Positions 1 to 43,889 of a DNA stretch of 43,889 nucleotides are shown one piece after another (the first letter of the stretch is position 1; the number at the start of each line of letters is the position of its first letter). Origin of the DNA: Verrucomicrobiota bacterium (GTDB lineage Bacteria > Verrucomicrobiota > Verrucomicrobiia > Limisphaerales > CANJSG01); the NCBI GenBank assembly GCA_038209745.1, contig JBBQXJ010000037.1, positions 1 through 43,889 on the forward strand, read 5' to 3'. The notes under the pieces are model-generated. The model made no database searches. It was not told the origin of the DNA and saw only the letters and a list, made by a program, of their open reading frames with translations. Position numbers and translations under genes: made by a program.

Positions 1-107
1 TCACACCTCGCGACCCCCTTCCGTCCTTCGCAGATCCAGCCGCTCCCTTCCATCGGGCCACCCCGGGTCTTCCCCTTTGCTTTCCCATTTCCATTTTCAA
101 CGCCCCT

Positions 108-133
108 CTTCCAAAAAGGTCGGTTTTTGGAAG
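108..133. repeat. Perfect 10-bp inverted repeat CTTCCAAAAA-N6-TTTTTGGAAG
   Basis: Read directly: 108-117 and 124-133 are reverse complements. Confidence 0.7.
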
Positions 134-141
134 TCCCCTTA

Positions 142-327
142 TGTGATCTCAGATGTCATTTATGTGATCTCATTTGCCGTTTCTGTGATCTCAGTTGCCG
201 TTTCTGTGATCTCATTTGTCGTTTTCGTGGTCTGGTAAGCGACTTTCTTGATCTCTTCCACGGTTTTCTTGGTTCAGTTCGTCGCTTTCTTGGTTTGGTT
301 TGACGTTTTTGTGATCGGGTCGGCGGA
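142..327. repeat. Degenerate 21-bp tandem repeat, about 9 units (core TGTGATCTCA)
   Basis: TGTGATCTCA at 142, 163, 184 and 205; degenerate copies in register at 226, 247, 268, 289 and 310. Confidence 0.85.
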
Positions 328-531
328 GGACTGGCTGACGGACATTGCCGGGTAGGTCGGCATTGTTTGCCCGGCAATTTTGGATGCCCATAATTCATTG
401 CTCGGCTCGTGGGCGTGAAATGGTTTCATGGTTTGGCGGGCTGGGAAGGGATCAGCGCGGAAATGGAGGCGACGGTTTCTCCTGTAATTAACACACAAAG
501 GGACTGGTCAATAGTCAGAGAGAGCGATAAC

Positions 532-1230
532 TCACGAGCGGGCAAATTCGCTTGCAGATGGGCTCCCAGCCTGTCCGATGGGCAATGGAGGTTCTGATGC
601 GTTTCGGTCACCGCGACGACTCACCCGGTCGGGTAATTCCCTCCAGACTTTGATGCCCGTTGTACGGAGGACTTCGCCCCGCCCCGTCGTGTTTTCCACT
701 GCCTCGTTCGGGGTGAGCCTGGAGACACCCAGCAACCGGTCGGCGAGAGCAGCGCGCGGCCTGGCGATCTTTAACCCAATGGCGAACTCCTTGGGCCGGC
801 ATTTTTCGAACCCAGAAAAAAAGACCTGCACGAACAGGTTCGGGTGCCGTTCGATCTTCCGGTTGGATGCCTTGATGTCCGGCAGGAGCGAGGCGTGAGG
901 CTCCTGCATAAGCACCATCGCCTCGTCCCATAGAGCACATCCAGTTCCTTGAGTTCGTGCAGAAGGCCGTCGGTCGTTCCGCCCGCCGTGAAGATGATCT
1001 TCTCCGGTATCGGGGCATTCGGGCCGGACGGAGGATGCGTCGGATTCGCCATGATCGATTTCATCAACGCCCACAGCCTTTCGAGCACCTCTGGTTCGTT
1101 GAATGAAGCGGCCTTTTTCTTGCCGGCAGAGGAGCGCCGGATCGATGTTGTTGCGACCGGTTTCGGCACCGACGGCGACACCCCGGGTCAATGCGGAGGA
1201 CAGGGCAAGGGCCAGGAAAAGGAGCTTCAT
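532..1230 (-). pseudogene. Probable degraded gene for a secreted hypothetical protein
   Basis: Signal-peptide-like start MKLLFLALALSSA; protein-like segments appear to switch between two minus frames (532..1230 and 771..1181); no recognised family. Confidence 0.35.
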
Positions 1231-1559
1231 GATGAAAATGCCAGGCTGATTTCGTGACAGGTTAGCCGGCCGCTCGGCCGGTGATCACGGGGGATGGGCC
1301 AAGGTTTTTTCTGCGCGATGGCCAGGAAGCGACCCGGCGACCCGGTTTGGGCCGATGCCTTCATGGCAGCCGGCCTCTACGGAGCCTTCATGGTCGCCGA
1401 TCCGGGCCTGGCCCGGCACCGTGCCTCCCGCCGCCCTATGCGTCGCAAAGCACAGCCTTGTCTCCGCGTCCGGGCCGATGAATCGCTTGCGTGACAATTT
1501 CCGTCTGTGGCTTAGTCCTTCGTCGCTGCCGGCCAAGAGGTCCCGGCGCCCCTGTTTTC

Positions 1560-1838
1560 ATGATCCGGCACCGTGTGAACGTATTCTATTCGGGTCGGGT
1601 CCAAGGCGTGGGCTTTCGCTACACCGCCAAGACCCGGGCCAATGGCTTCGACGTGACCGGGACGGTCAGAAACCTCCCGGACGGACGGGTCGAGCTCGTT
1701 GCCGAAGGAGAACGGCAGGAACTGGAAGATTTCTTGGCAGATCTCCATGATTCAGAGATTGGACGCTTCGTGCAGGACGAGAATGTGACTTGGTCCGAGG
1801 CAAAACAGGATTTGAAAGGTTTCGAAATCGTTCGGTAG
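1560..1838 (+). CDS. acyP: Acylphosphatase
   Basis: GRVQGVGFR and G-x-V-R-N-x-x-D-G-x-V motifs; 92 aa from ATG 1560. Confidence 0.93.
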   Translation: MIRHRVNVFYSGRVQGVGFRYTAKTRANGFDVTGTVRNLPDGRVELVAEGERQELEDFLADLHDSEIGRFVQDENVTWSEAKQDLKGFEIVR

Positions 1839-1856
1839 ACTGGAAAAGACGTAAGA

Positions 1857-2579
1857 ATGAAATACGCGATCATCGCCGACATCCACGCCAACCTGGAGGC
1901 GTTGGAAGTCGTCCTGGAAGACATCAAGACTCAGGGCTGCACGCACGTGGCGTGTCTGGGGGACGTGGTCGGCTATGGCGCGAACCCGAAGGAATGCCTC
2001 GATATCGTCCGGGGCATGAACATCCCCGTGGTGAAGGGGAACCACGATGAAATGTGTTCCAGCGACGCGGAGATGGAAGGGTTCAACCCCGCCGCCGCCG
2101 CCGCCGTCCAGTGGACCCGCAAGCAGCTCGCGGACGAAGACTGCAAGTGGCTGCAGGACCTGAAATACATCCGGCTCGTCACCAGTTTTTCCATCGTCCA
2201 CGCCACCCTCGACGTCCCTTCGAAGTGGGGCTACGTCTTCGACAAGCTCGCCGCCGCCGCCAGCTTCACCTACCAGAATACGAGCGTCTGCTTCTTCGGC
2301 CACACCCATGTGCCCGTGGCCTTCGTCCGCGACAGCACGGTTCGCGGAGGCACCTATTCGAAGTTCAAGGTCGAACCGGGCCGCAAGTATTTCGTCAACG
2401 TCGGCAGTGTCGGTCAATCCCGCGACGGCGTGGCCAAGGCCACCTATGCCATCTATGACATGGTGGAGCAGTCGATAGAGCTCCGACGCCTCGACTACGA
2501 CATCCCCAAGGCCCAGGCGAAGATCCGGGCGGCGGGCCTGCCCGAACGCTTGGCGGAACGTTTGGCGCACGGAAAATAG
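1857..2579 (+). CDS. Calcineurin-like metallophosphoesterase
   Basis: DIHAN, GDVVGYG, GNHD, GHTH and NVGSVG motifs. Confidence 0.92.
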   Translation: MKYAIIADIHANLEALEVVLEDIKTQGCTHVACLGDVVGYGANPKECLDIVRGMNIPVVKGNHDEMCSSDAEMEGFNPAAAAAVQWTRKQLADEDCKWLQDLKYIRLVTSFSIVHATLDVPSKWGYVFDKLAAAASFTYQNTSVCFFGHTHVPVAFVRDSTVRGGTYSKFKVEPGRKYFVNVGSVGQSRDGVAKATYAIYDMVEQSIELRRLDYDIPKAQAKIRAAGLPERLAERLAHGK

Positions 2580-2616
2580 CGGGGGCTCCGAATCTCCCCG
2601 CCTTCAGTCCAGTCCT

Positions 2617-2647
2617 GGGCAGGCCAACCGCCTGCCCTCACTTTTTT
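2617..2647 (+). terminator. GC hairpin with nearby T6 immediately before the heptosyltransferase start
   Basis: GGGCAGGC-CAACC-GCCTGCCC then TCAC-TTTTTT; could instead be a REP-like remnant. Confidence 0.4.
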
Positions 2648-3661
2648 GTGAAGATCCTCATCCTGAAGCCCAGTTCGCTGGGGGACATCATCCATGCGAT
2701 GCCCGTCCTTCGGCTGCTCAAGCTTCACCGGCCCGAGGCGGAGATCCACTGGTGGGTGGAGGCCGGGATGGCTCCGCTCGTGGAGGACGATCCGGATCTG
2801 AGCGGGTTCTTTCGGTTCGAGCGCAGGCGCTGGGGCCGTCTTTCTGGCGTGCCTTCCATGCTCAAGACGATCTTCGCTCTACGCCGGCAACGATTCGATC
2901 TCGTGATCGATCTCCAGGGATTGGCCCGGTCCGCCTCGTTCGCGTGGTTGGCCAACGGCGGATTCACCATCGGGGTCGACGACCCACGAGAGGCCGCCGC
3001 CGGTTTCTATGATGTGGCGATTCCACGACCCGGCCCGCTGGTCCACGCCGTCGACTGGTATCTGGAAGTGCTCCGCTGGCTGGAAGTTCCGACGGATCGG
3101 CCCTTCACGTGGATGCCGAAAAGGGAAACTGTCGCGGCCTCGGTGAACACGAAATGGCGACTGGGCGAAGCTCCCCTGGTGCTGCTCAACCCCGGTGCCA
3201 GGTGGTGGAACAAGCGCTGGCCTGCGGCGGCTTTCGGTCGAACCATGGAGTGCATTGCCGCCGCCCGGCCCGACACCCGGTTCGCCATCCTTGGAGGCCA
3301 GGAAGACATCCCGTTGGCCGAGGAAATCTTCCGGCACGCCCCGAATCGAACCCTCAATCTCGCCGGCCAGACCTCGCTCCACGAAGTGATCGAAGTGATC
3401 CGAGCGGCCCAGCTGATCATTACGAACGACACCGGGCCGATGCACATGGCGGCCGCCACCGGCACGCCCATGATCGCGCTGTTTGGTCCGACGAATCCCG
3501 CCCGCACCGGCCCCTACGGCGCGAACGCCAGGGTGATGAAAGTCTCCCTGCCCTGCGCCCCGTGCCTGAGCCAACGCTGCCATTGGCCCGAGAAAATGGA
3601 GTGTCTGACCGCGATCCGGCCGGAAACGGTGTCCGCAGCGGCTCTGAAGTTATTGGCGTGA
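2648..3661 (+). CDS. LPS heptosyltransferase, glycosyltransferase family 9 (WaaC/WaaF-like)
   Basis: KILILKPSSLGDIIH, DLQGL, KRWP, NDTGPMHMAAA and LFGPT motifs; GTG start. Confidence 0.92.
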   Translation: MKILILKPSSLGDIIHAMPVLRLLKLHRPEAEIHWWVEAGMAPLVEDDPDLSGFFRFERRRWGRLSGVPSMLKTIFALRRQRFDLVIDLQGLARSASFAWLANGGFTIGVDDPREAAAGFYDVAIPRPGPLVHAVDWYLEVLRWLEVPTDRPFTWMPKRETVAASVNTKWRLGEAPLVLLNPGARWWNKRWPAAAFGRTMECIAAARPDTRFAILGGQEDIPLAEEIFRHAPNRTLNLAGQTSLHEVIEVIRAAQLIITNDTGPMHMAAATGTPMIALFGPTNPARTGPYGANARVMKVSLPCAPCLSQRCHWPEKMECLTAIRPETVSAAALKLLA

Positions 3662-3731
3662 CTGGACACGCCGCGAGGGACGGCAGGATTTCGTCCGCAA
3701 TTGAGGGAACTTATCCGGCGATCGGCGGTGC

Positions 3732-4808
3732 CTAAATGGAGCCGTCTTCGGGCTTGGGACGGGTCTGCATGGCCTCCAGTTCGGAGACGCGGCGAACAAG
3801 ATTCGGCAACTGATGGACCGCCACGAGCTGGCGCTTCATCTGCCGGTCGGGCTGCGCGGGGGAGCCGAACCACTTCTCGCCTTCGGGAATGTCATGCATC
3901 ACGCCGGACTGGGCGGAGACCACGGCCTTGCTCCCGATTTTCAGGTGTCCGGCCACGCCGACCTGCCCGGCGAGGGTGACATAGTTGCCCATCTTGGTGC
4001 TGCCGGCCACGCCGACCTGGGAAATGATCAGGCAATGGTCGCCGATGCTGACGTTGTGGGCGATCTGGACGAGGTTGTCGATTTTGGTTCCGCGCCCGAT
4101 CGTCGTGGGACCGAGGGCACCGCGATCAATGGTCACGTTCGCCCCGATCTCCACGTCGTCCTGGATCAGCACGTAGCCCACTTGAGGCACCTTGCGGTGT
4201 TGGCCCTGGTCGAGCACGTAGCCGAAGCCGTCCGAACCCACGACGGTGCCGGAATGGATCGTGACCCTTGAGCCGATCTGGCTGCGGAGGTAGATCGAGA
4301 CGTTGGCGAAGATGTGGGAATCCTCGCCGATCACCGAATTCGGCCCGACGAAGACCGAGGCCATCAGGACCGTCCGGGGCCCGATCTTACAGCCTGCGCT
4401 CACGACACAATGGGGGCCTACGTGCGCGGTCGGATCGATCTCGGCGTCGGGCGCGACCACGGCGGATGGATGCACGCCGGCCGGATAGGCCGGCTCGGGA
4501 AAGAACAGAGGCAAGACCCGGGCGAACGCGATGCGGGCATTGGGCACCTTGATGACCGTCTTCTTCTCCGAGCGGAAGGGCCCGTCCACCATGATGGCGG
4601 CGGCGGCGGACTGCTCGGCTTTTTGGAAAAACGTCTCGTTCTCCGCAAAGGTCAGATCCCCCGGTTTGGCCGCCGTGGCGGGGGCGAAACCGGTCAACAG
4701 CGCCGTCGGATCCCCCAGAACCTCGCCCTCGAGCTCCCGGGCGATGTCCTGGGCGGTGAACTGGACCGTGAGCGGCGCGGACGCGGTGTTGGAGTCTCCC
4801 TGGTTCAT
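3732..4808 (-). CDS. lpxD: UDP-3-O-acylglucosamine N-acyltransferase (copy 1)
   Basis: N-terminal LTFA domain, hexapeptide repeats, [25 protein letters not shown]. Confidence 0.95.
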
Positions 4809-4833
4809 TCCCGTCGATCGTTGAGGGTTGGTT

Positions 4834-5196
4834 CTACTTCCCGTTCTTTTCGACGACTCTGTTGCCCACCCCGAGGACGACCACCCGGGGCTTCCAAGCG
4901 GCGGCTTCCGCGGAGTCGACTTCGGTGAAGCTCATGATCGTGATGAGGTCGCCCGGTTTGCCCAGATGGGCCACCGCCCCGTTGAGTTCGATGACACCGG
5001 ATCCGCTCCCGCCCTTGATCACGTAGGTTTCCCAGCGGGCGCCGTTCGCCATGTTGCTGCAGAGAATCCTCTCATACGGAAAAAGGCCGCAGGCTTCCAG
5101 AAGGTCCGACGCGATGGTGAGGCTGCCCTCGTAATCGACGCTGGCTCCGGTGACGGTGGCGCGGTGGATCTTCGACTTAAGAACGTGAACGAGCAT
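4834..5196 (-). CDS. panD: Aspartate 1-decarboxylase
   Basis: [14 protein letters not shown] self-cleavage site, ETYVI, LNGA. Confidence 0.96.
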
Positions 5197-5302
5197 TTTC
5201 GGGCGGAAACGTAGAGGTGCTTCCCGATGGCCGCCAACTCATTTCCTGTCGCCGGGAGATTGACCTTGGTCCCGGCGCCGGCCTCGGCTAAACCCCCGCC
5301 GC

Positions 5303-5962
5303 ATGGATTGGATCAAAGACGCCCTCGATTTCGTCCTTCACATCAAGGACCACTTGGACGAACTCGTCCGCAACTACGGCGTCTGGGTCTATGCCGTCCT
5401 CTTCCTCATCATCTTTTGCGAGACGGGGCTGGTCGTCACTCCGTTCCTCCCGGGCGATTCCCTTCTGTTCGCCGCCGGAGCCGTCGCGGCCGGAGGCGGG
5501 CTGAACCTCTTTGTGCTCTGCGGCATCCTGATTGTCGCAGCGATTCTGGGAGACACGGTGAACTACTGGATCGGCCGCAAGTTGGGAGGCTGGACGGTCC
5601 GCAGATTTCCCCGTCTCGTGAAGCCCCAATACTTGGAGCGGACCCACGCTTTCTTCGAACGCTACGGCGGCAAGGCGGTCGTCTTCGCCCGCTTCGTCCC
5701 CATCGTCAGGACCTTCGCGCCGTTTGTCGCCGGCGCAGGCGCGATGACCTACGGGCGATTCATGCTGTTCAACGTCGTCGGGGCCCTGCTCTGGGTGCTG
5801 CTGCTGGCCCCGGCCGGGTATTTGTTCGCAAACGTGCCCTTCGTGAAGAAGAACTTCGAACTTGTCATCATGGGCATCATCGTCGTGTCCGTCCTCCCGG
5901 GCTTGATCGAACTCTTCCGGGAACGGGCGCGCCTGAAACGGGAAGCCAACCGCCGGGACTGA
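5303..5962 (+). CDS. DedA family membrane protein
   Basis: ETGLVVTPFLPGDSLLFAAG and ARFVPIVRTFAPFVAG motifs. Confidence 0.95.
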   Translation: MDWIKDALDFVLHIKDHLDELVRNYGVWVYAVLFLIIFCETGLVVTPFLPGDSLLFAAGAVAAGGGLNLFVLCGILIVAAILGDTVNYWIGRKLGGWTVRRFPRLVKPQYLERTHAFFERYGGKAVVFARFVPIVRTFAPFVAGAGAMTYGRFMLFNVVGALLWVLLLAPAGYLFANVPFVKKNFELVIMGIIVVSVLPGLIELFRERARLKREANRRD

Positions 5963-6035
5963 CCGCGACCGGCCTCATGCCCCTTGCCTACAGACAGGTG
6001 GATCTGGACTATTCCGAGCCGAAATCGCCCGCCGC

Positions 6036-7412
6036 ATGTTCGACCGACTTATCGCCCTGAACCGGGGTCAAATTGTCCTGCTGGCCAGCCTTTGTCTGGT
6101 TGTCATCGGCACGGTTGATTGGATCACGGGACCCGAGATCGCCCTCTCCATCTTCTACTTGGTGCCGGTGGCGTTGGTCGCGGCATCCGTCGGAAAGAAA
6201 GCAGGCTTGGCGACGGCCCTCGGGGCGGGTGCCGTTTGGCTCGGGATCGAAGTGGCCACCAACCATCTCTCCCATCCAGCGATCGCCTACTGGAACGGAG
6301 CGGTCCGGACCGGAATCTTCTCCATCTTCGCCTGGATCGTTGCATTGATCGCGGACCGGACTCGGGAGCTCCGGTCGTTGAACGCCTCCCTCGCGAAAAT
6401 AGTGGAGGAACGGAGCGCCGCCCTTCGCGACCAGACCGCGCTGCTGGAATCCATCCTCAACAGCATCGGCGAAGGCGTCGTGGTCGCGGACGCCGCCGGC
6501 CGGGTCGTCAAACACAACCCCGCCGCCGAGCGCATCCTCGGATGTTCCCCTGCCGAGACTGATCTTGCAGCTCCTCAACCCGGCCACGACCACGATCCCT
6601 CACTCGGCCAGGCGCTGCGCGGGGTGCGGTTGGACGCCGAAGAGATCCACTGGCCCATCAGCGGTAGATGGATCGCCCTGACGGCTCGTCCCGTGACCGA
6701 TCCACTCGGGAGCATCAAGGGCGGAGTCGTGGTGTTCCACGACGTCACCGAGCGCCGGTTGCTGGAACGTCAAGTGGCGGAAGCCAGCGAACGCGAGCAG
6801 CGGCGGCTGGGAGAGGACCTGCACGACAGCGTCTGCCAACAGCTCGTCAGCATCGCCTTCGCCGCCCGCCTCCTTGCCGACAAGCTTGCGGAGAGCCGCC
6901 CGGTGGAATCACGTGATGCGGCGGAACTCGTCGAAATGCTCAACGCCGCCATTTCCCAAGCCCGCCAAGTCGCTCGCGGCCTCTACCTGGTGGGTCTGGA
7001 AGAAGACGGTCTCGTCGCGGTCATCGAAGAAATGGCGGCCCAGATCCGCTCCCGCCACCAGATCAACTGTGCCTTCTGCTCCCATACGACAACCCCGGTG
7101 GAGGATCCCGTGACCGCACGCGAGCTCTTCCGCATCGTCCAGGAAGCCGTCGCCAATGCCCTCAAGCACGGACACCCGGAGCACCTCCAGATCACCCTCG
7201 ATGCGGACGACCAGCGGATACTTCTTTGCATCGAAAACGACGGGATTCCAATTCCGCCCAAAGAGGCGCGGGGGGACGGAATGGGCCTTCACTTGATGCG
7301 CCACCGCGCACGGCTCATCGGCGGCACCCTCACCATCGATTCATCCGGCCCGGGAGGCACCGAAGTCGTCTGCGAGGTCCCCCGCTGGAATCCCCCGCTG
7401 CCAACCCCATGA
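6036..7412 (+). CDS. Membrane-bound PAS sensor histidine kinase (HisKA_3 type)
   Basis: About 4 N-terminal TM segments, PAS-like region, EDLHDSVCQ H-box, QEAVANALKH, GMGL. Confidence 0.92.
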   Translation: MFDRLIALNRGQIVLLASLCLVVIGTVDWITGPEIALSIFYLVPVALVAASVGKKAGLATALGAGAVWLGIEVATNHLSHPAIAYWNGAVRTGIFSIFAWIVALIADRTRELRSLNASLAKIVEERSAALRDQTALLESILNSIGEGVVVADAAGRVVKHNPAAERILGCSPAETDLAAPQPGHDHDPSLGQALRGVRLDAEEIHWPISGRWIALTARPVTDPLGSIKGGVVVFHDVTERRLLERQVAEASEREQRRLGEDLHDSVCQQLVSIAFAARLLADKLAESRPVESRDAAELVEMLNAAISQARQVARGLYLVGLEEDGLVAVIEEMAAQIRSRHQINCAFCSHTTTPVEDPVTARELFRIVQEAVANALKHGHPEHLQITLDADDQRILLCIENDGIPIPPKEARGDGMGLHLMRHRARLIGGTLTIDSSGPGGTEVVCEVPRWNPPLPTP

Positions 7413-8086
7413 AACCGGACGAGTCACCTGCCCACCGCCAGTCCCGCGTCTTCCTCGTGGACGACCATCCCATGGTCCGCGAGCGCCTCGCCGCCCTCAT
7501 CGAGCGCGAGATCGACCTCACGATCTGCGGAGAGGCGGACGACGCCCCGACCGCCATCCAGAAGATTCCGGCAGCCAAACCCGACCTGGTTCTACTGGAC
7601 CTCGCGCTGAAGAACTCCCTCGGATTGGAGCTCCTCAAAGATCTCCGCGTTCTCCTGCCCGACCTACCGGTGCTCGTGCTTTCCATGCACGATGAACTGA
7701 TCTACGCGGAACGCGTTCTTTTGGCCGGAGGGCGCGGCTACATCACCAAGCAGGAGGCAACCACCCGTATCCTCATCGCCATCCGCCAAGTGCTGGCCGG
7801 CGAAGTCTACCTCGGCCCGGAAGTCGGAGGTCGAATTCTGCAAAGGCTGGCCCGCATCGGCACCAAGGGTCCGCAGACCCCCGTCGAAGCCCTGACCGAC
7901 CGCGAATTGGAGGTCTTCCGGATGATCGGCCAAGGACTCGGCACCCGCCGCATCGCGGAAGATCTCCACCTCGGCATCAAAACCGTGGAGACCTACAAAG
8001 CTCGTATCAGGGAAAAACTCGGCCTCTCCGACAGCACCCAAGTGCTCCAGCAAGCCATTCGTTGGTTGCAGGACCACGAAGCCTGA
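7409..8086 (+). CDS. NarL/LuxR-family response regulator
   Basis: LVDDHP receiver, LLDL, LSMH, LTDRELEV HTH; ATGA overlap with the kinase stop. Confidence 0.93.
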   Translation: MKPDESPAHRQSRVFLVDDHPMVRERLAALIEREIDLTICGEADDAPTAIQKIPAAKPDLVLLDLALKNSLGLELLKDLRVLLPDLPVLVLSMHDELIYAERVLLAGGRGYITKQEATTRILIAIRQVLAGEVYLGPEVGGRILQRLARIGTKGPQTPVEALTDRELEVFRMIGQGLGTRRIAEDLHLGIKTVETYKARIREKLGLSDSTQVLQQAIRWLQDHEA

Positions 8087-8375
8087 CAGCGGAACCGTCT
8101 CCATCCTCAGAAATTCGACGCGCCGCCGATCCCGCTCGGAGGACTCGGCGCCTTCCGCAATTATAGCCTCCTCCCCTCAAGCCCAGTTCTTTGCGTCGTT
8201 TGAACCCAAGGCACTATCCTCGAATTACGGCCAGTCGCTCGACCTCCGTGTAGTCCATTCCCTGACAACTGAAACAGGCAACGTCCGTCTGACGCTGCCC
8301 ACCTTCACTGTGCACACTGTCCAAAGTTGAGACGGAGCCACGCTTCGATCCCACAATAAAACTCAGTGTAACACT

Positions 8376-9089
8376 ATGAAAACCACGACCAGCACAGTCC
8401 AACGTTCGGTTCGGATCGCCTTCGCCGGCGCGCTTCTTGCGAGCGGCTTAAGCGCAAAAGCACTCATCCTCACCACCGCGCCCCAAGTCTTCCTGTTCGG
8501 CGCCAACGACCTCGACTTCACCCAGTCGGCTTCGCTGGCGACCTTCAACCAACCCGGAACCCTGACGGGTGTTCATATCGAGTTGTCCGGCGGGGCGAAT
8601 TTCACCCTCAAAGCCACTTCAGGCACTAAGGCCGGCACGATCAACAGCATGACCGAGGATGTGGCCTTCAGTCTCACGGGCCTGCCGTTCACGGCGCTCT
8701 CGACCTCCATTCCGACCTATTCGGTCGGAACATTCCCACTGCCGGCATCGTCCTCGATGTCGTTCACCAGCTCGGGGATCGCCCCTCTGACCTCGGTCGA
8801 TCTGAGCATGATAGCTCAATTAAATGTCTACAACGTGTCCGCAGGAGCGCCTTTGAGCATCCCGTTCCAGTTTTTCGCCGACGAAACTTTCAACTTCAAC
8901 AAGAAAGGCAGCGGTCTCGCGGCCGGTTCCGAAGCCACCGGCACGGGCAGCGCCCGGGTCTGGTACAGTTACGAATTGCAGACGCCGCCGCCCCCGGTGC
9001 CGGAAGTTTCCACGGCCATCTCGGCCGGAGCGTTCACGTTGATCGGGGCTGTGTTCCTCCTCCGGAACCGGAAAACCCAGGCTGCCTGA
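8376..9089 (+). CDS. PEP-CTERM-type surface protein (choice-of-anchor E-like N-terminal region)
   Basis: Signal peptide, S/T-rich body, C-terminal VPEVST + hydrophobic helix + RNRK; FNQPGTLTGV resembles choice-of-anchor E. Confidence 0.8.
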   Translation: MKTTTSTVQRSVRIAFAGALLASGLSAKALILTTAPQVFLFGANDLDFTQSASLATFNQPGTLTGVHIELSGGANFTLKATSGTKAGTINSMTEDVAFSLTGLPFTALSTSIPTYSVGTFPLPASSSMSFTSSGIAPLTSVDLSMIAQLNVYNVSAGAPLSIPFQFFADETFNFNKKGSGLAAGSEATGTGSARVWYSYELQTPPPPVPEVSTAISAGAFTLIGAVFLLRNRKTQAA

Positions 9090-9119
9090 TCCCGTCTTTG
9101 GATCCGAAACGGTGTCATC

Positions 9120-9147
9120 GGCCGGTGGAGCAATCCACCGGCCTTTT
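9120..9147 (+). terminator. Rho-independent terminator
   Basis: GGCCGGTGGA-GCAA-TCCACCGGCC-TTTT (10-bp stem, GNRA loop). Confidence 0.85.
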
Positions 9148-9214
9148 CACTTTCATCAAGCCCTACGATCAAAGTCTGGAATCCCGTCCCTAGTTGGGGA
9201 TGATTTCCCGACCT

Positions 9215-9958
9215 ATGTCACAGCTCGCCAACCAAGTCGCCATCGTCACCGGAGCCGGACGCGGCATCGGACGCGCCATCGCCCTGAAATTCGCCGCCGA
9301 AGGCGCCGATGTCGTCTGCGTCTCCCGCACCGCGGAAAACTCCGAAAAGGTCGCCGCTGAAGTCCGCGCCCTCGGTCGGAAGGCCTGGGCCCATGCGGTC
9401 GATGTCTCCGATCCCGCCGCCGTCGCCACCGCCGCCGAGAAGATCCTCGCCGAGACCGGCCGCGCCGACATCCTCGTGAACAACGCCGGCGTGACCCGCG
9501 ACGGCCTGCTCATGCGCATGACCGAGGCGGACTGGGACACCGTGCTCGACACCAACCTCCGGGGCGCATTCTCCGTCACCAAGGCCTTCACCCGCACGAT
9601 GATCAAGCAGCGTTCCGGCCGGATCATCAACCTTGCCTCCGTCGTCGGCCTCATGGGCAACGCCGGCCAGTGCAACTATGCCGCCAGCAAAGCCGGTCTC
9701 ATCGGCTTCACCAAGTCCGTCGCCCGCGAGCTCGCCTCCCGCGGCATTACCTGCAATGCCATCGCCCCGGGTTTCATCGAAACGGACATGACCTCCGAGC
9801 TGAAGCCCGAGATGCGCGAAGCCCTGTTGAAGCAGATTCCCCTGAACTCCTTCGGCAGCGCGGACGACATCGCCGCCGCCGCCCTGTATCTGGCCTCGGC
9901 CGGAGCCCGCTACGTCACGGGTCAGGTGTTGACCGTCGATGGCGGCATGGTGATGTGA
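9215..9958 (+). CDS. fabG: 3-oxoacyl-ACP reductase
   Basis: TGAGRGIG, NNAGVTRD, YAASK, GQVLTVDGGM; adjacent to acpP and fabF. Confidence 0.96.
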   Translation: MSQLANQVAIVTGAGRGIGRAIALKFAAEGADVVCVSRTAENSEKVAAEVRALGRKAWAHAVDVSDPAAVATAAEKILAETGRADILVNNAGVTRDGLLMRMTEADWDTVLDTNLRGAFSVTKAFTRTMIKQRSGRIINLASVVGLMGNAGQCNYAASKAGLIGFTKSVARELASRGITCNAIAPGFIETDMTSELKPEMREALLKQIPLNSFGSADDIAAAALYLASAGARYVTGQVLTVDGGMVM

Positions 9959-10020
9959 CGAACGGGGCCAACCTCGACCGCATCCGGGATCAGACATCAA
10001 GCCGCTCCGAGTAATGCGGC

Positions 10021-10049
10021 TTGACGCCCCCCCACCCGTCGCCTAAAGA
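10021..10049 (+). promoter_or_regulatory. Putative sigma70-type promoter for acpP
   Basis: TTGACG-17 nt-TAAAGA, ending 11 nt before the ATG; the -10 lacks the final T. Confidence 0.5.
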
Positions 10050-10060
10050 CGCACCCAACT

Positions 10061-10303
10061 ATGGCTGAAAAGAGCACTGAACAGAGGGTCAAAGACATCA
10101 TCGTCGAGCAGCTCGGCGTGAACGCGGATCAGGTAACGCCTGAAGCCAAGTTCATCGAGGACCTTGGCGCCGATTCCTTGGACACCGTCGAACTCGTGAT
10201 GGCTCTCGAAGAAGAATTCGGGACCGAGATCCCCGACGATCAGGCGGAAAAACTCCAGAGCGTCGGCGACGTCATCAAGTTCGTCGACGAGCTCCAGAAG
10301 TAG
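10061..10303 (+). CDS. acpP: Acyl carrier protein
   Basis: [20 protein letters not shown]. Confidence 0.98.
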
Positions 10304-10323
10304 TCGTCGCGCGACGTCTTTCC

Positions 10324-10360
10324 GGGGCAGCAAGGTCGAACCGGCCCGGCTGCCCCTTTT
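10324..10360 (+). terminator. Hairpin plus T4 between acpP and fabF (partial terminator or mRNA stabiliser)
   Basis: GGGGCAGC...GCTGCCCC-TTTT. Confidence 0.55.
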
Positions 10361-10366
10361 GATTTT

Positions 10367-11623
<1,257 letters not shown>

Positions 11624-11649
11624 CGCCCAAGATCGCCACCGCAATGCGC

Positions 11650-11676
11650 AAGGCCCGTCCCTACGACGGGCCTTTT
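11650..11676 (+). terminator. Rho-independent terminator after fabF
   Basis: AAGGCCCGTC-CCTAC-GACGGGCCTT-TT. Confidence 0.8.
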
Positions 11677-11725
11677 GCTTGGGTTCGACGTTTCGGCTTG
11701 GTCCAAAAAAACCCGTCGACACCGA

Positions 11726-13642
11726 CTATTCCCGCAGTCGAACCACCCGGTTGTCCCGCTGTTCCAGGAGCATCCGGAAACGTTCCGTATCGAAACCTCC
11801 ACCCGGCGTTCCGAGCAGCGCGGGAGATCCTTCCGCGCTGGGCCGGATCGAGACCCAGCGGCTGAGCAACTGGTCCCGCATTGAAAGCCTGGCCTCCGGC
11901 GGGACAACCGGATCAAAGACCGATGTCTCGAATCCTTCCAGCCGCTTGAGCGAACGACCGCCGATGATCCGGACCGCCGTATAACGGTCGTCCAGCAACT
12001 GCCCGAGGAACGGCGCGATCCAGTTCGTCCCCGCCGCCTGCTTGGCCGGTTCCCAGCCAAAATACCAAGCGGTCAACGCCCTCAGGCCCGCGTCGCCTTT
12101 CAAGGTCCACAGCACGCCCGCCGCGGTGTCCGTTTGTTCGGGCGCCATTTTCGGCACCGGCTGTTTGAACCAGTCCTGGAGATGGCGGGCCGTCCACGAC
12201 AACGGCTTGTCCAGATGGCAGAGGTTGCAGGCGTTGGGCCTCCCGGTGGCCAGCTCATCCGCAACCTTGGGACTGGAAACCTGGTGGCTGCGAATCGCCT
12301 TGAGCACTCCGTAGGTCGTGTGCGGCATGTGGCAGTTGTAGCAGAGCGAACCGGCCGACCCGGCCGCGTGCCGCGTGTGGGCCGGAATGTCGGCACCCAG
12401 CGTTTCGTGGCATTGCAGGCAGGCTTGGTTGCCTTCCATGGCGTGCCCCAGCTGGTCGTCGGGATCGCTCTTGTGCATGGAATGGCAGGAGAGGCAGGAA
12501 AGCTTCTTCGCTCCTGTGCCGCGCTGAAAACAGGGCGACTCGATCAAGCCGTTGAACTCCCTTCCGGACACCCGGATCATGCCGTCCTTCCAAAAGAATT
12601 CATCGAGCAGCGCAGGATAACGGTCGACGGCGGCCTTGAGCCACGGCTGTTTGTTGATCTGGGTCGGGCGCATCACGGGAGTGGTCTTCTCGAGGTCGTC
12701 CCCCGGCCGGTAGGTGAACCCGGTGGTCGACCAGGGCTCCGACTTGTCGAACCACTTCATCGAATGGCAATAGCCACAGATCTGGGAGGCACGCAGCGGG
12801 GCGAGATGTTCGGGATGGACGATGGTCGGGTCGCGTTTCCCCGGCTGCAACGAGGTGCGACCGCCCTCTTTTTCCGCCTTCCAGTGGGTCGCGTGCGTTT
12901 CTCCCGGTCCATGGCAGGCCTCGCAGGAGATGCCTAAATCAGCGACCCTCGTCTTGAACAACTGGGCGCTCGCATCCCAACCGGGTTGAGCACCGGTGCT
13001 GTGGCAACGGGCGCAGGTGCCGTTCCAGACCTCGATGGTCACGTCCGCGTCGGGATCGCGGATGAAGGTGCCGTGCCGCGGCACCCAGCGGTGCTCCTCG
13101 TTCAACCAGGTGAACGGGAAGCCGACATGGGCGTTGCCGGCGTTGCCGCCTGCGACCCAGAAAACCTGCATCTGGTGTGAGCCGGTCACGAGGCTGGGCT
13201 GCACCCGAATGCCCGGCGGGGCAGCGCCGTTGGCACCCACCGGAATATCCAGGTCGACGATCGTGATCCAACGGTTGGTGCCCTCCATGGAGAGGTGGAA
13301 CTCCTCCGAACCAAGACTCAGCACCGGACCGTTGAAGTCGGCATAGATCCGATCTCCGTCCGGCCGTTGCGTCATGGTGCGGTGAAAGGACCGGTGCCAG
13401 CTCTTGTGCTGCTCGGCATGGCATCGGCCGCAGGCTTCGGCTCCGATGTAGCCTTCGGGCCGGCCCTCCGGTCGCACGGCGGCCGATACCGGATGAACGG
13501 CCGAACCGCCGGAGAAATCCACGACCGGCCTCGGCGACTCCTTGCCGCAGCCGTCCAAAATCAACAGGACGATCCCCAGCGAGCCGACCATGCCGCACCC
13601 GATCAGGGCGCGAAGGAACTGGTTGGATTGCCGCGGAGACAT
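11726..13642 (-). CDS. Exported multiheme c-type cytochrome (8 CxxCH)
   Basis: CGRCH, CARCH, CEACH, CGYCH, CLSCH, CLQCH, CYNCH, CNLCH; N-terminal hydrophobic segment ending LDGC. Confidence 0.9.
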   Translation of the reverse strand: MSPRQSNQFLRALIGCGMVGSLGIVLLILDGCGKESPRPVVDFSGGSAVHPVSAAVRPEGRPEGYIGAEACGRCHAEQHKSWHRSFHRTMTQRPDGDRIYADFNGPVLSLGSEEFHLSMEGTNRWITIVDLDIPVGANGAAPPGIRVQPSLVTGSHQMQVFWVAGGNAGNAHVGFPFTWLNEEHRWVPRHGTFIRDPDADVTIEVWNGTCARCHSTGAQPGWDASAQLFKTRVADLGISCEACHGPGETHATHWKAEKEGGRTSLQPGKRDPTIVHPEHLAPLRASQICGYCHSMKWFDKSEPWSTTGFTYRPGDDLEKTTPVMRPTQINKQPWLKAAVDRYPALLDEFFWKDGMIRVSGREFNGLIESPCFQRGTGAKKLSCLSCHSMHKSDPDDQLGHAMEGNQACLQCHETLGADIPAHTRHAAGSAGSLCYNCHMPHTTYGVLKAIRSHQVSSPKVADELATGRPNACNLCHLDKPLSWTARHLQDWFKQPVPKMAPEQTDTAAGVLWTLKGDAGLRALTAWYFGWEPAKQAAGTNWIAPFLGQLLDDRYTAVRIIGGRSLKRLEGFETSVFDPVVPPEARLSMRDQLLSRWVSIRPSAEGSPALLGTPGGGFDTERFRMLLEQRDNRVVRLRE

Positions 13643-13730
13643 GGTTCCGGATTAGGCCGCCGGGCGGGCTGAAGCAAGCCCGCAGCGAGCGAGGCCCCAT
13701 CACCAACGCGTCAAACGTGGACCAAGCGCG

Positions 13731-14675
13731 CTATTCGCCGGTCGTTCGATGGACTAGGTTTTCCGCGACGGATCGGCATAGCCCGACGAAGGTCTCCTCG
13801 GCCAACGTCATCCGCCGGCCCTTCCAGTGCATCACGCCCCAGCTCCGAACCAGCTTCCGCCGCCCCAGCGCCAGGGCCACCAACGAACCGTCCGCGAGTT
13901 CATCCTCGCAGATCCAGGGAGCGAGGATGCTCACGCCGAGCCCCAGCTTCACCAGTTCCTTGATCGCCTCCATGCTGCCCAGCTCGATGAAGGAGTGCAG
14001 CACCACGCGATCCTCACGGAAGTATTCATCCACCAGGCGAAAAGTCTGGCTGTTGCGGTTGTAGAGCACGTAGTTCTGCTTCGCCACTTCGGCGCGGTCC
14101 ACTTTTCCGGCCAGGGCCCACGGATGCATCGGCGGCAGGATGAAGACCAGGTCGTCCTTGAAGATCGGGATGAACTCCACGCTCTCTTCGCGGCGCGGCT
14201 CCAACGCCAGGGCCAAATCGATGCGGCTGTCGCGCAACGCGCCGAGCGCATCGGGGGTGTCGCCCGGCTCGATCGCGATCTGATAGTCGGGGAATGATTC
14301 CTTAAACTCCCGCAACACCGCCGGCAGGATATATTGGCAGGCGGTCGGCGTGGCCCCGATGCGGAGCCGGCCCTTGCCCCACTTGCCCAGATGCGCGAGC
14401 GAGGTCTTCGCGGCGGCCATCTCCCGGAAAATCTTTTCCACATGATGATGGAGCTGCTCGCCCGCCTGCGTGAGGACCACCTTTTTCGTCAGCCTGTCAA
14501 AAACTCGACAGCCGACCGCTTCCTCCAACGCACGGATGGAGTGGCTCACCGCCGACTGCGACAGGTTCAGTTCCCGCGCCGCCAGAGTGAAACTACCCGC
14601 CTTGGCGAGGCGGAGAAACGCGAGGAGCTGCCTGCTATCAAGCGGCTCGTTGGTCCATGAATCCGGTTCATTCAT
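13731..14675 (-). CDS. LysR-family transcriptional regulator
   Basis: SFTLAARELNLSQSAVSHSIRALE HTH, LTQAGE, MEAIKELVKLGLGVSIL; divergent from the nitrate operon; start uncertain. Confidence 0.93.
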   Translation of the reverse strand: MNEPDSWTNEPLDSRQLLAFLRLAKAGSFTLAARELNLSQSAVSHSIRALEEAVGCRVFDRLTKKVVLTQAGEQLHHHVEKIFREMAAAKTSLAHLGKWGKGRLRIGATPTACQYILPAVLREFKESFPDYQIAIEPGDTPDALGALRDSRIDLALALEPRREESVEFIPIFKDDLVFILPPMHPWALAGKVDRAEVAKQNYVLYNRNSQTFRLVDEYFREDRVVLHSFIELGSMEAIKELVKLGLGVSILAPWICEDELADGSLVALALGRRKLVRSWGVMHWKGRRMTLAEETFVGLCRSVAENLVHRTTGE

Positions 14676-14692
14676 TCGATGAGCTTTATCGG
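14657..14692. promoter_or_regulatory. LysR-type T-N11-A box ATGAA-N5-TTCAT plus a second degenerate ATGA box
   Basis: Palindrome ATGAATCCGGTTCAT at 14657-14671; ATGAGCTTTATCGG at 14679. Confidence 0.6.
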
Positions 14693-14720
14693 GAGCACGA
14701 ATTGGACCCGTCACCGGACA

Positions 14721-14736
14721 TGGCACCATCGCAGCT
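14721..14736 (+). promoter_or_regulatory. Putative sigma54 -24/-12 promoter
   Basis: TGGCAC-CATCG-CAGCT with exact GG-N10-GC spacing, just upstream of ATG 14751. Confidence 0.6.
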
Positions 14737-14750
14737 AGGTGGGCCGCCAG

Positions 14751-15857
14751 ATGGCGATCATTGGACAAATAGACGCACCGGGCTTCCGCCCCCTCCGCTC
14801 GGGCCGAGGCACCCAGCGACTGAAGCTGGGCTTCGTGCCGTTGTGCGACTGCGCTCCATTGGTCGTCGCGCAGGAACGCGGCTTCTTCGCGTCTCACGAT
14901 CTGAAGGTCGAACTCGTCCGCGAGATAGGATGGGCGACCGTGCGCGACAAGCTCGTCCACGGCGAACTGGACGCCTCCCACACGCCCGCCGGTCTGCCCC
15001 TCGCCTGCACCCTCGGCCTCGGCTGCGTGCCCACGCCCTGCCTCACCGCGCTCGTCCTGAATCTCCAGGGCAACGCCATCACCCTCTCCGGCTCGCTCTG
15101 GGAGAAGGGCGTGCGGGACGCCGCCACTCTCGGCGAATGGTTCCGCAGCGAACGCCGCCGAGAACCGCTCAGCTTCGGCATCGTCTTTCCCTTCTCATCC
15201 CATCGTTTCCTTTTGGAGAAGTGGCTCCGCACCGGCGGCCTCCTGCCGGAGCGCGATGTCCGATTCGTCGTCGCGCCGCCATCCCAGATGCCCACCAATC
15301 TCAAGGCCGGCCACCTCGCCGGCTTCTGCGCCGGTGAACCGTGGAACTCGGTCGTCGTCCAAGCCGGCGACGGCTGGTGTCCCGCGACCAGCGCCGAGCT
15401 CGCACCCGGCCATCCGGAAAAGGTCCTGATGGTCCGTCAGGCCTTCGCCGACCAAAACCACGACACCCACCTCCGTCTCGTCGCCGCGATCCTCGCCGCT
15501 TGCCGCTACTGCTCCGATCCCGCCCACCACGACGACATCGCGAAACTCATCGCCCAGCGCCGCTACGTGAACGCACCGGTGGATCTCGTTCGCCGCAGCT
15601 TCGGCGCCCGCTTCGATCCGGGCTACGGCCGCCCCTCGCCCTCCGGACCTTTCACCGTCTACCACGACCAGGACTGCAACGCCCCGTCGCTTGAAGGCGG
15701 CGCGTGGGTTCTCCGCCACTGCCTGCCCGCTCCCGTCGCAGGCCGCAGTTTTTCCCAGACCGTCCAGAATTCGTTCCGCGCCGATCTCTTCGAACAGGCC
15801 GCCTCCCTGGCTCCCGGAGACTCCGCCCACTCCAGCCGATCTCTCAACCCCGCCTAA
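14751..15857 (+). CDS. CmpA/NrtA-fold protein without signal peptide (NasS-like cytoplasmic nitrate sensor)
   Basis: [38 protein letters not shown]; no hydrophobic N-terminus. Confidence 0.85.
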
Positions 15858-15876
15858 GAGCCACCCACCAAGCCGC

Positions 15877-17253
15877 ATGAACCCACCCTCCGTGATACTT
15901 TCCCATCGGCCGGCCGCCTGTCCCAGGTTCCTCTCCACGACGTTCGGCGTCTGGCTCGCCGCAGTCGCCCTCGCCTCCGGCCTTCCGCTCCACGCGGCCA
16001 AGATCGAGAAGGAAGACCTCAAGTTCGGCTTCATCAAGCTGACCGACTGTGTCCCCATCGTCATCGCCAAGGAAAAGGGCTACTTCGAGGAGGAAGGCCT
16101 CTACGTCACCGTCGAAGCCCAGGCCAACTGGAAGATCCTCCTCGACCGCGTCATCTCCGGTGAACTCGACGGCGCCCACATGCTCGCCGGCCAACCCATC
16201 GCCGCCACCATCGGCTTCGGCACCAAGGCCGAGATCATCACGCCCTTCAGCATGGACCTGAACGGCAACGGCATCACCGTCTCCAAGGAGATCTGGGAGA
16301 AGATGGTCGCCGGCAATCCCGACCTGAAGGGCGACCATCCCAAGCGCCCGGTGAAGGCCGATTCGCTCCTGCCCATCGTCAAGGAGTTCAAAAACAAAGG
16401 CACGCCGCTCAAGCTCGGCATGGTCTTCCCCGTCTCGACCCACAACTACGAATTGCGCTACTGGCTCGCCGCCGGCGGCATCAGCCCCGGCTACTACACG
16501 CCGGCCGACATCAACGGCAACACGGACGCCGACACGTTGCTCTCCGTCACCCCGCCGCCCCAGATGCCGGCCACGCTCGCCCAAGGAACCATCCAGGGCT
16601 ATTGCGTCGGCGAACCCTGGAACCAGCAAGCGGTGCTCAAAGGAATCGGCGTCTCCGTCATCACCGACTACGAGATCTGGAAGGACAATCCTGAGAAGGT
16701 TTTTGGCGTGACCAAGAAGTGGGCCGAGGCGAATCCCAACACCATGACCGCCGTCACCAAAGCCCTCATCCGCGCCTGCAAATGGCTCGACGAAAAACCC
16801 GAGAACCGGGTCGAGGCCTGCAAGATCCTCAGCAAGTCCGAATACGTCGGTGCGGACTACAACGTCATCGCCAACTCGATGACCGGCACGTGGGAATACT
16901 TCAAGGGCGACAAGCGCGAGCTCCCCGACTTCAACGTCTTCTTCCGCCACAACGCCACCTATCCCTACTACAGCGACTGCATCTGGTATCTCACCCAGAT
17001 GCGCCGCTGGGGCCAGATCAACGAAGCCAAATCGGACGAGTGGTATGTCGAAACCGCCAAGAAGGTCTATCGCCCCGACCTCTATCTGATCGCCGCCAAG
17101 CAACTGGTCAAGGAAGGCAAGCTGAAGGAATCCGAAGTCCCCACGACCGACGGCTTCAAGCCCGCCACCGCCGAGTTCATCGACGGCATCGAATACGACG
17201 GCAAGAAGCCGAACGACTACATCAAGAAGTTCCCCATCGGCCGCAAGGACTGA
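15877..17253 (+). CDS. nrtA: Nitrate ABC transporter periplasmic binding protein (NrtA/NasF)
   Basis: Signal peptide, [44 protein letters not shown]. Confidence 0.93.
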
Positions 17254-17257
17254 GCGG

Positions 17258-17404
17258 ATGATCGACGCGCGGCTCGTTGAAGCGACGCGTCCCCTCACCC
17301 GCCCTGTCGGTCACCTCCTCCCCATCCGATGGGAAGAGGGCCGGGGTTGGCCACACAATCCCGATCTAGCCACGAAGACCTGTTTCCGAAGGACCAAACC
17401 ATGA
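17258..17404 (+). other. Bridge ORF 1 (48 aa) across a repeat-containing spacer
   Basis: Hand-translated: ATG 4 nt after the nrtA stop, open to TGA 17402-17404 overlapping nrtB ATG 17401. Confidence 0.5.
17291..17347. repeat. Palindromic CCCATCCGATGGG / GAGGGCCGGGGT repeat element
   Basis: Related copy at 30449-30487. Confidence 0.75.
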
Positions 17405-18390
17405 GTGAACCCGAATCCGAATCCACCCCGTTGCTCCAGCGTTGGCTGAAGAAACAGTCGCCGGAGCAGATCGTTCGCGCCCTCGCGGCGAACGTCGGTG
17501 TTCCGCTCCTCGCCATCGCCATCTTCCTGGGTTGCTGGTCGTTCGTCGCGGCCCACATCAAGGTCAGCTTCGGCCAGCTTCCGGGACCGGTGTCCGTCAT
17601 GGAACAGGCCAAGGGGATGTGGGCCGAGCACCGCATCGAGCGGGACAAGGAAACCGCCTTCTACAAACGCCAGGCCGAACGCAAGGCCAAGACCCTCGCC
17701 GAAGATCCGAACGCCGAATGGAAGGAGCGCAAATACGCCGGCAAGCCGACCTACATCGACCAGATCTTCACCAGTCTCCTCACCGTGTTCACCGGCTTCA
17801 TCTTTGCGGCCGTCGTCGCCGTTCCCCTCGGGATCGTCTGCGGACTCAGCAAGGCCTTCAACACGGCCGTCAACCCGTTCATCCAGATCTTCAAGCCCGT
17901 CTCGCCCCTCGCCTGGTTGCCCATCGTCATGTTGATGGTCAGCGGTCTCTACAATCCTCCGGAGCCGATGTTCCAGAAGGCCTTCCTCACCTCCGCCATC
18001 ACCGTCGCGCTCTGCTCCCTTTGGCCCGCGCTCATCAACACCACGTTGGGCGTCGCCTCCATCGACCCGGACTACCTGAACGTCGCTAAGGTCCTGAAGC
18101 TCGGCTGGTTCAAGAAGGTCTTCAAGATCGTCATCCCCGCCGCCATGCCGCTCATCTTCACCGGCCTGCGCCTCTCGCTCTCGGTCGGCTGGATGGTGCT
18201 CATCGCCGCCGACATGCTCGCGCAGAATCCGGGCCTCGGGAAATTCGTCTGGGACATGTTCCAGAACGGCTCCAGCCAGACGCTTTCCCAGATCATGGTC
18301 GCCGTCTTCACCATCGGCCTCATCGGGTTTGCCCTCGATCGGATCATGCTCACGCTCCAGAAGGCCGTCAGCTTCGACAACAACCGGTAG
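17401..18390 (+). CDS. nrtB: Nitrate ABC transporter permease (NrtB/NasE)
   Basis: QIFKPVSPLAWLP, LINTTLGV, GWMVLIAADML; multiple TM helices. Confidence 0.93.
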   Translation: MSEPESESTPLLQRWLKKQSPEQIVRALAANVGVPLLAIAIFLGCWSFVAAHIKVSFGQLPGPVSVMEQAKGMWAEHRIERDKETAFYKRQAERKAKTLAEDPNAEWKERKYAGKPTYIDQIFTSLLTVFTGFIFAAVVAVPLGIVCGLSKAFNTAVNPFIQIFKPVSPLAWLPIVMLMVSGLYNPPEPMFQKAFLTSAITVALCSLWPALINTTLGVASIDPDYLNVAKVLKLGWFKKVFKIVIPAAMPLIFTGLRLSLSVGWMVLIAADMLAQNPGLGKFVWDMFQNGSSQTLSQIMVAVFTIGLIGFALDRIMLTLQKAVSFDNNR

Positions 18391-18392
18391 CC

Positions 18393-18572
18393 ATGGATCG
18401 CGCCCACACACCCCCACGGAACGGAGAAGCCCCATGGATGCAGCATCGTTTCGCGGCGACCAAGCCGGGCGTTCCCGGTGAGCCGTCCCCGTCTGCGCCG
18501 GAGACGCCCGATGCATCGTGGCCAAGAGGCACAGCCCGGCGGCGCACCCGTTTCACGGAGGCTTCTAGGTGA
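18393..18572 (+). other. Bridge ORF 2 (59 aa)
   Basis: Hand-translated: ATG 2 nt after the nrtB stop, open to TGA 18570-18572 overlapping GTG 18569. Confidence 0.5.
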
Positions 18573-19702
18573 CCCTTTTGACCGTCAGCTTCCTGCCGTT
18601 GACCGATGCAGCGCCGTTCCTCGTGGCCCAGGCCAAAGGCCTGTTCAAGCAGCAGGGCGTCGAGGTCGCGCTGCGGCGCGAATCCAGTTGGACCGCGCTG
18701 CGCGACGCCCTCAACAAAGGCACCTCCCAAGCCGCGCAGATCCTGTTCGGCATGCCGGCCGCCGCCGCCTGCGGCCTGCTCGGGGACAAACAGAAACCGC
18801 TCGTCGTTCCCTGGATTCTCAGCCGCAACGGCCAGGCCATCACGCTCAGCAACCGCCATCGTGGCGTGGTCACCAGCGACTCCTCCGCGCTCCTGGCGCT
18901 GGCCCGCGAACGCCGCGATGCCGGCCGGCCGCTCGTCTTCGGCCACACCCTCCGCGTCGGCACCCACGCGATGTGGCTCCGCTATTGGCTGGCGGCCGGG
19001 GGCATCCATCCGGACGAGGACGTCGCGCTCATCACCGTCCCGCCCCCGCAGATGGTCGGCAACATGAAGACCCGCAGCGTCGACGGGTTCTGCGTAGGCG
19101 AACCGTGGAACGCCCGCGCCATTTCCGAGGGTCTCGGCTACACCGCCGTCACCTCGCAGGAAATCTGGCCCGATCATCCGGAGAAGGTCTGCGCGTTCTC
19201 CGGGGAATTCGCCGAAGAGAATCCCGACACCGTCGTCGCCACCCTGAAATCGCTCCATCAAGCCGGCCTCTGGCTCGACGACGAAGCCAACCACGACGAA
19301 GCCGCCACGCTTCTCGCCCAGCCCGATTTCTTGAACTGCGACGCCGCTTGGATCCGCTGCCGCTTGGGACCCAAGGTCGACTATGGCGATGGCCGCACCC
19401 GTTCGCTCGACCACTCGCTCGTTTTCGCCAAAGGCGGCGTGAACCGGCCGTCTCCCGGCTACGCCGTTTGGTTTCTGACCCAGCTCCGACGCTGGGGCCT
19501 GCACTACGGCACGCCCGACTACTCCGGAGTTTCCACCCGCGTCATGCGGCCCGACATCTACGAACGGGTGGTCGCAGAACTCGGCCTCACCGACACCGAG
19601 CCGACAGATCCCAAGGAAGCGTTCTTCGACGGCAAGGTCTTCGATCCATCCGATCCCGAAGGCTACGCCACCGGCTTCACCCTCAAAACCCTCCTCGGCT
19701 GA
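18569..19702 (+). CDS. Second signal-less CmpA/NrtA-fold protein (like the NrtC C-terminal regulatory domain)
   Basis: [46 protein letters not shown]; an in-frame TAG directly upstream rules out a longer N-terminus. Confidence 0.88.
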   Translation: MTLLTVSFLPLTDAAPFLVAQAKGLFKQQGVEVALRRESSWTALRDALNKGTSQAAQILFGMPAAAACGLLGDKQKPLVVPWILSRNGQAITLSNRHRGVVTSDSSALLALARERRDAGRPLVFGHTLRVGTHAMWLRYWLAAGGIHPDEDVALITVPPPQMVGNMKTRSVDGFCVGEPWNARAISEGLGYTAVTSQEIWPDHPEKVCAFSGEFAEENPDTVVATLKSLHQAGLWLDDEANHDEAATLLAQPDFLNCDAAWIRCRLGPKVDYGDGRTRSLDHSLVFAKGGVNRPSPGYAVWFLTQLRRWGLHYGTPDYSGVSTRVMRPDIYERVVAELGLTDTEPTDPKEAFFDGKVFDPSDPEGYATGFTLKTLLG

Positions 19703-19707
19703 CGCGC

Positions 19708-20616
19708 ATGGCATTCCTCGAAATCAAAAACGGCTCGAAGACCTACCTCCGGGGCAGCAGCCGGACCGAGGTCTTGACCGACATCAACCTGGAGATCAAC
19801 GAGGGCGAGTTCGTCGCGATCATCGGCTACTCCGGCGCCGGCAAGAGCACGTTGATCAACTTCCTGACCGGCCTCGTGAAGTCGGACACCGGCAGCGTGA
19901 CCCTGGAAGGCAAACCCATCGAAGGCCCGGGCCCGGATCGAGGCATCATCTTCCAGAACTACTCCCTGCTCCCTTGGCTCAGCGTCTTCGGGAACATCGC
20001 CCTGGCCGTCGATCATATCTTCCCAAAGTGGTCCGCCGAAAAGCGTCGCGAACACATCGAGAAGCACATCGCGATGGTCAATCTCACTCCGGCCCGCGAC
20101 AAGAAGCCCCGAGAACTCTCCGGCGGCATGCGCCAGCGCGTCAGCGTCGCCCGCACGCTCGCGATCAGCCCGCGAATCCTGCTCATGGACGAACCCTTCG
20201 GCGCGCTCGACGCGTTGACCCGCGCCACGCTCCAACAGGAAACCCTCCAGATCTGGGAGGGCGACAAGAAGACCGTCGTGTTGATCACCAACGATCCCGA
20301 CGAAGCCATCCTCATGGCCGACCGCGTCATCCCCCTGACCGCCGGACCCAAGGCGACCCTCGGGCCCAGCATCCCCGTGACCTTGCCGCGACCCCGTCGC
20401 CGCGCCGAGCTGAACGAAAGCTACGACTTCAAACAGATCCGCGCCGAAGTGGTGGACTACCTCCTCAAAGCCACCGACCGGAAGAAGGGCGGTTCGACCG
20501 TTAATCTCGTGCTGCCCGACATCGAGCCGGAAGACCTCTCCAACCCGAGATCCTACGCCGGCCGCAAACGCCCCGTCCGCCGCAACGAGATCAAACAGGA
20601 AACGGTGAGCCAATGA
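19708..20616 (+). CDS. Nitrate ABC transporter ATP-binding subunit (NrtC/D-like)
   Basis: GYSGAGKST, LSGGMRQR, MDEPFGALD; the H-loop reads ITND. Confidence 0.93.
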   Translation: MAFLEIKNGSKTYLRGSSRTEVLTDINLEINEGEFVAIIGYSGAGKSTLINFLTGLVKSDTGSVTLEGKPIEGPGPDRGIIFQNYSLLPWLSVFGNIALAVDHIFPKWSAEKRREHIEKHIAMVNLTPARDKKPRELSGGMRQRVSVARTLAISPRILLMDEPFGALDALTRATLQQETLQIWEGDKKTVVLITNDPDEAILMADRVIPLTAGPKATLGPSIPVTLPRPRRRAELNESYDFKQIRAEVVDYLLKATDRKKGGSTVNLVLPDIEPEDLSNPRSYAGRKRPVRRNEIKQETVSQ

Positions 20617-20948
20617 CGATCTACGCTCCAGCTGCCAAGTCCGGTCCAGGTACCGATGTTCCATCCGAGGCCCAAAGGGCCCGAATCAATCCAGCCCAGG
20701 GCAACGCCCTTGGTGGCGGCGAACCCATCCGTCCGAGTCCTGAAAGGGCGGACTATCGAACACCCGTCTTCTTCGCGGCCCGTCTGCGCGCAACAGCAGC
20801 GGCAACACGCTCCTTGGGGGCTGGGTTCATCGGATTCCTGTTCCGAAAGCGACGCGCCGCTCTGCGCTGGATTGGATTGATTCCGGCCCGTTGGGCCTCC
20901 GTTCCCGCCAGTCACCAAGCGTTCGCCACAGACCATCGATCATCATGA
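20613..20948 (+). other. Bridge ORF 3 (111 aa), repeat-derived
   Basis: ATGA overlap with the upstream stop (20613-20616) and with the downstream start (20945-20948). Confidence 0.5.
20669..20754. repeat. Cluster of REP-like hairpins (GGCCC-AAA-GGGCC; AGCCCAGGGCAACGCCCTTGG; AGTCC-TGAAAGGGC-GGACT)
   Basis: Short palindromes read directly from the sequence. Confidence 0.65.
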
Positions 20949-21829
20949 GCGCCTACCTGGACATCTCCCAGCTCACCAAGGTCTACCCTACGCCCAAGGG
21001 CCCGGCCGTGATCGTCCACAACTTCAACTTGAAGATGAAGGCGGGCGAGTTCGTGTCGATCATCGGCCACTCCGGCTGCGGCAAGAGCACCGTGCTCATG
21101 ATGGTGGCCGGCCTGAACCCGATCACCGAAGGCGTCATCGTTCTGTCCGGAAAGGAGATCACCGGCGCCGGTCCCGACCGTGGCGTCGTCTTCCAATCCC
21201 CTTCGTTGCTTCCGTGGCTCTCCGCGTTGGACAACGTGATGCTCGGCATCAACCAGGTGTTCTTCACCGCCAGCAAACAGGAGCGCCGCCAGATCGCGGA
21301 ATACTACCTCTCGGTCGTCGGACTCGGCGATTCCATGGACAAGAAGCCGGGCGAACTCAGCCAAGGCATGCGCCAGCGCGTGGGCATCGCCCGCGCCTTC
21401 GCGCTCAAGCCCAAGATGCTGCTGCTGGACGAGCCGTTCGGCATGTTGGATTCCCTCACCCGCTTCGAGCTCCAGCAGGTCCTCGTCAACCTCTCCCGCA
21501 AGAACCAGATCACCTCCATGATGGTGACGCACGACGTGGACGAGGCGCTCTTCCTCTCCGACCGCGTCGTCTGCATGACCGACGGTCCCGCCGCCGAGGT
21601 CGGAGACATTCTCGAAGTCAATTTCCCCCGTCCCCGCGACCGCAAGGCCGTGCTGGAACATCCGGACTACTACAGGCTCCGTGCCCACCTCATCGAGTTC
21701 CTCGAGATCCACGCCCACAAGAAGCACGCTTCCGCAGTGCCCCCCTTTTCCAAGCCCCCCAATACGGATCGATCCCTTGATCTGGATCAAACCAACCCCA
21801 CGCCAGAATCCGAGACTGCCCCTGCATGA
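20945..21829 (+). CDS. Nitrate ABC transporter ATP-binding subunit (NrtD/NasD-like)
   Basis: [34 protein letters not shown]. Confidence 0.94.
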
Positions 21830-23133
21830 AAACCACGCCCTACCGACCCACCCCAACCGCCGTTGCCCTGGCGTCGCTCTTGCCGATGCTGTCCGCGTCC
21901 GCCGCGGAGACGGCCGCCACCGCGCCAAGTTCGGTGGAGTCCTTCTTCAATTCCCAGGTCCCCTCGGCGTTCGCCAAGGGCAAGTTCAACCTGAATGCCC
22001 GGCTCCGCTTCGAGTATGCGGACCAGGAAGGCGGCACCCCGCCCGCCCACGCCTACACCCTTCGCACGCGCTTCGGCTACACGACCGCTTCGCTCTACGG
22101 GTTCCAGGCCATGCTCGAAGGCGAAAACATCACCGCCTTCGACAAGGGCTCGTATGCTCCCGGCCCCGGTTCGGTCGTTCCGAAAGATGTGGTCGCCGAC
22201 CCCACGGGCACCGAGATCAACCAAGCTTGGCTCGGCTACAGCAACACGAACTACATGGTTTCCGTGAAGGGCGGCCGGCAGGTGATCAATCTGGACAACC
22301 AGCGTTTCATCGGCGACGTCGGCTGGCGCCAGAACCAGCAGACCTTCGACGCCGCCGGTGCGAACTATTCGCCGATCAAGGGCCTCGACCTCTCCTACAA
22401 CTACGTCTGGAAGGTCAACCGCATTTTCGGCAACGACAGCACGCTCGCTGCGACGACGAGCAATTTCGACTCGGAATCCCACCTGATCAACGCGGCCTAT
22501 ACCTACTCGCCTTTGTTCAAGGTCGTCGGCTATGGATACCTGCTCGACCTCAAGACGGAACGCGGGGCCGCGCCCGGCAACGCCGCGAATTCTTCGGCCA
22601 CCTACGGTGCCTACGTCAGCGGCACCTACACCTTCGACAAGGCCAACAAGGGCACCGTCAGCTACCGCGCCGAATACGCCTACCAGTCCGACTACGCCGA
22701 CAGCGCGCTCAACTACGAAACCCGCTACTACGTAGGGGAACTCGGCGCGACCTACGGCATCTTCAACACCGGCGTCGGCTACGAAGTCCTGGGCTCCGAC
22801 AATGGAGTTGGCTTCAAAACCCCTTTGGCCACGCTCCACGCCTTCAACGGCTGGGCCGACGTCTTCCTCAACACCCCCGCAGGCGGCCTGAAAGACCTCT
22901 ACTTTTCCGTCGGAGCGATGTTGCCCGGCAATGTCCCGGTCAAGGCGATCTACCACAAGTTCGACGCCGAAACCGGCGGAGCGGACCTCGGTCAGGAATT
23001 CGATCTAGTGGCTTCCAGGAAGTTCGGCAAAAACTGGACCGTCCTCGCCAAATACGCCAACTACGACGGAAAGGATGCCCCGTCCGCCTTCGACAAGCAG
23101 GTCTTCTGGGGCCAGGTCGACTTCAACTTCTGA
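21826..23133 (+). CDS. Outer-membrane beta-barrel (alginate-export/AlgE-like porin family)
   Basis: Signal peptide, [43 protein letters not shown], terminal Phe. Confidence 0.85.
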
Positions 23134-23157
23134 CACCCGACCGGTCTTTCCCCGGTC

Positions 23158-23480
23158 ATGACCGCGCCTGCCTCCGGTCCCCAAGCAGCGCGGCCACCTC
23201 CGACATCAAGGAACAGGGCAAGGATCTCGTGCCCGTGATCACCGTCGTGGTCCGCAGCCTGAAGAACCGCGATGCCCTCGTCCCTGCCGTGCAGAACCTC
23301 GGCAAGGTCCGAGTGGCCCATCGACTTAAACCGGAACATGACGCGCCGTTGGGAGCGGAACTCCGATGGACCCTCGACAAGGGTCGCGGAGAAGCCTTCA
23401 TCCCCGAGGCGCTAAAAGCGTGGCCCGCGACCTGCACCATCCTCGCCACCGTGATGCCGGACGCCGCCGCACCAGTCTGA
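23158..23480 (+). pseudogene. Decayed single-domain globin (bacterial hemoglobin/flavohemoglobin-type globin domain)
   Basis: DIKEQGKDL...LVPAVQNLGK...KPEH..LG..L.WTL.KG.GEAF.PE...AW resembles globin helices E-H; helices A-C missing, ATG 23158 out of frame, proximal His position altered. Confidence 0.75.
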
Positions 23481-23519
23481 TCTATCCACTGCGTCCCCCG
23501 GAATAGATTGGTTGCTTTT

Positions 23520-23554
23520 GGCCAGCGTGGCCCCAGTCGGCCACGCTGGCCTTT
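23520..23554 (+). terminator. Terminator-like hairpin closing the transport operon
   Basis: Perfect 13-bp stem GGCCAGCGTGGCC-CCAGTC-GGCCACGCTGGCC then TTT. Confidence 0.75.
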
Positions 23555-23677
23555 ACCATTCCCAACTGGCGGCTTCCTCGGAGGGGCAGTCGAAGCCGAT
23601 TTTTTCGCTGTCCGCTTTGTCGATCTGCCATGGCCAGAACCGAAAAACACCCCGCCCACGGGCCCACAATGCCACCC

Positions 23678-23748
23678 ATGAACAGGATCGATGCGTTCGA
23701 TCTGAACCATGAAGCGGATCGGAACTTCGGACGGCTCTCGGCCTGCTA
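23678..23748 (+). promoter_or_regulatory. Second putative LysR box pair plus sigma54-type -24/-12 element
   Basis: ATGAACAGGATCGAT (23678), ATGAAGCGGATCGG (23709), CGGCTC-TCGGC-CTGCTA with GG-N10-GC (23732-23748). Confidence 0.5.
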
Positions 23749-23763
23749 TGGAGTTGAGCAGAG

Positions 23764-25563
23764 ATGCCTGCCCGCCTTCTATCAGATGATGAACTAGAGG
23801 AACCTACCGTCACGCCGTCGGACCCCAGGGCCTCGGCGCGTTCCGGCTCGCCCCGGTCGCATTTCTCCTCAGACATCCCGGTCGATCCGATTGCGACCTT
23901 CGTCGACGTGCTCCTCGCCGAGCAGCGCGACCTCACCGCGGCCGAGCGCTTCGCCTTCAAGCACCGCTCCGGCGAAATCCCCAGCCAGGCACGCTACTAT
24001 CGGAACCTGATTCCGCTGTCGAAACCCGGTGTCGGCGAGCAATACGCCTTCGAAGTCAATCTGGACCAGTGTTCCGGCTGCAAAGCCTGCGTCGCTGCTT
24101 GCCATTCGTTGAACGGCCTGGAGGACGAGGAATCGTGGCGGACCGTCGGATTGCTGATCGGGGAAGCCCCTGAAAAGCTCGGCGCTGACATCGGCTTCAG
24201 GGATCCGGCATCCGGTACCAGGCATCAACCTTCCGCTCCCATCCAGCGCACCGTCACCACCGCCTGCCATCACTGCGCCGATCCCGGATGTCTCAATGGT
24301 TGCCCAGTCCTCGCCTACGAAAAGGATCCTCTCACCGGCATCGTCCGTCACCTCGATGACCAGTGCATCGGCTGCCAATACTGCGTGATGAAATGCCCGT
24401 ATGAGGTGCCGAAGTTCTCCAAGCGCCTCGGCATCGTGCGCAAGTGCGACATGTGCAGCCAACGTCTCGCCGTGGGCGAAGCGCCTGCCTGCGTTCAATC
24501 CTGCCCCAACGAAGCCATTCGCATCGCCGTCGTCGATGTCGCGGAGGCGCTCGCCGTAGGCCGGCCATCCCTGCCCGGGAAGTTTTCCAAGACCGTGCCG
24601 GGCAAGGGCGCCCGACCTCCAAACCCATTTCTCCCCGCCTCGCCGCGTCCGGGAATCACCGTTCCCACCACGCGCTATTTCTCCACGGTCCTGACCACCT
24701 CCACCCTCCGCGCCGCCGACGAGGCCGCCCTGCATCCCGCCGACCCACATCTGCCACTGGTCGCGATGCTGCCGCTGTCCCAGCTCTCGGTGGGACTGAT
24801 GGTCGGCCTCGCTCTATCAGGCTCACTTTCTGCGCTGAAAACTGGAGTGACCGTTTCGTTCATCGCCATGTCGATCGCGCTCGGGGTGGCCACGCTGCAT
24901 CTCGGGCAGCCGCTGCGCGCCTGGAAAGCCTTCCTCGGCTGGCGCAAGTCGTGGTTCAGCCGCGAGGTCATCGCCTTCGGCCAATACCACGGTTTTCTCG
25001 GGCTCTTCACCGCCGTCCTCTGGCTGAAGCCCGAACTGCTGACCGCCGCGATCGGGCATCCGGCATCCGGCATCGCCGCCCTCCTCGGTCTCGGCTCCGT
25101 CTTCTGCTCCGTGATGCTCTACGCCGACACCCAGCGCGAATTCTGGTCGTTCGGCCGGAGCTTCGGGAAGTTCTTCGGCTCGGTCACGCTCCTGGGACTC
25201 GCCGGTAGCGGCACGCTGCTCGATAGCTCCGCGTGCTGGGGCGCGACCATCGCCGTGTTCCTCGCAAAGCTCGCGACGGACTTGGAGATTCTCCGTTTTC
25301 TCAAGGTTCCCGGGTTTCCACCTCTCAAGAAATCCGCGCTGCTCATCACCCGCCGTTTCAGCCGCATCGCCTTTGCGCGGGTCGCCTTCGGCATCTGCGG
25401 CGGGGTCCTGCTGCCCGGCGCCTTGCTCGTCGCGCGACATCCGTTCGGCCGCGCCACCGGGTTGGTAGCCGTCCTGCTTCTGCTGGCGGGAGAGATGTGC
25501 GAGCGCTTCCTTTTTTTCGCCGCCGTTGCCCCGACGAAGATGCCGGGAGGAATCTCCGCATGA
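23764..25563 (+). CDS. 4Fe-4S (DmsB-like) domain fused to a DmsC/YnfH-type membrane anchor
   Basis: [70 protein letters not shown] and TM helices. Confidence 0.9.
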
Positions 25564-27848
25564 CGAAGCCCGCCACCAGTCCGCAAGCCACCGTCCTCGG
25601 AAACGCCCTTCGCTCGATCAACGGCCGGATGACCACCGAGCTCGTCCAGGTTCCCGGCGACTTTGGTTTGGGCCAAGTACCGTCGCGTCTCGCGCCCGAC
25701 GCGACCACCACGTCCGTCTGCGGCTTCTGCTCCACAGGGTGTGGGCTGAAGATCCATCTCAAGGACGGCCAGGCCGTGAACCTGTCGCCGGAGACGGATT
25801 ACCCGGTGAATCTTGGCATGGCCTGTCCCAAGGGCTGGGAAGCGCTCACCCCGCTCGCCGCCCCGGACCGCGCCACCACGCCCCTTTTCCGCGGAGCTGA
25901 TGGCGTCCTGCGCCCCGTCGAATGGGAAACCGCGATCGGCGCCTTCTGCGACCGCTTCAAGAACATCCAGACCGAGCACGGCGCGCACTCCGTCGCTTGG
26001 ATCGGCACGGGCCAGATCTGCGTGGAGGAATTCGCCTTTCTCGGCGCTCTCGGGAAGTTCGGCATGGGAATGAAGCACGGCGACGGCAATACCCGCCAGT
26101 GCATGGCCACTGCGGCCGTCGCCTACATGGAATCGTTCGGCTTCGACGCGCCGCCCTTCACCTACGCCGACTTCGAGCAGTCGGACGTGCTGGTCTTCAT
26201 CGGCGCCAATCCCTGCATCGCGCACCCGATCATGTGGCAGCGCGTGCTGCGCAATCCGAACAAGCCCGAGATCATCGTCGTCGATCCCCGCCGCACCGAG
26301 ACCGCCGTCAACGCCACCCAGCACCTGCCGTTGAAGCCGAAGTCGGATCTCACCCTGCTCTATGGCCTGGCCCATCTGATCATCGAGAATGGCTGGATCG
26401 ACGAGGGGTTCATCGCGGAGTCCACGACCGGCTTCGACGAATTCCGCGAGTTCGTCCACCGCTTCACGCCGGACAAGGTCGCCGCCGAAACCAACCTGAC
26501 CGTCGGCCAGATCTACCACTGCGCCGAGTCCATCCATCGCGGCAAGGCCGTCAGCTTCTGGTGGACCATGGGCGTCAACCAGAGCCACGAGGCCACCCGC
26601 ACCGCGCAGGCCATCATCAACCTCGCGCTCATGACCGGAAACATCGGCAGACCCGGCACCGGAGCGAACTCGATCACCGGCCAGTGCAACGCGATGGGCA
26701 GCCGGCTCTTCAGCAACACGACCAATCTCCTCGGCGGCCACGATTTCAAGAACCCTGTCCACCGTGCGAAAGTGGCCGGCGTTCTCGGCATCGACGAAAG
26801 ACTCATCCCGCACGAAGCCTCCTGGGCCTACGACCAGATCATGGACGGGATCGACCGGGGCGAGATCAAGGGTCTCTGGATCATCGCCACCAACACCGCC
26901 CATTCCTGGATCAACCAGAACTCGGTGCCCGATCTCTTCAAGAAGCTGGATTTCCTCGTGGTGCAGGACATGTATGCCACGACCGAGACCGCGCAGCTGG
27001 CGGACCTCGTCCTGCCCGCTGGCGGCTGGGGCGAAAAGGAAGGAACGCTGATCAATTCCGAACGCCGCTTCGGTCCGGTAAAGAAGGTCTCCCGCGCGCC
27101 CGGCCAGGCATTGAGCGACTTCAACATCTTCCGCCTGATCGCCCATGCCTGGGGCTGCGGCGAGATGTTCCGCGAATGGACTTCGCCCGAAGCCGTCTTC
27201 CGCATCGTCCAGCAAATCACTGCGGGCCAGCCGTGCGACATCACCGGCATCGAGGGCTACCAGATGCTCGACGAATGCGGCGGCGTGCAGTGGCCGTGGC
27301 CGGCCAAGCCATACGGAGCCATGGAATCGAGGAGGGAAGGAGCCTTGGGAACCGATCGCTCCAGAAATCCAGAACTCCAGAACTCCGTCCCCGAGCAGGA
27401 GCGCCGCCTCTTCGCCGACGGCAAGTTCTTCACCCCCGACGGCCGCGCCAGGTTCGTCTATGAAGAACCACGCCCCGTCGCCGAACCGACCAGCCCCGCA
27501 TATCCGTTCGTGCTGTTGACCGGCCGCGGCACCTCGGCCCAGTGGCACACCAACAGCCGCACCGCCAAGTCCGCCATTCTCCGCCAGCTCTACCCAGCCA
27601 ACGCCTACGTCGAGATCAATCCCGAAGACGCGGCGCGCCTCGGCATCGAGCCCAACAGCCGCGTCGAAGTCTCCTCCCCACGCGGCCGGATCGTCGCCAC
27701 CGCCTTCGTCACCGGCACCGTGCAGCCCGGCCAGATCTTCATGCCCATGCACTATGCCGAAACGAACAAGCTGACGCACCCGGCCTTCGATCCGTATTCC
27801 CGCCAGCCCAGCTACAAGCACTGCGCCGTGAACCTCAAACCCGCCTGA
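25560..27848 (+). CDS. Cytoplasmic molybdopterin nitrate reductase, catalytic subunit (NasA/NarB-like)
   Basis: CGFCSTGC...[38 protein letters not shown]; no Tat RR and no C-terminal BFD domain. Confidence 0.92.
27315..27386. repeat. Inverted arrays of 8-bp units (GGAGnnnn ... CTCCAGAA) inside the nitrate reductase CDS
   Basis: GGAG/GGAA at 27315, 27323, 27331 and 27339; CTCCAGAA-ATCCAGAA-CTCCAGAA-CTCC at 27359-27386. Confidence 0.7.
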
Positions 27849-27851
27849 GCC

Positions 27852-28217
27852 ATGAACCGGATCGCCGAAGAAATCCGCACGTTCGACGCGGAGAAGCTGG
27901 TCCGCTTCTCCGACGAACGCGCCACCGTGACCGAACTGTCCGTCACGGAATTCTCGCGCATCGCCGTCTGGGGCGTGAAGCCAGGCCAGGAAGTCGGCGC
28001 CCACACGCATCCGGCCGGACAGGACACCTGGGTCATGGTTCGCGGCGAGCTGACCTACTACCTCGGCAACGGTCGGACCCGCACCATCCGCGCCGGCCAG
28101 CTCGACATGGCCGACCGCGACGAAGTCCACGGCGCCCGCAACGACGGGAGCGAAGACGCCGTCTTCCTCTCCATCTACAACGCCCCCGAGATCGGCTGGG
28201 CCAAGGCGCAGGCGTGA
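27852..28217 (+). CDS. Cupin domain protein
   Basis: PGQEVGAHTHPAGQDTWVMVRG and EVHGARN cupin motifs. Confidence 0.88.
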   Translation: MNRIAEEIRTFDAEKLVRFSDERATVTELSVTEFSRIAVWGVKPGQEVGAHTHPAGQDTWVMVRGELTYYLGNGRTRTIRAGQLDMADRDEVHGARNDGSEDAVFLSIYNAPEIGWAKAQA

Positions 28218-28438
28218 TGAAACCGATGGGTCCATCCGATCCGGTGCGTCCTGTCCGGCTTAGTGGCACAGGCGCACCCGCCTGTGTCCGTTCTCCGCGC
28301 GCCCCGATCCGGAGTTCCTCAGCAGACGCGGACGCCTGCTGCACCGACACAGGCGAGGGCGCCTGTGCCACTAAGCCGTTCCGCTTCGACGTTCGGCGTT
28401 CGCAGCGGGTTGTCCTTTTTTCCCCTTTCCCGCCATGA
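28217..28438 (+). other. Bridge ORF 4 (73 aa) carrying a REP doublet
   Basis: TGATG overlap with the cupin stop; TGA 28436-28438 overlaps nirA ATG 28435. Confidence 0.5.
28256..28378. repeat. REPIN-like doublet of inverted GTGG-type REP palindromes
   Basis: Perfect 20-bp IR CGGCTTAGTGGCACAGGCGC (28256-28275) / 28359-28378, extending to 33 bp with 2 mismatches; each arm is internally palindromic. Confidence 0.85.
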
Positions 28439-30264
28439 GCACCGCCACTCTCCCTGCCGCACCAACCGGCGAATTCACCGCCGAACAGAAAGAGTATCTC
28501 GCAGGGCTCCTGGCCGGCGTCGCCCAACGCCGGATGTATCCCTACATCGGTGTCATGGCCGGCGGCGCGTTCACCGCCACGCCCGGCGAAGGCGGCCCCA
28601 ACCTCGCCGCGCCACAGGCGGAGACTTTCCACGGCACACCCCTCGAAGACCTCTGCAAACAGGAGCTGTGGAAGCACCAGGAACACGGCCTCGATTGCTG
28701 GGACCAGTTGCTGGCCCACGCTTCGGAGAACAAGAAGCCAGACGACGAACACAACTACCGCTTCCGCTTTCATGGCCTCTTCTGGGTCTCCCCGAACCAG
28801 GAGTCGTTCATGCTCCGTTGCCGCATTCCGGCGGGTGAATTGACCGCCACCCAGATGCGCGGATTGGCCGACATCTCGGACGCTTGGGGCAACGGCAAAT
28901 CCGCCATCACCACCCGCTCCAACCTCCAGATCCGCGAGATCGAGCCAAAGAACGCCGTCAATGTCCTGACCAAGCTCCAGAGCATCGGCCTGACCGCCCG
29001 GGGCTCCGGCGTGGACAACGTCCGCAACGTCACCGCGTCGCCGACGGCCGGAATCGACCGCCAGGAGTATCTCGACACGAGGCCCTTCGCCCACGGCATC
29101 CACCATTACATCCTGAACAACCGCGACCTCTACGATCTCCCGCGCAAGTTCAACATCGCCTTCGAAGGGGGCGGCGCCATCGACACCGTCGCCGACACGA
29201 ACGACATCGGCTTCATGGCCACCCTCGTAGGCCGGGCATCCCGGCCTACGGTCTCGGGCACCTCGGTCAAGGATGGTTCCACCGTCGCGCTCGAACCGGG
29301 CGTCTATTTCCGGGTCGAGCTCTGCGGCATCACCGGCCACCAGCAGTTCGCCAGCGACTCGGGCATCGTCATCAAGCCCGGCGAGTCCATCGCCGTCAGC
29401 GCGGCCATTCTCCGCGTCTTCGCCGAACACGGGGACCGCACCGACCGCAAGAAGGCGCGCCTGAAGTATCTCGTGGACAAGTGGGGCGTCCCCAAGTTCC
29501 TCGAAGAGGTCCAGAGGAAGCTTTCGTTCCCGTTGGTGAAGCTGCCCATCGACCAATGCACCGTGCGGCATCCCTCGATTCGCCACGGCCACATCGGCAC
29601 TTTCCGCCAGGTCCAGCCCGGCAAGAACTACATCGGCGCCGTCATCCCCGTCGGCCTCATGTCGACGAAGCAGATGCGCCGCATCGCCGACCTCGCGGAG
29701 AATTATGGCTCGGGCCAAGTCCGTCTGACGCCGTGGCAGAATCTCATCCTGCCCGACATTCCCGACGGCTTTGTCGAAACGGTGAAACGCAACCTCGTGA
29801 AGACGGGCTTCCACCACGAAGCGACCCACATCCTCGGCGGGCTCGTCGCCTGCACCGGCAACAACGGCTGCAAATTCTCCAGCGCCGACACCAAGGGCAA
29901 CGCCATCGCCCTCGGCAACCACCTGGGCAAGAAGTTCGAGCTCGACCAGCCGATCAACCTGCACTTCACCGGCTGCCCGAATTCCTGCGCCCAGCACTAC
30001 CTGGGCGACATCGGATTCCAAGCGGTCCGGGTGGCCGTCGCCGGCGAATCGGTCGAGGGCTACAACATCGTCTTCGGCGGCGGGTTCGGCCACCAACAGG
30101 CCGTTGCGCAGCCCGTCTTCAGCAACATTCCCTTCACGGACATTCCCGCCCTGATCGAGAAGGTCGTCTCGGTCTACCAGTCGCAGCGCAAACCGGGCGA
30201 ACGCTTCGCCGAGTTCACCCGCCGCTTCAAAGCGAAGCAGCTCCAGGAGATGTTTTCGGAGTGA
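28435..30264 (+). CDS. nirA: Siroheme nitrite reductase (ferredoxin-type NirA family)
   Basis: TTRSNLQIR, DNVRNVT, LPRKFNIA, ACTGNNGC, TGCPNSCAQH; nitrate-cluster context. Confidence 0.92.
   Translation: MSTATLPAAPTGEFTAEQKEYLAGLLAGVAQRRMYPYIGVMAGGAFTATPGEGGPNLAAPQAETFHGTPLEDLCKQELWKHQEHGLDCWDQLLAHASENKKPDDEHNYRFRFHGLFWVSPNQESFMLRCRIPAGELTATQMRGLADISDAWGNGKSAITTRSNLQIREIEPKNAVNVLTKLQSIGLTARGSGVDNVRNVTASPTAGIDRQEYLDTRPFAHGIHHYILNNRDLYDLPRKFNIAFEGGGAIDTVADTNDIGFMATLVGRASRPTVSGTSVKDGSTVALEPGVYFRVELCGITGHQQFASDSGIVIKPGESIAVSAAILRVFAEHGDRTDRKKARLKYLVDKWGVPKFLEEVQRKLSFPLVKLPIDQCTVRHPSIRHGHIGTFRQVQPGKNYIGAVIPVGLMSTKQMRRIADLAENYGSGQVRLTPWQNLILPDIPDGFVETVKRNLVKTGFHHEATHILGGLVACTGNNGCKFSSADTKGNAIALGNHLGKKFELDQPINLHFTGCPNSCAQHYLGDIGFQAVRVAVAGESVEGYNIVFGGGFGHQQAVAQPVFSNIPFTDIPALIEKVVSVYQSQRKPGERFAEFTRRFKAKQLQEMFSE
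29226..29250. repeat. Perfect GTAG-type palindrome inside nirA
   Basis: CGTAGGCCGGG-CAT-CCCGGCCTACG (11-bp stem). Confidence 0.75.
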
Positions 30265-30271
30265 GCCAACA

Positions 30272-30568
30272 ATGACCGTTGGTCCTTCAAAAAACGCGCG
30301 CTCCATTCCGTGGAAACCATCCGGAATGAAGCCCACCGCGCCTTCAAGTCCGAAGGAACTCCGCCACTGCCTCTCCGCCGCCTCTCAAACCAACTGCGCA
30401 ACCGGATTGGGCGATAGGTCGAAGACCTCCTACCCGGCTTTCAGCCATCCTCTTCCCATCCGATGGGGGGAGGGCCGGGGTGAGGGGCTTCTCCCTGTTT
30501 TTCCAACCATCTTCCGTGGTCGACATCACCCCGTCGCTCCATCCCTCCCTATTTTCGCGAAGCCATGA
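30272..30568 (+). other. Bridge ORF 5 (98 aa), repeat-containing
   Basis: ATG 7 nt after the nirA stop; TGA 30566-30568 overlaps ATG 30565. Confidence 0.5.
30449..30487. repeat. Second copy of the CCCATCCGATGGG / GAGGGCCGGGGTGAGGGG element
   Basis: Matches 17314-17347. Confidence 0.75.
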
Positions 30569-32343
30569 GCCAGCCCGTCACCATTCTTCCCGTCCTCCCC
30601 GAGAATGCGCCGTTCAGCCCGGAGCAACGCGCCTACCTGAACGGTTTCCTCGCCGGACTCTATTCCTACACCACCGTGCCCGCCAGCGGGGCCACCTCGG
30701 CGCCCGCGACCAAGCCGCTCGTTCCGCTGACGATCTTGTTCGGCTCTCAAACCGGCACCGCCGCGAAGCTGGCCAAAGCCGTCTCCAAGGAAGCGTCGAA
30801 GCACGGCTTCGCCCCGACCCTCCACGACCTCGCGAAGTACCAGACCGCCCAGCTGGCCTCGGAGCCGAATCTCCTCGTCGTCGCCAGCACCTACGGCGAC
30901 GGAGAGCCGCCCGACAATGCGAAGGGGTTCTGGGATTTCCTCCGGGGCGCATCCGCTCCGAAGCTGGAACGGACGCGCTTCAGCGTGCTCTCCCTCGGCG
31001 ACTCGAACTACGCGAAGTTCTGCCAGTTCGGCAAAGACGTGGACGAGAAGCTGACCGCCCTCGGCGCCAAATGCGTCGCTCCCCGCATCGATTGCGACGC
31101 GGACTATGAGGAACCGTTCGCCAAGTGGCTCGCCACCGCCGTGCCGGCGTTGGCGCGGGCCGCCGGTTCTGCCTCCCCGGTGTCGGCCGCGACCGCATCT
31201 GACGAATCGGATCCAGCAGAACCCCGGTATTCCAGGAAGAAGCCCTTCCCCGCGAAGCTCGTCACCAATCGCAAGCTCAACGCCCCCGGCTCCGGCAAGG
31301 ATGTCCGCCATTTCGAGATCGAGCTGACCGGGTCCGACCTCGCCTACGAAGTCGGCGACGCTCTCGGCGTGCTGCCGACGAACGACCCTTTCCTGGCCGA
31401 CGAAATCGTCGCGGCCCTCGAAGCCAACGGGGACGACGCCGTCCCGGGAAAAGACGGTCGACCCGTTCCGCTGCGCGAAGCGTTGATCGGCCACTACGAC
31501 ATCGCCCGCATTCCGCAACCCTTCCTCAAGGCCCTCGCAGAACGATCCGGCGACGCCGCGCTGAACCAGTTGCTCGCGCCCGAAGCCAACGGTTCGTTGG
31601 CGAAATTTCTTTTCGGCCGTGAGGTGATCGACCTGCTCCTCGGCCATCCCACCGCCAAGTTCGGCGCGGCCGAGTTCATCGCCTTGCTGAAGAAGCTCCA
31701 GCCGCGGCTCTACTCCATTTCCTCCAGCCCCAAGGCCCATCCAGGCCAAGTCCACCTGACCGTCGGTGTCGTGCGTTACGAAACACACGGGCGCAAACGC
31801 GGCGGCGTCTGCTCGAACTTCCTCGCGGAACGCGCGGGTTCGGCACCTGTCCCGGTCTTCGTCCACGAGAACAAGGCCTTCCGCCCGCCCGCCGGCGACA
31901 AGCCGCTCATCATGTGCGGACCCGGCACCGGGATCGCCCCTTTCCGTGCCTATCTCGAAGAACGCAAAGCCACCGGCGCCAAAGGCCGCAACTGGCTCTT
32001 CTTCGGCGACCAGAAGTCCTCCACGGACTTCCTCTACGAAGAGGAGCTCAAGGCTTTCCACGAGGACGGGTTCCTCAATCGCCTCGACCTCGCCTGGTCA
32101 CGCGATCAGGCCGAGAAGGTCTACGTGCAGCAGCGGATGGTGGAGAACGCCAGGGAAGTCTTCGCCTGGTTGGAAGACGGCGCCGGTTTCTACGTCTGCG
32201 GCGACGCCAGCCGCATGGCCAAGGACGTCGATGCGGCACTCCATCAAGTCGTCGAAAAAGCCGGCGGTAAAACGTCCGAGCAAGCCGCCGGCTACATCCA
32301 GCAGCTCAAAGCCGAGAAGCGCTACCAGCGCGACGTGTATTGA
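30565..32343 (+). CDS. CysJ-like diflavin (FMN/FAD) NADPH oxidoreductase
   Basis: GSQTGTA, STYGDGEPPDN, LGDSNY, PRLYSISS, GPGTGIAPFR, YVCGDASRMAKDV, RYQRDVY. Confidence 0.94.
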   Translation: MSQPVTILPVLPENAPFSPEQRAYLNGFLAGLYSYTTVPASGATSAPATKPLVPLTILFGSQTGTAAKLAKAVSKEASKHGFAPTLHDLAKYQTAQLASEPNLLVVASTYGDGEPPDNAKGFWDFLRGASAPKLERTRFSVLSLGDSNYAKFCQFGKDVDEKLTALGAKCVAPRIDCDADYEEPFAKWLATAVPALARAAGSASPVSAATASDESDPAEPRYSRKKPFPAKLVTNRKLNAPGSGKDVRHFEIELTGSDLAYEVGDALGVLPTNDPFLADEIVAALEANGDDAVPGKDGRPVPLREALIGHYDIARIPQPFLKALAERSGDAALNQLLAPEANGSLAKFLFGREVIDLLLGHPTAKFGAAEFIALLKKLQPRLYSISSSPKAHPGQVHLTVGVVRYETHGRKRGGVCSNFLAERAGSAPVPVFVHENKAFRPPAGDKPLIMCGPGTGIAPFRAYLEERKATGAKGRNWLFFGDQKSSTDFLYEEELKAFHEDGFLNRLDLAWSRDQAEKVYVQQRMVENAREVFAWLEDGAGFYVCGDASRMAKDVDAALHQVVEKAGGKTSEQAAGYIQQLKAEKRYQRDVY

Positions 32344-32377
32344 GCCGGCCCAGCCGCAAGCCTCCATGCCGGATCTT

Positions 32378-35300
32378 CTATGGCGTGACCTTGATCCGGT
32401 AGAACCGTTTCGGTTGGCGACCATCGATCGGATCGGAGAACAGGAACGAATCCGAAGGCGCGAAGAAATTCGTGAGCGTCAGCCATGCCGGGTCGGCCAA
32501 GTCTTCCTTGTAGAGGATCGCATACTGCCAGCCCGGCTGGGTCGCGAAACCGAACTCCAGGGCAGATCGTTGGTTCACGATCGGCCCGGCCAATCGCAAC
32601 GGACTGATGATTGTGCCGGGCGAACCCACGTCGCCGTTGACCGCCGCCGCAAAGGCCCCGTCCCGGCCCACCGCGCTCGGACCACCGAACAGCTTTGTTC
32701 CCGGATCGTAGCGGAAGGTCACTCCGCGCGTGGCCAAACCAAACGTCACACTGGCGACGGTGTCGGTCACAGACGTGGCCGCCGCGTTCCACAGATAAAT
32801 CGCGTCGCGGTCGGCGCCGAAGCCAACGTTGGAATACGCCAGGATCTTCAGTTGTGGCGGCATCTTCGCCGAGCCCCACCAAGCGACGAACTGGGCCGGC
32901 GTCATCTCCTGCACCAGCACGACGGATTCGCCGGGCGCAATGATCACGGAGTTGGTGAGGGTCTGGGCGTTGGTCAGGGAGCCATGGTCGTCGTCGAAGC
33001 GGAAACCCTGGAGGTTGACCGGGAAGTCCCCGAGGTTGGTCATTTCCCACCAGTCCTGGTGATCGAGGGTCGAGTCGGCCGAACCTTTGGACTCGCTGGA
33101 CTGCACCTCGGTGATCGCAAGCACGGGACGCGGCGTGACGTTCAAAACGAAGGAGGTCTCGGCGCCGCCCACCCCGTTGGTCGCAGTCAGCGTGTAGGTG
33201 CCTGATTGCCCCGCTTGGGTGATGGGAAGCGTGAGCGCCGCGTTGGTTTGGCCCGGTAGAACGTCGCCGTTGAACTTCCACAGATAGGTCGGCTCCGGGC
33301 TTCCAGTGACCGAAAAGGCGAAGGTCGGTGTCTGGCCTACGTAGGCATCCAGTCCACGAAGGCCAGTCGAAATCGCGGGCGGGACGGCTTCGAAGAAGGT
33401 TGCCGCCATCGGACCGGACCACGGACTGGAGAGCGGCGGATTGTTCGCCCCGGTCAGATTGCGATGGGAGGGATCGAGAACCCGCGCCCGGACGCTCAAG
33501 CCCGGAGAAAGCTGAATGGGCCCGGCATAGGCGATCGCCTGGGAAGAGACACCGCCACCGGAGGCCCGAGGATCGGAGCCGTCCCGGGTGAAGTAGATCG
33601 TGCCGGATTCGGGAGATTCCAAGGACAACAGGGTTCCGGGAAGATAGCCGCCACCGTTGTGGCCGAAGACGGGTCGGGCCACGAAGTTCGTGTCCATGAA
33701 GCGCAACCGGTCGGCATACCACTTCTTGAGGAAGTTGACCTCTCCCTGATAGGTGCCGTTGAAAGAGTAGGCGTAGCCGTCGATGGAAACGCTTCCAGAA
33801 CGCGGTCGGGTCAGCCCCGACCAACGGGCGACCTCGCGCGGCTGCTGTCGGCGCACCTGGCCCGCGAGGGCGTCGATGCGCGTGAAGATGTTGTTCGTGG
33901 AGAGAACGTCGGCGCGCAGTTGCTGATAGCGGTCGATCCATGCCTGCCAGAACTCGAGGTCGGTGAACATCCGGCCCCACCAGGTGAAGTTGAAGAAGTC
34001 GGTTCCTCGGTCTCCCTGGGTGGAGCGCCATCGGCGGGGATTGAAGTCGCGGCCGTCGGTCGAACCCTGGGTGCGATCAAAGTCCCAGATGGGACCGAAC
34101 TCGAGCAACCCGCCTCGGTCCTTGTGGAAATAGGCGCTGAGCCGGAGCGCGTCCACATTGAAGGCCGTGACGTTGAGGATGTGGGAATCGATCCATGACG
34201 GGGCGTCCACGTAGGCGCGGAAGCCGTTGGTCGGATTCGCATAGCCGGCGCCGTTCAGTGCCGATCCAAACGCGTTCATGAAGGTCTGGAGATACTGCTT
34301 TTGGGGCGCACGCTGCGGCGTCTTGATCTCGGTCTCGTCGGGATAGTCGTGGACGATCTGCTGCCCCGCCGCCCCGAAGCCGGATTCTCCCGGACCGAAC
34401 CGGTCGATCTTCATCATATAACCCCCGGTGACGTTCGGGACGGAATTGTCGAGCGGATGCAGCTTGTCGACCGAACGGATCTTGGTGACGGGCACGCGGT
34501 CCTTGCCCCACTTGATCTTTTCTTCGAGGACGTAGATGCCGACGTAGTTGGCGGCCGTGAGCGGTCCGCCGGTCGTGTTCAAATAGACCTCCACGAAACG
34601 GGTGCGGGGCGCATAGCGGCCGATCGCGTTGCTCAAATCGCAGATCAAAGGATTGTGCAGCAGGACGGGATCGAAGTTGTTGGGCGCGTAGAGCACCCAA
34701 TCCGAATCCGCCGGCAGTCCCAAAGGCGAAAGGTCGGAGTCGTTGTCCAGTTCGTCCCGGAACTCGACGCTGTAGGCGTGCTTGGAGATCCCCAGGGTCG
34801 AGGAGCCGCGCAGGTGGATGCCGGCGCGAGTGCTGAAGGTGGCCGCATTGGTCAGCCGGGTCAGGCCGTCCCCCGGTTCGTAGAAGGCGAGATCGACCCT
34901 CTGGAAATCGTCGACCGGCACATCACCGGCACCGTGGTTGTAGAGCACGATCGCGGGAAGATCCGAGGTCACCGCTTCAAGCCCCGGGCCGAGCTGAAGA
35001 TACGTCTCGCTGCGCAGTGCGCCGGGCCTGAGCCCCGACAAAAACGCCCGGGCCCGCACCTGGAGGGAACCCGTCACAGGAATGGCCGCCATATATTCCG
35101 GGGAATCTTCGTCGGGGGAATCCCCGTCCAAGGTGTAGCGGATCACCGCATTCGAGGCGGCCGATAGCTCCAGATCGAAGCGGGCGACGAAGGCGCCTCC
35201 GGAACGCGAGAAGACCACGCCCGGTGCGGCGCCGGCACCGCCCATTGTGTTGGGATCTCCGGGGGTCGACGTCGGGAACGGGCCGACATCGTCGGCCAAA

Positions 35301-36280
35301 AGCATGTCCCGGCCGTAGGAGACATCCGGCGTCTGCGGCGGGTAGGCCGCGAAGGAGGAAACGACGCTCCCGGACGGATCGACCAAAGCCAGAAAGCCGC
35401 CACCCGAAGGCAGCTTGAAGTTCGTATGCAATTCGGCGGTCGACGAATTCCGGTTCTTGCCCGAGGCGAACACCACGACGAAATCATGGGCGGGAAGAAC
35501 GATGTTCGGAAAGACCCACTGGCGGAGATTGTTCGTGTCGCTGGTCAACGCCCAACCCGAAAGGCCGACGGCGTTGTCCGTCGGGTTATGGAGCTCGATC
35601 CAGCCCGGGGCATCGCCGTCCACGTCCACCACCGTGGTCTGGTTGGTGGCCATGAACTCGCTAATCCCGATGCGCGACCAGACGGAACTGGGCGGCGCGG
35701 AAAGATCGGCCCAGATGAGGAAGTCGCTGCTGCCGCCCAATGAGGAGTTGAACGCCTGGATGGCCAGGACATTGGTGCCCGTCCGCAGAAGCTTTTCGGG
35801 ATTCTCCAGGAGGATTTCATGCACCGGGACAGGTTCGCCCAAAGCGGGCAACGCGGTGCCGTCAAAGGCGACGGCGCCGGCCGGCATGTTGAACCGCGTG
35901 ATCTCGACGCCGTTGATCCACGCGATGAAGCCGTCGTCGCCCATGGCCTTGAACTGGAGCCGGGCTATTTCGGCGACGTTCGAGACGAAGAACTTTGCCC
36001 GGAGGAAGACGCAGGCATAGCCGCCATCCATGTCAGGCAGATCAGTATTGCCGGTGTAGTCCGTGGCGCTCCCGGGGCTGCTTTCGTAGTAGAAAGGGGC
36101 CTGCCCGGCGGACCAGGAAGCGTCTTCGAAGCCAGCTTCGCGCCATGCGGTGGGATCGGGGGAGGAAGCCTCGGTTTCGCCCTTGAAGTATTTCCAGACG
36201 GAATCGCCCGGGATAATTGGGGCCGCACCCGTCGAAAAGACGGCACTCCAGAGGAACAAAATGCACAGGAGTCGGGTCAT
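32378..36280 (-). CDS. Secreted multidomain CotH-kinase family protein (lamin-tail, Fn3-associated and Ig domains)
   Basis: Signal peptide, ISEFMATN..WIELHN, IRYTLDG, LRGSST, GPIWDFD, YFTRDGSDPR, C-terminal RFYR. Confidence 0.88.
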   Translation of the reverse strand: MTRLLCILFLWSAVFSTGAAPIIPGDSVWKYFKGETEASSPDPTAWREAGFEDASWSAGQAPFYYESSPGSATDYTGNTDLPDMDGGYACVFLRAKFFVSNVAEIARLQFKAMGDDGFIAWINGVEITRFNMPAGAVAFDGTALPALGEPVPVHEILLENPEKLLRTGTNVLAIQAFNSSLGGSSDFLIWADLSAPPSSVWSRIGISEFMATNQTTVVDVDGDAPGWIELHNPTDNAVGLSGWALTSDTNNLRQWVFPNIVLPAHDFVVVFASGKNRNSSTAELHTNFKLPSGGGFLALVDPSGSVVSSFAAYPPQTPDVSYGRDMLLADDVGPFPTSTPGDPNTMGGAGAAPGVVFSRSGGAFVARFDLELSAASNAVIRYTLDGDSPDEDSPEYMAAIPVTGSLQVRARAFLSGLRPGALRSETYLQLGPGLEAVTSDLPAIVLYNHGAGDVPVDDFQRVDLAFYEPGDGLTRLTNAATFSTRAGIHLRGSSTLGISKHAYSVEFRDELDNDSDLSPLGLPADSDWVLYAPNNFDPVLLHNPLICDLSNAIGRYAPRTRFVEVYLNTTGGPLTAANYVGIYVLEEKIKWGKDRVPVTKIRSVDKLHPLDNSVPNVTGGYMMKIDRFGPGESGFGAAGQQIVHDYPDETEIKTPQRAPQKQYLQTFMNAFGSALNGAGYANPTNGFRAYVDAPSWIDSHILNVTAFNVDALRLSAYFHKDRGGLLEFGPIWDFDRTQGSTDGRDFNPRRWRSTQGDRGTDFFNFTWWGRMFTDLEFWQAWIDRYQQLRADVLSTNNIFTRIDALAGQVRRQQPREVARWSGLTRPRSGSVSIDGYAYSFNGTYQGEVNFLKKWYADRLRFMDTNFVARPVFGHNGGGYLPGTLLSLESPESGTIYFTRDGSDPRASGGGVSSQAIAYAGPIQLSPGLSVRARVLDPSHRNLTGANNPPLSSPWSGPMAATFFEAVPPAISTGLRGLDAYVGQTPTFAFSVTGSPEPTYLWKFNGDVLPGQTNAALTLPITQAGQSGTYTLTATNGVGGAETSFVLNVTPRPVLAITEVQSSESKGSADSTLDHQDWWEMTNLGDFPVNLQGFRFDDDHGSLTNAQTLTNSVIIAPGESVVLVQEMTPAQFVAWWGSAKMPPQLKILAYSNVGFGADRDAIYLWNAAATSVTDTVASVTFGLATRGVTFRYDPGTKLFGGPSAVGRDGAFAAAVNGDVGSPGTIISPLRLAGPIVNQRSALEFGFATQPGWQYAILYKEDLADPAWLTLTNFFAPSDSFLFSDPIDGRQPKRFYRIKVTP

Positions 36281-36405
36281 GGCTGATCGGGTTCCATGAC
36301 AGTAACAATCGAGTTTCAGGCGGCAAGGCGGAACGGTCCATGCTGTCCCCACTTGCGCGAGGTTGCCTTTGAAGGAACCGCTGATTTGGTCGCACCGGCG
36401 GGACA

Positions 36406-36429
36406 GCCAGGTTGAGGATCCGGCCTACA
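36406..36429 (-). repeat. Degenerate GTAG-type REP
   Basis: Minus strand reads TGTAGGCCGGATCCTCAACCTGGC; shares GTAGGCCGG with the nirA palindrome. Confidence 0.45.
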
Positions 36430-36466
36430 GGCCGAGGCCTCCGACCGGCGCCTTTTCGGCCGGCTG

Positions 36467-38405
36467 TCAGCGATCCGGGCGCGTGGTTCCTTCGCCGATG
36501 TGATCCATCAGCTCGCCCCAATCCTGACCACCAAGCCGGCGCAATTTGAGGAAGACGAGCGCCACGACGATCGAGAGAAGGGGCAGCACCAGAACGCTGC
36601 TCAAGGCGCTCAATTCCGAGACCGTTTTCGTGACGAGCGTCCGATGTTCGCTCGAGCCGATCGGGAGCAACTTACCGATCACGAACGCCACGAGATTGGG
36701 AACGGCGAATTGAAACAGCACGGCCATGATGGTGATTCGCCAGGAACGCGTGGCCAGTTCACGCGACCTTCGGAGGGCAGCGCCCTTCTGGAACCCCTCC
36801 ATCAGCACCACCGGAGCCCAAAGCGAATAGCGCACGGTCAAGACCAGGCCCGGAACCACGAGAAGCACAAGCCCGAGTAAAATCCAAACGGACGCGAGCA
36901 GCCCCGTCGCGAAAAAAGGCCACCAATTCCGCCGCAACACTTCAACGGCCGACCGGACGCTGACCGGCTGCAGCGGCGCGGCGGCAAGTCTCGTCACAAT
37001 GATCGCGACCAAACCGGCGATGGTCGAACTCGTGACGAACGTCGCGGCGATTTTCAAGGTTCCAAATGAAAGCCCGACAAAAAGCGGGACCGGCTTTCCC
37101 GCTTCCGGTCCCGCCCAGGTCAACGAGATCGTCAACGCTGCCACGAGGATCACGGGGATATGGGCCAACAGCGACACCTTGATGATTTCCGGAAAATACT
37201 CGCTGTAGATTGCGAAAGCGCGCCGATAGAGAGCTCCCAAGCCTTCCGTCCGGGCCCGGAGCAGATGACCGAAAGCGATTCCGCTCTCCGGTCTTCGGCT
37301 CGGATCCTTGTGGAGAGCGGACAGGATCAGCCGCGATACGGCCGAGGGAACTTTCAAGCCACGTTCCACCAGGCTCGGCGGTTCCTTATCCTGATGCGCC
37401 CGGAGGACGGCCACGGCCGTTCCCTCGAACGGCGGCGTCCCCGAAAGCATTTGGTAGGCGATGACGCCCAAACTATAGATGTCGGAGCGGGCGTCCGCCT
37501 CTTCGCCGCGGCATTGTTCGGGCGACATGTAGGCCGGGGTTCCCAGAATGGCCCCGGCCTGGGTCAGGGCACGGGACGCAGGGATTGCCGGGGAGATTTT
37601 TAGATTCTGATCCGCAACCGTCCCGCTGGCGGTCGCCGGGTTGGTTGGGGCTGCGCCAACCTGCGGCTCCTCTTCGTCGACCAATTTCGCGATCCCGAAG
37701 TCCAGCACCTTCACGCGATAGCCGCCGAGCGGATTGGGTTCGAGCCAGATATTCGCCGGTTTGAGATCCCGATGAACGATTCCGCGTTGGTGGGCCCGCG
37801 TGGACGGCGGAGCACACCTGTTCGAGGATCTCCGCAACCCAGGGAACGGGGAGCCGCCGCTGTTCCGCCAAGACGTCGCCCAGGGTCCGGCCATCCAGAA
37901 ACTCCATCACCAGATAGGCTATCGGGTCGCCCGCCAGGTTGGAGATGCCAAAGTCGGTGACATCGACAATGTTCGGATGCCGCAATCGACCGGCCGCCCG
38001 AGCCTCGCGTTTGAACCGCTCCACGAATTCAGGCCTGCGCATGAATTCCGGAAGAATCAGCTTCACCGCCACTTGCCGCTCCGTTCCCAGGTGGGTGCTG
38101 AGATACACGCGCCCCATTCCGCCGCTTCCGAGGAGCGTTTCCAGCCGGTATTTCTGGTCGAGAGTCTGGCCGAGGTAGGGGTCGAAATTCGCGGCCTCCG
38201 GCACCAAATCGGTCGGCTCAATGCGGATCGTCTTCGCTGCCGGGATCCGCCCGACGTTTTGCCGGTTGTCCAGAAGACTTTCCACTTCGCGACGAATGGG
38301 CGCGTCCGGACAGGAGCAATCGAGGAATTCCGTCCGTTCGGCGTCGGTTGGGCAGGCCAACGCGCCTCTGACAATTGCTTCTAGTTTTTTTTGATGGTCA
38401 GTCAC
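36467..38405 (-). pseudogene. Hanks-type Ser/Thr kinase with C-terminal membrane domain, split by a +1 frameshift near 37796
   Basis: LGSGGMGRVY, VAVK and HPNIV in one frame; HRDLKPAN, DFG, GTPAYMSPEQ and DIYSLG in another; removing one G restores AVHAAHQRGIVHRD. Confidence 0.88.
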
Positions 38406-38948
38406 GCCTGCTTACTGTTCCAACCAATGGCACAGATGCTTCCCACACCGGGCAATTGCGGTCGATGTCTTTTCAGTGTTCCTAAGAGGCAAGCGGATGC
38501 GCGGGGCTGTCTTGGGCTGTTTTCGATCCAAAAAAGATCCGTTCGTTCAGGGCGCAAGGGAACTCCTCAATTAGACGACTTCAAATGGGGGGCGCTGACG
38601 GCTGGGAACTGAGAGGGGAGACTCCGGGGAGCATGGAACAGCAGGGGAGTTTCGCGGAGGCCAGGTTCTTGGCGAAGAAGAGGACCGCGCGGCCGATGCC
38701 AACCCGCGTTCGGCCCCCATCCAACGGGTCAGGCCTACAAAGGCCGCCGCCCGTGCCGGCCTCGAAAGCCCCGTTGCCACCATCCAGCCTTTGCCTTTTG
38801 AGCCGCCGGCCTCCAGAGAATTAAGGCCACCCACCTATCACGCCTTTGTTCAGTCGTTCCCTAACGGAGATGCAAGGGCGCCGAGGATTTCAATCGACTC
38901 ACCGTCGAGAAACGCCAACGCCACGGCCGGTCTCGGACAGCGCGGGAT

Positions 38949-39977
38949 TCAACCCATCTTCGCCGTCAGTTCCGCAACCTGCTTTTCCAGCTCCCGCAAG
39001 CGCTTGAACATGTCGGGAAGCTGCTGAGCCGCGATCCATTGGCGCTTGGTCTGCTTGTCGGGCTGGGCGGGAATGCCGAGCACGACGCCTTTATCCGGAA
39101 TGTCGCGCATGACCCCGGACTTCGCGCCGACGGTGGCCTGGTTGCCGAGCGTGAGATGCCCGGCGATGCCAGACTGGGCGGCGATCACGCAGTAGGCGCC
39201 AAGCTTGGTGCTGCCGGCGAAACCGACCTGGCCCAGAACCAGGCAATGAGGACCGATGACGACGTTGTGGGCGACGTGGACGAGGTTGTCGATCTTGGTG
39301 CCGGGTCCGATGACGGTGGAACCGAGCGCCCCTCGATCGATCGCCGTATTGGCCCCGATCTCGACGTCGTCGCCGATAACCACGTTGCCGATCTGCTCGA
39401 TCTTGAGATGGCGGCCCTGGTCGAAGACGTAACCATACCCGTCGGAGCCGATGACCGTTCCGGCGTGGATCCGGACGCGGCTTCCAATCTGAGTGCCCTG
39501 ATAGAGAACGACGTTTGGGAAAAGGCGGACGTCGTCGCCGAGCCGGCTTCCCTGTCCGACGTGGTTGCCTCCCATCAACACGGAACGGGCGCCGATCTTC
39601 ACCCCTGCGCCAACCAGGCATCCCGGCCCAATGTGGGCGGAAGGGTCCACCTCGGCCGAAGGATCGACGGTCGCGGCGCGATCGATCCCGGCGGCTGGTT
39701 TGTCCAAGGGGTAGAACAACGGCAACAGCCTGGCCACGGCGAGACGCGGATTGGGCACGCGGATGAGAACCTTCGTGGCGGAAGAGAACGAACCGGACAC
39801 GAGGACCGCCGTGGCCGCACTGGCCTCTGCGGCGGCGAAGTAGCTCTCCTTTTCGGCGAACGTCAGATCCCCGGAGCGCGCGGCGTCTGCGGGCGCGATG
39901 CCGCGGATCACGACCGAGCCGTCACCGATGACTTCGCCGTGGAGTTGCTCTGCAATCTGGGCAGCCGTGTAGGACAT
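38949..39977 (-). CDS. lpxD: UDP-3-O-acylglucosamine N-acyltransferase (copy 2)
   Basis: [30 protein letters not shown], hexapeptide repeats. Confidence 0.94.
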
Positions 39978-40082
39978 GGAGAAGAGTCGTTGTTCTCCGG
40001 CGGCACCAAGGGTTCAAAAAGCCGACGGCCGATTGTTTTCGATGGATTCTGGAATGCCGCGTGTGTCGCCCGGGGTCGCCCG

Positions 40083-41063
40083 TCAAACGGCCGAAAGGCC
40101 AACCATCTGCTGCTTCTCGACGTCCCAGACTTTCAATCGCAGGCAACGGAAAACGTCGACGGGACGCAACGTGGTCACCTTGGGGGCCTGGAGTTCGGGC
40201 ATTTTCCGCAGCACTTCCGGCAGCCGATAGAACGGGATCTTCGCGTTGAGATGATGGATGTGGTGGTAGCCGATGTTGCCGCTGAACCAAGCCATGATCC
40301 GGCTCATCCGCATGTAGCTCGAAGATTCGAGCGCGGCTTTTTCATAGGTCCAACCGGCCTTGTCGGCAAACGACACGCCCGGGAAATTGTGCTGGGCGTA
40401 GAAGAGATACGAACCGATGGCGTAGGCGATGAAATGGGGGATCAACTGGGCAAACACCAACGCCTGCCATCCTCCGACAATCAACAGCACGCTGGAGATG
40501 CAGAGGTGCAGAATGAACGCAACCAAGCAATCGAAATGGTGTTTCGGATCGTTGATGAATGGATTCAGGCACATTCCGAAGAGGAACATGAAGACATAGC
40601 CGAAGAGAATGGTCAGCGGATGCCGGATGAAGAGGTAGAGGCGGCGGTCGCGCGGGCTGCTCTTCAGGAACTGGTCTTTCGTCATGATCGGAAACGACCC
40701 GATATGCGATCCGCGAAGCTTGGAATTATGGTTGTGGTGATGGTTGTGCGAACTCCGCCATACACTGCTGGGGCTGAGGGCCAGAATCCCGAAGCCCCGC
40801 ATCAAGCCCTCGGCCAGACGCGACTTGGGCAGAATGGCGTGGTGCTGCTGATCGTGGTAGATGACGAAAAGTCGAAGGATCAGAAGGCCTTCGAGGATGC
40901 TGCACCCCACGGTGACGGCGGGATGGATGTTCCAGAGCGTCCCGAAGATCGCGGCCCCGAGAAGGAAAGTGGTCGACAAAATGCACCACCAACTCCGGCC
41001 CGAGTGATCTTTCGCAAACGGCTTGGTGGCCAAGATCAACTCTTGTCCCGATTTGGGCATCAT
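40083..41063 (-). CDS. Membrane fatty acid desaturase
   Basis: Three His boxes HDQQH, HNHHH and HHIHH; TM helices; start could lie anywhere from 41060 to 41087. Confidence 0.92.
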   Translation of the reverse strand: MMPKSGQELILATKPFAKDHSGRSWWCILSTTFLLGAAIFGTLWNIHPAVTVGCSILEGLLILRLFVIYHDQQHHAILPKSRLAEGLMRGFGILALSPSSVWRSSHNHHHNHNSKLRGSHIGSFPIMTKDQFLKSSPRDRRLYLFIRHPLTILFGYVFMFLFGMCLNPFINDPKHHFDCLVAFILHLCISSVLLIVGGWQALVFAQLIPHFIAYAIGSYLFYAQHNFPGVSFADKAGWTYEKAALESSSYMRMSRIMAWFSGNIGYHHIHHLNAKIPFYRLPEVLRKMPELQAPKVTTLRPVDVFRCLRLKVWDVEKQQMVGLSAV

Positions 41064-41230
41064 CACATTAGGTCTGGAGCTCATCACATCACGCCTCCAC
41101 GGCGATCGGGCCTTTCATCATCGGGTTGAGACTGGGTGCTTTCAACAGGGATACAGAATAGCACAAAATCTGGTGCAATAGTAACGAAGATTTCTAGCGC
41201 TGGAGTGGCCTTTGAAAAGCCAATTCCGAG

Positions 41231-41812
41231 TCAGGGAAGGGGCTTGATCCGGATATTGCGGTATTCCATCACGCCGAGGTCGCCTTCCAGTCCGATGGGG
41301 CCGGTCGGCGGCAGTTTCATGGCCGCTTCGAGAATCTCTCCGTTGCAGGTGGCAAAGGCGACGTTGTCGTGGACCACGACCTCGATCTGGTTCCATTCCT
41401 GCGGACGGTATTTCTTCAATTCCTTGTAGGGGCCCATTCTCCAATAATCACGGCACTGGAGCTGGGGGTCGCGGAGATAGATCCCGCTGTCGGCCTTGAC
41501 GCCGGCGCGGAAATCGAGCCGCAGGATGAAATCGGTCGGGAACTCCCGGGTCGTCCACATCTGGCTGAAGGTGCGGGGCGTCACGACCTCGTTGACCACG
41601 AGGATCCCGTCCTTGACCTCGTATCGACCGTCGATGCTCTTGGTCCTGCCGTTGAAGTTGTTCGTCTTATAGCCCCAACCGGTGAGGTCCTTGCCGTTGA
41701 ACAGACTGATGAAGCCAGATTCGGTGCTGGGTCCATGCGCGCAGCCGGCCAACAAGCCGACGGCGTAGATCACCGCGGTGAACAGACTGAAAAAAGAAAC
41801 GGTGGGGCGCAT
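41231..41812 (-). CDS. DUF1080 (3-keto-disaccharide hydrolase/GH16-like) lipoprotein
   Basis: Lipobox LAGC, SLFNGKDLTGW, DSGIYLR, WNQIEV, GPIGLE, YRNIRIK; the frame is also open from ATG 41887. Confidence 0.88.
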   Translation of the reverse strand: MRPTVSFFSLFTAVIYAVGLLAGCAHGPSTESGFISLFNGKDLTGWGYKTNNFNGRTKSIDGRYEVKDGILVVNEVVTPRTFSQMWTTREFPTDFILRLDFRAGVKADSGIYLRDPQLQCRDYWRMGPYKELKKYRPQEWNQIEVVVHDNVAFATCNGEILEAAMKLPPTGPIGLEGDLGVMEYRNIRIKPLP

Positions 41813-41889
41813 GATGGATGGGGTTCCGGACTGCCCGGAGGCTGCTATCGCGGGAGTCCTCCGGGCAAGGGTGAAGTCACGGAACATCC

Positions 41890-43881
41890 TTACTTCTTCA
41901 GCTGCCAGTTCTCATCGAAAAATCCCGCCGCATCGACTCCCCCCGGCGCCCGAGCCGTCGCGGGCTGGGTCACATCGACCAACGCCCAGTCGGGCAGCTT
42001 GGGGGTTTGGTCGGCGTTGCTGCCGAATCCCCGGAACGTGAACCCACTGTTCAACACAACATAACGGCTGGGACTCAGCGGATTTGGGCAGATCATCACG
42101 AGCGCGTGGCCGGCGCTGGAGACCTTCCGGGCCCCCGCCTCAATGCCTTCCTTCGTCCAGCGGATCGGCAGTTGATCGGCGATGCGACCGAGCAGCGAGT
42201 TGCTCTGTGGATCGCCCCAAAGCACGAGATTGTTCGCGGCCAGGTCGGCGTCGGTCACTTCATTGTCACGTTTGACCCGGGGTTCGCCCCGGAACTGGGT
42301 CCGCCATTGCTCGCGGGCGCGCTTCAATTCGCGTTCCACCCAAGCCTCGACCTCCGGATCTTGCGCCTTACCGGAAGGCACCACGATCAAGAACGAATCC
42401 ATGAACGCGTCGTCGATCGGGCCTTGGAGCCCGTGGCGCTTGTGGAGGCCGGTCGGTTTCAGGTCCGGATCGACCGGGCCCCAATGTCCGATTGTCTTGG
42501 CGAACGACGCTGTCCACCGATGGTCCCGCCTGGCTCCGGGAATCTTCAACGAGTCGCCGTCGATCACGACCGTCACCGTCTCTGCGAGAGCCGTCTGTTC
42601 CTCCGGAAATGCCAAAGTCAGCGCGGTGACGTTGGTGGTGGAGACCTCGACGCTAGATCCGGGCTTCAGTCGGGCGTCCACCGTGGCCCGCTTCCAATGA
42701 TGTTCGAGTCCGTCGACCTGCACCCACCCCATGCGATCATAGCGCAACGAGTAGGTATCGAAGCGGATCTCCGAGGGCACGGCCACCCGGCCCTGGGCCA
42801 TGACCGCGTCGAACTGCTGGGACAGCTCCACCTTGGTCGCGGGCTCATACTTGTGTGCCGTCTTTGGTCCGATGAGATGCCGCAACGTGAGCCCGTGGGT
42901 CGCCATCGCCGCGGCCATCGTGTCGGCGGCGAGCCTCTGTGGGTCGATCTCGCCGCTGTAGGCGATGGGGGTCGTGTTGAAGAGATTGCCCGCATCGTCG
43001 GCGGAATCGTAGAGGTGCCAGAGCGTCTGCTCCCACGGCGGCGGGAAGTCGGGCGTCACCTTCAATTCCAAGTAGCGCGCGGTGTCGGCGAAACCCGCCC
43101 CCGGCGCCACGCCGGCCCAAATCCCCGCATGGTGCACGCCGAGATGCCACGTCCCGGCTCCCCCCATCGAGAAGCCCCGGATGGCGATGCGCAGCGGATC
43201 GATGTCGTAGTCGCGCATCACCGTCTCCATCGCTTCGAACACGTCCGTCTCGCCAGCGAACTTGTAGGCGTTGCAGTAGCGTCCGTAGGGATGGAGGACG
43301 ATCGTCTCTGGCGAAGCAAACTCGCCCCGGCTCTTCAGCCGTTCACCGAGGAATGCCAGCTCGGTTCTCTTGTCGTTTCGGCCGGCCAGCCAGACATCCA
43401 GCCGACGGGGCTTGTCCTGATATTGGTAGCCTTCCGGCACCACCAGCCCGAACGGCTGCACGGAACCATCGATGCGTGAGCGGTAGCCGCGCACCACCAG
43501 TCCGGTGGCCCAGATCCACGGCGACTCCCCTTTCCGCAGCTGCGCGATGCGCTCCCGTCCCAACACGATCAGCTTCTCGGCCAGATCGGCTTCGTTGGTC
43601 TTGTAGAACTCGTCGAACTCCAACGGATATCGCACGGCCTTGTGGAAGACCTCGACGTCCGGCAAGTAGCGCGCCAGTTCCGGCTTGTCCGCGAGTTCTA
43701 ATCGCAGCGCCTCGATCTCCGATCCAAAGGCCTTCAGCTCTCGCTTCAGCGTGTCGCCACGGACGGCGCCGATCTCGATTCCGGGGGGTGGCAAGGGCGC
43801 GGCGGCATTGCCATCGTGCCGGAAGACTCCCAAAAAGAACACCAAAGCCAATGCAACGATCATCCGCGTGCGGAGGGACAT
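41890..43881 (-). CDS. Secreted alpha/beta-hydrolase (prolyl oligopeptidase-like serine hydrolase)
   Basis: Signal peptide, GFSMGG nucleophile elbow, DGSVQPFGL, YSGEID, AHKY. Confidence 0.85.
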   Translation of the reverse strand: MSLRTRMIVALALVFFLGVFRHDGNAAAPLPPPGIEIGAVRGDTLKRELKAFGSEIEALRLELADKPELARYLPDVEVFHKAVRYPLEFDEFYKTNEADLAEKLIVLGRERIAQLRKGESPWIWATGLVVRGYRSRIDGSVQPFGLVVPEGYQYQDKPRRLDVWLAGRNDKRTELAFLGERLKSRGEFASPETIVLHPYGRYCNAYKFAGETDVFEAMETVMRDYDIDPLRIAIRGFSMGGAGTWHLGVHHAGIWAGVAPGAGFADTARYLELKVTPDFPPPWEQTLWHLYDSADDAGNLFNTTPIAYSGEIDPQRLAADTMAAAMATHGLTLRHLIGPKTAHKYEPATKVELSQQFDAVMAQGRVAVPSEIRFDTYSLRYDRMGWVQVDGLEHHWKRATVDARLKPGSSVEVSTTNVTALTLAFPEEQTALAETVTVVIDGDSLKIPGARRDHRWTASFAKTIGHWGPVDPDLKPTGLHKRHGLQGPIDDAFMDSFLIVVPSGKAQDPEVEAWVERELKRAREQWRTQFRGEPRVKRDNEVTDADLAANNLVLWGDPQSNSLLGRIADQLPIRWTKEGIEAGARKVSSAGHALVMICPNPLSPSRYVVLNSGFTFRGFGSNADQTPKLPDWALVDVTQPATARAPGGVDAAGFFDENWQLKK

Positions 43882-43889
43882 GGGGGAGA

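Follow-up and report, generated by a model that had tools for sequence, protein, structure and literature searches.

Five long spacers in a nitrate operon and the frames that cross them

The window (the whole stretch of DNA that was analysed, 43,889 nucleotides) contains a conserved nitrate operon, in which 11 genes flanking the spacers described here were confirmed by Pfam. Five long spacers (S1 to S5) are each crossed by one open frame (ORF1 to ORF5), which we refer to as bridge frames. The features are as follows.

15877..17253, plus strand: nrtA-type periplasmic nitrate-binding protein gene (Pfam NMT1_2, E 1.9e-96; start by codon score)
17258..17404, plus strand: bridge ORF1, 48 codons, crossing S1 (17254-17400); GC3 0.65, coding score -0.12 per codon
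17273..17350, plus strand: dispersed GC-rich repeat, family A, common to S1 and S5 (11 non-self blastn matches at S1 positions 20-97)
17401..18390, plus strand: nrtB-type permease gene (Pfam BPD_transp_1)
18393..18572, plus strand: bridge ORF2 across S2 (18391-18568), 59 codons; DNA present in one copy, a frame-shifted leader of the next gene
18569..19702, plus strand: second NMT1_2 (NrtA-like) gene, GTG start (Pfam E 2.2e-82)
19708..20616, plus strand: ABC ATPase 1 (Pfam ABC_tran)
20613..20948, plus strand: bridge ORF3, 111 codons, crossing S3 (20617-20944)
20667..20899, no strand: MITE-like core of S3, with inverted arms of 37 nt (20667-20703; 20863-20899) that are 86% complementary and separated by 159 nt
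20945..21829, plus strand: ABC ATPase 2 (Pfam ABC_tran)
27852..28217, plus strand: cupin gene (Pfam Cupin_2)
28217..28438, plus strand: bridge ORF4, 73 codons, crossing S4 (28218-28434)
28256..28378, no strand: large hairpin repeat in S4, with 49-nt arms and a 25-nt loop (-108.2 kcal/mol)
28435..30264, plus strand: nirA-type ferredoxin-nitrite/sulfite reductase gene (Pfam NIR_SIR, NIR_SIR_ferr)
30272..30568, plus strand: bridge ORF5, 98 codons, crossing S5 (30265-30564)
30426..30535, plus strand: family A repeat copy in S5 (18 non-self blastn matches at S5 positions 162-271)
30565..32343, plus strand: cysJ-like flavoprotein reductase gene (Pfam Flavodoxin_1, FAD_binding_1, NAD_binding_1)

Gene starts throughout were taken from a purpose-made, simple codon-usage gene finder, which is blind to upstream context and chose the same five starts downstream of the spacers (17401, 18569, 20945, 28435 and 30565). 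The longest ORF of the nrtA-type gene begins at TTG 15691, and in-frame upstream alternatives are present for nrtB (ATG 17329, within the repeat) and ABC ATPase 2 (TTG 20891); the 11-residue N-terminus of the latter aligns with the 11 residues of its counterpart in the related genome G004. No cupin gene was found between NasA and NirA in G001, G003 or G004 (loci L021-L023 searched), and in G004 the NasA-NirA spacing is 3 nt. Shine-Dalgarno enrichment was absent genome-wide, with GGAG preceding 6.5% of starts versus 6.8% in a control window; instead, positions -2 and -1 carry C, and 47% of all starts are NTGA. Among the starts here, most of which had been said to lack a Shine-Dalgarno sequence, GTG 18569 is preceded by GGAGG 7 nt upstream.

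Direct reading of the sequence, together with the ORF list, located all five bridge frames where the original prediction had placed them, and confirmed in 5/5 cases that each long spacer is spanned by a frame with coupling-type geometry at both ends. The remaining operon junctions, which had been called tight, measured 5 nt, -4, -4 and 3 nt. At the upstream ends, the ATGs of ORF1 to ORF5 lie at +4, +2, -4, -1 and +7 nt relative to the preceding stop, and at the downstream ends the TGA overlaps the next start at -4 in 5/5 bridges, as ATGA in four and GTGA in one. ORF1 begins 4 nt past the nrtA TGA (17251-17253) and its own TGA (17402-17404) overlaps ATG 17401; ORF2 begins 2 nt past TAG 18388-18390 and its TGA overlaps GTG 18569; ORF3 has an ATGA overlap at both ends; ORF4 has TGATG upstream and ATGA downstream; and ORF5 begins 7 nt past TGA 30262-30264 and ends in ATGA. 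Stop and start, as in a coupled gene pair, overlap or lie within a few nucleotides of each other at both ends of all five. Every bridge frame is +1 relative to the downstream gene, and four of the five ATGs next to an upstream stop read ATGA. The ORF4 frame is already open from 27542, so the ATG does not delimit this ORF.

None of the five bridge frames looks protein-coding. In the bridges GC3 was 0.58-0.67 and the coding score -0.12 to -0.34 per codon, whereas the flanking genes gave 0.83-0.90 and +0.39 to +0.58, respectively; the five peptides matched 0 Pfam and 0 NCBIfam families. The bridges lack the coding composition and family membership of a conserved small protein gene, and ORF3 and ORF5 also lack its conservation in genus relatives. 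Genuine small operon genes share the start and stop architecture of the bridges and are a confound; in G001, G003 and G004, two transporter genes are separated by a conserved ORF of 86 codons that was initially scored as a bridge.

Composition and origin of the spacer DNA

The spacers had been described as repeat-filled and as all containing palindromes, and both descriptions apply to some of them. S1, S4 and S5 contain multi-copy, REP/MITE-like DNA (7-11, 14-22 and 13-18 non-self blastn matches, respectively, over two settings); S3 is a weak case, with 1-3 weak matches and its own 37-nt inverted repeat; and S2 is single-copy, as blastn against the genome returned the self match only. The 7, 14 and 13 matches of one setting cover 78-113 nt in S1, S4 and S5, the repeat cores make up 37-53% of these three spacers, and the inserts, 147-328 nt long, are partly unique sequence. 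Among the 22 non-self matches of the S4 repeat, 21 lie at 12 other genome sites and one is its own inverted arm. The peptides had been called unrelated apart from a repeat shared by ORF1 and ORF5, which agrees with the blastn result that about 30 nt are common to S1 and S5 and that the inserts are otherwise mutually unrelated. The folds of two spacers, S4 (z -6.1) and S3 (z -2.6), are more stable than those of their shuffles; the folds of S1, S2 and S5 are not significant, and the palindromes of S1 and S2 amount to 13 nt at 85% complementarity. The spacers contain no tandem units or arrays, no Rfam family matched at E <= 1 over 15000-33000, and no target-site duplication could be resolved at the spacers beyond the shared ATGA. 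Copies of family A, of the S4 repeat and of a further family of about 200 nt (family B) are found in either orientation, both in spacers between convergent or divergent genes and within called genes, and their open frames vary. Several family B copies have an ATG near one end, and this family nearly fills another bridged spacer (C32:37510-37726).

Orthologous junctions in relatives had been expected to show either direct overlaps or different inserts that obey the same rule, and both were found, in genomes that share ancestry and are not independent samples. The ATPase-ATPase junction (J3) is a plain ATGA overlap in 4/4 genomes of the genus that carry the ortholog (G001, G003, G004 and G006). 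In G003 the nirA-cysJ junction (J5) measures 9 nt. It is 231 nt long in G004 and reaches 441 nt in G001, and is bridged in both; the insert in these two genomes differs from that of S5, and G001 has, in addition to the G004 sequence, a nested segment of 210 nt that keeps the frame and leaves it open. ORF3 and ORF5 are missing from same-genus genomes with tight junctions at those sites. As the same-genus junctions are tight, the ATG beside the upstream stop is the old start of the downstream gene, stranded by inserted DNA. In the more distant G026, nrtA and nrtB are joined by an ATGA overlap; in G020 the 298-nt FeS-NasA spacer is bridged with ATGA at both ends; and in G002 the frame in the homologous ATPase junction ends 22 nt short of the start. 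Bridged spacers were derived from formerly tight junctions in 4/4 testable cases (J3, J5, C113 and C26), and non-bridged repeat spacers in 0/13 informative cases. In one spacer (C34), whose counterpart in G001 and G003 measures about 23 nt, a repeat is present without any relay. In G001, G003 and G004 the stretch homologous to S2 is read in the frame of the NrtA-like gene, beginning at an ATG 26-30 nt past the upstream stop, and S2 is a leader slipped out of frame, not a repeat insertion.

Bridge frames compared with chance

Chance does not explain five bridged spacers out of five, by shuffles and by openness rates alike. In dinucleotide shuffles, the per-spacer chance of the strict pattern was 0.03, 0.005, 0.24 and 0.09 for S1 to S4 and 0 of 200 for S5. 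When a duplicated ATGA and the right frame were granted, the product of the openness rates for the five spacers was 3.5e-4, before the 1/3-per-spacer frame match. The pattern was far beyond chance in the locus, and the count-versus-shuffle comparison that had been suggested was weakly positive outside it (13 observed versus 8.9 expected).

The genome-wide comparison by frame leaves this locus out and counts an ATG if it lies between -4 and +10 of the upstream stop. Bridge frames, which end on the next start, were open in 26/39 cases with such an ATG and 196/437 without; gene frames, in frame with the downstream gene, in 56/103 and 405/1012; and non-productive frames, which would overrun the next start out of frame, in 18/90 and 659/1664. 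Such an ATG goes with greater openness of bridge and gene frames and with lesser openness of overrunning frames. The difference between ATG-led bridge and non-productive frames was significant (p = 5.8e-7). In repeat-bearing spacers the ATG-led frames were open in 9/10 bridge, 10/12 gene and 0/16 non-productive cases (p = 8.7e-8). The subset with an unambiguous downstream start (396/1122 spacers) gave 15/20 versus 7/34 (p = 1.4e-4), and 90 loci from other genomes showed the same trend (bridge 7/13, gene frame 12/23, non-productive 4/37). In non-repeat spacers the excess of open bridge frames was not significant (17/29 versus 174/380, p = 0.25), and overall openness did not differ between sense and antisense (35.1% versus 35.2%).

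The further claim that inserts persist only when bridged is overstated. A productive ATG-led frame is lacking in 89/108 repeat-bearing co-directional spacers of 100-400 nt, and the repeat families of the spacers studied here also sit in every gene context, mostly unbridged. In homologous operons of other lineages, an ATG next to the upstream stop is missing from 34/53 long junctions, and the relay is therefore no general requirement.

A candidate ribosome relay and its alternatives

We consider the bridge pattern to be real and selected, and the five frames probably pass ribosomes from gene to gene. In the reading that we prefer, to which we assign a probability of roughly 0.6, the bridges are scars of DNA that landed in tight junctions (or, for S2, a slipped leader) and were held open by selection for a ribosome relay. 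Selection would act in this way because there is no Shine-Dalgarno signal here, and internal cistrons would therefore depend on ribosomes passed from the preceding cistron. The ATG by the upstream stop would be a relic start, the present start would lie in the closing ATGA or GTGA, and the frames themselves would encode nothing useful. Co-transcription across the spacers being assumed, gene A would be translated to its end, the ribosome would reinitiate at the relic ATG, translate the insert while unfolding its hairpins, terminate on the TGA overlapping the start of gene B and reinitiate there; inserts that break the relay in coupled junctions would be lost. Translation of the bridge frames, reinitiation and the selective cause are what we infer from the observed geometry, insertion history, non-coding composition and frame-specific statistical bias.

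Ribosomes on the bridge might instead protect a long, C-rich untranslated transcript from Rho-dependent termination or RNases. Rho is encoded in this genome (a 634-codon frame matches PF07497 with 112.7 bits), the five spacers are all rich in C and poor in G (36-38% C versus 23-31% G), and polarity on untranslated RNA is textbook knowledge (PMC12548453). However, shielding would work in any frame, yet overrunning frames show a depletion (18/90 in total, with 0/16 for repeat spacers), which points to start delivery rather than pure Rho shielding; nor does shielding need a stop on the next start codon, where 5/5 bridges stop exactly. We consider this explanation unlikely. Shielding and a reinitiation relay can coexist.

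The bridges could also be neutral scars, with GC-rich inserts containing few stops, some frames open by luck, and ORFs that do nothing. For both genes to survive an insertion into such an overlap, the ATGA has to be duplicated, so that an ATG automatically stays beside the old stop and a TGA comes to lie on the new start. Open frames are indeed common (48% per frame in spacers of 100-150 nt and 14% at 251-350 nt, equally on both strands and alike in convergent and divergent spacers), the prevalence of NTGA starts and the four ATGA-type old starts fit such duplication, and the strict count outside the locus is 13 where 8.9 were expected. This explanation predicts equal openness across frame classes, however, rather than the 26/39 versus 18/90 of ATG-led frames or, in repeat spacers, 19/22 productive versus 0/16 overrunning frames. 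The small openness product obtained with ATGA duplication and frame already granted, the nested insert of G001 that retained an open frame, and the count of 0 unbridged insertions into formerly tight junctions among 13 informative tests also argue against it, and we regard it as quite unlikely.

A further possibility is that the open frame is part of the mobile repeat, which would seek out start codons and have evolved not to harm operons, as has been proposed for MIRUs; these are described as inserting at start codons with an internal ORF coupled at -4 nt (PMC12548453). It would accord with the family B copies that have a terminal ATG and with the bridged spacer that this family occupies almost entirely; it is nonetheless improbable, as the five inserts are unrelated save for the short stretch common to S1 and S5, S2 contains no repeat, the cores make up just 37-53% of S1, S4 and S5, and the families occur in all orientations and contexts with variable frames and no tandem units. 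Real small protein genes, missed by the earlier reading and the gene finder, would have this exact start and stop geometry, as the 86-codon ORF illustrates, but are scarcely credible given the non-coding composition, the lack of Pfam and NCBIfam matches, the absence of ORF3 and ORF5 in same-genus genomes and the passage of ORF1, ORF4 and ORF5 through dispersed repeats.

The preferred relay reading has a wider form, which we advance tentatively and think somewhat doubtful. In a lineage poor in Shine-Dalgarno sequences, post-termination ribosomes may restart at any stop-adjacent ATG and so impose a genome-wide frame grammar on intergenic DNA, in which frames that reach the next start, as a relay cistron or an in-frame fusion, are kept open, frames that overrun it are closed early, and selfish repeats enter coupled junctions only if compatible with the relay. 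If this were true, there would be a standing pool of translated junk cistrons of 50-150 codons, a potential source of new proteins.

Comparison with known systems

In synthetic bicistronic designs, which are engineered, short and driven by a Shine-Dalgarno sequence, a throw-away leader cistron overlaps the gene start, brings in ribosomes and cancels effects of secondary structure. The bridges differ in being natural, long and chained inside an operon. Such designs are mentioned in PMC12548453 (its ref. 78).

Rickettsia palindromic elements, which insert in frame into genes (PMC10969869), resemble the bridges in that palindromic repeats are tolerated as translatable, and 10/12 ATG-led repeat spacers elsewhere in this genome are open in the gene frame; the five bridges, in contrast, do not share the frame of the downstream gene and stop where it begins. 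Termination-reinitiation coupling at ATGA and TGATG overlaps (Huber et al. 2019, PMC6728339; Brown & Wade 2025, PMC12548453) has its counterpart in the -4 and -1 overlaps at the downstream end of five bridges and the upstream end of two. The classic case joins two real genes directly, whereas here a junk cistron would lie between them, so that two successive reinitiations would be needed.

The bridges had been put forward as a class of position-functional ORFs; such a class is not new, as two systems precede them. The short ORFs of integron attC and attI sites (ORF-11, ORF-17, ORF-18 and attC-internal ORFs; PMC8876359) are likewise sequence-irrelevant ORFs, which cross a hairpin site separating two cistrons and are proposed there to relieve the stem-loop and to feed termination-reinitiation. 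ORF-11 is described as having its own Shine-Dalgarno sequence, whereas the bridges begin at a putative relic start by the stop; the bridges are also longer (48-111 codons versus the 11-18 given for the integron ORFs) and are flanked by a conserved nitrate operon. The other system is that of MIRUs (mycobacterial interspersed repetitive units), repeats at start codons with a coupled ORF (Supply et al. 1997, as summarised in Brown & Wade 2025, PMC12548453). In that summary, two co-directional genes are parted by repetitive DNA placed at a start codon; the ORF that runs across it has no function and is coupled to the gene downstream at -4 nt, an arrangement proposed to allow the insert to persist without much influence on expression. 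The bridges share the position at a start codon and the -4 overlap with MIRUs, and their ancestral junctions are tight, but their ORFs do not belong to a recurrent repeat unit: MIRUs are described as one short-unit family, often tandem, with the ORF as part of the unit, whereas the bridge inserts are unrelated, non-tandem and 147-328 nt long, their repeat families are mostly unbridged elsewhere, and their host, a verrucomicrobial MAG, lacks a Shine-Dalgarno signal. By this comparison, ribosome-relay ORFs across inserts would already be known in outline from MIRUs, with the integron ORFs as a second precedent.

Geometry and composition of the bridge frames

The source genome (G000, 4.58 Mb in 140 contigs, 63% GC), of which the window is contig C37, has as its closest named relatives MAGs of Verrucomicrobiota and Planctomycetota. 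Genes were called with a purpose-written codon-usage gene finder that ignores upstream sequence (3548 genes, 84.5% of the genome). Pfam searches recovered two co-directional gene sets in the window.

Gene sets in the window (Pfam)
Transporter set: nrtA-type binding protein, nrtB-type permease, second NMT1_2 protein, two ABC ATPases, porin-like gene
Reductase set, 630 nt beyond the transporter set: Fe-S/DmsC-like protein, molybdopterin nitrate reductase, cupin, nirA-type reductase, cysJ-like reductase

Five open frames (ORF1-ORF5) cross the five long spacers of these operons (S1-S5), and both sequence reading and an ORF list located them where the original prediction had placed them.

Bridge frames in the window
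17258-17404, ORF1: upstream, stop then ATG at 4 nt; downstream, ATGA
18393-18572, ORF2: upstream, stop then ATG at 2 nt; downstream, GTGA
20613-20948, ORF3: upstream, ATGA overlap; downstream, ATGA
28217-28438, ORF4: upstream, TGATG overlap; downstream, ATGA
30272-30568, ORF5: upstream, stop then ATG at 7 nt; downstream, ATGA

All five downstream starts were independently picked by the gene finder, nrtB and the second ATPase gene having alternative in-frame starts further upstream, and the ORF4 frame is already open from 27542. The remaining junctions in the operons measure 5 nt, -4, -4 and 3 nt. The bridge frames do not look coding: their GC3 is 0.58-0.67 vs 0.83-0.90 for genes, the codon score is negative for all five, and neither their peptides nor those of bridges from relatives matched Pfam or NCBIfam. 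Frameshifted genes or assembly errors were rejected as a general explanation because the frames lack coding composition, and could apply to S2 alone.

The spacers had also been described as repeat-filled and palindromic. The first description fails for S2, which is single-copy, and for S3, which has weak copies only, while folding exceeded that of shuffled sequences in S4 (z -6.1) and S3 (z -2.6) and not in the other spacers. Rfam gave 0 matches over 15000-33000, and tandem arrays were absent from the spacers save for one weak run in S4 (7 nt x 3.9). By eye, no target-site duplication longer than ATGA was seen in the five spacers, the ends of S3 sharing ATGA and a weak CTAC match only.

S2 is homologous to a spacer of the same-genus genome G004. 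In G001, G003 and G004 (all of the same genus) the corresponding DNA reads without a stop in frame with the NrtA-like gene, as a leader whose ATG follows the upstream stop by 26-30 nt; the G000 version has shifted to +1 and terminates at GTGA. S2 represents a genuine frameshift in a low-complexity leader or else, with lower probability, an assembly error. The GTG at 18569 is preceded, 7 nt away, by GGAGG (18554-18571), a canonical Shine-Dalgarno sequence in a genome that shows no such enrichment upstream of its called starts, so that this cistron may initiate independently.

Two further features of the window were recorded. The 630-nt gap between the gene sets (23134-23763) is single-copy and holds a low-scoring 84-codon ORF (23229-23480); no promoter or Rfam match was found in it, and a simple terminator/promoter scan returned 15 terminator-like sites vs 15.8 in shuffles, and 0 promoters, which speaks neither for nor against internal transcription units. 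The cupin gene (27852-28217) was not found between the nitrate and nitrite reductase genes (NasA and NirA) in G001, G003 and G004, the NasA-NirA distance in G004 being 3 nt; in G008, a more distant genome, NasA is followed by a cupin.

Chance expectation

Open frames arise easily in this genome. In co-directional spacers, per-frame openness was 48.5% at 100-150 nt, 35% at 151-200 nt, 24% at 201-250 nt and 14% at 251-350 nt, and matched that of antisense frames and of convergent and divergent spacers; NTGA makes up 47% of called starts. Antisense ORFs of 1038, 767, 511 and 484 codons shadow genes (for example, 25119-28235, minus strand), which is typical of high-GC DNA, and openness by itself says little here.

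We applied the strict rule (an ATG by the upstream stop, with the frame ending on a TGA that overlaps the next start) to the 731 co-directional spacers of 100-400 nt. Eighteen followed it, five of them in the nitrate locus, with 9.2 (sd 2.6) expected from dinucleotide shuffles. The comparison with shuffles that had been proposed as a test of the idea is therefore weak genome-wide, with 13 observed vs 8.9 expected once the locus is removed. The nitrate locus itself stands apart: for S1 to S5 the per-spacer shuffle chances were 0.03, 0.005, 0.24, 0.09 and 0/200, and, even granting ATG, NTGA and frame, the empirical openness rates of the five spacers multiply to 3.5e-4.

Insertion history of bridged junctions

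Loci of G000 were compared by blastn with genomes of the same genus, in which NasA identity is about 78-80%. The ATPase-ATPase junction is a plain ATGA overlap in G001, G003, G004 and G006, and in G000 this ATGA flanks a 328-nt insert on either side, the insert having a 233-nt core with 37-nt inverted arms. At the nirA-cysJ junction, G003 has TGA, 9 nt and then ATGAAC; the spacer is 231 nt in G004 and 441 nt in G001, where a further 210 nt are nested in the insert known from G004. ACCCATGA still adjoins the stop in each of the two, and frames of 77 codons in G004 and 147 codons in G001 bridge the spacers to an ATGA start. The S5 insert aligns poorly with this insert (47% mean column identity), and the two would be either independent or too diverged to tell. 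The nrtA-nrtB junction is an ATGA overlap in the more distant G026. The expectation that relatives would carry direct overlaps or other inserts obeying the same rule was thus borne out, the ATPase junction being tight in four genomes and the nirA-cysJ junction being 9 nt in G003 and bridged in G004 and G001.

Two bridged spacers elsewhere in G000 are absent from the relatives: C113:7340-7679 (340 nt) and C26:13434-13872 (439 nt), the latter crossed by a frame of 147 codons that has ATGA at either end. Their flanks lie 25-61 nt apart in 5/5 relatives vs 384-501 nt in G000, and bridges derived from tight junctions in all four cases tested (ATPase-ATPase, nirA-cysJ, C113 and C26). Among 19 non-bridged repeat spacers tested, four had flanks adjacent in relatives (C116, C34, C52 and C58:16660, with ancestral spacers of 23-109 nt), nine had flanks that are not neighbours there, and six were uninformative, one flank having no match. 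No ancestral junction that overlapped or measured <=10 nt was found for any of the 19, the nearest to a counter-example being C34 (23 nt in G001 and G003); this sample is an imperfect control because it was drawn mostly from spacers without a start codon by the stop.

In G002, the spacer of a more divergent ATPase pair (62% identity) is 150 nt long and is flanked by ATGA on either side (L114:3937-4086). Read from the old ATG, it narrowly misses being a relay, the frame ending 22 nt short of the new start, and its first bases resemble the start of S3.

Reading-frame classes in spacers

We sorted the three sense frames of all 1122 co-directional spacers of 60-500 nt into bridge frames (ending on the TGA of an NTGA start), gene frames (the frame of the downstream gene) and non-productive frames (the rest), and split each class by the presence of an ATG at -4 to +10 from the upstream stop; the nitrate locus is excluded from the counts.

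Open frames by class
Bridge: without ATG, 44.9% (196/437); with ATG, 26/39; p = 0.011
Gene: without ATG, 40.0% (405/1012); with ATG, 56/103; p = 0.006
Non-productive: without ATG, 39.6% (659/1664); with ATG, 18/90; p = 1.4e-4

With an ATG in both, bridge and non-productive frames differed at p = 5.8e-7. The effect lay mainly in the 139 spacers containing dispersed repeats, in which frames with an ATG were open in 9/10 bridge, 10/12 gene and 0/16 non-productive cases (p = 8.7e-8), against baselines of 39%, 20% and 26%, respectively; in repeat-free spacers the bridge excess was not significant (17/29 vs 174/380, p = 0.25). The result held in an unambiguous subset of 396 spacers, those in which no other start codon lies between an in-frame stop and the downstream start (15/20 vs 7/34, p = 1.4e-4), and shuffles with the first 14 nt fixed gave 14.9 open bridge frames expected vs 26 observed. 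Other genomes, sampled as 90 loci (1.5 Mb) for each of which gene models were trained separately, pointed the same way with 7/13 bridge, 12/23 gene and 4/37 non-productive (baselines 26-31%), weakening to 4/10 vs 4/35 when same-genus loci were removed. Real small genes were rejected as the cause of the genome-wide signal for the repeat-bearing subset, since spacers containing dispersed repeats cannot be conserved small genes; elsewhere they are a real confound.

Scope of the rule

Outside the nitrate locus we counted 108 co-directional spacers of 100-400 nt that bear repeats; of these, 76 had no ATG by the stop, 13 closed early, seven were strict bridges, seven were in-frame and five had a frame stopping within 25 nt of the start. 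The dispersed repeat families A, S4 and B occur in every orientation and context. Labelled operon genes in the 90 loci had 174/227 tight junctions and 53 long ones; of the latter, 34 lacked an ATG by the stop, five were strict bridges (one being a conserved 86-codon gene), three were in-frame, five near-end, four closed early and two overran. The rule therefore stands for insertions into coupled junctions and fails as a general property of repeats or long spacers, most of which have no bridge.

In G001, G003 and G004, the permease gene and a second NrtA-like gene are separated by a conserved small ORF that is coupled at both ends.

Copies of the conserved small ORF
L113:5093-5350, minus strand
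L112:7084-7344, plus strand
L021:15046-15202 region, minus strand

It has 86 codons in G003 and an internal deletion in G004, and it matched nothing in Pfam or NCBIfam; it has the look of a genuine gene for a small membrane protein belonging to the nitrate transporter operon.

The 10/12 repeat spacers open in the gene frame run through the repeat into the downstream gene, which suggests N-terminal extensions of translated repeat DNA, resembling RPEs. Of 13 merged copies of the S4 hairpin family, eight fall within called genes, which makes them either in-frame intragenic repeats or signs of false gene calls. An element of about 390 nt, shared at 95% identity by C16:64120-64513 and C33:366-758, was probably recently mobile.

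Repeats within open frames of G000 (the in-frame spacers are examples)
C25:30638-30885, in-frame spacer
C85:12384-12718, in-frame spacer
C50:10301-10757, in-frame spacer
C56:4789-5131, in-frame spacer
C11:4464-4515, S4-family copy
C18:29702-34840, S4-family copy
C3:65667-65773, S4-family copy
C4:35759-35809, S4-family copy
C71:16273-16327, S4-family copy
C8:18853-18905, S4-family copy
C82:12011-12114, S4-family copy

A possible ribosome relay

At the starts of G000, C occupies about 50% of positions -2 and -1. Translation of the bridges might simply shield the spacer RNA from Rho-dependent polarity, which is plausible because a Rho gene is present and the spacers are C-rich. However, shielding predicts no preference among translated frames, and we observed that frames ending on, or fusing with, the next gene were favoured and overrunning ones avoided. 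This preference points to delivery of ribosomes to the next start: via the bridge frame, ribosomes would be handed across the insert to the start of the next gene. We put the probability of such a selected relay at roughly 60%. The original prediction, of relay ORFs that keep coupling intact across repeat insertions, is supported in part, and its underlying observation is confirmed.

If the relay is real, it would show how operons of low-SD bacteria tolerate repeat invasion with downstream expression kept, and that reading-frame selection, ignored by annotation pipelines and evolutionary models, acts on some 'intergenic' DNA. The combination of ATG-by-stop and frame class would then be a simple test, in any genome, for reinitiation shaping intergenic sequence. 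Annotators should also be wary of ORFs of 50-150 codons, since even a perfect fit to operon geometry would not make them protein genes.

Comparison with known systems

The relay concept is not new, since MIRU, integron and RPE precedents have been described. According to the review of Brown & Wade 2025 (PMC12548453), MIRUs appear to insert at start codons, with an ORF within the unit coupled at -4 nt, and short ORFs may serve solely to deliver ribosomes. Short ORFs internal to integron attC sites are reported to relieve stem-loop barriers by termination-reinitiation, and attI1 has the short ORFs ORF-11, ORF-17 and ORF-18 (PMC8876359); RPEs are described as in-frame insertions in a MITE review (PMC10969869). 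The literature searched held no description of relay ORFs across REP/MITE insertions beyond MIRUs and integrons. New here are the host lineage, the genome-wide frame-class statistic (including the depletion of overrunning frames) and the evidence that the host junction, not the element, dictates the outcome. New too is the chaining of inserts in one operon: in MIRUs, as described in the review, the coupled ORF belongs to the unit, whereas the bridges of G000 cross several unrelated, long, non-tandem inserts.

Follow-up and report, generated by a model that had tools for sequence, protein, structure and literature searches.

A Verrucomicrobiota gene encoding a four-cluster iron-sulfur domain fused to a DmsC-type membrane anchor overlaps a gene for an assimilatory-type nitrate reductase (Nas). 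From their sequence features, we lean slightly towards reading the pair as a cytoplasm-facing menaquinol:nitrate oxidoreductase serving assimilation, in which the electrons for nitrate reduction probably come from the quinone pool and not from NAD(P)H or ferredoxin. The chances seem to us evenly balanced that such enzymes form a third, unrecognized donor class of Nas: menaquinol:nitrate oxidoreductases anchored in the membrane and facing the cytoplasm, each built from Nas and a fused FeS-DmsC protein, widespread in Verrucomicrobiota, with related fusions in other phyla, through which assimilation would draw on the quinone pool. Assimilatory enzymes are known to draw their electrons from ferredoxin or flavodoxin, from NADH by way of a diaphorase, or from NADPH by way of a fused diflavin module. 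To our knowledge, no assimilatory Nas/NarB enzyme is anchored in the membrane by a DmsC-type subunit, and our literature search found no paper describing a quinol-linked, membrane-anchored Nas-fusion module. We computed the architecture of the pair, its conservation and nitrate-assimilation context, its charge-bias topology, the membrane-domain fold, the conservation of a candidate quinol site, and a predicted interface.

Gene cluster and conservation of the pair

The window, a stretch of 43,889 nucleotides, comes from a Verrucomicrobiota genome that is 92% complete. It holds a cluster in the order nrtABCD, porin, fusion, nas, cupin, nirA, cysJ-like, preceded by a divergent regulator gene:

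13731..15194, minus strand: LysR-type regulator (Pfam HTH_1 and LysR_substrate), oriented divergently to the transporter genes; 12 of 80 related loci have it
15571..17253, plus strand: NrtA-like substrate-binding protein of a nitrate ABC transporter (Pfam NMT1_2, 322.9 bits)
17329..18390, plus strand: NrtB-like permease (BPD_transp_1; TIGR01183 ntrB 159.9 bits, below the cut-off of 209)
18478..20616, plus strand: NrtC-like protein, an NrtA-like domain (NMT1_2, 18569-19702) followed by an ABC ATPase
20891..21829, plus strand: NrtD ATPase (TIGR01184 316.3 bits, above cut-off)
21826..23133, plus strand: Alginate_exp-type outer-membrane porin (Pfam PF13372, 47.5 bits); in 10 of 80 loci
23764..25563, plus strand: fusion of a four-cluster iron-sulfur protein with a DmsC-type anchor, 599 aa, a stop-free translation
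25560..25563, plus strand: ATGA overlap of the fusion stop and the nas start, read from the sequence
25560..27848, plus strand: Nas-type Mo-bisPGD nitrate reductase catalytic subunit, 762 aa (Pfam Molybdop_Fe4S4, Molybdopterin, Molydop_binding)
27852..28217, plus strand: small cupin protein (Cupin_2, 47.3 bits); in 8 of 80 loci
28435..30264, plus strand: NirA-family sirohaem nitrite (or sulfite) reductase (NF007126 803 bits, above the cut-off of 523)
30565..32343, plus strand: CysJ-like NADPH diflavin reductase (Flavodoxin_1, FAD_binding_1, NAD_binding_1; NF004859 478.8 bits, above cut-off)

The annotated frame of the regulator is probably too long, with the true start downstream, because the HTH begins only at residue 188. 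The ATPase part of the NrtC-like protein (residues 433-662) scored 294.6 bits with TIGR01184 ntrCD, above cut-off. Genes for nitrate uptake and assimilatory nitrite reduction cluster with the fusion-nas pair, as with assimilatory Nas/NarB enzymes, and this neighbourhood is conserved: among 80 related loci, NirA is present in 59, CysJ in 54 and NrtD in 46. In seven loci that carry nirA and the pair, cysJ is missing from the surrounding 10 kb; in all five of these that were searched, CysJ homologues are present elsewhere in the genome.

The pairing of fusion and nas is far beyond chance. As initially annotated, the two genes overlap by ATGA, with positions 25560-25563 common to the stop and the ATG. 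In the 76 related loci (of 80) with room downstream, nas lies immediately 3' of the fusion in 73, and a 4-base overlap occurs in 56 (46 ATGA, 10 GTGA); in the three loci without an adjacent nas, a 60-66% identical Nas sits elsewhere in the same genome. The fusion occurs in 42 of 401 sampled genomes of the phylum (about 1 in 10), and all 42 also have a Nas of at least 59% identity. These in-silico counts fit translational coupling and obligate co-occurrence. One genome of another class (G074) has a 55%-identical Nas without a neighbouring fusion gene. The relatives of the locus are Verrucomicrobiota, in line with the earlier suggestion of a PVC architecture, and cultured carriers include Limisphaera, Roseibacillus and Luteolibacter. 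Limisphaera strain 4302-co has the same pair in its genome (locus L034), and its sole quinone is MK-7 (PMC13608581).

Architecture, topology and predicted complex

The fusion protein divides into the following parts:

23896..24033, plus strand: N-terminal extension, residues 45-90, predicted to contact Nas; Q54, F63, H67, Y79, P84 and P88 are invariant
24037..24537, plus strand: domain with four [4Fe-4S] clusters, residues 92-258 (aligned by hhalign with E. coli DmsB at a probability of 99.8%, E 9.4e-29)
24748..25521, plus strand: eight-helix NrfD/DmsC-type membrane domain, residues 329-586 (AF2 helices, pLDDT mostly >90)
24898..24966, plus strand: candidate quinol site in the cytoplasmic TM2-TM3 loop, H379...S396, S399, E401 (aligned to DmsC H65, S82, S85, E87)

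The reading as a four-cluster domain fused to a DmsC-type anchor was borne out: a single 599-aa frame carries both PF04976 (DmsC, residues 328-585, 58.1 bits against a cut-off of 22.3) and four Cys4 motifs (C103/106/109/113, C168/171/176/180, C201/204/207/211 and C228/231/243/247), whose 16 cysteines are all invariant in 36 family members. Fer4_11 matched residues 165-254 (72.3 bits), and the iron-sulfur domain scored 94.6 bits with FdnH (1kqf_B). This is the four-cluster ferredoxin subunit typical of complex iron-sulfur molybdoenzymes (CISM). The AF2 model of the fusion is weak in this domain (pLDDT 30-50). The membrane domain aligns with E. coli DmsC over 246 columns (hhalign) and resembles in fold ActC (8k9e_C, Z 20.8) and PsrC with bound menaquinone (2vpw_C, Z 20.6), matching the cofactor-less NrfD/DmsC-type CISM anchor of 8-10 helices, whose quinone site lies in helices 1-4. 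Present automatic annotations name the fusion 'DMSO reductase anchor subunit' or, in JGI names, 'formate dehydrogenase iron-sulfur subunit'.

Two features were located in Nas:

25560..25718, plus strand: N-terminal extension, residues 1-53, predicted to be part of the interface; G22, G36-L37-G38, P41 and P46 are invariant
26100..26102, plus strand: codon of Cys181, the putative Mo ligand, invariant and aligned to Cys140 of Desulfovibrio desulfuricans NapA

Nas has no BFD tail, since Molydop_binding extends to residue 756 of 762. Nor does it have a Tat signal: the 53 residues ahead of the first Cys lack an RR pair, and hydrophobic runs among them are at most 4 long; a search of 30 orthologues for a Tat-type hydrophobic stretch gave a longest run of at most 6 in all 30. 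Both points agree with the initial annotation. It has the N-terminal FS0 [4Fe-4S] motif of CISM catalytic subunits, with C54, C57, C61 and C89 invariant. Cys181-Met182 corresponds to Cys140-Met of NapA (...NTRQCMATA... / ...NPRLCMASA...); the aligned Cys-Met pair and the lack of a signal peptide point to a cytoplasmic enzyme of the Nas/NarB kind, with a Cys Mo ligand in a nitrate-reductase-type motif. The D. desulfuricans NapA is also the closest solved structure (354 bits), and among annotated relatives the closest, at 34-37% identity, are assimilatory nitrate reductases. The subunit gets its highest scores from the Nas, Nap and Fdh families, and neither it nor the fusion reached an NCBIfam equivalog threshold: for Nas, the scores were 472.9 bits for Fdh-alpha (the highest, spanning residues 53-580 only), 454.5 against a cut-off of 1000 for NasA_Halo (residues 57-759) and 411.7 against 1100 for NasC, so that the curated Nas equivalog score was missed. 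It is the sole close Nas/Nap-like gene in the genome, and in a quick tree 30 fusion-paired Nas enzymes formed a separate clade (SH-aLRT 92).

The initial annotation had proposed topology prediction and complex modelling as checks. In the fusion, loops on the iron-sulfur side carry a mean of 9.6 K+R and those on the opposite side 0.8, a bias seen in 36 of 36 sequences, whereas the homologous loops of E. coli DmsC have the reverse bias (2 versus 7). This excess on the iron-sulfur side, opposite to that of DmsC, supports a module facing the cytoplasm, like SoeABC. Neither a Tat nor a Sec signal was found in the fusion or Nas, which sets the pair apart from DmsABC-type Tat export; together with the charge bias, it gives the SoeABC-type arrangement of an inverted anchor with peripheral subunits on the cytoplasmic side. 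Nas and the fusion were predicted to interact with a score of 0.68 (runs 0.68, 0.81, 0.68; best control 0.09). In the benchmark, 116 of 157 solved complexes came up to this mark, as did 2 of 215 mismatched pairs. The result may reflect likeness only, because structures of like complexes (FdnGH, PsrAB, NarGH) are available. The partners had pLDDT values of 71 or more, and the runs shared at least 62% of contacts. In the predicted interface, Nas residues 85-94, near the FS0 ligand C89, lie against residues 102-128 of the fusion, which include the first Cys group, and both family-specific N-terminal extensions take part (fusion 45-78, Nas 14-51).

Source of the electrons

The candidate quinol site includes R581 in TM8, which aligns to DmsC R271. 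H379, S396, E401 and R581 are invariant in the 36 sequences and also in clade-2 fusions of only 29% identity. DmsC His65, Ser82 and Glu87 are kept, and Ser62 is replaced by Ala376, with Thr377 adjacent. In PMC8076601, the DmsC quinone site is given as Ser62, His65, Ser82 and Glu87, with H65 and E87 mutants cited as blocking quinol oxidation, and the SoeC site as His65, Ser82, Ser85, Glu87 and Arg297. The conserved loop residues of the fusion could instead help the iron-sulfur domain to dock.

In the proposed mechanism, whose physical complex, quinol donor, nitrate substrate and division of labour with the CysJ-like protein we infer, the overlapping genes would yield a two-subunit CISM facing the cytoplasm. 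Menaquinol would bind the DmsC/NrfD-type domain at a cytoplasmic-face site formed by H379, S396, S399 and E401 with R581, and its electrons would pass through the four [4Fe-4S] clusters of the fusion to FS0 of the bound Nas and on to Mo-bisPGD (ligand Cys181). There, nitrate imported by NrtABCD would be reduced to nitrite for the NirA-family reductase, with NADPH probably supplied via the adjacent CysJ-like flavoprotein. Because quinol oxidation and nitrate reduction would both take place on the cytoplasmic side, the quinol-to-nitrate step would be non-electrogenic. It would couple the assimilation of nitrate to the respiratory quinone pool, with reducing power going via complex I first. The initial idea of quinol-driven, cytoplasm-facing assimilatory nitrate reduction thus gained from the pairing, charge bias, NrfD-type fold, site residues and predicted interface; its donor is still an inference.

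The absence of a NasC/NirB diaphorase from the window, as first annotated, was confirmed: a scan of 31 window ORFs turned up no protein of the NirB/NasC type (Pyr_redox_2), and NirB had no above-cut-off match in the 92%-complete genome. As a sign that NAD(P)H diaphorases are lacking, however, it fails, since the cluster does contain a CysJ-like flavodoxin-FAD-NAD(P)H protein, which makes NADPH a live rival donor. This reductase, the only copy in the genome, could feed both NirA and Nas, directly or via the iron-sulfur domain of the fusion, leaving the DmsC part as a tether (for instance near NrtABCD) or a relic. We regard this as unlikely, though it deserves serious weight: its gene is kept in 54 of 80 loci, and in nine it lies directly 3' of nas and not of nirA, with an Opitutales-type order nirA-fusion-nas-cysJ. 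Records from actinobacteria with the annotation 'bifunctional nitrate reductase/sulfite reductase flavoprotein' fuse related diflavin modules to Nas, so Nas could be fed by NADPH; mycobacterial papers reportedly discuss NasN. A mere tether, however, would not need the quinol-site residues that are invariant in 36 sequences and in the 29%-identical clade; the seven loci without nearby cysJ retain nirA and the pair; and the predicted complex would bury the FS0 face of Nas, the docking spot for a flavodoxin-like donor, under the iron-sulfur domain. The same complex might also act mainly as a non-electrogenic quinol:nitrate sink, for redox balancing or intracellular dissimilatory reduction, rather than in assimilation. 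The known quinol-linked nitrate reductases, Nar and Nap, are respiratory or redox-balancing. A nitrate importer driven by ATP, a sirohaem reductase of the NirA family and a LysR regulator are tightly linked to the pair, which makes such a role improbable in our view. Pair-carrying Limisphaera strains do reduce nitrate anaerobically, but the same source assigns respiration to NarGHI homologues and depicts the enzyme as assimilatory NarB (PMC13608581).

That label, simply NarB, could also be taken to mean a ferredoxin- or flavodoxin-dependent enzyme that works alone while the fusion serves an unrelated function, and the Nas of G074 does stand alone. Such independence seems very doubtful given the 4-base overlap in 56 of 76 loci, co-occurrence in 42 of 42 genomes and the predicted interface; moreover, similarity to the G074 Nas starts only at residue 51, so the interface N-terminal extension is unrecognizable there. 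Equally slim is the chance that the molybdoenzyme uses formate or another oxyanion, or that the complex reduces quinone as SoeABC does. The top NCBIfam score was for Fdh-alpha at 472.9 bits, with no equivalog cut-off attained, and the JGI names of the fusion point to formate dehydrogenase, but the Fdh match is limited to residues 53-580 whereas NasA_Halo spans 57-759. Formate dehydrogenases have (Se)Cys-His where Nas has its NapA-like Cys181-Met, and most loci keep the nitrate-assimilation context.

Comparison with known systems

The textbook classes of bacterial assimilatory nitrate reductases use soluble donors, ferredoxin/flavodoxin or NAD(P)H. If the menaquinol reading is true, this scheme would gain a membrane-linked class, a Nas that faces inward and is fed by quinol. 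It would be the second inverted DmsC/NrfD-type complex after SoeABC, and the first running from quinol to substrate. Genomes and metagenomes would also have to be read differently for nitrate-assimilation potential and its energy cost. Since cultured carriers exist, the idea is directly testable.

SoeABC of Allochromatium vinosum and Aquifex aeolicus is described as having N-side peripheral subunits, an inverted NrfD/DmsC-like anchor and an N-side quinone site (PMC8076601). Like it, our module appears to be a cytoplasm-facing CISM with an inverted anchor and no Tat signal, and the SoeC site residues match H379, S396, S399, E401 and R581 through DmsC numbering. Unlike the three separate Soe subunits, the B and C parts here are one polypeptide, the catalytic subunit comes from the Nas/Nap/Fdh group, and electrons would flow from quinol to nitrate, whereas Soe oxidizes sulfite and reduces quinone. 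With E. coli DmsABC the module shares DmsB- and DmsC-alignable domains, the quinol-site His, Ser and Glu with the TM8 Arg, and menaquinol as presumed donor. It differs in its fused B and C parts, in lacking the Tat signal by which DmsAB is exported to the periplasm, and in its inverted charge bias; its catalytic subunit is not DmsA-like (TIGR02166 127.3 bits against a cut-off of 777.7), and the DmsB equivalog TIGR02951 was not reached (122.1 against 214.1).

NasA/NasC/NarB and the NasN-type diflavin fusions are likewise cytoplasmic Mo-bisPGD enzymes with FS0 and a Cys ligand. The present Nas shares with NasA/NasC/NarB the context of nitrate uptake and nitrite reductase genes and 34-37% identity to annotated enzymes, but it has no BFD tail, carries a conserved N-terminal extension of 40-50 residues and falls in its own clade. 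NarGHI, too, is membrane-bound and quinol-dependent, with a cytoplasmic active site and a four-cluster subunit. NarG and NarH, however, belong to another clade (narH 41 bits), and the dihaem NarI anchor oxidizes quinol at the periplasmic face, which makes Nar electrogenic.

Architecture, topology and predicted assembly of the pair

The iron-sulfur/membrane-anchor fusion and the nitrate reductase-like catalytic subunit (Nas) are encoded by adjoining genes that overlap in the sequence ATGA:

23764-25563, + strand: fusion, 599 aa, four-cluster iron-sulfur domain followed by a DmsC/NrfD-type membrane anchor
25560-27848, + strand: Nas, 762 aa, molybdoenzyme

The fusion matched the Pfam families Fer4_11 (72.3 bits) and DmsC (PF04976; 58.1 bits against a cut-off of 22.3). 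Its N-terminal half resembles E. coli DmsB (hhalign probability 99.8%, E 9.4e-29) and its C-terminal half E. coli DmsC over 246 columns (hhalign probability 88.6%). It contains four Cys4 groups, and all 16 of their cysteines are invariant across 36 relatives. Nas consists of FS0, molybdopterin and dinucleotide-binding domains (Pfam), the last of which ends 6 residues before the C-terminus, so the protein has no BFD tail. Among solved structures the closest is NapA of D. desulfuricans, a monomeric enzyme (354 bits), whose Cys140-Met lies over Cys181-Met182 of Nas; Cys140 is the Mo ligand of NapA. Formate dehydrogenases have (Se)Cys-His at that position. Neither the fusion nor Nas attained an NCBIfam equivalog cut-off, and a quick tree with few references and long branches did not settle the deep placement of Nas among Nas, Nap and Fdh.

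The initial annotation had proposed that the enzyme faces the cytoplasm. Neither a Tat motif nor a hydrophobic signal region was present in any of 36 fusions or 30 Nas orthologues. In an AF2 model of the whole fusion, the iron-sulfur domain had a pLDDT of 30-50 and the membrane domain was confident, with eight helices in residues 330-586. The fold of the anchor resembles those of ActC (Z 20.8, rmsd 3.4, 264 aligned) and of PsrC with bound menaquinone (Z 20.6, rmsd 3.7, 242 aligned). Using the AF2 helix boundaries, we counted a mean of 9.6 K+R in the loops on the iron-sulfur side versus 0.8 on the other side, a bias in the same direction in all 36 sequences. The homologous loops of E. coli DmsC have the opposite bias (2 versus 7), indicating that the module is flipped relative to DmsC. 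Loop charge thus places the iron-sulfur domain in the cytoplasm, as had been proposed.

The anchor also retains a candidate quinol site. PMC8076601 places the quinone site at Ser62, His65, Ser82 and Glu87 in DmsC and at His65, Ser82, Ser85 and Glu87 in SoeC, notes a conserved TM8 arginine (DmsC Arg271, SoeC Arg297), and reports that quinol oxidation is blocked in His65 and Glu87 mutants. Fusion residues H379, S396, S399, E401 and R581 align to these positions; all five are invariant in 36 sequences and are retained in the distant clade-2 fusions, which are only 29% identical to the fusion in the window. DmsC Ser62, in contrast, corresponds to Ala376.

We then predicted the complex of Nas with fusion residues 45-270, using a separate alignment for each. 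The prediction scored 0.68 (runs 0.68, 0.81 and 0.68) versus 0.09 for the best control, with a partner pLDDT of at least 71 and contact agreement between runs of at least 62%; 116 of 157 solved complexes attained the score mark, as did 2 of 215 mismatched pairs. Residues 85-94 of Nas, around the FS0 ligand C89, are predicted to pack against fusion residues 102-128, which hold the first Cys group, and the predicted interface further includes the conserved extension at each N-terminus (Nas 14-51, fusion 45-78). Because similar complexes have already been solved, this is a likeness to them rather than proof of binding.

Conservation and spread of the fused architecture

A scan of species-representative genomes yielded 386 stretches encoding relatives of the fusion, and we retained the best 80, almost all of them labeled Verrucomicrobiota. 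Four of these loci break off too soon after the fusion gene to show what follows. In 73 of the remaining 76, a Nas orthologue (57-78% identity) directly follows, with a four-base overlap in 56 (46 ATGA, 10 GTGA), another short spacing, given the start as chosen, in 14, and an ambiguous start in 3. In the three exceptions (L057, L062 and L077), the Nas orthologue lies elsewhere in the genome, at 60-66% identity by whole-genome search and 58-63% by tblastn over the loci.

The same association was seen when 401 genomes were sampled evenly across the phylum. The fusion was found in 42 (E 1e-60 or better), every one of which also encodes a Nas of at least 59% identity. Three more genomes gave a Nas match (57-63%) without a fusion at E 1e-60; two of these matches (G294, G225) are fragments, leaving one genuine case, G074. 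This genome belongs to another class of the phylum, and the source names of its close relatives point to Pontiella. Its stand-alone Nas adjoins its nrt genes (55% identity, with similarity from residue 51 on). It also encodes a second, distant pair (locus L095, 637-14581; G074:C1:440000-456000), whose clade-2 fusion and Nas-like protein share 29% and 40% identity, respectively, with those in the window. On one flank of that pair are a NirB-like/BFD protein, a multihaem cytochrome, a Tll0287-like protein and a globin, and on the other nifHDK.

Among relatives of the clade-2 fusion of G074, source names include Latescibacteria, Omnitrophica and Hydrogenedentota, indicating that the fused architecture is not limited to one phylum. 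For L047, labeled Candidatus Methylomirabilota, sampling its phylum led to the very genome places obtained for the window, which puts it in the same GTDB phylum and sets the submitter's label at odds with that grouping. Three other loci are labeled Fibrobacteres, Deltaproteobacteria and Solibacteraceae (L032, L069 and L024, respectively). Unfused DmsC-like forms look rare: of 28 short matches to stand-alone relatives, most came from contigs 1-3 kb long, where genes are cut, and just three from contigs above 15 kb. None of 58 records in a plasmid collection covered at least 80% of the fusion.

The surrounding nitrate-assimilation cluster

The pair is embedded in a nitrate-assimilation cluster encoding a LysR regulator, an NrtA-like binding protein, an NrtB-like permease, an NrtA-domain::ATPase protein, NrtD (TIGR01184, above cut-off), an Alginate_exp porin, the fusion, Nas, a cupin, and two further reductases:

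28435-30264: NirA-family sirohaem reductase (NF007126, 803 bits versus a cut-off of 523)
30565-32343: CysJ-like flavodoxin-FAD-NAD(P)H diflavin reductase, the single one in the genome

Genome-wide, there is one close Nas and one DmsC-family match. The initial annotation had stated that no NasC/NirB diaphorase is present. For that type the statement stands, both among the 31 window ORFs scanned, none of which is a Pyr_redox_2/NirB-type protein, and in the genome (92% complete), where no NirB match exceeded the cut-off; what it missed is the CysJ-type enzyme 2.7 kb downstream. NirA-family and CysJ-like genes occur together in 52 of the 80 related loci. The pairing of NirA with the only CysJ-like reductase of the genome points to an NADPH-dependent NirA that would be organized along the lines of the sulfite reductase CysJI. 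NirA is usually annotated as ferredoxin-dependent.

Several neighboring features were also recorded. The NrtC-like protein (18478-20616) has an N-terminal NrtA-like (NMT1_2) domain and a C-terminal ABC ATPase; cyanobacterial NrtC has the opposite order. The porin gene (21826-23133) overlaps the end of nrtD; the porin occurs in 10 of the 80 loci and beside the nrt genes of G074, and is a candidate outer-membrane nitrate/nitrite channel. Directly 3' of nas lies the gene for the 121-aa cupin (27852-28217), conserved at 65-71% in 8 of 80 loci and matching no NCBIfam family. Next to the LysR regulator is a 641-aa multihaem cytochrome c (11726-13651, - strand; Cytochrome_C7, paired CXXCH, weak C552 matches). 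Long GC-rich spacers occur at 28218-28434, with a long imperfect inverted repeat at about 28262-28372, and at 30265-30564. A 98-aa ORF (30272-30568) had no family match and a low-complexity translation; it looks non-coding and was taken as intergenic. Scanning 23100-28500 gave no promoter-like sequence and four terminator-like ones, versus 3.7 expected. Datasets listed for the locus comprise 20 of DNA, all sediment metagenomes, and none of RNA. Unrelated to the pair, a 1324-aa protein (32378-36352, - strand) with CotH kinase, lamin-tail, chitobiase C-terminal and Ig domains is encoded beside a gene for a Ser/Thr kinase (36467-37906).

Electron donor and relation to known complexes

The best-supported joint reading is that the pair would act as a cytoplasm-facing menaquinol:nitrate oxidoreductase serving assimilation, with NirA and the CysJ-like protein together forming an NADPH:nitrite reductase. 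The quinone may be MK-7, proposed because it is the sole quinone in Limisphaera strain 4302-co, which has been cultured and carries the pair (PMC13608581); that report labels the enzyme just NarB and shows NirA as dependent on ferredoxin. Roseibacillus persicicus KCTC 12988 and Luteolibacter are likewise carriers available in culture.

The main rival is that NADPH feeds Nas through the CysJ-like protein. In its favor, the genome has a single cysJ-like gene, cysJ follows nas in some gene orders, and Nas-diflavin fusions exist as annotated records. Invariance of the quinol-site residues speaks against this donor, as does the model of the complex, in which the FS0 face of Nas is predicted to be occluded. 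Seven loci without cysJ within 10 kb argue only weakly in the same direction, since CysJ homologues lie elsewhere in all five of those genomes searched.

No description of the fusion-Nas pairing was found in the literature searched, most subscription journals being outside its coverage. In the survey of PMC8076601, the NrfD-anchored complexes include no nitrate reductase, Verrucomicrobia are represented by ActC/F only, and SoeABC alone is considered to be oriented towards the N-side, its anchor being inverted. We file the finding as a probable CISM/NrfD-anchored complex, oriented like SoeABC, in which the catalytic subunit is of Nas type and the B and C parts are fused.
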